61,022 bases of DNA, filler included, from Circinaria calcarea (GCA_051942165.1; 6 parts of 6 records of this genome joined end to end with filler, not necessarily neighbours in it); one strand, 5' to 3'; positions 1-61,022 are shown, counted from the whole stretch's first letter. The notes: generated by a model from the sequence alone, not told the origin. Numbers and translations are program-made.

Positions 1-3000
1 CCTCCACGCCACCATTGTACTCAGCTGCCAGCTGAGGATCATACTCTCCCTTCCAAAGCTCGGCCGCATCAAGCATTTCTGGCTTAATGAAGCGGCACGT
101 CAAGGCAAAGCGCATCTTGGTTTGTCGGTCTAGTTCGACTTTATGCTACATATTGATACCTGATTAGCGTTTAATCAATAAACATATGATCAAGGGGCCT
201 ACCTCAAAGTACTTTTGCATTTCCGCCCCATGCATGACGACAATGTCCCCGTGTTTGAGCGGCATCGTCAGGACCGGCTTGTGACTTCTTACCGTCGATA
301 TGTTTGCGTTGTACAGCTTAGTTCGGCGTCTCTCAAACTCCTCGTCAGAAATCTTGCCGTGCAAGGCGTTTAGAACTGTACGCTCCTGCTCAAGGGCGGC
401 TCCAGGGACAACACGCTCTTTAGGGTTGTATTTGTTGTTCTTGGTTAACCCTTTCCAGTACCGCTCCTTCATCCGAATTAACATGGTGGCAGGTGCACCG
501 AGAGACCAGGTGGCAACTGTTGGACCCAATGTGGACTCTCCGTCGTCATGGAACTAGCGAAACACATGTGAGAACGTGTATAAAGTATCTTCCAGGGATG
601 AAAGAACATGTACATACATCCATCTTTCCACATTCAAAGTATCCTACGGCCAAGAGCTCGTTGAACGCTTGAAACGTATTCTCTCCGACAATTTTACGTC
701 CGGCCCACGATAGACGCTTAAGTGCAGCAAGAATTGGAACCGGAGCCTCGCTAAAGCCGGCTGTCACCGTTTCCGTGACATACTTGTACGGCAAGCCCTT
801 GACCCATGTTAGTCTGTAGAAGTGATCATGAAGTAAATCACTCACAAAGTTCTTGGTGAACTGTCCTGAAAGCATGTCACCCTTGACTTTGGTATGTTAG
901 CTGGTTGCTAAGGACACTGGTTGGAAGACTCACGGGTGCTCTGAGGTCGCTTGTGCCGCTGTAGTCCCATACAGTTGTCCCTCTGTAGGTCCATGAAGGC
1001 TTGATCTGCTCCGCCTTTGCCCCTATTCAAATGTTTGTTTGCTTGAAGATGAGCAATCACGTTGCCGTCCATAAGCTGATACGTCGTAATCACCCAATCG
1101 CCATAGACCTTCATCGACTTCTGTGCCACAGGACCATTCCATTCATCATAGCACGGTGCATGACCATCGTATTGCTTAGTGCCGTCATAGCAGCTGGCTT
1201 GAGCCGAAATCACAGGTTGGTGAACACTGTGAACGAAGCCACAATCCTGAGTCTCACAACGCCACCCGTCCCAGTACTTTCGAGAAATGCAACGGTGGCA
1301 GTTTGGGCAGACAATCCCCTTGAAAGCACCACGCGAGTACGCGTAAGTGGACTCGTTGCCCTGGTCTACTTCAAAGACTTCGGGTGCAAGACAGTAAGGC
1401 GCTCGCAATTCAGGCGGTTCGGACTGGCGCTCTCGGAGAAAGTCCTTGTTGTAAGATAGATCAGCTGAAGGAGCAACACCGTTGTTAGTCCAGAATGCTT
1501 GACATGAACCATTCAAACACATCCAACCGGCCGCAAACACCTGAGGAAATTCCCTCAAACAGGCGGGACAAGTTTCTCGGGCAGCTAGCGGGCCAGTAAT
1601 GCGATCAACCCGAGCAGGAAGCTTCGGGGAGCCCTCGGCCGCCCACCAACTCTTGTGGTCAAGGTCTACTTTCTCAAAGCGCCACTTTCTAACCACGAGG
1701 CCATTGCAGTCCTCTTCCCAGGTGTTGGTGATGACAAAGAAGTCCATGACGCAATACTCATGTGGAATCTCTACTGGACATGAGTCGTTGTCTCTACCTA
1801 GAGGCCATCATTAGCTTGGCAAAGTTGATTCAACGGTACACCCTTACCAACAATGAGCGCCAGCGGACGCCGGTCCTCCAGACTCTTCATAAAGGCTTTG
1901 ATGGAAGCATTGAGGTCACTGTGGCTAGCCACTTGGGTTAGTTTCCCTGCAGCATTTTTCTTGCAACCCCCGCCACTACTCAGAGTCAGCTACACCTATT
2001 CATGTCTAGGTGGAGAAAACTTACGCTCTAGTAATCACTACTTCTTCATCCATGTAGGGTCTGGCGCCGGCATCACGACCTAGAAGCATACCCCAACCCA
2101 CTTCCTTTTGGGTATACGCTCCACTTTGGAAGGCATGATAGTATGGTAGACTGTCGCACAGGTCTTGTCGAGACTGGCCACATCGTTAGCTGGTTTCATT
2201 AAATTCCCTACTACAGTAAAGCCACGTACCTCTGCATGCACTGGTGCAATTCCATACGGCTTCGGTCGTTGGATCTTCTGGTCCTCTTCAGCTAAGCTGA
2301 TAGTCACGGCAGAAGTAGCAAATCCTTCTGTCTCTTCTGATGAATCAGCTTGCTCATCTTCTTCTGGACTACTTTCAATAGCCTTGGCACGTGTACGTCT
2401 ACGTGCATTGGTTGCAGCAACTGATGAGCGCTGCTTCGCAGACACTTGACGTGCTGGAGCACGACGCTGGGCAGGTTTCTTTGACTTGGATGCTAAAACC
2501 CTGGCGTCGTTGGAAAGAAGAGCGGAATTGTCATCCTCATCCATAGTATCAGTTACGACAAAGTTACTGTCATGATCAATGAAGTTCTTGGAAGCAGAAG
2601 TGTTTTGAGAGGTCCATTCCGCAGATGTAGTGTCCAACTGGGCCTTTTGCAATGACTCAAACGTACTCATCCCTGGTGAAGTAGCAGGCGATGATAGACC
2701 AGAGTCAACCGAAGATAAGGAGACATCCGACAAACGTGAGCGCTTGTCCCCTTTTGCGCTCTCGGTAGCTGAAGAGTCTGTAGACTTTCTCTTCTTCTGG
2801 CTCACTTTCCCGGAGCTTGCCAGCTTTTCATCATCATCGTCAGATTCTGCGTGAGTAGTAGATGTGTCATCAGTAAATGCGTTGGCATAATAATCTGGTG
2901 CTTTGTGAATACGACCAGAGCGACGACGTCCTGAAGATGTCTCCTCTTCTACGGTGTTCATCGACAGATTGTCGGTTGATTGTACAGAGTCAGTCATCCC

Positions 3001-3018
3001 TGCATACAATGGATCCAT
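1..3018 (-). CDS. SAD/SRA-like + Cys-rich + AlkB-type 2OG-Fe(II) dioxygenase fusion protein (multi-exon, 3' end runs off the window)
   Basis: Spliced translation gives a low-complexity N-terminus, then an SRA-like segment (RQDLCDSLPYYHAFQSGAY...ITRAGGG...TQVASH...RPLALIVG...PHEYCVMDFFVITNTW...KWRFEK), then Cys clusters (CPAC..WMCLNGSC; CPNCHRC..WRCETQDC). AlkB motifs follow: FHDDGE (HxD, just after the acceptor near 555), HKVE (distal His) and RFALTCR. Start ATG at 3018 is tentative. Confidence 0.8.
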
Positions 3019-5983
3019 CTCGTGAAAACAGTATCGCTGCACGACACGAGATGCTTGAGTACAACTATGCACGGTGTGAAAGGATGAATCTAGTTAGAGC
3101 CAGCAGGGTTTTGAAGGGTAATGTCAAGGATACTTGAGTATCTGTCGGTCGCAATACCGACAGGATGTAGTAATGGATGCTAGACAACTATCAATATAAT
3201 AAGACGATGTGCCTTTGACGCAGACATCATCTGAGGACTTACTTTACCGGTCGGAAAGGACGAATTGCTGCGCACTCCTTGACGATGCCTTGCAGAGTAC
3301 CTTACTGGATAGTCGATATTTGTTAGTGGATAAGCCTTGCAGATGATGGATGGATTGTCCCAGTGTGTGCTGTTGGGTAAAGGATATGCAAAGGATAGGG
3401 GAGGTGTAATGGTCAGAAAAGTTGAGGTGGATGGAATAAGAGGAAGATGGATGAGGTGGAAGTGCAGAAGGACGGGGGTCGAGGTGGTTTATAAAGAGGA
3501 GGATGATCACCGTGAATGGGACTCTGAGTCTCTAATCACGGTAATGTGAAGTTGGAATAGCGGTAGGACAGCGCAATGGAAGCCTCAGCTCCGACGTTTG
3601 CGACCGTCAAAGTGACGTTCAGAGTTCAGTACCGTGAATTGGATACTCGAATGCAGTCACGGAATAGTGACGTTGAGAGCAATTGAAGACACAGCTTCAA
3701 GCATAGGATACCCAACGATCCATTGACAGCTTCGAGCATACATTTGTGAAGATGAGGCACCAAATCCAAGTCATCAAAACTTACAGTAGAGCCCAAACAA
3801 TCACAGGAGTACAGCCGCGATGTGCTTCGTGCAGAGACAGCACTGCTTTCGACTTGGGTATGCGCTGTCTGATGCGCTCTCTGGCTGCTGACTCTAAGAT
3901 TGAGTGAGCTGTAGGGCAATTGTGATAAAGACAAAGTCAGGGAGAAGAATGAGAAGGAGAGGATGAAGAAGAGAAGGAGAAGAGAGAAATCTCGAGGGCG
4001 TACCGGGCTTATGTAGCTGAGGCTACCAGAGAATTAGGGTCAACAAACAACCGCTATCGTCGATAGCGTCCCGCCGTCTCTCAGCGATACTCCCCAGTTA
4101 GGATTGGGCGGACTTCAATGCGCGATATCTTTCCTTTCCCAGATTGAGTCGGTGAAAGTGACTCTGGACAGCAGCAGGATTTCCTCCAAAGGGTTCCCGA
4201 GACGGAATGGATGGTACAATTGAGGAATAGATGCATCGCCAATATCGTCATCGACTTCGCGTACTGATGAAAATGCTCGGTAAAACCTGGAAAACTGGAA
4301 GGGCGGCAAAGTGAAACAAGAATGTGCCCTTCGAGGCTCGCGCGCTTCCAAGGACATGATCATGGTGAGATTTCTATTCCTCCATAGCATTTGCATTGTC
4401 GGGTCGTGCTCGGCACCAACAGTTTCGAGTCCTCGATGTCTTTTGGAATAATTGGAATGGAATCCTTGATCAAAGTGCCCAAACCCTAAGGCAAAGAATC
4501 TGACTTTTGAGTTTCTCCTGCGTGGGACAGTTGTGGAGATATGTTATACACTCTCGAACTCAACATTCGTCTTGTGGCTCCCCTTGTGGCTTGCATCAGC
4601 CGTAAGATACTCTCACATTGCTCTCGGGGCCGCAGCGAGCATCTGCGTATTGACTGCGGGAGCAATCTTCCTTCGTGGCTGTGCTGATACTGACTCCTTC
4701 ATTAGGGCTGCTCCTCAAACTGGTCATCCTTTCGAATTCCTCAAACCAGACAGCCACGGTATCCGCCACCCTTTCCGCCATCCTTTCGGATTCTTCAGAC
4801 CAGCCAGCCACGGTTGCCTCGAGAACGTTCAGCACAGACAAAGTAGAGGTGATCACGTCGATTAGCTCAACTACACATATGGGACATTCGACCATGCTTG
4901 CAATTGAAATGCTTGCTCAGGCCCATCAAGGACCCTGCTAGATCCGAGATGATCTCTGGGAAGTACCGGTTGCAAAACATTATGATATCGTGTCTGATCA
5001 TGAGCAACATGAGGAGGGGACATCACGGACGACTGAGACACAACAAGAGAATGGCAAACCCTAAGATCGACCCACAGGACCATCGTCAACATCTCCTTTG
5101 CATAGGAGTGAATGTGTGAAGTTATGAGAGGCTGCGTAACCCACACGGATGCAGTTGTCCAGCAGACTGTTCAAGAACCCAGGCTCGGGTGCAGTGTCAT
5201 CCTCAATCATTTCAGCTCATGTAGTTCTTTCTCTGTTCACAATCGGTCCCTGGTCCCCTGTAACAGCAGGCCTCCCCTCTATCATGGACTTGAGGCAGCT
5301 TCTACCGTTAGTTTCTGAAGATGCGTGAACAGTTAGCCATGCCATGAGGTTGGCTAGCACCAGGCCTTTTCGGCGCCTGTTGCTTGAGTCTTTCCTTCTC
5401 CAGGTTCTATCGTCAGACTTCCTCGAGCAGCTCTTCTCTGAAGTAGTCATGGTTCCTTGAATACCAGCTCTAGCTATAGCCTTACTCGACCGGAAGCCTC
5501 CACAGACATGACCTGGAGATGGGTAAATGGAGAGATGCCAACTTACCACCATCCAAGTCTGTGACCCGATATAAGGCTCCCAAGGCAGTTGTTGCCTTTT
5601 CGGCACACACTGATCTCTGTGGAACATGCTTGCCGAGCAGGATAAACAGCCCGGAGATGCTTCATTTTCTAAAGAATCTCCTCGAGCCATCCTGCAGCGA
5701 CACCATCGCAACTGTCGACAGCAGTGTTGGCAGCAGCTCCTGTTCAGATCCAGTCATTCTGTTTGTTCGAACTGACGAGGTCTCAAATCTCACTAAAAAG
5801 AGACCGGGATGAACCCGGGATTCCCGCCAGATTTCATCAGCTTCCCCGCAAACCGGAGGGGGCAAGTCCTGACGAGCCTCGGTCTGGTTTTTGGAGGGGA
5901 TTAGAGCGCAAGTGATATCTCGCTCTGAACGTTGACAAGAGCGTAGGGAGTTTTGAGGCGATACTCGGTAGACTGCTGCCATC

Positions 5984-8118
5984 ATGGTGTTCACAGCACC
6001 AGAATGGGTCCCGGCACTGCCCTTTGAACCCTTCGACTCAATCCCTCTCTGTGACTTCATGCTGGACGAGAGATATGGACGACAGCCCTTGTCGGAATCA
6101 AGACCGCCGTTCACGTGTGGATTGACCGGTAAGGAGTACTCGGCGTTGGAGGTACGAGATCGTGTGGACTGGCTTGCGAGAGGGTTGTCCAAGGAACTGG
6201 GCTGGCAGCCAAACGTCGGTACGGAATGGGACAAAGTCATCGGGGTGTTCAGCTTGAATACGGTAAGATGCGAACCAACGTTGGTGTGAATGAAGGACCG
6301 AGAGAGGTTGACAGAGGCATGGGCGTTGGCTGATGAAACCGTGGGGATAGATTGACACGTTAACGCTCAATTGGGCGACTCACCGTCTTTCTGGCATCTC
6401 CTCACCAGCGAACGCGGCCTATTCGGCGGAGGAACTTTCATTTCAATTGAAGTCATCCGGTTCCAAGGCGTTATTTACGTGTCTCCCATTGTTACCGGTA
6501 GCACTCGATGCGGCGTCAAAGTCCGGAATATCCAAAAATCATATATACCTCCTATCTCTCCCCGCGGAGTTGACCGGTGGTCAAGAAGCTCCTGCGGATA
6601 TCAAGACAGTCGATCAACTGATCGAGAATGGGAGAAAACTTCCCCAACTGGAAGCCCTGAAATGGACAAAGGGTCAGGGAGCCCGGCAAACGGCTTTTCT
6701 ATGTTATTCTAGCGGCACGTCTGGCCTACCGGTATGTCCTTGTGAATCCATCTTTGAACGTGAAGCTAATCGACGGGCTTAATGTAGAAAGGTGTGATGA
6801 TATCCCACCGCAATGTCATCGCCAACGTCCTTCAACTCTCGGCATTTGAGCAGCCCTATAGGGATGCAATGAAGGACCCGAACACGAAATCTAGCTACGT
6901 GGATGTTGCACTGGGACTCCTTCCCCAAAGTCACATCTACTCCCTAGTCGTGGCTTGTCATGCAACTGGTTATCGAGGCGATCAAAACATCAATCTTGCA
7001 AAATTCGAACTGAATACCTTCTTGAATGCCATACAAAGGTTCAAAATCAGTGCACTGTTTCTGGTAAGTTTGCACAAGTCTCGGGTACCTGCAGTGGGAT
7101 ACCTTTTGTGGATGTGTCAAACTTCTGTTGTCGGTCTACCTTTGAGTGGTGAATACTAACAAGCAAGGTTAGGTACCACCAATCATCATTACAATGACAA
7201 AGAATAAAGATACATGTGCCAAATACGACTTGAGTAGCGTCAAGTTTATTTTCAGTGGAGCGGCGCCTCTCGGCGCAGAGACTGCAGAAGGACTTCAGAA
7301 ACAATACCCTGAATGGATTGTTAGACAAGGATACGGTACGGTACAACTGCCAGATTTGTTCTCATCATTCGCTTGCTAATGGTAATGGCAGGCCTTACAG
7401 AAACATGTACCGTAGTCAGCTCAAGTGCCTATGATGATGTTTGTCTCGGTTCATCAGGATCTCTACTTCCCTCGATAGAAGCGCGTCTCGTGACTCCTGA
7501 AGGCGCCGAAATTACCGGCTACGATCAGCCTGGCGAGCTATTGGTCAAATCTCCGACTGTGGTTTTGGGCTATCTCAACAACGATGCAGCGAACGCCGAG
7601 ACCTTTCAAGATGGCTGGATGCGAACAGGAGATGAGGCAGTGTTCAGAAAAGGTCCCAAAGGGACAGAACATGTCTTTATTGTTGACCGAATCAAGGAGC
7701 TTATCAAAGTCAAGGTACGAGAACTCTATCAGTTTACCTTTTTTTTTTGTTTTTGGAAATACAAGCTAAGTTACCTTACAAGGGATTACAAGTGGCCCCC
7801 GCTGAATTGGAGGCTCATCTCCTTACCCACGATGCAGTCGCCGACGTTGCAGTGATACCGATTCCCGATGATGCGGCGGGCGAGGTGCCAAAGGCATTCG
7901 TGGTCAAGTCCTCATCTGTAGGATTGGAGAACAACGATCGCATGATCCAACGTGACATTCAGAAACACGTTGAGAAGCATAAAGCAAGGCATAAGTGGCT
8001 GAAGGGTGGGGTCGAGTTTATCAATGTCATCCCAAAGTCTCCCAGCGGCAAGATTCTTAGAAGACTACTGAGGGACAAGGACAAGGCAGCTAGAAGAATG
8101 ACTGGCGCAAGGTTGTAA
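5984..8118 (+). CDS. Peroxisomal AMP-dependent acyl-CoA ligase (phenylacetyl-CoA / 4-coumarate-CoA ligase-like)
   Basis: Spliced motifs YSSGTSGLPKGV, GWMRTGD, RIKELIKVKG, QVAPAELE, IPKSPSGKILRR; C-terminal PTS1 ARL; first intron 6263-6350. Confidence 0.93.
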
Positions 8119-8679
8119 TTATCCGAACATTTCTAGAGCCATTAGGGTGTTGGGTAGTCCAACAGTAGATTTCGGGATAGTAAATATCTATAGAGGAGTC
8201 TTTTTCTGTAAGACCATGGCACGGATGATAATAAACAGCAGATTCTGTCGGCGAGTATCGATCTTAGTCTATGAGTTATGGTAATTGTGGAGATTAAGGG
8301 ATAGGACTCCATTTAAACATATTACTCTTCCTTGGTAACTACCACTGTAGCATTGTCTTACAAGCATCGGCTTTGAGAGCCTATAGTTCTATAAAATACT
8401 CCACATATAAATAACTCGTACGAGTATTCTGAGTGACTTGACCCTTCGATTGCCACTGTTGTTTTCAGCCTCGAATCCAGGGCCAAGCCCTAATCGTGAA
8501 GCCCTTATCGAGCTGTAGGGCTGATCCTTGTCATGCAGGATGACGAAATGAATTGGAGAAATAATCGCCGCAAATGTTTGGATTTCTAAGCTGTAAGATA
8601 CAACTTTTTGGACATTTATATCCCATTCTCTCGGGTGAGTTTACTCTTTCCTCAGCATTTTCTGGCTACAATATCCACA

Positions 8680-10104
8680 ATGGATTCATCACATTCCCCA
8701 CAAAATGTTGAAGAGCTACCGGAAGAGGAGGATGCGATGTTAGATGCCAGCGAGGCTGCAGAGGAAATACCTTCCGATCCAGATCAACCCATGGACTCTG
8801 ATCCCGAAGACGCCGAAGAACAAGAAATACAACTCCAGAATGATTCAATTGCGCACTTCGATCATCACACCGACTCGATCTTCTGCATATCTCAGCATCC
8901 ACTCGATTCCTCAATAGTAGCCACCGGTTCGGGCGACGATACAGCATACGTCTTCTCCGCCAATGTCCCTTCTCCTCTCCTCCCTACATCGTACGAGTCG
9001 AATCCCAAGACATCGCGCGAATCCCTTGCACCGATAGCCAAACTTACCGGCCATACCGATTCCGTCAACGCTATAACCTTTACTCTACCCCAAGGCGCAT
9101 ATCTTTGCACTGCCGGTCTTGACGGTCGTCTTCGCGCCTACAGTACACCTTCTCCTCCATCTCTGACTGATTCCAGATACACCTTTCTTGCCGAAACCCA
9201 AGAAGTCCCCGAAATTAATTGCCTCGTTCCCTGTCCTCACCCATCTTATCCAAATACCCTTGCCCTAGGAGCTTCAGACGGAAGTGTTTGGGTTTATACA
9301 ATCGACCCGTCAGATGCGGCTTCGCCCCTACAAGTACAGCAAGCATACTACCTTCATACTGCATCCTGTACGGCAGGCGCATGGACACCAGATGGAAAAC
9401 TGCTGGCGACAGTCAGTGAAGACGGGAGTCTTTATGTCTGGGACCCATTCGGTGAAGCTGCCGCCTCAGGCGTCACCGTTCCGGGAGCAGGTCAAGCTGT
9501 CATCGGTCTCACAGCTTCAGACCAACGCTTCACAATCGAAGGTGGGCTTTACAGTGTCGCCGTCGCTCCCTCGGGCACGTTCGTCGTTGTTGGTGGCGCA
9601 AATGGCATGATTCGCGTTGTAGGTCTTCCCATCCTCAACTCCTCCTCCTCCGCCACGAATAGTAGCAATGCCACAAAGAGCCAAAAAGGCAGCGGCGCCA
9701 AGTCCAAAGCCGCAGGTGGAAAACGGCATCCAGCATCCGCCGTAGAATCAAGCGCCGGCCAAGCAGGTCAAATCCTCGCCAGTCTCCAAGCACAAACCGA
9801 CGGTATCGAAACCCTCGCGTTTGCCGTCCCTCCCCTTACTCTCCTTGCCGCAGGAAGCGTAGACGGCAGCATTGCTCTCTTCGACACCGCACACCGCTTT
9901 GCCATCCGGCGACATATCCGCGACGCACACGAAGAGTACGCAGTCGTCAAAATCGAGTTTTCAAAGGAAGCAGGAAAAGGTTGGCTGCTCACCAGCTGCG
10001 GAATGGATGGCGTGGTCCGAAGATGGGATACCCGGGGCGGAACGACGGCGAGTGGGATGGGCCTGGTGGGAGAGTGGAAGGGACATCGGGGGGAAGGGGA
10101 AGGG
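8680..10104 (+). CDS. SQT1: WD40 ribosome assembly chaperone Sqt1/AAMP (truncated by contig end)
   Basis: Acidic N-terminus, then NDSIAHFDHHTDSIFCI, ATGSGDD, GHTDSV, SCTAGAWTPDGK, GSVDGSI, CGMDGVVRRWD, WKGH, typical of fungal Sqt1. Confidence 0.85.
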
Positions 10105-10204
10105 NNNNNNNNNNNNNNNNNNNNNNNNNNNNNNNNNNNNNNNNNNNNTTAATTAATTAANNNNNNNNNNNNNNNNNNNNNNNNNNNNNNNNNNNNNNNN
10201 NNNN
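10105..10204. other. Artificial contig linker
   Basis: N44-TTAATTAATTAA-N44; stop codons in all six frames. Confidence 0.99.
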
Positions 10205-10215
10205 GGAAATGTTCT

Positions 10216-12762
10216 TCACTGTGACCGAGGTGGAGTGAGGAGACGTAGAAGCTCTTGACTGTGTTTGTCGCTGATCCGCTCCTGAGTTTTGCAGACTTGA
10301 AATTTGGAGATGCGAGCTTTCCGTACACCCTGTAGCGGCGCCAACTTGGATGGGTCAGGGTGACGAAGTTGAGGTCTCTTGGTCTTTTTGGTTTCCTTGA
10401 CACCGGCAGGTGTTGCTTCGGGGGCCGGTCCGTTGATATGGTGTAGCGAACCAGAGATGCTTGGTGATAGTGGCTTCTGTTCGCTTAATCTGGTCGTACT
10501 GTCCTTTGTAGCTCGTCGCTGTCTTTTCTTGGGGGGTTTCTTTTCGCTTCGCTTCACAATACCTTGCGGTCTTTGGCCTGGACTTCTGGTTGTTTCAGGT
10601 GTCTTTCTCTTGGACCGAAGCCTACCCGACCAAATTGACTTTGGAGTTGCCGTTTCTACTTCTGTGCTAGCCTCTCGAGACTGCAGCTGAGACATCTCAG
10701 ATGGCTCACCATGGATGCACAACTGATTTCCTGATTTGGAGACAGGATTTAGCCTAGGTATGACTGAACAAGCTTTCCCATCAACCACGTCCGCGGTCGT
10801 CGCACTCGATTGGTCTGTTATAGATGTCGTGCTCTCTTGACACGATATGGAATCGATGCTTTCGCTATCTGTAGAATCAGAGTGTGAAGGTCGGCCTATC
10901 CAGCTCATGTTTCCTTCGCCATTAGGGAGCAAGCTCTCCTTTATTGCCAAATCCGTACTTTGTGTCTTCTCAACCGTTTCTCCTGAATTAGCATCTGGAT
11001 TGGGTTGTGATGCAGTTCGGGAAACTTCTGTCGAGGACTTGTCGTGCTTTGACTTCCTCCAGCGTGCCATTCTCATTATCATTTCATCTTCCGTTTCCTC
11101 CGGCCTAAGAAAATCATAATCCTGCCACACAATGTCCAATTCGTTCATCAGAAACTGCGGAAAGGGCGTGTCTGATGCAGAGGGCTCGACATCAGCATTG
11201 AGTATTGCTTCCTTCCAGCGCGTAATTTCGATGAATTCTCTCTTACAATACTCCTTTGAGTTTCTGCTGAACTGAAACTCCTTTGAGTTTCTGCTTTGCT
11301 GAAACTCCACCGTTAACGCTTGGACTCTTTGGCTCAAGTAATCCGGCCAGTACTTCCCACGCAACTTGGCTTTAGGATCTGGCCATTGAGGTGATGGCGG
11401 TGTTCTTTCCCCATTGACGAGCCCGCAATCCCTCCAGAAGTCTACTAACTTCTGCATCTTCTTCTCCGTTTCTAGCAAATCTGCCATGTAATGTCTGTTT
11501 CCGCATCGAATCGCGTCCCGGTCCAGTGCGTCTAACTCATCCATTAAATCTGACGGCCAGGTTCTGTAAATCGAAAGTGGGTCGTCTGCTAGTATTGCAT
11601 CTGGATTTTTGTTCTGCCAGCGACGGATCGCATCACTTCGTTTGACCTTTGCTTTTTCGTACTCCTGAGCATAATACTCGTCTCCTCTCTCGTTGGCTAG
11701 CTCACGCAGTCCGTGGAGTCCTTTAACCAGGTAGCGTGGGAAGAGCGTACCAGAGGGACTTCTGCCCATATCCTTGAGTAGGTGTAGGTCCGGTAAGGGT
11801 GCCAGCTCTATATCATATACTTTTTCCCAATGGTCTGCAGCATCTTCTAGTTCTTTTTTATATAACTTATCGGTGCGCTTTCCTAGTCGGCATCTCAATT
11901 GACTCTGCATCTCGTTTATGTAGTTTAGTTGACTCGAGAACCAGCTTGCAGGGGGTGGCTGAACCACATAGGAACTTTCCTTTACTGGTGACTTGGCCCA
12001 TTCCATCCATGGGTGACGATATTTACGCAGCGTGAAATTGTCAGATGGCTTCAGCTCTTGGAGCCGACTGATTAGTTCTTCCGGCTCAATATAGCCACGT
12101 TTCAAACTACGGGCCTTGAGGTAACCCATCTCAGCCGGTGAAGCGTTTTCATGGAAAGATAGGCACTGAGATTTGTCGTGGTAGTAGTGTGGTGACCGTA
12201 ATCCCTCGGTCTTCAAGTTGCCAGCGAATGCTCTCATGAATCTGGCATTCGGGGTCATCTTCTCGCTGCCCGCATCTTTCTTGTCGTTCCGGTCTGCAAT
12301 ACGCATCTCACCTTTGATGTGATACCATAGTGGAATCTCTGCACCTCCCATTGTGTCCTTCCACAGCTCGACCACCTTGTCCCGATCGTCTATATTGATG
12401 TAGTGTCGTAGAGGCTCTAAACCCTTAAATTTGAAATGAGCTACAAACGCTGTCACGGGTCTGGCCTGCTTCATCTCTGGGGTCATCTTCTCGCTATCCG
12501 TATATTTCGTGTCGCTCCCGACTGCAGGTAGTGCAGAATTATGAACCCGACCTTGCGGAGAGTCAGGACCCAGACCCAGTATTTGATGCCGTGGTGGAAT
12601 CGTTGTGTCTCCCATTATCCTTTTCCAGAAATCATAACCCTCATATTTCAAAATCTCTTTCGCGTTATCAGATGTTGCAACATTATGGGCCCGATCTTGA
12701 ACGCTGTTAATCATTTGGTCTTGTGGTTGGTATGGTGATGATCGAATTATTGTTTCGTCCAT
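10216..12762 (-). CDS. Hypothetical 848-aa single-exon protein with internal helical repeats and a basic low-complexity C-terminus
   Basis: 2.5-kb uninterrupted ORF, ATG in good context (CACAATG); no family motif recognised. Confidence 0.8.
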   Translation of the reverse strand: MDETIIRSSPYQPQDQMINSVQDRAHNVATSDNAKEILKYEGYDFWKRIMGDTTIPPRHQILGLGPDSPQGRVHNSALPAVGSDTKYTDSEKMTPEMKQARPVTAFVAHFKFKGLEPLRHYINIDDRDKVVELWKDTMGGAEIPLWYHIKGEMRIADRNDKKDAGSEKMTPNARFMRAFAGNLKTEGLRSPHYYHDKSQCLSFHENASPAEMGYLKARSLKRGYIEPEELISRLQELKPSDNFTLRKYRHPWMEWAKSPVKESSYVVQPPPASWFSSQLNYINEMQSQLRCRLGKRTDKLYKKELEDAADHWEKVYDIELAPLPDLHLLKDMGRSPSGTLFPRYLVKGLHGLRELANERGDEYYAQEYEKAKVKRSDAIRRWQNKNPDAILADDPLSIYRTWPSDLMDELDALDRDAIRCGNRHYMADLLETEKKMQKLVDFWRDCGLVNGERTPPSPQWPDPKAKLRGKYWPDYLSQRVQALTVEFQQSRNSKEFQFSRNSKEYCKREFIEITRWKEAILNADVEPSASDTPFPQFLMNELDIVWQDYDFLRPEETEDEMIMRMARWRKSKHDKSSTEVSRTASQPNPDANSGETVEKTQSTDLAIKESLLPNGEGNMSWIGRPSHSDSTDSESIDSISCQESTTSITDQSSATTADVVDGKACSVIPRLNPVSKSGNQLCIHGEPSEMSQLQSREASTEVETATPKSIWSGRLRSKRKTPETTRSPGQRPQGIVKRSEKKPPKKRQRRATKDSTTRLSEQKPLSPSISGSLHHINGPAPEATPAGVKETKKTKRPQLRHPDPSKLAPLQGVRKARISKFQVCKTQERISDKHSQELLRLLTPPRSQ

Positions 12763-13340
12763 TGTGCTTTTTAAAACATCGAATACCAGGTCGTCTGTTT
12801 CAAACTATGAAGACAGAAACAGCCATGTCTCTATTATGAATCGTAAGGAGAAGAGTCAGCCATCCTGCTTAATTCACAGCGAAGAGGAGTGCGATGTGTA
12901 TATGCAGTAGAGTTATTGACCTTGAATGCGATCTTTTTATATGAATCTGACAGTAACTTGAACAGCTGAATTAAATTCAAGTAGCAAGTATGGAGTAAGA
13001 TACGTAATGAGATTTGACCCGCAATAAACGGGAGAGAATCGCTCTCACGTGATTTGATTTTCACACACCATGTGACTTATCGATTGATCGACAGACCACA
13101 CGGCGCGTACGGAGTTGTGTAATTGGCCACGCAGATACAGCACCACGTCTCTAAATATTGACTAAACGCCAGACAATGAATCGATGTCTTCCATTGGGTG
13201 AATTTTTGTGACACGACCGGGTGGTGGCTGGGAGTGCTTTCTCTTCTTTATAGTGTTTTCATGTTATCAGTGCCCCAATTCTCGACACCATTGTCGATAT
13301 TCTTTTTGTTATTCTCATACTGCTTTTGCATATTATCAAG

Positions 13341-15024
13341 ATGGCAGAACAAAAGGTAGCCAATGCAATTCTCTATTTTCGACCTCAGACAGAGCAAGCT
13401 ATCGCTGTGCTAGATCTTGAAGACAATACGCCTTACGTGCAACCAATACCTCCCCCTTCTGAACCCGCTGATATCCGTCTCATCGACATCCCCAACCCAC
13501 TTTCCACAACTCACCTTTCTCCTCACGACAACGTACAGAATCGTAAAAGCATTTCTCGGGAAAGTACACCTGGCCTCAATGATGTCCACCCCCGAGTGCT
13601 TCGGTTCGGATTTGATACCAATCAAAAGCAACCTAAAAGAGGATTTATGATCGGGTCTGGACCTGACTCTGATATCAAATTACCGTACTATAGCGAGAAG
13701 CAGCAGGTCGACGAGGGATATTATTTCCGAATCCACTACAATTTCAATAGTGGGGCTTTATTGCTGACCGCGATGGAGAGAATACAAGTTGGGCTCATAG
13801 AGCTTCTTAAACATCAATCCATGCTTTTCATGACGGGCACAAGAATTCGCTGTGGCCGCCGTTTTCGTAGTTATATTCTTGAATTTATTGTTGAATTTCC
13901 AGATCTGCAAGAATGCGCCGAAGAGCATGAACGCAATTATCAACAATACATGACGGCTATTGGCCTCCCCAATACGCCATATATGGCCACCTCTCAAGAT
14001 GAAGACCCACCAATTGGCTATGTCCACAAAAGCAAAGCCTTGCTTGGCAAGGGCTCCTTTGGAGAGGTCCATAAAGTTGTGAATACCAGGACCGGGGAAT
14101 TATGTGCTATCAAGGTGTTGTCAAAAGTAGACATAGATAAATCGACAGAGGGTCAGGTGCATGAGGCGAAAATGCTGAGTGTACTCTCTCATGTAAGCCA
14201 TGTATTCCTATCCAATCTCCTCTACTGACTTGCCAAAGCCGAACATCATTCAGTACCACGATGCTTTTGCATTCAAGGGTCAGGCGTGCATCGTCATGGA
14301 GCTCGCAGCCAATGATCTTCTCAAACATCGAGATGCCAGAAAACATGACAAGCGCAGGTCCTTTCTATCCTCACCATGCGTTCGATCTGTCGGCCGGCAA
14401 GTTTTATCGGCCATTGAGTACCTCCACGCTCAAGGCATTACGCATCGTGACTTGAAGCCTGAGAATATTCTGGTGACAAAATGGGACCCAAAAACTGATC
14501 TTCCCACCATCAAGCTTGCAGACTTTGGTTTGGCGAGTCGAAATCTCAAGCATACTACGTTCTGTGGCACTAAAGGCTGGCTAGCCCCCGAAATCGAGCA
14601 AGCCATGGCGAGGGAAAAGATTCGGAAGCGGGATGATATCGGGATGAAAACAGTCCCATTTCGTTATAATAATTCTGTTGATATTTGGGCACTGGGCAAG
14701 ATCTTGGCATTCTTCCTCGATGATATTCCAAATGATCGTGAAAATGTTTCTAAAGTGCCCGGGTTTCGCCTGATCGATAAAATGATGCGAGAGGCCCCAG
14801 AACAGCGACCGACGGCCTCTCAGTGCTTAGAGGATCCTTGGATGATTTCAGATAATGGTTTCAGTAACTCCTTAGCCACAAAACGCGACAGATCAGCAAC
14901 GCCAACTTCAAGCATTGCGCAACCAAATAAGAAAGTTCTCCACGACACATTCGATACCGACGAAGTGTCAACGAATATTCTCATGGGCCAGATGTGGTCG
15001 GATCGGAGTTTAGGCAGAGCATAA
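13341..15024 (+). CDS. Ser/Thr protein kinase with a degenerate FHA-like N-terminal domain
   Basis: GFMIGSGPDSDIKL...YFRIHYNFNSGALLL (FHA-like); GKGSFG, AIK, HRDLKPEN, DFG, APE, DIWALG; intron 14193-14238. Confidence 0.9.
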
Positions 15025-16342
15025 ATATATCATCCTGGATAGCTGGTCTATCATAAAATTTGATTGGATTTTTTGGTGTAGTATGGTGTTTAAGGAGATT
15101 ATAATATCTCTGGTTCCGATTAAAAATCATAAAGTAGTAGCGATAAAAATTCCTAGGTGTATAATTACATCCGCTTCGTTACCAGCCTCCTTATAACTCT
15201 TATTTGAACAACAGCTGACGATAAAAGCCTTTAGCTTTTTATAATATCGATCTCCTGAAATCCAAAGTAGCATGTTCTTCTGTTAGCGATCGCAGTTTAG
15301 AAACACGTTTATGGGTCAGAACGTTCATGTCAGTATCATGTACCGTTATCTGTTCCCCCTTCCCCGTGTACTTCACCGCTATTCACTCAACCTCGGACGG
15401 ATAGAGCAATCAAAAAGGAGACTTTGAGAAGTCCTCCAAACACCTCGTTTCCGAACTTTGAAGTTGAAGAAGCAAGTAGACAACATTAGCCGGGGTATTA
15501 AACACTCGTGGAGGGAGAACTTGAATCCGGGAGATAGACTGAAAGAGCCCGTGCTTTCCTTGTCACTGCTAAGTTACCCGGTCTCCAGTTCATCAAGGTA
15601 GTAACTGTTTCAAGCTCCCACCTACTGTGTACCGCTGTTGAATACAAAAATAACATAGGCAATGAAAGCCGAGCTCGAAGTAGCTAGTTCAGCTCCTACT
15701 TGCTGCGCTCCGCCTAGGTACGGGCTTATTCCTACGTACTTTATCTTACTCACTCGCTACTCCGAAGCGGCTATACTCCCTTACCAGAACGAAACCGATA
15801 ACCCATGAATGCAGGTTCGGGGTTATATAACATATATATATATAAGTATTCAGCTTTTATTCCTCCGTAAACCCTTTATTACATATGACCAAAGGAACTC
15901 TGAATCATTACTTACTTAGGTACGCCGAATTCGCACGTCATTTTCAGGAGATACTTGCTTTGACTGATCCTTTGACCAACGCAGGAGAGACATGCCCTAA
16001 GACATCACAGTTTCCGTATCTTCATGTACAGAGATCAAAATTTGGTACCACAAATGCATCCAGTAAATAAATTCCAACATCGCAGCAAGTGAATGCACAA
16101 CTTCATTCTCAAACCCCTGGAAGCCCAAATACTACCTTAAGCCCCCCCGCTTTAGGCCTATTATATCCCACCCCTACCCTAGAGACTAACTCCTCCGGGC
16201 TGCAGCCCGCCCTAAAACCAGTGAATCTAATCTCAGCCGTAGATCATCCCGCTTTGCCCAAAACACAAATGTCCATATATCAACCTTCCTCCTCTCCAGC
16301 CCCTTCTCTAACTCCCCAATCGTACAAATCAAAAAGCAGTAA

Positions 16343-16752
16343 ATGCCCCCCGCCTTCTCCCTAACATCCCGAACCGCAATCCGCCACCTCCTGCGCCTCA
16401 CGCTATTCGCCCTCATCACCATCGCCGTCTGGTCGTCGCTGCTCGCGCCAAAGCAGCCGGCCCCTTCCCTTTCCCCCTCGGAAAGAGAAGATCCGTCCTC
16501 CCTCCGATCTTCCTCCTCGGAAGGCAGATATCTCTACGGCGCTCTCCCAGAAACAGGAGGAGAGGAGAGGGGCAATGCGCTTGTGGTCGCGAGTCTGCGG
16601 GGGGAGGACACGACGTGGCTGGATCGGGTGGAGAATGTGAGGGGCTGGGAGAGGGTAGTGTATGTGGTGAATGGGGGTTCTACGGATATGGGGAAAGGGA
16701 GAGGGCAAGGAGGGGGAGAGTTCAGGGTACCGCGGAATAAGGGAAGGGAGGG
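16343..16752 (+). pseudogene. 5' fragment of a DUF3431-type membrane-anchored protein
   Basis: N-terminal TM helix, then ALVVAS..EDTTWL...VYVV...VPRNKGREG; the expected downstream conserved block is not visible in the contig. Confidence 0.55.
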
Positions 16753-17379
16753 GGCATTTACTTGTTTTCTTTTTCGCTTTTTATGGGATCTGCACGGTTG
16801 GGAGTGTTGAATGGAGGGTTAAAGGTGGAGAGGGGGGGAGGATGAGGGGAGTTGATATCGTGGACATTTGTGTTTGGTGTCCTAGAGGATTGATGACCTA
16901 CGGCTGACATTCACTGGTTAAGAACGATAGGGCCGGGGGCTGCTACAGCCTGTAGGAGTTTCGTACTCCCGGGTACTAATACTAGGGTAGGTGTGTGTGG
17001 CATCGGTCCTGAAACCGGGGTCGGGTGGGGGTTTTAGGGTAGTACAGTATTTTGGGCGTCGTCGAGGTTTGAAGATGGAAGTTGTTCATACTCTGTACTG
17101 CGATGTCTAGAATCTCTGTACGGGATGCCACTTGTGTTATCAAATCTTATTCCTTTTGTATATGAAGATTTGTAATTGTAAGGCTTGAGGGCATTGTCAC
17201 TCGTGCGTTGTGGTGAAAGGATCAGTCAAAGCAAGTTATTTCTATCCTGGTTGTTAGATAATCCATCTGCTATACCTGACACGAATGCCAGAAATCCCAT
17301 AGCACATGAGCGCAGCATTGTAGCATTCCCTGTATGCCACTACGTATCAAACCTATTATACCTACCTGTTATTAAACCT

Positions 17380-18598
17380 AGATGAGAGCCTGTGCTCCAT
17401 TTTCTGCATCGTAGTCAAGCAGCAGTTCCTTTTCTCATGGTAGCAATGCTCATCCTTTGATCCATTCTCGTTCCTCCTCTCCAGATCTTTGGTGTATTCA
17501 CCAGCTCTCTAGCCCACCACTCCTAAGCTCTTCTAAAGTCTGACAACCTCTCCATTTTGTGATGCGGCCGTGTCCCGAGATACTCCAAGTCCGCCTACTT
17601 CTCTCGACCCGTAACAACATATGTAAATAGGCCTCTACTCCTGTAGGTTGAGGGATTGCATCAACCACATCTGCAACGTCACTCTTCTGCTTCGATCCGC
17701 GACTGAAGCAGTTCATCCATAACCTCCTCATGCCCTTTTGCAACGATGACCGTATAAACTTCCCGCCTCCTTTCCGTACTATTTAATTAGGCGTTCGAAC
17801 CAAGTTGAACGTCTTACCATTCTCGTGACGCACGATTAAAACGTCCCCTGCTGATCATCATCCCGGTTTTGCCGACAGGTAGTAAAAGGCCAATTTCCCC
17901 CAGACTCATGATATCCTACTTCGCAGGCATCGTCCACATCAGCGATGTAGATCACCTCGAGCGCTGCTCTGACGGCTGCACAGGCTTCTGCCATATTGCG
18001 GAACGTTCCGAAAAATCGCTCTTCGGCCACCATGGTTGTCTCCGTCAATTCGATCAATGATAGCTCCATCTCTAAAGCTGTTGCTCGAACGTGCGTTCCT
18101 TGGATACAAGGTTGAGATTGGTCAAGCAAGGCTGGCACGGACTAGGAGCTGGGTTGGCACGGTTCGGTCTGCCAGAGCAACAGCTTAAGAAATCACGCTT
18201 TCGAACAGGTCTTTGGCGTCTTTGGTGAGATGGAAAAATCTGGAAGCAGGCGCTGTTGCGAAAGATTTAGAACGACTCAATGCAACATCCGAAGATTTGG
18301 GGATTTCTGTAGAGAGGAGCGTCGAGCTTGCGCGTAGGCAGCTCGTCTCATTGACTGGTCGCCTTGCAGGCGTCGTTTAAGATGGAAAGGCGGTAATGGT
18401 CAAAATTAAGCCGATTAAAGTACAAACGCATCTTTCCAGCGATATTCCCTCTCCTATGTCTAATTTAGGAGGGTTTCCAACGTGCATCGACTCCTCTGTT
18501 CTATCGACTCCTTCGTCGTACTCGGCTTCCTCCGAGTCCCTTGCCCCCAGCAATGGAGATGTCTCGCTATGGGTGGGAGACGATGCATCCGACGCCAT
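17380..18598 (-). pseudogene. Possible decayed ankyrin-repeat gene
   Basis: Scattered ankyrin-like peptides in different frames (VAKGHEEVMDELL, TAASQNGEVVRL*, KELLLDYDAE) broken by stops. Confidence 0.3.
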
Positions 18599-20042
18599 GT
18601 TCCTTGAATTAATTAGCAGGACATTAATGTTGTAAAGCGAACTTGGTCTGGCATACTCTATATTAGGTCTGGTGGCAGTATTTGGCCGTTAGCCGTGCAA
18701 GCTCGGCGTTGAGCCGGGAAATGTCTAGCCCGGCCTCTTTCTGAGTCTTTGCACGCCCAGCTGCAAAACCCTTTTCATAAGGCGTTCTCCGCTCGTTCTC
18801 TTCTTATTCTTCCTCCTTTTTTCTCCCCCCTTATAGTCCTTTCCTTTCATCTATTCTCCTCTTCGCCTTCCCTTGTCACCTTTCCAGCGTCTCCCATCTC
18901 CTCGTCCTCCATTATCCCCTCTTTTCCTTCCCCCACAGCCTCGATCGGATTCCTCTACTTTCCCTCTTCTTCTCAACTCTCCCAGCTTTCACGCCTTTGG
19001 GTTTCGGCGGGGCTTTGTGATGGCGGGCTTTCTTTTAGGAGGAGGAGGAGTGGCCGGTGCAGCGCCATCGTGGTAGTGGGTATGAACATGGAACTTGCCT
19101 GCCTCCTGTGTTCCTGATAGGAAATTGAGTCGCTATGCCCCTGGGCTACTGCTCCCATCTTGGCTGGCTGCGTCCTTGATCGGCTTGGAGTCTGCTGACG
19201 TGGTAGCGCGATGTTTCTTGTTGTGGTTCCTGTTGAATCTATAATAGCGCTGGACTCACTCAGTAACCAGCATCGAGCCATTTACGTGTTTTATACGGAG
19301 TAAATAAGCGAGAATTGCGCATTTGCGCTTGGCGAAAAGGTTGGTTAATCAAATTCCCCGCCGTAGATACTCGCCTAATACAACCCCCTAAAACTGTGAT
19401 GAGACCTTCAACTACGGGGAGCCTTGAGCCTACCGTTAACGAACCTAACAGCCCCCCACGTTGCCTTTCCAGACTGAAGCTAGCCCCATAAAGAAAGCTA
19501 CAGTAGCGCGTACTTCCCTATCCCATTTTCGTACTCCGTAAAACAAAATCCACTTTGACTATAACGAATAGACACCAGCCGACCCATTTGGACATGACGT
19601 GACGCTTCACCAACATTTACGAACCCCTATTTGCCGAGAAGGTACATGTAGCTCTGGAGCGTGCACAATCTAGTATATCGCTCGTACTCGTACCAACCCT
19701 GCTCGAACCCAGTTCCATAACCCGTAGTCGAGGAACACACGGTTCGGGCTGGGCCGACCAAGCACTAGCCTAGGGGGAGATGTCACTTCGGGTTCATCGT
19801 TGGGTGTGGATAGCATCTTTTGCAGCCGTCAACGTCCGAGCTCCAAGAAATGAATATGTTCGAGTCGGCCTAAGCTACACTCGTACATGAGCAGTGCGTC
19901 AGAATAACAGAGTCTCGAAATCACGGGGAATTTGAGATACGGCGGAAATGCTTAAAAGACATTCGAATATACAGCATCTAAGTAATCTACGTTCTTCCCA
20001 GCCCGAACCCCATAGCACCCATGTCCATTATTCACAAATACT

Positions 20043-20302
20043 CTACGGGTTCTCCTTGACGAATTTCACACCTACACGCGAGTTAGAATATAACACTCAA
20101 GTCTCCGGAAGGCCTACCTTTCTCAATATTCTTCTTCAGATCCCCCAAACAGGCGTCAAGTAGTCCCTGCTCAAACTGTGAGATCTTTCCAACCGGATGA
20201 ATCGTCTGAACGCCGTCCGGACCCAATTCAACTTTTGAAGCAAAGAAATCCACACCCTGGTCTTTGTAAAGCGGGCTGTCGACGAATGTGGGTTCGATGA
20301 CT
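20043..20302 (-). CDS. MDH1: Malate dehydrogenase, 3' end only (mitochondrial-type; not in the ORF track)
   Basis: [62 protein letters not shown] / intron 20072-20117 / VKFVKENP*. Confidence 0.9.
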
Positions 20303-20402
20303 NNNNNNNNNNNNNNNNNNNNNNNNNNNNNNNNNNNNNNNNNNNNTTAATTAATTAANNNNNNNNNNNNNNNNNNNNNNNNNNNNNNNNNNNNNNNNNN
20401 NN
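20303..20402. other. Artificial contig linker
   Basis: N44-TTAATTAATTAA-N44. Confidence 0.99.
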
Positions 20403-21253
20403 AATGTTGGCAGGGGGAATGAACTCAGCACAGGTGACCCACGAACAATACGTTCGGTCGGGCGTGTTCCACTCAATTGACTTCGCCTGGAATATTGTTA
20501 CAAACTCTTTGGTAAAGAATACATTCGCGCTCGCAATTGGTATTGGTCGTTGACAACATCGAGGAGGGAACAGAGACTCGTCACGAGTCGCCAAGAAGAA
20601 TAGCTGTCTGATACAGTTGCTGCAGTAGTCATGTCCGCAAGGGGCGTACACCGCCGCGAAGAAGGCCACTTGCTCGCTGCAAGAAACACAAGTTTTCTTA
20701 ACGCCAATAACTACGTCTTCTTCTTTTAGTGCACGTATTCGCCTGAGCTCTTGACCCAGTGTAAGTCGTGGTCTTGGGTTTAACTCGACCGGGGGAGCTG
20801 TCGTGGTGTTCAAGCTTGCAAAACGGCCCATGATGAAATCATTTGTCTCGTCCGTAAGGTCAATGACAGGAGCTGCTATCGGTGCATCTCGACAGCCTCC
20901 TATGCGTAAGGCTTCTCTCCGATCGTTGATAGCTATGTTCTCTTCTCTTCGAGCTTGCCAGAGAGCTTCACCGTCAATTTGAACAGCAGACGCAATGCTG
21001 CGTCCGAGGCGTGCATCTCGAAGAGCTCGTAGTCGTCTTATGAGTTCGTTGCGATAGGCGATGAGTGCTATGTAGCCATCCGGCGGAGTTGTTCGATTCT
21101 TGCCCTCTTTTGGCACGTCAAGGATGGCGTTCAGGTCCTATTTGTCCCATTTAGGAGTGGATTGAACCGAGGAGGGCAAGCCGCGTAGGTGATATGAGAG
21201 CTGCTTACCTTCAATTGCAGGGAGAGAACGAGGTCCGCACTAGCATCATCCAT
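20403..21253 (-). CDS. RBR (RING-IBR-RING) E3 ubiquitin ligase, 5' part (truncated by contig end)
   Basis: MDDASADLVLSLQLK / intron 21138-21208 / DLNA...; RING1 CVSC..APCGHDYCSNC..ESLFPPRCC; IBR start RTYCSWVTCAEFIPP. Confidence 0.9.
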
Positions 21254-21357
21254 CGGGGCACTTGTGAATCTGTGTTGATGATTTCAATTGGTTAGGTCAT
21301 CAAGGTGAATCAGAATCAGATGTAAACTTAAGCGAAGAAAACCCTAACTTGGGGTCC

Positions 21358-22034
21358 CACTGTATGCACACCCCAATTACCCTAACTACACAACCTGATA
21401 AAGCAATAAAGTCTTTTTTTATTTTTTTTAGAGGTATATCGAGGGTCAGGGTCAGTGCTACACGTGATCGGGGACAGAATTAAAATCGTTTATTCCGTGC
21501 CAAGAACAGTTGCAACAAAGCAATATACCATATTTCGGGTCCAGGTCAGCGAGCGACATGTGAAAGGTTCTCGAAAAACCTAAAAAATCAGCGAAATTTC
21601 CACGTCGCGGCGCATCTTTTTTTATATAGATGTAACAATAAAGCTTCTAAAATCACTAAAATTTACATGCCAAAATCATGGATTTCGGGCGTGAAATGAA
21701 AATCGATTTTTTTTTAGGATTACGCCCGTATGGTAGGACTAGAAATTTTACGCTTCCGTAGATTATATACTACACTGCAACTACTTTCACGACTGTTATA
21801 TCACTGATTTCCAGCCTCAAACCATGTAAAGAAAGGATTTTATTTGAGCCATATTTTAAATTGATAGCGGATTTATAAGCGGCGTCATTTTTAATGTATT
21901 TTAATCACATACGAGCGAGGTATATTGATATATAACACGTTTCTCTAAACCACTAATTTTATTGACTAATCGGAGGGTGTGTAGCTATGGTAATTGGGGT
22001 GTGCTTGCAGGTACTAGGGGGTATGCACACAGTG
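21358..22034. mobile_element. Non-autonomous DNA transposon (677 bp) with CAC...GTG termini
   Basis: Ends CACTGTATGCACACCCC and revcomp CACTGTGTGCATACCCC match 15/17; inner inverted block 21366-21395 vs 21975-22004 matches 27/30; AT-rich non-coding interior. Confidence 0.8.
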
Positions 22035-22159
22035 AACCCGCTAACTTGCAAGTCTGGTCTAATCGGTCAATACAGGTGCATTATTAGCTCTCTCAGGAAT
22101 TATCGCAACAGATATTGTCTTTTCAAGACATTTATGACTCTCGCTGACCATCTGACAGG

Positions 22160-23321
22160 TTATACCTCAGTAAAGTCCAGACCTCCGGCATCAAAGTCCA
22201 ACTTCATAGACTCATTCAGTCCACAAATCTCAAACAGCTTCAATGGTGTCAAGTCCTTGCCAGTCCCAACTACCCCCTCACGTTTGAGTCTCTCGAATGT
22301 ATTTCTGATGGCAGTGTAAGCTGGAGCCAGCGCTGCAAATGAAAAGATCATGATCTTGAAGCCAAAGTCACGCGCTTCATCCACTGTGATGACCGGGGTG
22401 GCTCCGTTCTCAACCATGTTAAGCAACAGAGGCCACGGTGCCAAATCGATGACGGCCAACCTAGCCATTTCCTTCGAGGTATAGCCCTCGAGCAATCCGA
22501 CATCGGCACCCAAATCTCTCGCAGCTTTGAGACGATTGATACACTCCTGGTATCCGAGTGTCTGGAGTGCGTCGGTACGGGCGATAATGACGATATCCGA
22601 CTTTAGCTTGTTTTTGGCACCAACAGCAGCTCGTATGCGGGAGAGGAATGTCGCCGCATCAACTACCTTCTTTCCCTTGAGATGACCACATCGCTTGGTT
22701 TGAACCTGGTCTTCAATGTGAAAGCCAGCAACACCGGCACGAATATACTGCTGGACAGAGTTGGCAACCATGATCGGACCTTGGAAGTGTCAACAGGTCG
22801 TCTTGTTACTATGCATGAGTGAAAAGGAAGGGTTATCTTACCACCGTAACCAGTGTCCATGTCCGCAATAAGAGGCGGGCCATGAGGGTCCAGGTTGGCA
22901 ATCATCTCAGCATGCTCCCTCATGTCGTGCAGCTGAGCGATTCCCAGATCTGCCATCCCCAAGCGTGAGGCTGTGGTACCGGCACCCGTCTAACCACTCA
23001 GATGTCAACAAGAATTCCAGCTGTAACGAGAGAAGACCATACCATGTATAATGCCGAGAACCCTACAGAAAGAGCGATTCGTGCTGAGAAGCCGTCGTAC
23101 ACGCCTGGACAGACGATCAAGTTGTCTTCCTTCAAGAGCCGCTGAAGCTTGGTCGATCCAGAGATGGCAGCTTCATGGGTGTAAGACTTCGTTGCCTCTT
23201 GGATGGCAACTTGAGGGGTGTGACCGTTGGGTTTAGCATTAACGTGTGTCTTGGTGAGACCATTGCCGTTGGTATAGCTCATGGTGTCATTGTTCTCGAT
23301 CTGTGCAATTGAAGGAGTCAT
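22160..23321 (-). CDS. oahA: Oxaloacetate acetylhydrolase (PEP mutase / isocitrate lyase superfamily)
   Basis: PGVYDG, YMTGAG, IADMDTGYGG, HIEDQVQTKRCGHL, IIARTDA, LLNMVENG; MIFSFAALAPAY carries the Ser typical of OAH (Pro in 2,3-dimethylmalate lyase); two introns. Confidence 0.88.
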
Positions 23322-23712
23322 CTTGAGCCAATATTGTGGGGAAAGGGTCATGTAAATAGTGGTAGGGGAAAGAGTCTCGATGCCAGGGGCTTTGTAGATA
23401 TGAAAGCTGTGAAGAAGGAGAATCTTACAGACTTGAGCGGGACTTATATATTTTGAAAATACCACCCCCCTTTACAGTCACCTACCTGTGAATGACTTCA
23501 ATGCATACGGACTTCTCCGTCGATCTCGCTATGCTAACTCTTAGGTGGCTTCTCATCCATCCTATACTACCGTATGCAGATGATTCCATCTAATTCACTC
23601 CACCCAAATCTTCATTCATTTGCTTTGTCCCACCCATCCCGACTTTTCTCGATCCCTAGGGGATTCTCTGAACCACCCCCCTAAGCGCTCTGCACCGAGA
23701 AATGCTCGGAGG

Positions 23713-23793
23713 AGCCGAGATCCTTCCTGGGGAAGCCGATATCCTTCCCTGGGGAAGCCAAGATCCTTCCTGGGGAAGCCAAGCTCCTTCCTG
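23713..23793 (+). repeat. About 3.8 copies of a 21-bp tandem repeat in the oahA upstream region
   Basis: Unit approximately TCCTTCCTGGGGAAGCCRAGA, read directly from the sequence. Confidence 0.9.
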
Positions 23794-24089
23794 AATAATG
23801 CAAATCCGATTGGCAGGCACTGTCGTCTAATCCGAGCCGTTTCTGTAGTACTTTGAGTCCGAATCGCAATGTCTCTACTGAATCACGCGTTCAAACCCCA
23901 CGGATTGTTTGCCAAGGTGTGATCGTCTGATGCTTGCCAAGGTGATTGCCACCACGGTATCCACTCTAAGGACCTTGCCAAGAAGAGCCACTAGGAAGTG
24001 CTTATCATGTTGGTGTCTCTCCTGCATAATGACTTCAGCAAACGCCGTGCATGGGGAGGTCAGCCATATGGATTTTCACATGGGCCAGG
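23757..24089 (+). promoter_or_regulatory. Cluster of PacC consensus sites (GCCARG)
   Basis: GCCAAG at 23757, 23778, 23911, 23936, 23977; GCCAGG at 24084. Confidence 0.7.
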
Positions 24090-26022
24090 CCATTCGTCGA
24101 GGTATCAGCTCGAAATGGAGGAGGAGGAACGCCTTCTACAAAGTACGGCGGTCAGGAAATTTATAGTTTGCTTGCAGTATCAAACCCAAGTGTCAAAGGG
24201 CCACTCATCTAAATTAGTTCCGAGGCTGACATCCTTATTCTGCGGGTTTCCAGTAACACACGTTTTCGTGTGCTCTGTGCTCTTTGCTCTTGTGCATTGT
24301 ACGACGTTTTTCCCCAGAGGTATGATCGATGCAGCAGCCAACTGCAGGCCTGAGCGTTGAGCAGCATGACCGCGTCTGCATTGTTGGGGTTCGGATTTGT
24401 GCCCTTGCCATAGGAGGTGCTGTCCTTGCTGTTCTCCCACCACTGCAGCTTCAGGGTTCGGCGCCTCATTCCGAAGCGTGATGGCTTGGGCTCAAGCAGA
24501 TAAGATTACGGTAGCATTGTAGAAGGCCAGGTGGATGCAAGCGCGGTCGAACGGAAGAGCAGAATGTTCTAGTGCATTGGAAGTAGCCATTCGATTGCAG
24601 AATCCGGAGACAGTCGTATGCAGGAGGGTACTTTTTCTGTGTATGTTGAGTACCACAATGGAGTATCTGATGGATGTTTGATGTGCCCTCTGCAGCAATT
24701 GCTGTCGTAGATCATGTCAAAAGTGTGACGACCAATAAGCCCCTCCCACCCCCATCTCGCTCGGCTGACCTCGTACGTCATCCCACTTTCCGAGCATCTC
24801 CACGATATGGAATCATGCTGGTAGAACAGTATGTCGGATACAGACGTTTATGCTTGACGCCTTCAAGCCTTTGTGTAACGCTGGAGGAACCAATGGGAAT
24901 CTAGCATCTTGGAGCGGTCCGGTCCGCAAGCTTCCTCTACAATGGCGTAAGAGTGCCCTGAGGCTAGGCTGATGCCTCGAATACCCGCTGTCGTTGTTAG
25001 ACGTGAAGGCGTACCCACCGGGTGTGGCATGGCATGGCGTCACGTTCGAGACAAAAGACTGCTTCCTCCCGAATTAACCGTTGCTCGCTAACTCTCCAAT
25101 TGACGAAGCTAGTCTGTCTGTCTCACACCGCCTGGAATATACAATTAGGGCATTTCGCTAAATGGGTTGGTTATCGGAGGATGATTGTGGGCGCGGAATC
25201 AGTGTGACCCAGCCAATGCGCACCCTGCAGGGAGAAGTGGCCCTGGCCTACCTTAGCTTTACATCGGAGCTATATGCTGTTGGTGAACCTTTCCTGACCA
25301 ATAGAGTTCATGTCAGCGTCGAGGCACCGCCCCCTGGTCCTTACGGCATCAGGCTTAGGGTACCGGTACCGGCCTCCCGTACATATCAAAACCTACTACA
25401 CCGTACGGTGCAGCGAAATTTAGCCAAATGCCCTAAATATCCTCCCTGTACGGAGTTCATCAAAGCGGACAGTTCTCCGTTGAATCATGCCGCCAACTGC
25501 AGCCAGCGCAGATCAACCATCCACAAACCCACCTTATCTCTCCTTCCTCCCTCCTCCCGGATGGGATGTCAATCCCCCCCAACCGTCTCGGCACGGGTAG
25601 CACTGCAGGTTCGATACTGCCAAGACCGCCAGGCCGCTACTGCGGTAAGACTAGTCTAGTTAACCGAATATCCACGAGCCACACCATTCTGGCTCGAATC
25701 TCGAGTGGGGGTTGAGCACGGGTCGAGGACTGGTTGAGGGTGGAATGATCAGGGTCAGGAGAGAATCTCTTGCTTTATCTGTGTATTTGTGTTCCCGCTT
25801 TCGAGGCGGTTTGCGTGCTCGAAAGCTGAAGATCCACGCTTACCGGGTACGACATCATCGGAGTCCGATCATCGCCTGACTAGTCGCCCTTTTGACATGG
25901 ACTATATATCCAGAATCCCGTTGTCAAGCACTCTCTCTACCGCACTTTGCACCCTCTTCCGTGCTTCATACTTTTACTCTTTGTCAATCAGACCACTACC
26001 GGCCCATTGAACGGACCGAGGC

Positions 26023-27385
26023 ATGGAGCAGGCAATTGACAAAGAGATAGGTGAGATAGGTCGAACAGCAGAGTCTTCGCTGGATCGAGAACGAGGAGAT
26101 ATCGGGCCCACACCACAGAATGATCGCCTTGGAGTCCGGCTGAGGAAACATCTTGCGGCCGAAGTCAGCAAGGAGCACACGGATATCTTGATGTTGACAT
26201 GTTGCTTCATTTCAGGCTTGCTCGATAGCGTGGTTTACAGCGGTATGTTGGCACCCGGCTACCCCCGTTCCGTCTTTGCAACTTCTCCTCCTCTGTTGTC
26301 TTCGTTATTGCAATTCGCTTCCGTTCGCTTTCCCGCTCGATGCCAAGTGCATGGTCAATAGGCCGGGAACCTTTCAGGGAGGAAGCCGCATCACAAGTAT
26401 GAAAAGAACATTGTTTTGTGTCAAATATTACTTGGCGATGAAGGAGCAGCGGATTACCTATCCAACGGTCTTCTCCTGGGTGCGTTCCCCTTGGATTTTG
26501 TCTGATCGCTCATTTAATCACTTTGGGCTCTTGCAAAGATCTACATGTATCTCCGAGACCCATAGCTGTCAATCTCAACAGCGCTGTTCTGCACTCCCGT
26601 ACGCACCATATACTGACCTCCTTCCCGAATAGCCTACGGTACCTTCGTATCCATGCAAACCGGTAAGCCGCGTCCCCACCACAAAACCTCAACTTACCCA
26701 ACTAAATCACAACCTAGGCAATACTATTTTCGTCGGCCTTGGTGCTTCAGGTCAAAACGCTAATAAACCCTTTGGCTGGGCCAAGTCCCTTACCTCGATA
26801 TTCTGCTTTATCCTCGGCTCCTTCTTCTTCTCCCGCTACTGCCGACTCTTGGGACCGCTCCGGCGCTCGACCCTCTTCTCTTCGTTCCTCATCCAGGTAA
26901 GATTATCCATAGCAGCTACTCATATCGGTTGACACTTAGTTCTGATCTATTACTTGTAGGCCGTTTTCATTATTGTATCGGCTGCTCTAGTTGAAGTCGG
27001 GACCATCGACGGAGAAGTTAATGTGGCCTTCCGAACGATCATGTGGCTCGAAGAAATCCCTATTGCAATGCTTTCGTTCCAGTCCGCCGGACAGATGGTC
27101 ACGAGTCGGAACCTAGGATTGAACGAAATCCCAACCGTCGTATTAACCAGTGTCTTGTGTGACTTTGCAAGCGACCCGGGGTTGGGAAAGAAGGACAATG
27201 TACGGCGAAATAGGAGAGCCCTTGCTTTCGTGTTGATTCTGGTTGGGGCCATTGTGGGCGGATGGATCGCGAAAGCGTTGGGCGGCATGGAAAGTGTGAT
27301 GTGGATTGCGGGGGGAATCAAGCTGTTAATCACCATTGCATGGGTACTTTGGCCGCAGATGCCGCAGCTCGCCATACCTATCTAG
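26023..27385 (+). CDS. DUF1275 (YoaK-like) multi-pass membrane protein; candidate oxalate exporter
   Basis: Exons 26023-26242, 26633-26662, 26718-26896, 26960-27385 give CFISGLLDSVVYSAYGTFVSMQTGNTIFVGLG ... LSFQSAGQ ... EIPTVVLTS ... GAIVGG; about six hydrophobic segments. Confidence 0.87.
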
Positions 27386-28302
27386 ATGAGGTTATGGCGT
27401 TTTCAAGATATTTGGCGTATAGATTGCCAGTGACTTTGGATAGCATTAGATAATTATGAATGAGATTTTTGGCTCATGGAATTACAGCGGTCTTGGTATC
27501 CCCTTTATGATATTCGTTGTAGGATGCGGGCAGGCATATCGCTATCATTTCAAATCGCTACTGCAAAACCGACTTGCCTCTATCAAGGACAATAGGTGTA
27601 GACAACCGTCCGGAAGTCAGCAAAGCGGAAAGTCCTAAAGTACTTTTTCTTTTAAAAAATATTCCCTTTGAAATATTCTGGTTTGAATCGGACTGATGTT
27701 CTCGCCCAGGGCTACGATGAACCCCGTGCTCCGGTTTATCCGGCGCTGGTAAAGGGACAGTAGTGGCGGATAAGAGGAGGAGGGAGTTATAAGGAGCGGG
27801 CAGGGGGTCACGCAGCTTGACTTTGCGACCTGAATTTCCCGCAGCCGTAGTTACTGAGCTTCCAGCCTAGGATTCGGGTACCGGACCACTAATGTTGGAG
27901 GAGTCCTACAAATCCAGAGGGGGTTGCAAACTTTTTGGTTAAGCGCGTGGGGGTTTTCTCGTGCGCTTTCCCTACAGTACCTAGTCGCTGTAACCCTATG
28001 CAGAGAGGGACTATGCTATGGAGGGTAACTTGGTTGATTGGTGGTTGCTAAGTCTAAGTGGTGGGGAAGACTAAATATGGGCAGGTGCTGACTAAGCTCC
28101 ACGTCGCATCCGGCATTGTTTATTTCATATATATTTTTCGTATGAACCGGAAAACCATACCGAGTGATGAACATGTAAGCCAAGAGATCTAGATTCGCAT
28201 AGACGACTGACGCAAACTTGAACTCGCCCCACGGCAGCGACAACCACGATAATTATCAGAGAGGAGAAAGATTTGTTCCTCATTGATCCTCCGTTCGCCA
28301 GA

Positions 28303-29943
28303 ATGCCCACAGCCTTTTCCCGCCCCCTGATAACCAAGGCCCTTATCTCATCCTTCTCCGCGCTCTCGCTCTATCTTCTGTACAAACCCACGTCATCATC
28401 CCACGCGACCAAACCCCAAAATCACATCCCTTCCCCTCTGAAGACCCTTCTTCCCTCCCTTTCACCCTCTGAAATCAAAAACCTCCCCTATCCTCCAGAT
28501 ATCTTCCCCGGAGCGAGAGACATGGAGAGCCCGTACGGCAGTCTGAGGGTTTATGAATGGGGCCCGCCGGAGGGAAGGAAGGTCTTACTGGTTCATGGCA
28601 TTAGTACTATGTGCGTCAGTCTTGGTGAGTGGAAAATTCGGATATTCATGGAATAAAGATAAGAAACGAGATTGAGAAAGGCTGGGCTAGGGTTGATGCT
28701 GACTTTTGGTGGGGGGCATCCAGGCAGTTTAGCAGAAGAGCTAGCGGCGAAGGGATGTAGGGTCATGCTCCTTGGTATGTCACATCGATTTTGTCGAGGT
28801 CCGGCTAGTATACCTGGAGAATATCTTGTTGAGAGTGTTTGGGGGTTCTATGGTTCACCCCGCATTCTCCACACTTATGAGATTATAATCATTGTAGACT
28901 TGAGTGTCACAAGCGTCACCCTAAATTTCTGACTTTGTTGATATTACCTATCGCTTACTAGCCAATTTCTCGCTTTTTTGTAATATTTCTATATCCTTTT
29001 GGCTGTTCTGGGTGCCCTGAATGACAACACGTAACCATTTCCCCAGAGCCACATTAACCTGAACCTAGATCTTTGGGGCCGGGGTTGGAGTGATACACCG
29101 CTTTCGCTACCACATGACACACGCCTATATACAACCGCCATACTCCTGGCCGTGACTTCCTCTCCCATACCTTGGACAAGTTTCTCCCTGGTTGGATATT
29201 CCCTTGGTGGAGGCATCGCCGCATCCTTCACTTCCTTCTTCCCAAACCTTGTCGATTCCCTGGTCCTCATAGCGCCAGGAGGTCTCATTCGACCGCATCA
29301 TTTCAATCGCTTCAATAAACTACTATACTCGACGAGTCTCGTCCCAGAGTGGATTCTAGGTTGGCTAGCCAGGAGGAAATTGAGCGGAAACACAGCTTCA
29401 ACCCCAGCGACGTCAGAGGATGCGGATGCACCAGTTGCTGGCGAGATACCGCCTAGAAAGGATACTTTCAGCGCTGCGGTGTTGTCAAAACGACGGCCGG
29501 AAATGACTGTCGCAAAAGCCGTGGTAAGTATCTCTTCCTTATGGCTGTCTCTCGTTATGGTGCTAGAGTAGGCTGAACCGTTATTATCACCGTAGGCTTG
29601 GCAGCTTCAATATCACCAAGGTTTCATTTTGTCCTACACGTCCAGCATTCGTTACGGTCCTATTAGCACACAGCACGAGGAGTGGAGACGGATCAGCAGA
29701 CAGCTTGCTGCCCAGAAATCTTGCATCGGAAACCTAGACGAAAAGCCTCATAGCGATAAGGTCCTCATAGTCTGCGGAAGAAGTGACCCGATCATAAACG
29801 TGGAAGAGCTGATGGAAGATGCCAAGGAAACCTTAGGGCCCGAGAACGTGCGATTCGAGGTTTGCGATGCTGGGCATGATCTTCCAATTACAAAATCACA
29901 GGAGATTGTGTCGCATATATGGAAGTTTTGGGAGTCCAAGTAA
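28303..29943 (+). CDS. Alpha/beta-fold hydrolase with N-terminal membrane anchor
   Basis: LLVHG, DLWGRGWSD, nucleophile elbow GYSLGG, GRSDPII (acid), DAGHDLP (His); four introns. Confidence 0.9.
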
Positions 29944-30496
29944 TCACTTCGCCAGGTTAAGACGTTGCCTTGCAAAGCGTGAAGGCCAACATGCAACTGT
30001 TGAATATTTTGGCATGTTGCAATGTCCGCGAACGTGGAGTCACTGGAGTGTACGCTTTCTTCTTTCTTCCCACTTTAGCGCATTCCTCGAGTGGTACTTA
30101 GCACACAACCCTAACTAAATGCGGCAAGCAGGAGTGCTTTACTTTCGAAATCGGTTTCCTAAACATTGTCAGTAAGACATAGGGAAAGTCGGTGTCAATC
30201 CCCAGATGGTTTTTCTTGTTCATCTATCTTTGTGCTCGCTATGTCTCTTACTAAAGATTTCGAGCTGCAAACGGGCTGTGATATTCTTGCTTTGTTCTAC
30301 TGCCTACCCCATTTTTTTTATGACATGTATAGCTGCCTTCATGGACATTCTTTACAACCTTGTACATAGCTTTGCACTTACATGTTATCAACAGAAACGA
30401 TGTTTTGACAATTCTAGTCCTCCTCTCGTCATAATTAACACATGTCATATCTGCTCGCACCTGGCTCTACCCTATCCTACCCAAGCAGCAAAAAAT

Positions 30497-30596
30497 NNNN
30501 NNNNNNNNNNNNNNNNNNNNNNNNNNNNNNNNNNNNNNNNTTAATTAATTAANNNNNNNNNNNNNNNNNNNNNNNNNNNNNNNNNNNNNNNNNNNN
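30497..30596. other. Artificial contig linker
   Basis: N44-TTAATTAATTAA-N44. Confidence 0.99.
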
Positions 30597-31654
30597 TCCT
30601 CCCTCCTCCCTCCTCCCTGTTCCCTCCTCCCTACCCCTTTCTCCATACCCCCTATTCCCTACTCCCTACTCATTCCCTATTCCCTACCCATCCCCCACCA
30701 CTCCCTCTACCTTATCGAACTCCCTCGCCCCTATTATTACAAAAGGGGCCAGAGCAGCCTGAAAAGTCGTGCGGACGGTGGTGCATGGAGGTTCTGGGAC
30801 GTGGCGTGTAAATGAAGGGATAATGAGTAATGCGGTTTGAGAAGTAGGGGGAGGATGGGAATTTTTGAGGAAAATGGGATTTGGGATTCTGGGATTTGAA
30901 ATTTGCTGTGTAGATTTGGGAGCGTTTTGGGGTTTATGGGGGGATTTGTATGGTAGTAGAAGAAAGCGGCAGGGATCAGGGCCCAGGCGAATTAGAAGGT
31001 TGAAAGTTGGGGATGGAGATTGGAGATGGGAATTGAAAGGGTAAACCGAGAGTTTTTGCGCGGTTGGTGGTATATTCTTATGATCGATTCATCAACCTTA
31101 CATAGAATAGGCTTGTTACAAGGCCGTTCCGGTAACCCTCGGACCCAAGGTATTGGATCGCGAAGGTTTCTATGATTAAATATATTTACCTTATCGTTCT
31201 CCCAACGTGTAGCACGTTTTCGAAGTTCGGAATACGGATATTGATTTTAGAAGTCTGGATAGAGAGGGCTTTATCATGTTTGGGATGATAGTTGGATGGT
31301 GAGGTAGACAGGAGGGGGAGGAGGGATGGGCGGTTGTTTTGGAAGGTAGCTTAAGGACGGCGGTGAAGGAAACAGAAAACAGAAGAGCAAGGGAGAGCGA
31401 GAGAGAGAGAGAGAGAGAGAGAGAAGTGAATGGAAGGGGTGGTAACTAGAGAGGACAAGAAAGGGAGGGGAGACTTAACTGTTGGAACAGGCAGGCCTGG
31501 AAGTAGATGGGAATCTGGTAGAAGAAAATTACATGGCTTATAGTATTTGGTGAGCTCACCGCTGCGTTGGGGTATCAATCACTTTCTGCTCGCGGCTCGG
31601 TTCTAGTCTCTTATACGTATAAGCAAGATCTTAGATTTAGATGTCATAACAGTA

Positions 31655-33434
31655 TTATTCCTTATTCTTCGGAACAGCCAACTCCGATCCCTCCCATCCA
31701 CCGCCCATTTCGTATATAGGATGTGCTGGCATTTCCAACGGAATCACTTCACCACTCACTTCAGGAGTATATGTTTGACCGTCTTGTGCGCTCATTTCGG
31801 GAGTATACGTCTCACCCCCTTCTCCGCCCATTTCACAATATTCCTCGCCATCCACCTCGTACCCCCTAAATTCAGTTATCTGGGCGTCGAGTTCCGCGTT
31901 CTGAGGTCTTTTGGTTTCGATTTCGGGGGAAGAGAGTTCGGCGTCTGGCCGTGCGGAAGCCGGTGACGGGTGTTTTCTCTTTCCTTTAATGTGTCTGTGG
32001 AGAAAATACCACACCAGGCCGAGAATAACGAGAGCCGAGACGATGGCCACAAAGATACCGGCGACTATAGATTTACTCAGCTTACGAGCTGGGATTACTG
32101 GAGATACGTCTGTTGCGTTTGGTGCAAGAATAGGTACTAGTTTCGCAGGTACGCCGGGATCAGGAAATAGAACTTGCGAGACGGAGAAAGAAGAACGGTC
32201 ATAGTCAACCGTTAAATAGGCTTCCTGGAGAAACGTCCGGCCGAGGGTGTACTGTGACGAGTTTTGGGCACGGCGTAAAGGGAAGTAACGCGAAGTGATA
32301 TTTCCTATAAAGAAATCGCCGGCTCTAAGATCGAAACTAGCGTAGGGAAGCTTGATGTCAATAGTTTGTTCACTATTGGCAAGGCCGTTGCTGAGACTAA
32401 GCGTAATATTGGGGTTCATGGCCACAAGTTTGTCGTGTAGTGTGTCATTCACCGGGTAAAGGTTCGAATCCTCGTTCCAAACAAGGTCGAAGACGGACTC
32501 GAACCGCTCGCAAGCAGAGACCGGCAACCAGATTTGAGCAACGGTAGAATCAATATAAGCCACGATGCTTTCTGGAAGGAGGGAGTCCTGGCCACTAGTA
32601 ATTGCTGAGATACCTAGAATCAAATCTCGGTTTGTATCCGCACCCATGACAACTGTAACGTTTTCTGGAGCAGCTTTTGTAGAGTCGTAGCCTCCGAATG
32701 TGAGACTACCATATCTAGGTATGGGCATATAGGATGCACCAGCCGTATATCCGTAGGACAAACTCGGAATCCTGTTGTCATCCCGTAAAGTTGTCAACAT
32801 GCTAGGAAACGGCGACGTGAAATTTGTGACATTGACTGGATACGGGGACAGCCCAAGATTTCCAATGTAAAAGTCGTTTGAGACAAAGCCAGTCACCACC
32901 TGATGGTTCAGGGTTGGTCCTCCACTTCCTGGCCATCCCAGAGTAACGTTGTCGAAGCCATAATCGGCATTACCTGAATACCCAAGGTAGCGTCCGGAGT
33001 ACAGTGGTAATTGGAAGAGGCCTTGATCTTGCCATGTTGCCGATTTGTTCATATGAAACGTATTCCCTCGAAGATCGTTGCAGCCTGGATCAGACTCAGT
33101 GCAGCCTTGGGACAAAACCACCCAATCGGAGGACTGTGAAGTTGAAGGAAGAACTCGAGTGACTTGCGGAGGGGTCCCGATTTGAACAGCGAAGGTGGAC
33201 CAAGATCCATCATTGCCATCCCTATACTGGAGTTAGAACGTTCATAGAAAATGGCAGAGCAGGTCGCCGGTCTGCCCTGACGATTGCATACCAAGCTTGG
33301 CTGGGCGGGAAGGCAATGGGTTTTGGACGTCGTGAATCCGCACCGAAGACAAATAGGGGGAAACAGGAAAAACAAAAGAAAGGAAAAGCAGTAAGGCTAC
33401 AGTAAATTGAGCTTGAATGGGGATAAGAAAACAT
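31655..33434 (-). CDS. Single-pass membrane pepsin-fold (A1) protein lacking the first catalytic Asp
   Basis: Signal-like N-terminus; intron 33222-33291; WDGNDGSWSTFAVQIGTPPQVTRVLPST; GSLTFGGYD; IDSTV; LGRTFLQEAYLTVDYD; TM helix IVAGIFVAIVSALVILGLVWYFL. Confidence 0.88.
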
Positions 33435-35699
33435 GTAGTCCAAACACTGCTGGTATAGCACCCGTGAACCGAAAGTTCGCAGCAAGACCTCGTGATATAT
33501 TGCCAGGAAGTGAACATTGTCTTGAAGATAAAGGATTAAGAGCGAAGCTGTAACGAGGCTGTAAGTGCATCATCCCCAGCTCATGCAGCTGATTATTGAA
33601 CGGCTGCAGAGGCCTGTACGGCGTATTTCATCCGAAGTAAGACCTTCAATGCCTCGAGCAAACGAGGGTTATGTTGCAATTAGGCGATTACGAATAGTAG
33701 TTACGAGATAATTACTTGAGCGAAATACCAAACGGTTATTCGTACGCATGGAAAGTGCGGGAATGCATACACGGAGAAGCGGAATTACCGTATTGGGTAT
33801 AGCTCAGGGGGTGGGGAAGTATTTGCACAGATTTCCTATATTTCCCACATGTATTCTAGGTCTTTATATAGGAGTGGCAATAACAAATACCGATTCGCAC
33901 TATACTGGTCTACAAGCATATCAGTCGTTAGTAAGCTTGGCAAAACAGGGTATATTTTGAGTATAGCGACCAATTAAATCCCCGTATTAGCAGATCGCAC
34001 TAACGACAGATATACTTTTAGACCAGTATTTTCAACAGGTTATTCTTTGGAGTAAGCTAGTGTTCTAGCGCACTAGCCCCGGGCTTCCATTTCCTCGAAT
34101 GCATCATCGCACACAATATGCCTGTCTTGCCCAGCCTGCCAATGGTGGTCCTTCGTCAAATTATGCAAACTACCCTGCCTCAGCCTCCACGAATCATACC
34201 CTCCGGACACGGCATAAGCATGCAGGATGCAGGTTCTTTGGCCTTGCCGCACTCAGCCATCAAAAGATTCGATACCAGTTGAATCTGGCTATTAACCCCG
34301 TGTCTAGGTGTTCGTCGCTTAAGCTCCGGGGGTTCGCCCGGTAAAATACAAAGCGAACTATTATCCGAAACCATAATTTATGGTCGCAGGGAAATAATTC
34401 ATAGGCTACTCTGTACATTGCCTAATTGTGCTCTTGCTTTATGTTTCCGCTTAAAAAGGGCTTTGCCCAACCAGTCAAAAACAAGCGAGTGTTATGATTG
34501 AAGCGCATAGAAGATAGCAGAGAAACAGCGCTAAATGGGTGCGCCTTTCGCTCCAAATCTCAGCCATCTCCCGAGTATTCTTACACATTCTCTCGACTTT
34601 TCACTTTCTACGCACACATAATATTTCACACACAATATCTCACACAGTATTTCGCTAGCCTTTATCAATACATACATGCCAGTTATACCGTGCAGCCTGT
34701 TGAAGACGTAGCGCCCTTCCTGTAATGCACCCTTTTGTCCTGGCTTAGAGTGAATGTGCCTAGTTTTTATTATGTACTGGGGCAAAAATCAAATACCGGA
34801 AAACTCCCCCCCTAGACATGGGGGCTACTAACATGGACTTGTTTCAAGTGACTGCTTGGTTGAAGGACGATGCCTCTCATCGTTTTAAATCCCGTTGAAA
34901 ACGAACACTGGCAAGGCAGAGAGACAAAGCCTTACACATGATCTTGTCTATCCGAATTATCTTCACATTCGAAACAGTGACATACTCACTCATGGACCCA
35001 GACACCGCGCAGAAATTTCGAGCTGGATCTATGTCGTCCAGCATCGTGCAGGACGCGAACACTGCCACCACCTAGGTATGTAACTAGTCGCACCTACGTG
35101 ATGAAGGAGTTCCCCCCTGTTCTGCATCTACATGATTGGCGGAAGACAATTCGAATCCCTGTTACTGCCCTTTTCCTCCGGCTAGAGCCGTGAGTGACTT
35201 TTCTCCTCATGCCTGCCAAAGCCCATTTAAGCAATATAAAGGCGGAAACCCATTGTGGCATGTTCCGGCTGTGCATTGCACGGCCCTGGAGCTCCTCCAG
35301 TATTACATATTATGGTCTCCGCGGCCGATTGCTATTGAAGGATACACTTCGGGGAGTCATCCTTTAAGCACCAAAACCGCGGGCAAAACACTGCAAGATA
35401 CCTTTCTTGGAAACCCCCTACTCTTTCGCCTTTATATGTTTCTGGTCTCAAATTGAGGTTCGTATAGAAATAACCTTTTAAAGAAACTGGCAAAATTAGA
35501 TAGCAAATCATCCCAGCTGATTGACAGAATTCATTTTACGAATCATTAACCTTAATTGTATCCTAAGGGATAATCTCTAGTGTTTTTAAGATATACTTGT
35601 CCTCAGCTGTTTGAATTTGATCTTTCTCCTTTCGGAAGTGGCTTCTGGAATTTCTCTACCAGGCCTGCTCAATATTATTTACCCTAAATTTTTAGTCCT

Positions 35700-37737
35700 T
35701 TGCTAACGCTAGCTAAAGCGCCAATCCTCAATACAACGAGAGCAACTGCTACCACTACCCTAGTTACTACATGCGTCGGAAGCTACAATATAGAGGTCCA
35801 GGCGTTCGTTTCATCTTGGCATAGCTCCGCCTATGAGCATGTGATTGCCACAAAGATCGTTTTTATCGAAGATGGCACAAACAACACAGGCACGTCGATC
35901 AGTCATTAGAGCTCAATTGGCTTCGCCGGTGCCGTTGTTAATATTAATGATACAGCCGTAACCACCTTAGCGACGGATGTTTGTGATATAAAATCATCTT
36001 ACCTGCTCACCGCAAGCCGGATCGTTCTTTTAAAAGTTTGTATACTTATTGGCTCATTGAGACTAGTGAAAGCACAAGACTTCCCCCACGCCGTTTTTCG
36101 ATTATGGTGGTGCATACGCAGTCTTCGGCGAAGTATACACAACATTCCGTCCTTCAGGATTTAGTGGCGACATTTGGGGGGTTTAGGTTTTTTTTGGTCA
36201 TGCTCGGAGGATGTTAGGTAGGCCCGAAATAACAGTGCACCCAGCCAATTGATACCTTGTCTACAAGGCCACCCCCGCCTGGCTTTACATAGCTCTATTA
36301 TACATCCACAACGGAGCTATGTTATGCTAGTGGAGCCCTTCTGGCCAATATACTGGCTCAAATTCTGCGCCAACAAGGTAGGCCTGCCACCTGGGCTCTA
36401 CGACATCTGGCTTAGAGTATCGGTGCCGGGCTACCGTGCATAACATTGTTCTTACTAGAAAAACCTAAACCCCCCAATTACGGGATGTATTAGTCACAAT
36501 AACTACAGTATTACCAGCTACAGATATCGTCCTGCTCACACTCCTATCCCAACAGACTTTTCTATATTGCATGCTCCAGTAATTACCCCGGAGATGCCAC
36601 GAGGTTTATCCGATCTACTAGCTCCCTATTACCCGGTCTTCAAACAATGTTCTAGCTACCATGATAGTCTACCACAAACACTAGTCACTATTAGCTATTT
36701 AATAGAAATAACTACAGTATACCATACACGGACATTATTCCCAACGCAAGCTGTTCCGATTCAGACTCTAACTCAGACATCTTTCTCTGATATATTTATT
36801 TATACTCTAGCAATCCCACAACTCCTTTCTCCTGCAGTCTCTATAGAGTCTGTTGCTCTCGTAAAGGTTATAACGCACCGAACGTCAGTGAAAGAATCTC
36901 TGGCAACGGAAATTACCGTTTTAATATTATTATTTTCCGAATCCTCAACAGTCCAAGCGTATACCTTACCAAGTAATGCCATCACAACTTCAATCTCATC
37001 TACGGTCTTCGCCCATACTAAGATATCCTCGCCTGAAACCCACCAAGCATCAACACAGCAGCCTGTCTCGTCTACATCTCTAACCATCCTCGTATATTGG
37101 TACCAGCTACTCTAGTCTTCCGAACTCTGCAATACTTATCAACACACAAACCATTTCAACCGGGTAGATCTCCCATCACAGTCTCCGATAGAGTCATATC
37201 ACTTGGTCCTGAAGTTACTCAACTCATTATTGGAGACAGTGGCGGAAGAAGCACTATATCCTCGCCTGCCAATCTACCACCTACTTTGATACCGACTCCT
37301 ACGCCTGCTGCCACTACCTCCTCATCGGCAGCACATCTATTCCCCTCCATCGCACCGAAGCCGAGGTCATCACAATCGGCACCCAAACCGTCACCGCGAA
37401 CAGCGCCTCGGATTTCGTTCTGGGTGGCCAGACCCTCGTACCTGGCGGTTCGGGTATCACGATCGATGGGACGCGAGTAAGTCTCGCGCCGGGAGCGACG
37501 CAGGTGATTGTGGGAAGCCGGACCGAGAATGTGGGAGGTGGAATTGGTGGGTTTATCTGGAGTGGGATTGGTGGGAGTGCTAGTATGCCTGCGCAGACGG
37601 GAACGGGAACGATGGAGGGAGCGGGTAACGGGACTTCGATTGTTGGGTTCACCGGGGACGCTACTATGATATACCAGCGGGTTAATGCGTGGAAGATAGT
37701 GTTTGGGGTTATTGTTACGATATGGTTGTTCATATAA
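35700..37737 (+). pseudogene. Ser/Thr-rich GPI-anchored cell-wall protein pseudogene
   Basis: Intact 3' end with GQTLVPGG..ITIDGTRVSL repeat and GPI-like hydrophobic tail; in-frame TAG at 35907, MITE insertion, frame changes near 37100 and 37300. Confidence 0.7.
36175..36476. mobile_element. 302-bp MITE with ATT target-site duplication
   Basis: TIR TGGGGGGTTTAGGTTTTT / AAAAACCTAAACCCCCCA; ATT at 36172-36174 and 36477-36479; removing it restores the host reading frame. Confidence 0.85.
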
Positions 37738-38099
37738 AGAAAAAAAAAGGACATGGAATATTCGGGATAAAAAGGGGTTTAGGGCTTAATAATAAGGGGC
37801 ATATATAGACCTTGAGTTATTATTCTAGTTATCGGCGAATCACTGCCGTACCCCCCCGAACATACCATTCCTTACTCCCCCGTACTCTTGAGGTTTAAAT
37901 AAACCATTTCCCCATGTGAGACCTTGACAGTATATTCCCATTTCTTTCCAGTCCCAGTAGGATTGCCCCGTTCTTGCCTCGGCCCCCCCTACTGGTGCCT
38001 TTATTTATAAAAAGTCCGGGTTTTCGACATGTTCTCGCCAAAGACTCAGGGCTAGTATGTCAAAGAGTTCTAGCGTATTTGCCCCTTTTTCGCGTCTGC

Positions 38100-39412
38100 T
38101 CAAACGTCCCCAAACCATCTATGCGCCAATGCCTCGTGCGCCGTGAGCCTCTTGGCCGGATCAAAGTTCGTCAAACCACTAATAAGATCTTTGAAATCCG
38201 AGTCAACGTCCTTCCACAGAGAGAACGGCGTACGCGGGTTCGTCTCGTTGAAGTCATCCAGAAGAATTCCGAAGACCTCGCACCAAGGACTATCGCCAAG
38301 ATGTTTTAGGAGCCCATTCAATCCGTCTTCTTCTGCAAAGTAAGAGATCTGGCGCTCGAGGACATGGGATAATCGGTCCTCGCCTTCGGCCAGCTCCTCG
38401 TCGCCGACGGCAAAGATCACTCGCTGAAACACGGCGTAGATGCACTATACGGCCAAGGACTGGTGAACAACCACTAAGGCTCGCGCAATTATAGAGGGCT
38501 GGGCGACTTACAACGACACCGAAAGAGAAAATATCAGAGGGCTTATTGACGCGCCCCTGCGCATGCGCTTCCGGACTGCGCCACATCCAGTTGCCCGCCT
38601 GTATGCCAGTAATATTACTTCCGGGAGGTACATATGCAGCGTCTTCGACATCGGCGAGCTGGACCTGCTTGATAACCATTCCGTGCTGGTCCTCCTCCCA
38701 CTCGATCAAGATATTGTTTGGCTTGACATCTGCAAAGTATCAGCCACGGGCCACGGGCCCCACGCAGAAAAGATCCCTAGTTACCGGCGTGGACAATGTT
38801 CTGATCATGCAGCGCCTCAAGTCCGCGCAGTGTGTCTTTGAGGATTCGCTTCGTAAGCGCGATCGGCAAGTCATTTTGGGCCAGGCTCAGGAGATGGTCG
38901 GTGAAGTAATTGTAGACAAACATCGACTGCTCCGGGACCGTATCTTGCAATAGGCGGAGGTACGGACAGCTCCGCAGGCTGTGGTACATATCCTGATAGT
39001 ACTCGAAATCAGACTGGGAGACATCCTTCAATATAAACTTTTGGTTTCCTGCGCTGGGTCAGCGGAAGTTAGCAAGTTAGATAGTGTTGGCAATTGAGTT
39101 TAGAAGCACGTACTTGGCAAGATATACGCGGTGGGGCGGAATTACTTTCTCTTGGAGGACTCGCTCGATGAGGTAACGACGGCCGGATTTGCCGACTAGC
39201 TCCCCGGCTTTAGACACCATCTTCTGTCTTTCATGCTGGGCCTGGTCTGCTGGTGATTGTGGCTTTGTGCTAGTATGGCGGCGAAGTCGGACGCTGGCAG
39301 GGAAGGTGGCGGAAAAAGGCGCTGATATACTAAAAATTGGGAGTCGAGTCACGCCCAAGCATCTTCTACAAGAGCGAAGGGTTAGAAACGAGAAGGAGCA
39401 TGGTAGAAACAT
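38100..39412 (-). CDS. Atypical fungal protein kinase (start at 39412 or 39220)
   Basis: Four exons: FILK, IVHADVKPNNIL, LADVEDA, WRSPE, SDIFSFG, DPAKRLTAHEALAHRWF. Confidence 0.85.
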
Positions 39413-40257
39413 GAAAATAGCAAGAATCCTTAATGGGACCGAATGCGTCGCATGCAAGCAGAGCCGTAGAAAGTAGTTAGAAAAGAATTTACAATAAGAC
39501 CGAAATAGCTCTGGCCAGAGGAACCAAGAAGGGGGGAAGAAACCACCAGACCATTCGAAGTAGCGCTGTTAGATAAGATTTGAACCCAATTCTAGTGATA
39601 TCCATCCCCTCCATGCTTTGTTTGCGCGACGCGCTTTCACTATGCATATTCGTACCGTAGCCATAGTACATGCCTTAGGTTCGTAACAATAGCCATGGGA
39701 CTAGACCACTAGTATGAACATTACTAATTGCTATTAGGAAATTGGTTTGAAGTATCGTCTGGCGTTGTTAATTTGCTTTCGAGAAATCTCTCTGAATACC
39801 TCTGTAGTTTTTGAGGTCCAGCTGTTTTGAGCAAGCTACTTTAGCTCAGGATTAGGCTGGCATTACTGTATAGTAGCTTGTTTCTCTTTCGTGATGTATC
39901 AACCTTTCGAAAAGGAGCCTTTGTGATAGAGCGTACAGCTTTAACAGTACTTTACGAGATAATATCTAGAAGGCAACTAATTAAGGAATACGGGCATAAT
40001 AGTCTATTCTATTATAATACGTTGGTTTGCCTCTCCCTGTTGCACTCCCATGGCTCGCCTTTGGGCGCTATCTAATGCACGTTGTGCTGTCGTTCTGGCT
40101 TCTCAGATTCAACGCGTGGTGATCTGGGGTGGGAGGTGTTCTCTGAGAATCAACATCCAAACCGAACTCGCCGCCGAGATACTGTAAATCGGTGGTAGTC
40201 GGTCGCCATTGATATTACAAAGGATGTAACGACTCGAAGCTTTTATGTTCTTCACCT

Positions 40258-40684
40258 TTATAATATGACTATCCACTTACCCGGCAGACCAGCAGCTTCA
40301 TTAACAGCGCAATCTTCGCAGCAGTCTTTCCCACGCAACATGGTATGCCGACTCGATGGCCCGGAAGTTTCAACAGTGAGCCAACGAGCTCTGGAGTCCC
40401 CTTTTGTAAGGGAAACACAAATTCGATCAGAGTAAACATCATTGGCCTGGTCCCATTGCAACCCTGTGACCAAGGTAATACCCGATGCTGGCTTGTACTT
40501 TCTGTTTTCGTCCGAGCCGTGTTCACAACAGGAAGCAAATGTTACCCCCCACAAGCCCTTGTGAAAGTTCCGATACGATCGGTATCTCTCAAAAGTTTGT
40601 GATATCGGCAACGAACACAAACGAGCTTTGAAGGTAACCATTAATTGGAAATCGTCCCTCCGGCTACCATAGTACTCCAGACGC
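40258..40684 (-). CDS. C-terminus of a hypothetical protein with a Cys motif (truncated by contig end)
   Basis: Open frame from the contig edge ending ARWL...MLRGKDCCEDCA...WIVIL*. Confidence 0.55.
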
Positions 40685-40784
40685 NNNNNNNNNNNNNNNN
40701 NNNNNNNNNNNNNNNNNNNNNNNNNNNNTTAATTAATTAANNNNNNNNNNNNNNNNNNNNNNNNNNNNNNNNNNNNNNNNNNNN
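40685..40784. other. Artificial contig linker
   Basis: N44-TTAATTAATTAA-N44. Confidence 0.99.
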
Positions 40785-41600
40785 CCTCTCCGATCTCGCC
40801 CAATTGACTATCCGTGTATATGAAGAATCACACAATTGGTCCATTCAGACCTTACCAACAGCCGCTCGCCTGACGCTCCCACGTTCGCTGTTTAGAGAAA
40901 TCCAAGACCACGATAGGTCAATGGAGATTGCTGATCGAATCTATCTTCCCGATGTCGATGAAATCCGCGAAGGCGTGGAAGGTCTAGTCAGACGCTTGAA
41001 AAGCAATGCCTCTGGATTATCACGAAAACGCCGTAGTGAAGGTCTCGGCGGAGATGACGGCGGAGTGAGTAAGAAAGTGAAGAAATCTCTACCCGTTCGA
41101 GGGTCCAAACCGAAACCTCCCAAAGCCTCCAAGTCCATTTCTAAATCCAAGAAAAATCATACCACTTCCACAAAGAAAACCCCCACCTGGGACTCCAACG
41201 CCGAAGACGAAGACGAGGATGATTCCGCTCCCTCCTCCAGCGAAAACGACGACAACCCCACCCACTCCCATTCTCACTCAAGGAACGCGCCTGGTTCTAC
41301 AATCTCACCCAATACATCTAGGAGAAGGAGCGCTCGCGCATCCGGCGTGAGTTACCGGGAGAGGAAGGATGAGGAGGACGATGAGGAGATGGAGGAGCTT
41401 AACGGGAATGATAATATGGATGAGGAGGATAAATTGAACGAGGAGGTTGGTGGGGAAGAGGGTGGTGAAAAAGAGATGGATGAAGAGCCATCACCTGGCC
41501 CCGCGTCAGCCAAAATCCATTCCAAATTCAAACCCTCGCCCAAATCCAAAGTCCCAAAGACCAGTCCCCCAAAGGCCAAAGCTACATCTACACCCAAACC

Positions 41601-41633
<33 letters not shown>

Positions 41634-41859
41634 ACCCAAAGTCCCCAAGACGAATGTTTCAACCGGGAACGAGGCTGGGAGGAGAAGGAGTACTCGGTCG
41701 AAGACCTTGGCTACGCCGGTGAAGCAGGATGTGCAAGAGAAAGAGGAAAACGAGGAACAGCAAGAGAAAGAGAAAGAGGGAGAAGGATCAGAACCAGGAT
41801 CCGGATCCGGATCCGAGTCCGAGCTGTCGGATGTTTCGGGCTCAGAAGGCTCGGAGTAG
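40785..41859 (+). CDS. PDS5: Sister-chromatid cohesion protein Pds5/BimD, 3' end
   Basis: LSDLAQLTIR..HNWSIQTLP..LPRSLF..IADRIYLP, followed by a Lys/Pro/acidic disordered tail. Confidence 0.78.
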
Positions 41860-42157
41860 GAACGTGTAGGTTACGATACAAGCGGGCATAGGATAGTTGA
41901 TGTCTTTCCGTGATTACTCTTCGGATAGGGATTACAATTACCATTAGGATAGTCACAGTCATAGTCATAGTTGCCAGTGATAATGCTACCAGCTTTTTTT
42001 TTGCTTGGAAATCACCTCCCTCCCCGGGCTCTTCACAGTACAGTACACAGTACGATATAATATGACCCGATCTCCCTATTTCCATCGTTCTCTAGCTGTT
42101 AATCCTTATTTTCCAACAGAGATCACTATGCCATGTCAGTCCATCTCTCCCTGCTCC

Positions 42158-42460
42158 TTTTCCTCTCTTCTCTTCTCTTCTCTTCTCTTCTCTTCTCTCT
42201 TTTCCTCTCTTCTCTTTTCCTCTCTTCTCTTGTCCGTCCATCCATCCATCCCTCTGTAATACAATACAATACAATACAATACAATATAGAATCCCGAACC
42301 CCCCCTGTCTGAAACGAACACGAAGGTTTTAGGGAAGGGTTTGGGGAAGGGTTTGTGGAAGGTAGTAATGTAAGGTAAGGTAACGGAAGAGTAGGGTACG
42401 TAGGTGTAGATATCCACTGCATCCTATCCCATCCTATCCTATCCCAATCTATCCTATCCC
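42158..42460. repeat. Compound microsatellite tract
   Basis: (TCTTC)n, (TCCA)n, (ATACA)n and (ATCCT/ATCCC)n between convergent gene ends. Confidence 0.9.
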
Positions 42461-43149
42461 CGGCCGGGGCGTTTTTGCCATTTGCAATCTCTGTCCCTTC
42501 CTTTCCTTTCCTTTCCTTCGCAACCTTGCCCAAAAATCAAAAACCCCTCCCCAGAAACCCCCTTCCTTCCCCATGACAACGGCAAACTCATGACAACGGC
42601 AAACGACACGTCCCCTCCAATTTCCAATTACCGTGTAGATACCACTAGATACCACTAGATAGCTTTCACTTACTCTTTCAGATTACTTCACTGACTAAAT
42701 TCTCTCTTCACATCACAACACATCGACTACGATTACAATGGTAGGTAGTTCTACCGGAAATACGAGAAACTGACATATCACATATATGGCACACAATCTC
42801 ACTTTTCCATTTACAAAAAAAGGAAAATGTTCCTTTCCTTTCATTTCCATTTTTCTTAATTTATTTTTTTTATTTATCAAAGCCAACTAAAGAAAGCAAA
42901 CAAGCTACGTACGCGTACGAAAATGAGGCCGAATATGCACTCGGCGAGCCGCCGGCAGAGCACACGAAGCAACGTGGGAAGCCCCCTGAAAGGGGAACCC
43001 CTCAAGCGAAGCTGCAGAGGATTGCCCACAAAGGGCGAACAAGGGGGCTGCAAAAAAAGAAGCCATTTCCAGCCATATCGGCTGGACGCTCGCCAACGAC
43101 GCAAAAAGGCACCAAGCCAGAGGACGACGACAAACGGCAAGCCACAGCT

Positions 43150-46100
43150 TTAAAGCTGGGCGAGGCGCTGCTTAGCCAAGTCCAAGAATCGGAGAAGGGC
43201 GGCCTTCTCGTTCGCAGGACCGAGGTCCTGGAAATCCGACGCCGGTGGCGTCGGTGGGATGGACGATCCGGCGTTTGGCAACGCCAAGACCTCTGCTGGT
43301 GCTTCGGCCTGTTTTTCGCAGTCAGTAAGTATATGGGGGCATACGGCATTATATAGTGGAAGAAGCTGCCCTGAAGGGGGGGCGGGAGATACTTACAATC
43401 AGCGTGCCGATCAAGTTCTCGACCTGATTCGAGTCGAGACCGCTATCCGGATTGGTCTGGGCGAGCGCCGCCAGGTGATAGGCGGCTTGACGTTCGGCGA
43501 GGGGGCGCTTGGCAAAGGCTTCCTTCTGGACTCTGGCGGCGGCGACCAGACGCATCTTTCGCTCCTCGCGGGCTCGAACAGTCATTTGCCGTTGGAGGGC
43601 GGCCTCATAGTGGGACCTATCAAAGCAAACAAGTATCAGCGGAGTGAATGACATGCTGAGAGGAGAAGTGAGACATACTTCTTGATCCGATCGATAAAGT
43701 CTAGCTTCAGACCTTTCTCCGGTACGCGATAAGTGACACCAAACTCCTCCTTCTCGACCTCTTCTTCATCATCGGTAGGTTCGTTTTCAATCTCAATGTT
43801 ACCATTGTTCACAAAGCCACGACGGAGAGCGGTGTCGACAATCCTAGTATTCTTGGGCCGACGGACTTTATGGGTACGTCCACAGCCAGCCTTGGATGCG
43901 GATCGGGCAGAGGCCAAGGCGAGTAACTCCGAGTCAACGTGGTTGGGACACATCCAGCTCAACTTGGACCTATACGAGTCGCCTCTGGCAGGAGGGTTGG
44001 CGAGAGGTGGGTCGAGACAGTCCAGATGCCATCGTAGGCTGCAAAAATCGCAAGCGATAATCTCACGGTGACCCAACGACGATTTGCCGCATTGGAAACA
44101 GAGGACGGGATTACCTTTGCCATCTTTGAGTTTGAAGTTGTCCGGTGCCTCGTCGTATCCAGCGCGGGTTCTGGCTCCGAGTCAGCAACCGTCAAAGTGG
44201 GACACGTGTACTGCAGGAATGGCAGCCTTACCGAGACTTCTGTGTGCTGGCCTCCTCATACTCGCCCTCCTCACCAGTCTTGACGCCTTCAAAGTAATCT
44301 CGAATCTCCAAGGGCAAGTTGAAGGCCGTCGGGTTCTTCTTCTCGAGCACACCGAGCAAATCGGAGAACAGACCTCTTGGCGGCTTAGGCTGCGGGTCGC
44401 GTTTCGACTCGCAGATGTAACAATACCATTCGCCTTCGGGCGGTTGAAGCGGGTTCATTGGCGGATCCAGACAGGTGAAGTGGAAGGAACGAGTGCATCC
44501 ATCACAGCAGAGAAGTTGACCGTTGCCACTGCAGGCGGTACAATAATCCACGTTGTCATTCTGGACAACGATATTAGCCATCAAGCCATGCCGCATGAAA
44601 ACAACCAGATGATCGTATTAAAAGACGCAAACGGAAAGAAATATTATCCAACAATCATCGCCGAACCAGAAGGCGTTGATGATAGCAAAGGCCAAAAAGA
44701 TGGGCGATGGGGATGGCGGTGGTCGGGAGATTACGTGGGGAAAAAGGGAAAACAGGCGAGGCTGGAAAATTTAGAGTGGAGAGTAGCAGAGGGAAAAATT
44801 TTGGGTAGGAATTTCGGGTTTTGGGGGTCTTACATCGCCATTCTCATCAAAGTGCCCATACCCGACCGGACTGTCTCTACCGCCACCATTACGTGCAATG
44901 CCTGCAATCACTCCCGATCTCTTCTTCATCGGCCTGGGTAAATCACACAAGTGGTCAGCATGGCGATTGTCAATGAACCTGAAACACTCAAACAGCTTTA
45001 ACGTGCGGGCGCAATAAGCACCGACAATAGGAATGTCAATAAGGCCAACAATAATCATGTTGAGGCAGATGAAAATGATACCGAGCACCATTTGGCCCAT
45101 TTGGCAAATGCGTGTCGGAGAAAGCGGCTTGAGCACGATGCGAGAGATGCGAGAAAGGAAACAGAGTAGAAGACTTACGACATCTTGACGCGAGCAGCTC
45201 GGCGCGTAGGTTTAGCTGTACGTCCCAGGTGATTCGGGGTAGCTCCACGAGAGACTCGCTGCGCACCTGGAGGCGGAGGCACCAGAAACTCGCCGTGGGT
45301 AGAGGAAGCCGGCGAACGAAGGTTCTCGTAATCGCCAGCAGCGTTGGAACGACTGTCACCGTTGCGCAACTTCGAGTGCTGTTTCAAATTAGAGAGCGAA
45401 GTGGGAGCCACAAGAATCGGTGGAGGAATTGGCGCTGGGGCTCTCGGCGTTGTGATGCCACGGATGTTGCTGTCCTGGACTTTGTAATCGTCGAATGTCT
45501 GCTGAAATTTACGTCGTTTGGCAGCTTGGTCCATGGTATCGTCCACAGCGGCAGAAGTAGGAACGAAAGGTCTCTTGGTGGTAGCATGACCGGTATACTT
45601 GACAGTAGAAAACGTATGGAGCTTAGGACCGGTAGACACCGGACCTTTGGAGGTGCTAGTGGACTTGTCGAGTGGCTGGTTCTGCGTTGTACCGGCTTCT
45701 TCCAATTCCATGGCTGGATCGTTGGAGTCAAGTGATGACAGTGATGAGGTGCTTGAGATGCTCTTGGTACGTTTCATACGCTTTGCAGGTGGTTCCTGGC
45801 TTGTTCCACCGGAGTCCATGATTTGTTCTCGTGGTTGATGTTGGTGAGTAGGAGGAGGTTGGGTAGGTGTGCGATTGTGATGAGAGCGAGGCTGGTCTTT
45901 GGAACTGCCACTTTGGTCTGTACCGGCCGGCCGAACACTTTTCGAAGGCGACTTTGAATGTGATTTTGTTGATGAATCAACAATAGGAGTGACTACCGTA
46001 GATGATCTGGATTCATGCTTGATTTGCTTTCTTGCAACCTTGATGTAGGCTTGAAAATCAGCTGCCTGGCGTGGTGTTGGTCGCTGTGAGAGAACGGCTT

Positions 46101-46776
46101 CGAGAAGCTCAGCCAGGGTACGGTTCTGCAAGCTTTCTTCAAATAGCTTTCGAATAGAGAGGCCCAGGATCTCATTTCCGAGTTCGCGAGATCTCTCAAC
46201 TGCCGATTCCACCACTTGTCGAAGTCTGTCTTGGGCAGGGTTTGGGCGAGGTGTAGGGGTTCTCGGAACAGAAGAGCGCAGCGGCAGAGATTTGGCAGCT
46301 GGCTTGCTTGCAGCGGATTTCGTAGTAGCGTTGGGCGTGTAGTCGTCGTCATCATCATCTTCCTCGAGTGATGTCCCTATCTTTGTAGGACGAGTTTCAA
46401 CCTTGCTGGATTCCGACCGGCTTCTGTGGGGAAGCGGTTCGTCCACCAATTCTTTGTCGGTCGCAGCGCTCTCCGCACCCTTTGGCTGGAACGAACGTCG
46501 ACCGGACTCGGGTTGCTTCACTCTCAATTTGACTCGTTGGTTTGGCAATGAACCAAGAGGTGCCATATGCTCCAGGACCCCATGCCTCTCGAGCCCTTTA
46601 TGGTCTTCGAAGCTCGGTGCAGGGGCTCTCAATGGCGGTTCAGTCCACGCATCTGCCGCAGGCACTTTCTCTTTCTGTGCGTCTGTCGTAGCCGGGGGAT
46701 TTGTGGAATCTTTCAAAGTAGCCTCCGCAGGGCTTGTCATGCGGGATGCCCTCCGCAGTGACCTTGACGAGGCCAT
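43150..46776 (-). CDS. Double PHD-finger protein, Rpd3S subunit Rco1/Cph1-like
   Basis: Exons 46776-45179, 44933-44834, 44560-44232, 44170-43679, 43616-43397, 43308-43150; PHD1 NVDYCTAC..LLCCDGC..FHFTCLDPP..WYCYIC; NPTAFNLP; PHD2 CFQC..CDFC..WHLDC..WMCPNH. Confidence 0.85.
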
Positions 46777-47591
46777 GGGGATTTCGACGGGCCAAGGAGC
46801 CACCAACTGGACCCGATTAGCTCAGTAAAATCACATACTCCACGGCCTGATTAGCATTATCGCTCACCGACACGGTTCTCTGCCTTGATCGCTATTGCGC
46901 GACCGACATATCACGACTCTCGTCGCGTGGGGAATGAGGTTGGTTTTGCTGGGGATGCTCAGGGCCGAAGCGAGAAACTCCGCCAGGGGTGGGTCAGATT
47001 TACCTTTCGGCTTAGACAATGTGGCAGATGTGTTACTCCACAGCTAACGTAAATGTGACTCGACGCCTTTTAGATGATTGGGGGCCTATAATTGATGATT
47101 CTAATTGTCCACTTGTCCGATGTCTGGCTTCAAATCGAGTGTGCTTTAGGGGGCGCAATAGATGACCTCCTTTCCAAGGAAGTCACGACGCAGCTGGAGA
47201 GAAAAAGGGGTAGAGAGAACGAACAGAGAATCTGGGACGGATGAAGAGTAGAAAGAAGACGACGACGGCATTCACTTCATCCAGTCACAAACTTGAATCA
47301 TGCGGAGTGTGAATCGAGAGACAGAGAATTTTGTGGCATTAGAATAGGCGATAGGGCTCTCCGTCCCGCCCTTGCTAGTACATGGAACTGGTGTCTGTAG
47401 GCGAGGAGTGGAAAGACTAGGGTAAGGTAGACATTCATCATTTCGCCTCTTTCAGTCATCCCTCGCCAACACATTCCACGCCACCTGATCATTCTCGAGT
47501 CCCTCCAGAAATCCCGCCTCAAGAATGCGGATACGCTTTTGTTCAGATGGTCAACGACTCGACCGGTCGTCCCAACACCCTCATCGAACCC

Positions 47592-49155
47592 TCAGTCCTC
47601 ATCCTCGCTTGACTCCTCATCCTCGTCCTCCTCGACTGCCTTCTTGGTGGGCTTCTTCTTCTTTTTCTTGTTCTTGCTCTTTGCTCCGGTCGATTTGGCC
47701 ACCGGCTGTTCGAGGACCTTCAGGACTTCTTCGTCCGTGATTTTCTTGTCCGTCTTGTACTTTGACAGGTCAGGCGCTGGAGGGGCGCACAGTCTGACAA
47801 GACCATTTTTCGTAATGGCTATTGACAGTCAATCTCCGTACCTTTACCCCTGAAACCCGTTCGTCAAGCATTGCTTACCAACCGTACTGAACAATCTCGA
47901 GACAGGCTCTCCGTCCTTATCCGCAATCACTTCGTATTGTCTCACGACGTTGGAGCGGACGCATTCGACTACACCGACCTTGGCAGCCTTTTCATCATCA
48001 AGTTGCCGTAGACTAAAGGGAAAGGTACCGAATTTCTTGACGATTTCAGATAGAATAGCCCTTGAACTGGGTCTCTTAAGTCCATAGGTTATTGTCGTCC
48101 TTCGATGCAACGTCGGTCGATTCTCCAACGTCTTCACTTTTCCAGATCCCAGGCTAACGCCCATCTCCACTCCCCATACTTCTCCAACCTCTGGGACTCC
48201 TTCCCCTTTACTGCCCTCTGTTGGTGCGAGTACAATTTTCTTCTTACCTTCGATTTCATTCCTATCAAAGAGCCACGATGTCGTACTCTCTACAAGGTTG
48301 CAGTCATAGCTCTTCACGACTTTCTCCAGGAGAAGTGTCATCCTGGACTGAGTAATTGGCTTTTCAGACGCAGCTTTTTTCTTCTCTTCTTCTGAGCCAG
48401 ACGCAAGCAATCCATGGGGTATCATCAATCTCAAGAGCAACTCATTGGCATAGTAAGTAGCAAGGAGTAAATCAGCCTCACGCCCAGAAACCTGTCCGCC
48501 TTCGCTTTTCTCGGACGGTATGACTATAGTATCACAGACGATAGTACCGAAACCATCAATCTGAGCACCCAATTGGATCTTCACCACCTCGCCCGGCTTG
48601 AGGACCGTTGCTGCATCCGCCGGGTCCGACACTAAAGGGGTATAGGGGGTAACAAAGGAGCTGGGGGAGACAGTCGTAGGGTGGGATATGCCTGAAACTA
48701 ACTGAGCATATTGAAGTCTGAAACACTTTTTTCTTTTCGTTTTCTTTATCTGGGGCGGTCTCACCCTTGGAGATTTTCTTCCCTTTGTACACTTTACCAA
48801 CTTCCTCGCCCAACAGCTTGTCACCCCTTTCACAGATTGACAAAATTTTCTCTCCTTCCACGCACCATCCTAACCGAGGATCAGCTTAAGCAGAATCCCA
48901 CCGAAGGGCCATATGTATACCCGTGACAGTTTCCAGGACTTTGCTAGAGATCCGAGAAGCGGTATTGTACTTGGTGAGCGTATCAGGATTATTCAACGTA
49001 TAATCTGGGATGATTGTCAGCGCATAAAAGGCTGTGGTCCTCCTGTAGCTCAAGTCCAAAGCAACAATACAAACAACCAAAACCCAAGACAACTTGAACA
49101 TTGCGCATAAATCACCGACAACTTATCACTCACCTGTTTCTGCTGCGTCTGCCAT
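47592..49155 (-). CDS. cdb4: Curved DNA-binding protein Cdb4 / PA2G4(Ebp1), MetAP fold
   Basis: DYTLNNPDTLTKY, KGISHPTTVSP, KIQLGAQIDGFG, YGLKRPSSR, FPFSLRQL, Lys-rich and acidic tail. Confidence 0.88.
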
Positions 49156-49452
49156 GGCTACAACGTGCTAGACGGTTTGGCGGGTTCAGCCTGAATTGTT
49201 TGGTACGCAGCGGTTGTCAGACGAGGTTCAGACTTTGGTAGTGGTGAATGCTTAGAGAGGGGCAGTTGGTGGGGGTCTCGGCTATCCACAGGGCGTAGGG
49301 CGTAGGGCGTAGCGTTCCCCCTGGTTATGCCCTGTTGATCACTCGCTCTTCATCCAAAATGTGTCACTGCTTCATTTGCATTCCAGGCCCTTCTCCTACT
49401 GACATTCTGAAGTGACGGATTGTATAAGAAGAAGAAGAAGCTGACTACAGTT

Positions 49453-50346
49453 ATGGAGTCTCAGACTGATCTTCCCATACGACTTCTCACACACAACATC
49501 CGTTATGCCACCAAGACTCCCTTTCCAGGGGAAGAACTTTGGGCTGTTCGCAAGAGTCGGCTGATTAACGAACTACGCTTCAATACCGGATTTGTACCGG
49601 AGGCATTCATCTGTTTGCAAGAGGTTCTGCACGAGCAGCTCCAAGACATCCTGTCAGAGTTGAATCGGGACGGAGAATGGCAGTATATCGGCGTTGGCCG
49701 TGAAGACGGCGACCAGGTGGGGGAGTACTCTCCGGTACTCTATCGCCCTTCGATATGGCAGCTACAGGAGTTCAAGACTCTATGGCTTTCAGAGACTCCA
49801 GACCGACCCTCCAAGGGGTGGGATGCCGCCTCTACGCGAATCCTGACCGTTGGCAAGTTTGAGCATCACGAAAGCAAGAAAGTACTGGTTGCAATGAATA
49901 CCCATTTGGATGATCAGGGAAGTAGATCTCGGCTTGAATCTGCCAAGATTATAAGAGACCAAGCGGCTGCAATGTCATGTCCGACTCCTGATGGCCCTCG
50001 TCTACCAGTGTTTCTTACTGGCGATTTGAATAGTGAGCCCAGTATGGAGGCATATCGGTATCTTTTCGAACAATCTCCTATGGTTGATGTGCAGACAATG
50101 GTGCCGCCGGGTGGCCGTTACGGGCATGTTGATACATTTACAGGTTTTGGGCAGGATAGTTCACCCCCCAAGAGAATCGATTTCATCTTCATCAAAGACG
50201 ACAACCGGCCTGCTGATGGTACTGTGGAAGATCCAGTCGACACTCCATGGGTGGTAAGACACTATGGTGTCTTGGAAAATAAATTCGATGATGGAGTATA
50301 CCTCTCTGATCATAGAGCTGTGGTTGCAGACCTCCTATTGAGATAA
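49453..50346 (+). CDS. Endonuclease/exonuclease/phosphatase (EEP) family protein
   Basis: THNIRY, LQEV, GVGREDG..GEYSP, WLSETPD..SKGWDA, NTHLD, GDLNS, RIDFIF, SDHRAV; a short upstream exon is possible. Confidence 0.92.
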   Translation: MESQTDLPIRLLTHNIRYATKTPFPGEELWAVRKSRLINELRFNTGFVPEAFICLQEVLHEQLQDILSELNRDGEWQYIGVGREDGDQVGEYSPVLYRPSIWQLQEFKTLWLSETPDRPSKGWDAASTRILTVGKFEHHESKKVLVAMNTHLDDQGSRSRLESAKIIRDQAAAMSCPTPDGPRLPVFLTGDLNSEPSMEAYRYLFEQSPMVDVQTMVPPGGRYGHVDTFTGFGQDSSPPKRIDFIFIKDDNRPADGTVEDPVDTPWVVRHYGVLENKFDDGVYLSDHRAVVADLLLR

Positions 50347-50860
50347 CCAATCGCATAGACTATCCCATTCTCGCAAAAGACGCAACACCTTGTTCGTGCT
50401 CCCAATCGAATTCTGATATCTGAATGCAAACCCCATCAGCCCACAAATAAACCGTAAGCCTAGGAAAATATACTTACCCGGCCCCTGAATGTCCATATGA
50501 ATGCACAACGACTTTCCCATCTTTCAAGACCTCAACCTCGACTCTCGGTCCGCCCTTTCGACTCGGCCTGAGTCCGACCTGACTACTCAAAACCTCAAAT
50601 TCTCCATTCTCCCCCACCAGCTCCGGCGCAAGAGTCTTGCACCCTTGCAGTATATCACTCGTAGTCTCATCGCACACTTTGGTATCCCTAACGACCGTTT
50701 CACCATCAACACGGCATTCCCTTTTCCCCCAAGAAAACTCAACCGAGGAAGAAGAATGAAACTCACTCACCAAACGCCCACCCCCCTCGTGCCGCCCAGA
50801 ATACTCGTCCCGCTCCCCGGCCGCGGAATCACATACCGAATCGCCCCCTCTCCCTTCCCG
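50335..50860 (-). CDS. D-amino-acid oxidase family, 3' end
   Basis: YVIPRPG..ILGG, VGLRPSRKGGPRVE, HSYGHSGAG / intron / YQNSIG. Confidence 0.88.
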
Positions 50861-50960
50861 NNNNNNNNNNNNNNNNNNNNNNNNNNNNNNNNNNNNNNNN
50901 NNNNTTAATTAATTAANNNNNNNNNNNNNNNNNNNNNNNNNNNNNNNNNNNNNNNNNNNN
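50861..50960. other. Artificial contig linker
   Basis: N44-TTAATTAATTAA-N44. Confidence 0.99.
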
Positions 50961-52301
50961 CTCGCACAAAGTCGACCGTCGTGAACGGAAGGTAGTAACC
51001 GGGGGTCTTTCCTTTGCAGCCGCGGAAGCGTCGGCGGTGTTTTGGGTCCCAGACACGGGAGTTGTATGCTGGATGATGGTACTTGTAACCACGAACTTGT
51101 ATGATAGACCGAGACGTTTCGTATAGGCAACAACGTCCGTGAGGATTTGACCCTGTCCGGAATTAGAACCCACAGGGAAGAAGTGGAAGGAGGTAAATCA
51201 GATGTAGTACCATCACCTGATTATTCAACTCTCTCGACCGACTATGGTCGTAGCTAGGAAGAGAACGGAAGGTGTCGTTGCAGGCCTAGTCAGAATCAGC
51301 TTGAGCTTTGTTGCCTTTGGAAGTCAGTCTAAGCATAGAACTCACATCTGTTGTAATGTCCTGGAAACGAAGCTCATCAAAAGGTAGCGTTAAGATCCTA
51401 CTAGGCGGATGCCATCTGGAGCGAAGGATAGCCGCCATGATTCGACTTCTGATTCTTCTCAAATGTTTTGATAATCCCAGCTATTTTTCCAGATACAGTT
51501 GACCCTTCCACACTCAAGCCTCTGGGGGAGGTTCGATGTATATCATCGCAAAACTCTTTGTTCTCCGGATTTGAGAATGATGGGAATTTTCTAACATGGC
51601 TGCAATCAACCAGCCTTTATGGATTCCGGATCTAGACATGCTCTTTGTTCTCAAATCCAAAACAGCAAGCACTCCACCGGAGCGACATACGGATACAATT
51701 TCATGACAATGAGTTCGTTGACAGGACTGGCAGGAAGCAGTACATCATCTAGAAAACAGGAAAAGATGTTTATGCTAGACTTCCTGAAGTAACCTGTGCC
51801 AAGAGTTCCTGCAGTCTGAAGGACCAGCCATTGATATGCATCTGAAGGCTCTATATACCACACCGTATAACAACACTGTCGATTCACTCTAGTGCTGTTT
51901 TAAGAGAGGTAGCCAATCCTTTTGTTGCTACACGCTTTCAGGTTGAAAAACAAGCATTCGGGAGGGAAGGCTCGTTGGGGTGCACCACAACATGCACACC
52001 AATACCTTTCATTCTTCCATGCACACCCGCTCAAATAGCGTTTACCACGGGTGCTTTCTTCAAAATTGATATATGAATGCCATACTTCATGTGCCCATCC
52101 TGTTATGTAAGCCACCTACAACCAGTAGGTAAATACCTTGTATAAATTATTCTATTCACGGTTTGGTTGGGATAGACTGCACACAATCATCAAAGAGTAA
52201 TCCAAACCTACAAAAGTATTTTAAAGAGCATCAAAGATATAGCCCACACTCGACAAGTTGGTAGAATTCAATCATCGATCAGTGGTTGAAAAGTGCAAAA
52301 A

Positions 52302-52395
52302 ACAAACAATACCTGGTATTCGCTGGTGGTCACCCACCCAACTACTAATCAGTCGATCTCAAGCTTATGTATGGCAGAGCGGACGGGATTCCCAG
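52302..52395 (-). rRNA. 5S rRNA gene fragment lacking about 25 nt of the 5' end (pseudogene)
   Basis: Revcomp CTGGGAATCCCGTCCGCTCTGCCATACATAAG...TTAGTAGTTGGGTGGGTGACCACCAGCGAATACCAGGTATTGTTTGT plus T-run terminator matches Pezizomycotina 5S. Confidence 0.92.
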
Positions 52396-53547
52396 ATACT
52401 CAAGTATCCTGTAAAAAAAAATCCATTTTTGGAATAATAACAGGCTGCTTTAGGTTCCTTGGCGCCGTTTTCGGATATTTTTGGATATTTATCTTCTGGC
52501 TGCTTTAATTATACTTTACCCTATAAGCCTAATTACTACATGGACTATCCTAGTGTCGAAATAGCGTAGATGAAACATGGAGGGCAGTGCACCCTCGACA
52601 CAATCATTATAGTACGCGTATAACTGAAGTTGTAAGGGTGCTAGGATAGGCTAGATTTGTATAAGGGATAGAGTTATTCTCTAGTGCACGATTATTAAAA
52701 CGTAATTGAACTGTTATTTCATTCGGTGCTATAAGCATTCTATTCTAAAGAGTGGGAATAGTTTATCTATACAGTATGCCTGCTCCCTATGATCCCTACG
52801 ATCCCTGGGATCACTCGGAGCACTTACACGTGACCTGCTCCCGGCGTTCCTTGCCAGGTCCTGGGAGCACCTGGAGCACCCGGCTCCTGGTTCTTCCGTC
52901 CCGGACCCTTATTAACCCTAGTATGGCGTGGCGCGCCATAACAATAAGTCCGCCTACGATCCTACGACGATGCTGGGGCCTTGCTTCGATAATATTGTTT
53001 ATACTAGAATGGAAGAGCCGCAGCCAAGCAAAGCAGCAGCTCTTGAATATTTCGACTCCAGGTTCCACGGATATATAAGAGAGGAATGCGCCCCCCCCCA
53101 AAAAACGGCTAAAGAACGGCTAAAACACATCGTACTGATCAAGCTTCTTATAGAGATTATGCTGATGTTATAAAATTATGCCGTTATCTGATATCTCTTG
53201 CGGAATCTGAGCGTCGAACAGTTTGGGCTTAGTCTGAGTTTTTAAGTCCTGTTATCTTATGGCTAGATCCTCCAAGCTTCCTAAATCGAGCGTAGTTATA
53301 AGGTAAGCTGTATAGCCGTTGATTATCGGGGTTTTGTCTCCTTTTTGTTGGTATACCTTTGCAACGATCTATCATTCGAGCGGGAGTTCTCTAATTACAG
53401 ACCATTTTGGTACCCTTTGATTTTTGCCAAATTTCCGTATTGGAATATTCGTTGAGTATAAGAAGAACCTTTGAGGTATCATAGATCTAAAAAGCACCCA
53501 AAAACGAGGAGAAGAAATAAGATGCAGTGCATCCTCCTGCGAGGATA

Positions 53548-55020
53548 TCAGATCGGCTCAGTAATTGTGGCCCCGCTACACGAATCCTGCGCCTCTTTCT
53601 GACTGCTGATGGAAACACCATATTCTATGGTCTGCCTAATTACGCCTTCCTGTACCCGAGAATCGCGCAGTATTTGCTCCTCACTCCCACTCCCGCTTCT
53701 GCTGGCATCGTTTACGAAAATAGCATCTGTTTGATGCTGAGGATAGTGAAACCCTTTATAGCCAGCGTTACTTTGGTTTGGGAGATCCTCCATGGGATAG
53801 CTGCTGTTGCGGTTCTTGCTACGGAAGCTAAAGCTATATTTATGGACGATCTTGGTACATGCCACGAGAATGGTTTTCCTGATGAGCGGAGTGAGGAAGG
53901 GTACGGAACTAATTGTAATCTTTAAGTTTCATATAGCGTCAGCTCACTTGGTATGAAGAATAGATGATACCTGTAGAGGCTGAGAGACGACTTACGCCGA
54001 TATTAAATTCAACAATACCCCAGAGGACCAGTAAACTTGAGTTTCCATCACCGTAGGCGATGACTCTGATCTGTAACAGCCGTAGAATGGAACAAAGGGT
54101 AGTGAAGAGCCCGAGGAGGAACAAGCCGCAGAGCACTGCCTTCTTCCAATGTTGAATATGGAGTTTGAGCAGGATTAGAATCGGAAGTACGATGACAACA
54201 ACGTCACATAAGATAGTAAAGCTGGCTAAAGCATAATTGGTAGGGCCGAACGGAAGACAACTGCCCTTGGAGGTGAAAAGCCACGACTTGGAGACATTTT
54301 GAAACATGGAACATCAGTGAGGGATAAACGGGTATGTAGGAGAGCTTACGGGTTTACAGTTGAATATCAAGACAAAAGCGCCTGCGACATGTCCGATTGT
54401 TGATATTGCAGCTACAGCATAAATGAGGTGCCTATAATGACATTTATGTGTCCCTGAGAGCACCCGGAGATAACTGATACAAAGGGCAAGTTTAAAGCCG
54501 GCAATACCAATCTGATAAAATGGCCTTCCTGCAAAGTTGACCTGGTAGAATGAGATGAGCAGGACTGCATGAATCACTTAGAGGCGAATAGAACACCTTC
54601 AAATAAACATCCAGATCCTGCTTTGGGCGTAATAAAAGCGGCAGACCGAGTCCGTATCTTGTTTCTGCGGTACATTCTATTCTTAATGTTCTGAGGACCA
54701 CAAATGCCGTTCGAATTGGAGGACTCACGCGTTATGGCGAGCGCAGTGTAAATGATGGCAAAGATCTGTAATCCCGAGAAATAGACGTTTTTAGTTTCTC
54801 GTCGTACCTGTGCTACCAGGAGAGAATCGAAATTACCACTTACCATTGTTACAAAGATAATAACATCATCAGCCCTAATCTGTCGGGCCTGAAGATGAAT
54901 ATAGATGCGGAGATTGACCACAGCGGTCATCAACAGAGTGAGGATAACACACACTACGATGATGGTCGGATAGTCTGACTGTGAATTGATCTCGTCAGAA
55001 GCGTTCAGGACCCAGTGCAT
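53548..55020 (-). CDS. PTH11-like (fungal rhodopsin-domain) 7TM membrane protein without CFEM
   Basis: LRIY..ADD, TRYGLG, FKLALCISYLR, CKP..SW, ILCDVVVIVLPI, LFLLGLFTTLCSILR, WGIVEFNIG; six exons; one acceptor looks non-canonical. Confidence 0.85.
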
Positions 55021-55343
55021 CGCGAGAGGCTGTCCTGTACCAACAAGGGAAAGAATCGTTAAGAGAAGTGTCAAGTGTCAGCCTTTGGAGACTCGAGTCT
55101 TATTATGTAGACGTGACCAAGGTGCAGCTTTGGACCAAGGAAGATCATTTCCCAAAAACGCTCTCAGGATGGAGTGTCGCACAATAGACTGACTAGGAAG
55201 CCGAAGAGATTCACGGCAAAGCAAAGCTGTGCCATTCAACTCAGAGTTTAGAGTTCAGAGTTCAATGGTATCAACGTTCGGAATCCGTTGATTGGGTGCA
55301 GGAATACATACTATTCTAGTAGCTTCCCGATATCCTGAATATG

Positions 55344-55682
55344 CTATCGAATAACAGCCTTTCTTTTAAAACCTTCAGATGCTCTCACTCTGTAGAATAT
55401 CCATTGCGGATAAATGCATGTCAGTGGAGATAATCTGAGTGGCTAGTCCATACCCACGACTTTCTTGTCAGGGAAACCGGAATAACTAATAATAAGTGAA
55501 TAATTATCGCTTCGCTATCTGCGGTATTATTTCTATCCCTATCATTCCTTTACCGCGTCATCACCACTATCTCTCAAAAGGTTCTCTTCCCGTCTCTGAT
55601 CTCCCCTTCATCGATCGATCGCCCCCCAATTTGGAGTCGCTACTTTAAACATACATAAAAATCGCATCGCATTACATTATCA
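55344..55682. promoter_or_regulatory. GATA-site cluster in the divergent promoter
   Basis: HGATAR on either strand at 55344, 55428, 55504, 55515, 55539, 55567, 55677. Confidence 0.5.
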
Positions 55683-55716
55683 GAAGCACTTTGCCTCACC
55701 GTGTTTCACTCGAACA

Positions 55717-57403
55717 ATATCTAAACTATATGATCACAAGGAGGCAGTTGCACTCAGCGAAACAGGATTAAATCCACTTTCGACGGATAATGCCTGGAAA
55801 TATCTCGATAACCATCGTTCGGTTGTGGATGGGCAGTCTACAGATCTGAGAGCGCTGAGGCGAAGGATCGACTGGCATGTATTGCCTTTAGCATTCCTAT
55901 GCTACACCATGCAGTTTATTGACAAAGTTCTCATCAATGTACTTAGCTGCTCCTTCTCCCTGAAGCGCACCATTGACATTGTCCGCAGTATGCTGCAGTC
56001 ATGGGTCTTCCAAAGGATTTGGCGCTGGAAGGCAACAACTTCTCGAATGCTGCCACTGCATTTTTCATTGCGTATCTGATTGCAGAGGTACCTAATGGTG
56101 TGTTTACAGCTCCGCTTGTGTGGTCCAGTGTATTTTAACGTTATTCAGTCTATCTGCTTCAACAAGTCCCAGCTGCGAAATGGCTTGGGCTCAATGTCAT
56201 TCTCTGGGGTATAATGACAGCCATTACTGCCGCTGTACATAACTACAATGGTCTCCTTGCCGTCAGAATCCTGTTGGGGGTCTTCGAAGCCACGATTGGT
56301 CCATCCCTCCTACTGATCAGTAGTCAGTGGTACACCAAGTCAGAGCAAGCGCCTCGATTCGCTTTCTGGTACTTAGGGCTGGGCTTTGGCCAGATAGTCG
56401 GCGGACTGTTGTCTTTCGCCTTTCAACACCTCCAGCATGACGCCATTGCCGGCTGGAGGGTCATGTTTATTGTGCTTGGATTAGTCACCGTTATTATTGG
56501 ACTCGGAACCGCATTGTACCTACCCGACACGCCAATGAAGGCCAAATTCCTCTCCGAGAAAGAGAAGGTTACGCTCCTCCAGCACGTCAGTATTAACCAG
56601 ACAGGCATCGAAAACAGACGCTTCCAATGGTCTCAAGTCTGGGAAGCATTCCGCGATATCCAAATTTGGCTTCTGGTTCTTATCACGATCTTGGTAGGTA
56701 TCCTAGCCTTTGTTTTAACGAAGAATATCCTCAGACTCACTTAGCCTAGCAATCTGTCTCTAGTGGTGTGGTGACAACCTACTCCACCACCTTAGTCAAG
56801 TCCCTCGGATTCAGCTCCCAAAATGCTGCACTCCTTAATATGCCGTCCGGCATCGTCAGTATCTTCTTCACCCTCCTGGTCGGCTTTGGCATTCGCCATA
56901 CATCCTACCGGTGGGCTTGGATTGCTATGTGTAGCGTACCTGGCATCATTGGGGGTGGGTTGATGTCATTTTTACCCGTCAAAAACACCGCTGGCCTCCT
57001 CATCGGTATCTATCTCGTCAACGCTATTGTCGCGCCACTCCCTATCATCTACCATTGGACCGCCGCCAATTGTGCTGGTCAGAGCAAGAGGGCTTTTGCC
57101 AGCGCCACCGTTGCAGGCTCTTTCTCGATCGGTAACATTATCGGCCCACAGACCTTCCAAGCCAGAGACGCACCAAATTACCACCCTGCGAAGATTGCAG
57201 TGCTCGCAACACAGGCGGCTGCTGCCGTGATGACGTTTGTGCTGTACTTATACTATGTCTACGAGAATAGGCGGAGGGATGCTCGAATTGCCAAACGTTC
57301 TGTGGGAAATACTCAGCAGCCCCCTACTGAAGTAACTACGGAGGCAGAAGCCTGGGGGGGCAAAACGGATAAGCAGAATATGCGTTTCCGATATGTTTAT
57401 TAA
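55717..57403 (+). CDS. MFS transporter, Dal5/allantoate (ACS) family; start codon apparently ATA
   Basis: RRIDWHVLP, FIDKVLINYAAVMG, RILLGVFEA, WYTKSEQAPR, WRVMF, LPDTP, GNIIGPQTF, ENRRRD, TDKQNMRFRYVY; no in-frame ATG upstream. Confidence 0.85.
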
Positions 57404-57832
57404 TTCGGATATAATCCGTTTGCCCTTAAAGTTGCGTTGGCAAGTTCCTACAGGGTATCATGGCAATTATGATATGAGATAAGGCTCTGAAAGGTATAAC
57501 AGCCCAGAGCTTCAATAAGTGTGGTAACACACGTTCTGAGCCGTTGTCAATGCACTCATACATCCACCAAGAATGGTTAGGTTATGCGGCCAGCTGTACA
57601 GTTGATGGTGTCATTATGTAGATCTTATTGCGTGATTGTCTGGTGGTTGCAAAATCTCTCACCCACATATACACAATATATCGGAGGCTGAAGATAAACT
57701 TATAAAGGTGTAATCCTAGCCCTTATCAGAATAGCGAAGTCGTGAAATATCGAAATAAACCGCAAGTTTTGTATTTTATGAAATTGAGAGACGTGTAACA
57801 AAGCACTTGCTATTTCGCCACCTTAGTTGATC

Positions 57833-58657
57833 ATGGCCATCACAGATGAGTACCACGAAAAATACTGGAGTGCGCACTCAACTATATACGATTTGATTGT
57901 CGGATACATGACCAGAAAAGCAGCAGACCGTTTCATTGAGCTAACAGATAGTATGCTTTCATATACCGCTCCGGATTGCTACATATTAGACAGCGGCGCT
58001 GGGACGGGTTCCTTCACGATCGAACTCAGCGAGCACTTTCCGGCTGTACCAGTCCTCGCGACTGATATATCTTCCGGTATGCTCTCTGTCATTGACGCAC
58101 TTAAGCTGCCGAATGTATCGACCTAGTAGATGGATGTATCCCGAGGCGGCGAGCTTGAGGCACAACGCTTCAGCCACGCTCTCAGTATATTTATGATATA
58201 GTTTTTGCTTAACCCGCATGTCGTTATTGAGGATATGTACCGCGCAGTCCGGCCCGGTGGGATCGTCGGTTTCGGTATTTGGGATGATCAATATGAGCCT
58301 AATTACGCGTGGGTAAAAGCGTGTTATACGCTCGATTCCACGTACATCGTTCCTCGGCCGCATGATACCTCCGTATGGTACAGCACGGGGGAGCTGGAAA
58401 CAGCACTAAAAGAGGCAGGGCTATAGAATGTGCGATCGGAAGTCGTATCCGTTCGGCATGTGCACGAGAGCACGGAAAGCTTTTCAACTTTTTGTTCTGA
58501 GGGGAGGAACCCGGCGATCCAGTCGATGATCAACGATTGGAAAGGGAGCATGGAGGATGTGAAGAGGGAACTCGCAAGGATCGTCCGGGAAGAGCATGAT
58601 AATGGAAAGGCGATTTTTCTAAGCTTCGTCGTTGCAGCTAGGAAGAAAGCATCCTAA
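57833..58657 (+). pseudogene. Class I SAM-dependent methyltransferase with four in-frame TAG stops
   Basis: ILDSGAGTG, ATDISSGML, YRAVRPGG all in one frame; TAG at 58124, 58127, 58199, 58424. Confidence 0.9.
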
Positions 58658-59085
58658 GGTATGATGGCTAGATAATCAGACTGTAAGGGGTACACAACAT
58701 GGCATTAAACAGGGGTTGATCTCGAAAGTGGGAAGAGGTCTAGTATTGACAGTTACTCCTGAGGCTTGTGTAAGCAAGATGCTTTCAGAATGAATTTCTT
58801 GACATTATTTCAAGAGATATCTTCCGTAGAATTTAATAAGATAACAGGTACATGTTCCAATATATATGCACAACCATAGATTCAATACCTTAGCCGGCTT
58901 TACAATAGCGTAGCAGTCACTCCGTATGCATGTTTATCTAGGTGTTGATGTAAGCATAGTACTAACTCAGAGGAGCTTAGTGAGCCACCACTTACTTACC
59001 GTTTAAGGCACTGAGGCAAAGGAAAAAGTCTCGATTCTATTTCTCTAGTATTTAACAAACAATACGTTGACAAAGAATACTCGTC

Positions 59086-60654
59086 ATGGTCTCTACATAC
59101 ACTCCAATTCTGATTGTTGGTGCCGGTATTAGTGGCCTCACTCTTGCACAAGCGCTTCGCAAAGATGGAATTCCCTTTCAGATCGTTGAGCAAGACGACT
59201 CCTTTTTATCTCGAAGCGCAGGATGGGGGTTGACAATTCACTGGGCGCTACCCGCCTTCCTGGATCTACTCCCTCAAGAGCTCCAAGAACGCCTGCCGGA
59301 AACATATGTCAACCAAGGAGCCGTGAACAATGGTGAGATCGGAAACTTCGCATTTTACGACTTGAGTAGTGGTGAGGCGAGGTGGAAGGTACCGCCAAAT
59401 GCGAGGATAAGAGTGAGCCGCGAGAGGTTGAGAAAATTGTTGATGACTGATGTTGATGTCAAGGTGAGTACGGATTTCCCTATAAGATCCACTAGCCATC
59501 TATCCGCTCCAGCATCCCGGAAAGTGAACCAAGCTCATTACTAAGTGTTACCTCCGCTATTGTACGCTGCCTAAGGTTGAGAAAAGAATCTTCGCTGACA
59601 TCTCCATCATTTCTAGTGGTCTAAGCGTCTAACGAATCTACATATCTCTGATAATTCTATCAGCGCTCACTATGATGATGGTACCTCGTGTATGGCTGAC
59701 ATTATTGTTGGCTGCGACGGTATCCATTCACGCGTACGAAAAACGCGCTTCCCATCCGGATATCAGAACTATGAGTTACCTGTTCGGATGTTGGGTGTTG
59801 GCGTATCTTACTCCGTCAGCCAGGTACAAAAGATTCGCGAACTTGACCCATTCTTCCTCCACGGGAGTGATCCAAGAAGTGACGCATATCTCTGGTTTAG
59901 CTGTACATCTGTCATGGCGTGAAGCCTGTAGGTGAGCATCAGACTACTGACTCTTTTGCAGTTCTTGACGTACCGTCAGACGATGCATGTGCCACAGATC
60001 CATATCTGTGCCAAATCATAGTCTCTTGGCCTCATCGGTCCGGCTTTCTCAATTCTCCGCTGCCTTTAGAGGTTCCGCCGGAAAACTCAGAACGTCTTGC
60101 GCTCATGAAAAAACTCTCTGCACCTTGGACAGAACCATTCCGGTCGATAGTCCAGGATATTCCTAATGATGCAGAGGCAAGATCCGTAAGCCTCCAGGAC
60201 TGGACTCCTCAGCGGGGAGGCTATGGCGCCGGCAGGGTTGCGCTAGTAGGTGATGCGGCCCATGCCATGGTAATGTGTACGTTGAAGAATCTTTTCTTAT
60301 CTATTCTTCTCATTGATAATCTTCTAATCATGTCCATTATGCAATCTTGGTGGGATTATATCTCTAACCGTACTAGTCCGCGGCGAAGGCGCCAACCATG
60401 CTATTACCGATATCTCAAGTTTGGTCCATCAGCTCCTTCCCCACATCCAGGGATTTAAAGATCTTTCATATCGTCCTACAGATAATCTATTGAAGACTGT
60501 GGAAGAAACGATTGTGGCCTACGAGGACGAGATGTATACACGCTCTAAACCTTCAGTACTAGCCTCGAGGCAGGCATGTCTAGACGCACATCAATACGAG
60601 CGGATCAATGAGACCAGTCCGCTAATTGCGAGGAGAATCATGACGAATCAGTAA
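59086..60654 (+). CDS. FAD-dependent monooxygenase (group A aromatic hydroxylase-like)
   Basis: IVGAGISG, RVSRERLR, VGCDGIHSRVR, LVGDAAHAM, FRGEGANHAITD; four exons, frame intact. Confidence 0.92.
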
Positions 60655-61022
60655 CTGGTTGCAGTGATAATACTTCCTTATAATGAACGAACATCTAACG
60701 AAGGCTAGGTGATAGAACGTGAATTCTCATATAAAAGCCTTCATCTGAGCGACTCCTAAGTAAAGATCTCTTTACCAGGAGCCTAGGCCTACGATTTATT
60801 GTATTAGAATATGGCGGAACGAGTGGTTTTCCGTGCAGAAGTTCTGCACACCCGCGCATTCCATGCAGAATGCTCCCGGAGGTTCATTGAACCCTTTATT
60901 TATATATTTGCTGCTCCGCTTCAAAGTGGGCAAGCTACAGGGTCATGACTACCATAAATACTACTATAAACCCATAGTATTTCGATAGCTCAATGCCATT
61001 ACATTACCCTCACAAATGCACT

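Follow-up and report, generated by a model that had tools for sequence, protein, structure and literature searches.

Fungal OAH cleaves oxaloacetate into oxalate and acetate in equal amounts, and the placement of an acid-forming enzyme beside a co-regulated membrane carrier has what we take to be a "make and export" analogue in the itaconate cluster of Aspergillus (cadA, mttA, and mfsA). Among proteins that move oxalate itself, OxlT of Oxalobacter formigenes (PDB 8HPJ) is an oxalate:formate antiporter of the MFS, a single 12-helix chain that acts as an importer, and the oxalate exporters available to an engineering study of 2026 were limited to FpOAR, HbOT1, and HbOT2 (PMC12960930). FpOAR of Fomitopsis palustris provides oxalate efflux from an oxalate-secreting fungus, which is the function that we propose here for a DUF1275 protein encoded beside OAH, and the accessible parts of PMC9738940 and PMC10003554 report no linkage of FpOAR to an oxalate-forming enzyme. 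FpOAR and this DUF1275 protein resemble each other in length, and each is a small membrane protein with several helices. The DUF1275 / YoaK family (PF06912; TCDB 9.B.143) has no assigned function (PMC7778945; PMC12316277, a 2025 paper), and TCDB places it as a distant 6-TMS member of the MFS (PMC7778945, PMC8154325). In Acetobacter aceti, DUF1275 adjoins oxalate-handling enzymes in a uctB-oxc-uctC-duf1275 region (PMC3720670), which serves oxalate catabolism, in contrast to the biosynthesis served by the pair described below.

This pair was found in a Circinaria calcarea MAG, within a 61,022-nucleotide stretch of DNA (the window) that is a chain of ~10.1-kb contigs with N-run joins around TTAATTAATTAA. 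Because the N-linkers join unrelated contigs, the DNA beyond the one contig that bears both genes (Table 1) is not genomic context of the pair; the longest contig for the deposited protein P0001 (Circinaria calcarea Q9187_004363) is 10094. The sequence-only reading had described an OAH with the diagnostic Ser and an intact four-exon DUF1275 gene, transcribed outward from a 2.7-kb region of the same contig, and each part of this description held: the OAH gene is intact with three exons and has the Ser marker, the spliced DUF1275 product is letter-for-letter P0001 with 136.8 bits against PF06912, and the two genes diverge head-to-head from a 2,671-bp spacer. Compared with the Aspergillus itaconate cluster, the Circinaria pair comprises just two genes in head-to-head arrangement, and its carrier is half-size and belongs to an uncharacterised family.

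Table 1. Features of the OAH and DUF1275 pair of Circinaria calcarea (positions counted from the first letter of the window)
Feature	Position	Strand	Details
Single contig bearing the pair	20403..30496	.	10,094 bp; N-linkers on both sides are joins to unrelated contigs
OAH gene	22160..23351	-	Intact, three exons; introns GT..AG; product 358 aa
OAH exon 3 and stop codon	22160..22779	-	KRCGH loop, Ser marker (IMIFSFAALAP); 3lye_A residues 102-305, E 1.1e-85
OAH exon 2 (TGAGTTASRLG...DMDTGYG)	22842..22989	-	3lye_A residues 52-100, E 6.7e-23
OAH exon 1	23043..23351	-	Residues 60-103 on 3lye_A residues 7-51, E 4.5e-11
Shared spacer, candidate bidirectional pH-responsive promoter	23352..26022	.	2,671 bp, ATG-to-ATG
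DUF1275 gene	26023..27385	+	Intact, four exons; product 284 aa
DUF1275 exon 1	26023..26242	+	Low-confidence N-terminal tail, first membrane helix
DUF1275 exon 2, 30-nt micro-exon (AYGTFVSMQTG)	26633..26662	+	Spliced product equals P0001
DUF1275 exon 3 (NTIFVGLG motif, helices 2-3)	26718..26896	+	PF06912 at 2.1e-5, exon alone
DUF1275 exon 4 and stop codon (EIPTVVLTSVL..D motif, last helices)	26960..27385	+	PF06912 at 6.4e-19; 100% identical to P0001

Judged by its sequence, the window enzyme is a Ser-type OAH. Its three exons tile the solved Cryphonectria parasitica OAH (3lye_A) gap-free, and the product is collinear with fungal OAH (A. niger OahA; C. parasitica OAH, PDB 3LYE/3M0J) across the whole solved chain, with ~59 extra N-terminal residues ahead of the aligned core; the first ATG is at 23351 and another possible one at 23321. 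Three segments (TKRCGHL, HIEDQ, and DMDTGYG) align with and are identical to the solved OAH, the Ser marker, KRCGH loop, EDQ, and DMDTGYGG motifs are all kept, and exon 3 carries a PEP_mutase/ICL-type domain (PF13714 at 3.2e-20, PF00463 at 8.8e-11). The 2,3-dimethylmalate lyase of A. niger (3FA3) and other Pro-type paralogues belong to the same superfamily and are close in sequence (E 6.7e-82), but the marker column is Pro in 3FA3 (IIIFPFAALGP) and Ser in the window enzyme, as in 3LYE (IMIFSFATLAP). This Ser was reportedly found by Joosten et al. in 2008 to separate OAH from dimethylmalate lyase and other superfamily members, and when 240 retrieved homologues were sorted by a motif pattern, 227 had Ser and one had Pro, with 12 unmatched by the pattern.

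The pair is conserved across distant taxa and is restricted to Ser-type OAH and one DUF1275 clade. Scanning metagenomes with exon 3 of OAH as query yielded 52 loci, half of which (26, L001-L026) were fungal and OAH-like at 57-80% identity, with Ser (10), Pro (14), or Leu (2) at the marker. When all 52 loci were searched by tblastn with 101 DUF1275 proteins, matches were confined to L001-L008, i.e., eight of the ten Ser-type loci, and there were none in the 14 Pro-type loci (eight of them with at least 4.5 kb of upstream sequence), the 2 Leu-type loci, or the 26 distant loci. Wherever a metagenomic locus has a close Ser-type OAH (all eight cases), DUF1275 is upstream on the opposite strand, head-to-head, across spacers of 1.3-4.1 kb. 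Two couples (L002/L003 and L006/L007) are duplicates, and the linked loci are therefore six distinct ones; the nearest named OAHs are from Pleopsidium, Dirinaria, Hymenoscyphus, and Penicillium, which represent different classes. The neighbor of a divergent Ser-type OAH-like gene (L020/L021) is a full MFS gene and not DUF1275.

Among named genomes, the two genes have adjacent locus tags in Sclerophora amabilis (M1837_004385, DUF1275; M1837_004386, OAH), where their contigs are also equal in length, and in A. niger (ATCC64974_63780, OAH, SPB48756.1; ATCC64974_63790, DUF1275, SPB48757.1; PMC8224569 Table 2). The pair thus occurs in these two genomes besides the six distinct foreign loci, and it is head-to-head wherever its orientation is readable. 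The proteins P0021 and P0104 have an ENA contig size of 195,930 bp in common, and in Pleopsidium flavum a linked-clade DUF1275 and OAH are on separate MAG contigs, both of them short (11.9 and 5.5 kb). The guess that similar linkage exists elsewhere is thus borne out by the six distinct metagenomic loci, S. amabilis, and A. niger, and no report of the pair was found in the literature searched. The sequence-only reading had also proposed a synteny check across Aspergillus, Sclerotiniaceae, and lichen fungi, of which the Aspergillus (A. niger) and lichen parts were covered, with the pair found again in both; our survey was made up of the loci from the metagenome scan together with Sclerophora, A. 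niger, and a single ENA contig. Of the 108 rows in a DUF1275 tree, 47 form one clade (SH-aLRT 97) that contains all 9 rows of the linked set, a placement that leaves out the A. niger copy. Eight Eurotiales DUF1275 rows lie on a contig other than that of their own species' OAH, and every one of them belongs to a second clade, of 57 rows; the paralogue clade is Eurotiales-only and unlinked to OAH. Compared with the organic-acid clusters of Aspergillus, the OAH and DUF1275 pair is conserved far past one genus.

Several features of the shared spacer and of published expression data suggest co-regulation, as had been guessed from the window alone. No Pfam family was found in the ten stop-to-stop ORFs of at least 90 aa in the window spacer, and none reached the Pfam cut-off among 30 ORFs in four foreign spacers. 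The motif GCCARG, which we take to be the PacC consensus, occurs at 11 sites in the window spacer (23382, 23757, 23778, 23911, 23936, 23977, 24084, 24526, 25242, 25619, and 25628) against 3.6 +/- 1.9 in dinucleotide shuffles, of which 1 in 500 reaches 11, these counts being consensus matches and not binding. No other 2,671-bp stretch in the window is as dense in GCCARG as the spacer; enrichment for the motif is seen in 5 of 7 spacers (0-1 of 500 dinucleotide shuffles reach the observed count), and GCCAAGA, one of just two 7-mers common to all seven, is present in each. These patterns make the spacer a candidate bidirectional pH-responsive promoter. In A. niger, deletion of citT more than doubled secreted oxalate and raised 27 of 11,187 genes on both carbon sources, with OAH (log2FC 2.02/1.93) and, more weakly, DUF1275 (0.91/1.26) among them (PMC8224569). 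The expression comparison is this one published A. niger contrast, in which the chance that OAH's immediate neighbor would be in the 27-gene list is, by our estimate, ~0.5%. Deletion of pac1 in Sclerotinia leads to less oxalate (PMC7168625).

P0001 matches PF06912 over its full length (1e-39, cut-off 25.4 bits, profile positions 1-192 of 193); besides this family, the Pfam search gave just a sub-threshold match to MarC, and the MFS profile PF07690 had no match. An AF2 model (pLDDT 84.8, pTM 0.80) has long helices at residues 53-75, 103-128, 133-156, 172-194, 205-219, 224-250, and 254-273, i.e., the six- to seven-helix, half-MFS form of the DUF1275 / YoaK family, with one six-helix domain where a canonical MFS chain has two. 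By VIA-align, residues 48-284 superpose on one six-helix MFS half (Z 10.2-14.3), although the program itself cautions that helical bundles in general may give a Z of about 13, and Foldseek returned no match at E <= 0.001. The C-terminal six-helix domain of OxlT (8hpj_A) superposes on residues 49-284 (Z 13.2, rmsd 4.3, 174 aligned) at 12% identity and with no detectable sequence similarity; OxlT is one 12-helix chain, whereas the DUF1275 protein is a six-helix unit predicted to form a homodimer. The dimer prediction (ipSAE 0.83, vs 0.00 for the best of three controls) supports self-pairing: 21 of 30 solved one-chain pairs and 0 of 23 solved single chains from microbes attained the ipSAE mark; for eukaryotes the numbers were 17 of 29 pairs and 0 of 30 single chains, but just 1 of 7 where no older solved relative existed. 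Contact agreement between runs was at least 92%, partner pLDDT was at least 79, and the predicted interface includes the invariant residues D68, R193, and D211. No oxalate-specific signature was found among the conserved charged residues of the linked clade, as these are common to linked and unlinked clades.

Several alternative readings of the DUF1275 partner were weighed. The suggestion that FpOAR belongs to DUF1275 did not survive: in two studies, FpOAR (BAJ10704.1) as a BLASTP query retrieved plant proteins that were aligned to it, and these homologues (AtOT, HbOT1, and HbOT2) carry a SNARE_assoc domain (PMC9738940, PMC10003554), which, to the extent that homologues can tell, places FpOAR in a different family. 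We rejected SNARE_assoc (DedA-type) membership for P0001, which had no SNARE_assoc match in the Pfam search at E <= 0.01 and matches PF06912 only. The argument for export by homology therefore falls, and it is extremely improbable that the window protein is an FpOAR homologue and exports oxalate for that reason. Nor is the DUF1275 family generally tied to oxalate. It adjoins the oxalate gene oxc in 1 of 17 oxc-bearing alphaproteobacterial genomes; within the family of that genome (G071; gene order CoA:oxalate CoA-transferase, DUF1275, oxc), G071 itself is the only one of 126 oxc-bearing genomes with the adjacency among the DUF1275 matches listed. With ~0.1 adjacencies expected by chance, we regard this case as an anecdote, and bacterial adjacency to oxc is sporadic. 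DUF1275 is also reported next to amidohydrolases (PMC12316277), and in Azospirillum it adjoins an amidohydrolase and a Na+/H+ antiporter. Such varied, unrelated contexts, the density of PacC-type sites in the spacers, and the modest induction in A. niger would suit a pair that is merely co-regulated by pH, with DUF1275 serving anion or pH homeostasis or protection from oxalate toxicity instead of being the oxalate export route. We consider this unlikely, as the linkage is found with Ser-type OAH and in none of the 14 Pro-type paralogue loci, and it involves one DUF1275 clade only; nothing would keep a general pH gene next to OAH in Lecanoromycetes, Coniocybomycetes, and Eurotiales alike.

The substrate could also be acetate, another small carboxylate, or the protons that accompany OAH activity, moved as the other product or for charge balance. 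OAH makes acetate and oxalate in equal amount, the transporter-like fold does not point to a substrate, and both bacterial cases (A. aceti, PMC3720670; G071) have an acetate-releasing CoA:oxalate CoA-transferase as neighbor. Against this, A. niger builds up no acetate while secreting oxalate and its acetyl-CoA synthase rises (PMC8224569), which suggests that acetate is re-used in the cell. This alternative is quite unlikely in our judgment. It also bears on the choice of substrate that carriers for acetate are already known in fungi, whereas we know of none for oxalate in ascomycetes. The adjacency might, finally, be inherited synteny without a functional tie, or a chance neighbor, as the variable spacers (1.3-4.1 kb) and the separate Pleopsidium contigs could suggest. 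The same pair in six distinct foreign loci and two named genomes, with closest named OAHs from different classes, together with the joint presence of both genes in the short A. niger list, makes this very improbable. The best explanation is that the two genes are an ancient pair in filamentous ascomycetes, arranged head-to-head and co-regulated.

Oxalate export is the best-supported function of the DUF1275 partner, and we give it about an even chance of being right, based on the conserved linkage, the A. niger co-induction, the transporter-like fold, and the lack of another ascomycete exporter known to us. As the same pairing with OAH recurs across distant moulds and lichens, the DUF1275 protein is the best current candidate for the ascomycete oxalate exporter. 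In the mechanism that we propose, OAH would convert cytosolic oxaloacetate to oxalate and acetate, and its partner, a one-clade DUF1275 membrane protein whose six helices are modeled in the fold of an MFS half, would self-pair to give a 12-helix unit, with the family's conserved motifs at the predicted interface. The dimer may then move the OAH-made oxalate out of the cytosol, most likely via the plasma membrane. The shared spacer would drive both genes under the pH regulator PacC, and such control would agree with oxalate secretion being pH-dependent. The fungal clade linked to OAH would be the first member of the DUF1275 / YoaK family with a proposed substrate and, if this is true, DUF1275 export in the calcicolous lichen Circinaria would feed calcium-oxalate deposition.

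The linker TTAATTAATTAA, flanked by N-runs, recurs at window positions 10105-10204, 20303-20402, 30497-30596, 40685-40784, and 50861-50960 with a spacing of ~10.1 kb, so the window consists of about six distinct MAG contigs joined end to end, and two genes with a linker between them are not genomic neighbours. The pair studied here, an oxaloacetate acetylhydrolase (OAH) gene and a DUF1275 gene, lies entirely within a single contig (window 20403-30496; 10,094 bp) of Circinaria calcarea, a lichen-forming ascomycete, known for its calcium-oxalate deposits, that grows as crusts on limestone. Only two other coding signals were seen on this contig (see table).

Coordinates of the features on the contig with the OAH-DUF1275 pair (window positions)
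Feature	Position	Strand	Remarks
Cys-rich ORF, RBR/IBR-type E3 ligase fragment-like	20403-21137	-	contig start; judged by eye only
OAH exons	23351-23043, 22989-22842, 22779-22160	-	358 aa; introns canonical GT..AG
PacC-type sites within short local repeats	23757-23790, 23911-23990		
DUF1275 exons	26023-26242, 26633-26662, 26718-26896, 26960-27385	+	284 aa
Alpha/beta-hydrolase gene	28222-29940	+	PF00561 at 3.7e-9; downstream of DUF1275

The three OAH exons tile residues 7-51, 52-100, and 102-305 of the solved Cryphonectria parasitica OAH (3lye_A), with exon 3 matching it at E 1.1e-85, and the motifs TKRCGHL and HIEDQ (exon 3) and DMDTGYGG (across exons 2 and 3) are kept. The marker column holds a serine (IMIFSFAALAP), as in OAH 3LYE and unlike the solved structure 3FA3 of the A. 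niger dimethylmalate lyase, which has a proline there; Joosten et al. (2008) reportedly gave this serine as a sign of OAH, a rule checked here against these two solved structures only. The OAH with a diagnostic serine that the sequence-only reading had recognized was thus borne out, both by the motif and by collinearity with 3lye_A. Its description of an intact four-exon DUF1275 gene, divergent from OAH across a 2.7-kb region of one contig, was confirmed to the base: 2,671 bp separate the two start codons, the second DUF1275 exon is a 30-nt micro-exon, and the spliced product is identical to the C. calcarea protein P0001 (Q9187_004363), which matches PF06912 with 136.8 bits. No Pfam match was found among the 10 ORFs of at least 90 aa in the spacer between the start codons.

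With OAH exon 3 as the query, a scan of JGI metagenome contigs (10-kb flanks) yielded 259 stretches matching a pattern and 52 confirmed loci, half of which (L001-L026) are fungal OAH-like loci with 57-80% identity, while the remaining 26 are distant. The marker residue in the fungal set is Ser at 10 loci, Pro at 14, and Leu at two. When 101 DUF1275 proteins were searched against the 52 loci (tblastn), a DUF1275 gene was confined to L001-L008, exactly the eight Ser-type loci nearest the window's OAH (69-80% identity), and in each it lies upstream of OAH and on the other strand, the arrangement seen in the window. Two pairs are duplicates (L002/L003 and L006/L007), which leaves six distinct linked loci with spacers of ~1.85, 2.1, 3.5, 4.1, 1.39, and 1.3 kb; the Pfam cut-off was reached by none of 30 ORFs of at least 80 aa in four foreign spacers. 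The nearest named OAHs are from Pleopsidium (L001), Dirinaria (L002), Hymenoscyphus (L004), and Penicillium hispanicum and P. antarcticum (L006, L008), so that the pair occurs in lichen-forming classes, in Eurotiales, and in a lineage resembling Helotiales. No DUF1275 gene was detected by tblastn at any of the 14 Pro-type loci, eight of which have at least 4.5 kb of upstream sequence.

Lichen-like contigs (L009, L012, L024, and other Pro-type loci) have a near paralogue of the Pro type (68-69% identical, FRxMIFPFAALAPA), and some of these fungi probably possess both OAH and a dimethylmalate-lyase-like enzyme. The Leu-type copies (L023:7195-7813 and L026:535-1152), 75-89% identical to lichen OAHs, comprise the last OAH exon only, contain frame breaks, and look like pseudogene fragments; no DUF1275 gene was found near either. 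L020 and L021, probably one locus seen twice, are Ser-type and divergent (59% identical to exon 3 of the window's OAH), with no DUF1275 gene in the 4.5 kb upstream or the 10 kb downstream. At L021:1-5612, a full MFS_1 transporter gene and NRPS condensation and PP-binding domains lie immediately upstream of the OAH-like gene, which may supply oxalate within a secondary-metabolite cluster instead of being a canonical oahA.

Named genomes gave further instances of the pair. Sclerophora amabilis carries DUF1275 and OAH under successive tags (M1837_004385 and M1837_004386; contig of 183,937 bp), another DUF1275 protein (P0021) and an OAH (P0104) have the same ENA contig size of 195,930 bp, and in A. 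niger N402 the OAH ATCC64974_63780 (SPB48756.1) is followed by the “DUF1275 domain protein” ATCC64974_63790 (SPB48757.1) (PMC8224569, Table 2 and discussion). That such linkage might be conserved had been raised as a possibility from the sequence alone, and the six distinct metagenome loci, S. amabilis, and the neighbouring A. niger tags bear this out. The listed DUF1275 and OAH are on contigs of different size in eight Eurotiales species, and on separate short MAG contigs in Pleopsidium flavum. A quick IQ-TREE phylogeny of 108 DUF1275 rows (the 101 proteins, six sequences taken from the loci, and an outgroup from bacteria; A. niger ATCC64974_63790 is not among them) placed all nine rows with known linkage, together with the window's protein, in one 47-row clade (SH-aLRT 97), which also takes in lichen proteins and a Penicillium set including one P. 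oxalicum protein, and in which Pleopsidium is the only unlinked row. All eight unlinked Eurotiales rows fell into a 57-row clade of Eurotiales only (support 92), and linkage is therefore a trait of one orthologue group. We rejected the reading that Eurotiales lack the linkage, as their eight unlinked DUF1275 proteins form a separate paralogue clade in the tree.

We also considered whether the two genes share regulation. The hexamer GCCARG, which we take to be the PacC consensus, occurs 11 times in the window's spacer as putative sites (i.e., consensus matches) versus 3.6 ± 1.9 in dinucleotide shuffles, 1 of 500 of which reaches 11, and no other stretch of 2,671 bp in the window holds this motif as densely. 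The foreign spacers contain 9, 9, 13, and 8 consensus matches (0/500 shuffles each) and 4 and 5 (34/500 and 116/500), and an unbiased scan found only two 7-mers common to all seven spacers, one of which is GCCAAGA. In Sclerotinia, oxalate is lower on loss of pac1 (PMC7168625). The PacC-type sites of the window's spacer include some within short local repeats (GAAGCCAAGxTCC twice; TTGCCAAGGTG twice, then CTTGCCAAGAAG), which suggests tandem duplication of a putative PacC binding module upstream of OAH, and L001 has seven PacC-type sites 379-463 bp upstream of OAH at a spacing of 12-24 bp. Expression data come from the A. niger citT deletant, in which secreted oxalate rose more than twofold and 27 of 11,187 genes were up on both glucose and citrate, with log2 fold changes of 2.02 and 1.93 for OAH and 0.91 and 1.26 for its DUF1275 neighbour (PMC8224569). 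The 27-gene list (Table 2 there) also includes ATCC64974_63760, a “purine nucleoside permease” two tags from oahA, and the co-induced neighbourhood in A. niger may be larger than two genes; the authors of PMC8224569 pass over the DUF1275 gene without comment.

The AF2 model of the DUF1275 protein, built from an alignment of 65 of 101 homologues hand-picked against redundancy, had a pLDDT of 84.8 and a pTM of 0.80. Foldseek against the PDB returned no match at E <= 0.001, and the rows listed at E 0.019-0.14 were MFS transporters, bar one without a protein name in its title. VIA-align (48,161 chains) matched residues 48-284 to a single six-helix half of MFS proteins with Z 10.2-14.3, where Z below ~13 can reflect a common helical arrangement; rank 1 was a chain of the CatSper complex, and the OxlT C-domain (8hpj_A) aligned at Z 13.2 (rmsd 4.3, 174 aligned). 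Folded as two copies, the protein reached an ipSAE of 0.83 versus 0.00 for the best of three controls, with at least 92% of contacts in agreement among runs and a partner pLDDT of at least 79. The ipSAE mark is reached by 21 of 30 microbial proteins solved as pairs of one chain and 0 of 23 single chains, and for eukaryotes by 17 of 29 pairs (only 1 of the 7 without an older solved relative) and 0 of 30 single chains. These predictions support a DUF1275 protein that pairs with itself. The predicted interface consists of conserved family motifs, including the invariant D68, R193, and D211, which are common to the unlinked clade and thus uninformative on substrate. Members of the family (TC 9.B.143) occur in all three domains of life. 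TCDB describes it as an uncharacterised 6-TMS family distantly related to the MFS (PMC7778945, PMC8154325), and a 2025 paper gives its function as unidentified (PMC12316277).

The suggestion in the sequence-only reading that FpOAR, the oxalate efflux protein of Fomitopsis palustris, belongs to DUF1275 proved wrong. In PMC10003554 and PMC9738940, FpOAR as a BLASTP query led to the plant proteins AtOT, HbOT1, and HbOT2, which all carry SNARE_assoc and were aligned with FpOAR, and a Pfam search found no SNARE_assoc match in P0001; membership of FpOAR in DUF1275 was rejected on the domain content of these homologues, rather than on the FpOAR sequence itself.

A general tie between DUF1275 and oxalate in bacteria was also rejected. 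An A. aceti “uctB-oxc-uctC-duf1275” region has been named (PMC3720670), with oxc encoding oxalyl-CoA decarboxylase. An oxc gene over the cut-off was present in 18 of 401 alphaproteobacterial genomes, and DUF1275 in four of the 17 searched for it (unpublished G242 was left out), adjoining oxc in genome G071 only. There, DUF1275 and oxc share a strand, with DUF1275 1.5 kb upstream of oxc and downstream of a CoA:oxalate CoA-transferase gene that is also on this strand. This stretch of G071 (L135, G071:C13:261000-277000, ~4629-10232), which reads CoA:oxalate CoA-transferase, DUF1275, an unassigned 1.4 kb, and oxalyl-CoA decarboxylase on one strand, resembles the A. aceti region. Across the family of G071, oxc was found in 126 and DUF1275 in 133 of 201 genomes (the alphaproteobacterial and family tallies together take in unpublished G242, G542, and G560, of which the G071 adjacency is independent). 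Among the matches listed, with 12 DUF1275 matches outside, the two genes adjoin in G071 only, and 10 other genomes with both on one contig have them 69 kb to ~1.3 Mb apart. Adjacency in one genome across both samples is an anecdote, with no support for a family-wide role. A tblastn search of plasmids with P0001 gave seven weak bacterial matches, including Azospirillum (L054) and Sinorhizobium (L053), and no oxalate gene was among the 15 annotated features around the Azospirillum match, while the Sinorhizobium stretch carries no annotation; the fungal DUF1275 alignment, used to scan genome contigs, found no relative.

The adjacency of OAH and DUF1275 could be neutral synteny, a reading under which conserved head-to-head pairing across distant classes, without a functional tie, would be hard to explain. 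The pairing is conserved, and it is restricted to one enzyme type, the oxalate-forming one, and to a single DUF1275 clade, which argues for such a tie, as do the co-induction in A. niger and the transporter-like fold. Oxalate export is the simplest role, since oxalate must leave the cytosol, we know of no ascomycete protein that exports it, and acetate is reportedly re-used inside the cell. We infer the substrate, the direction of transport, and the cell location, and judge the chances that the OAH-linked DUF1275 protein exports oxalate to be about even. The partner might instead handle acetate or protons, and the re-use of acetate, reported in PMC8224569, speaks against the acetate role. It might also serve the pH programme in a role unrelated to oxalate flux.

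The fuller form of the oxalate-export reading, which we hold tentatively and at a little under an even chance, is that the linked-clade DUF1275 protein is the missing oxalate exporter of filamentous ascomycetes. OAH and DUF1275 would be switched on together from a shared PacC-responsive promoter, and DUF1275, as a homodimeric “half-MFS” carrier, would carry oxalate out of the cytosol. The OAH enzyme has been known for decades. The oxalate exporters tried in a 2026 engineering study were only FpOAR, a basidiomycete protein, and HbOT1 and HbOT2, plant proteins, all borrowed by engineers (PMC12960930). A search of a literature library with few subscription journals found no published account of the OAH-DUF1275 pair or of fungal DUF1275 function.

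In lichens, secreted oxalate drives the weathering of minerals and calcium-oxalate crusts; in Aspergillus fermentations it is a product, sometimes wanted and sometimes not; and its part in several plant diseases is recognised. A membrane partner of OAH that is both conserved and co-induced offers a concrete gene for functional study, and the conserved pair needs an explanation even if oxalate export fails. If true, our proposal would provide the first substrate assignment for DUF1275/TC 9.B.143 and a natural case of a half-size MFS-like carrier acting as a homodimer, as well as the export step behind calcium-oxalate deposition in lichens, oxalate formation in industrial Aspergillus, and probably also acidification by plant-rotting fungi.
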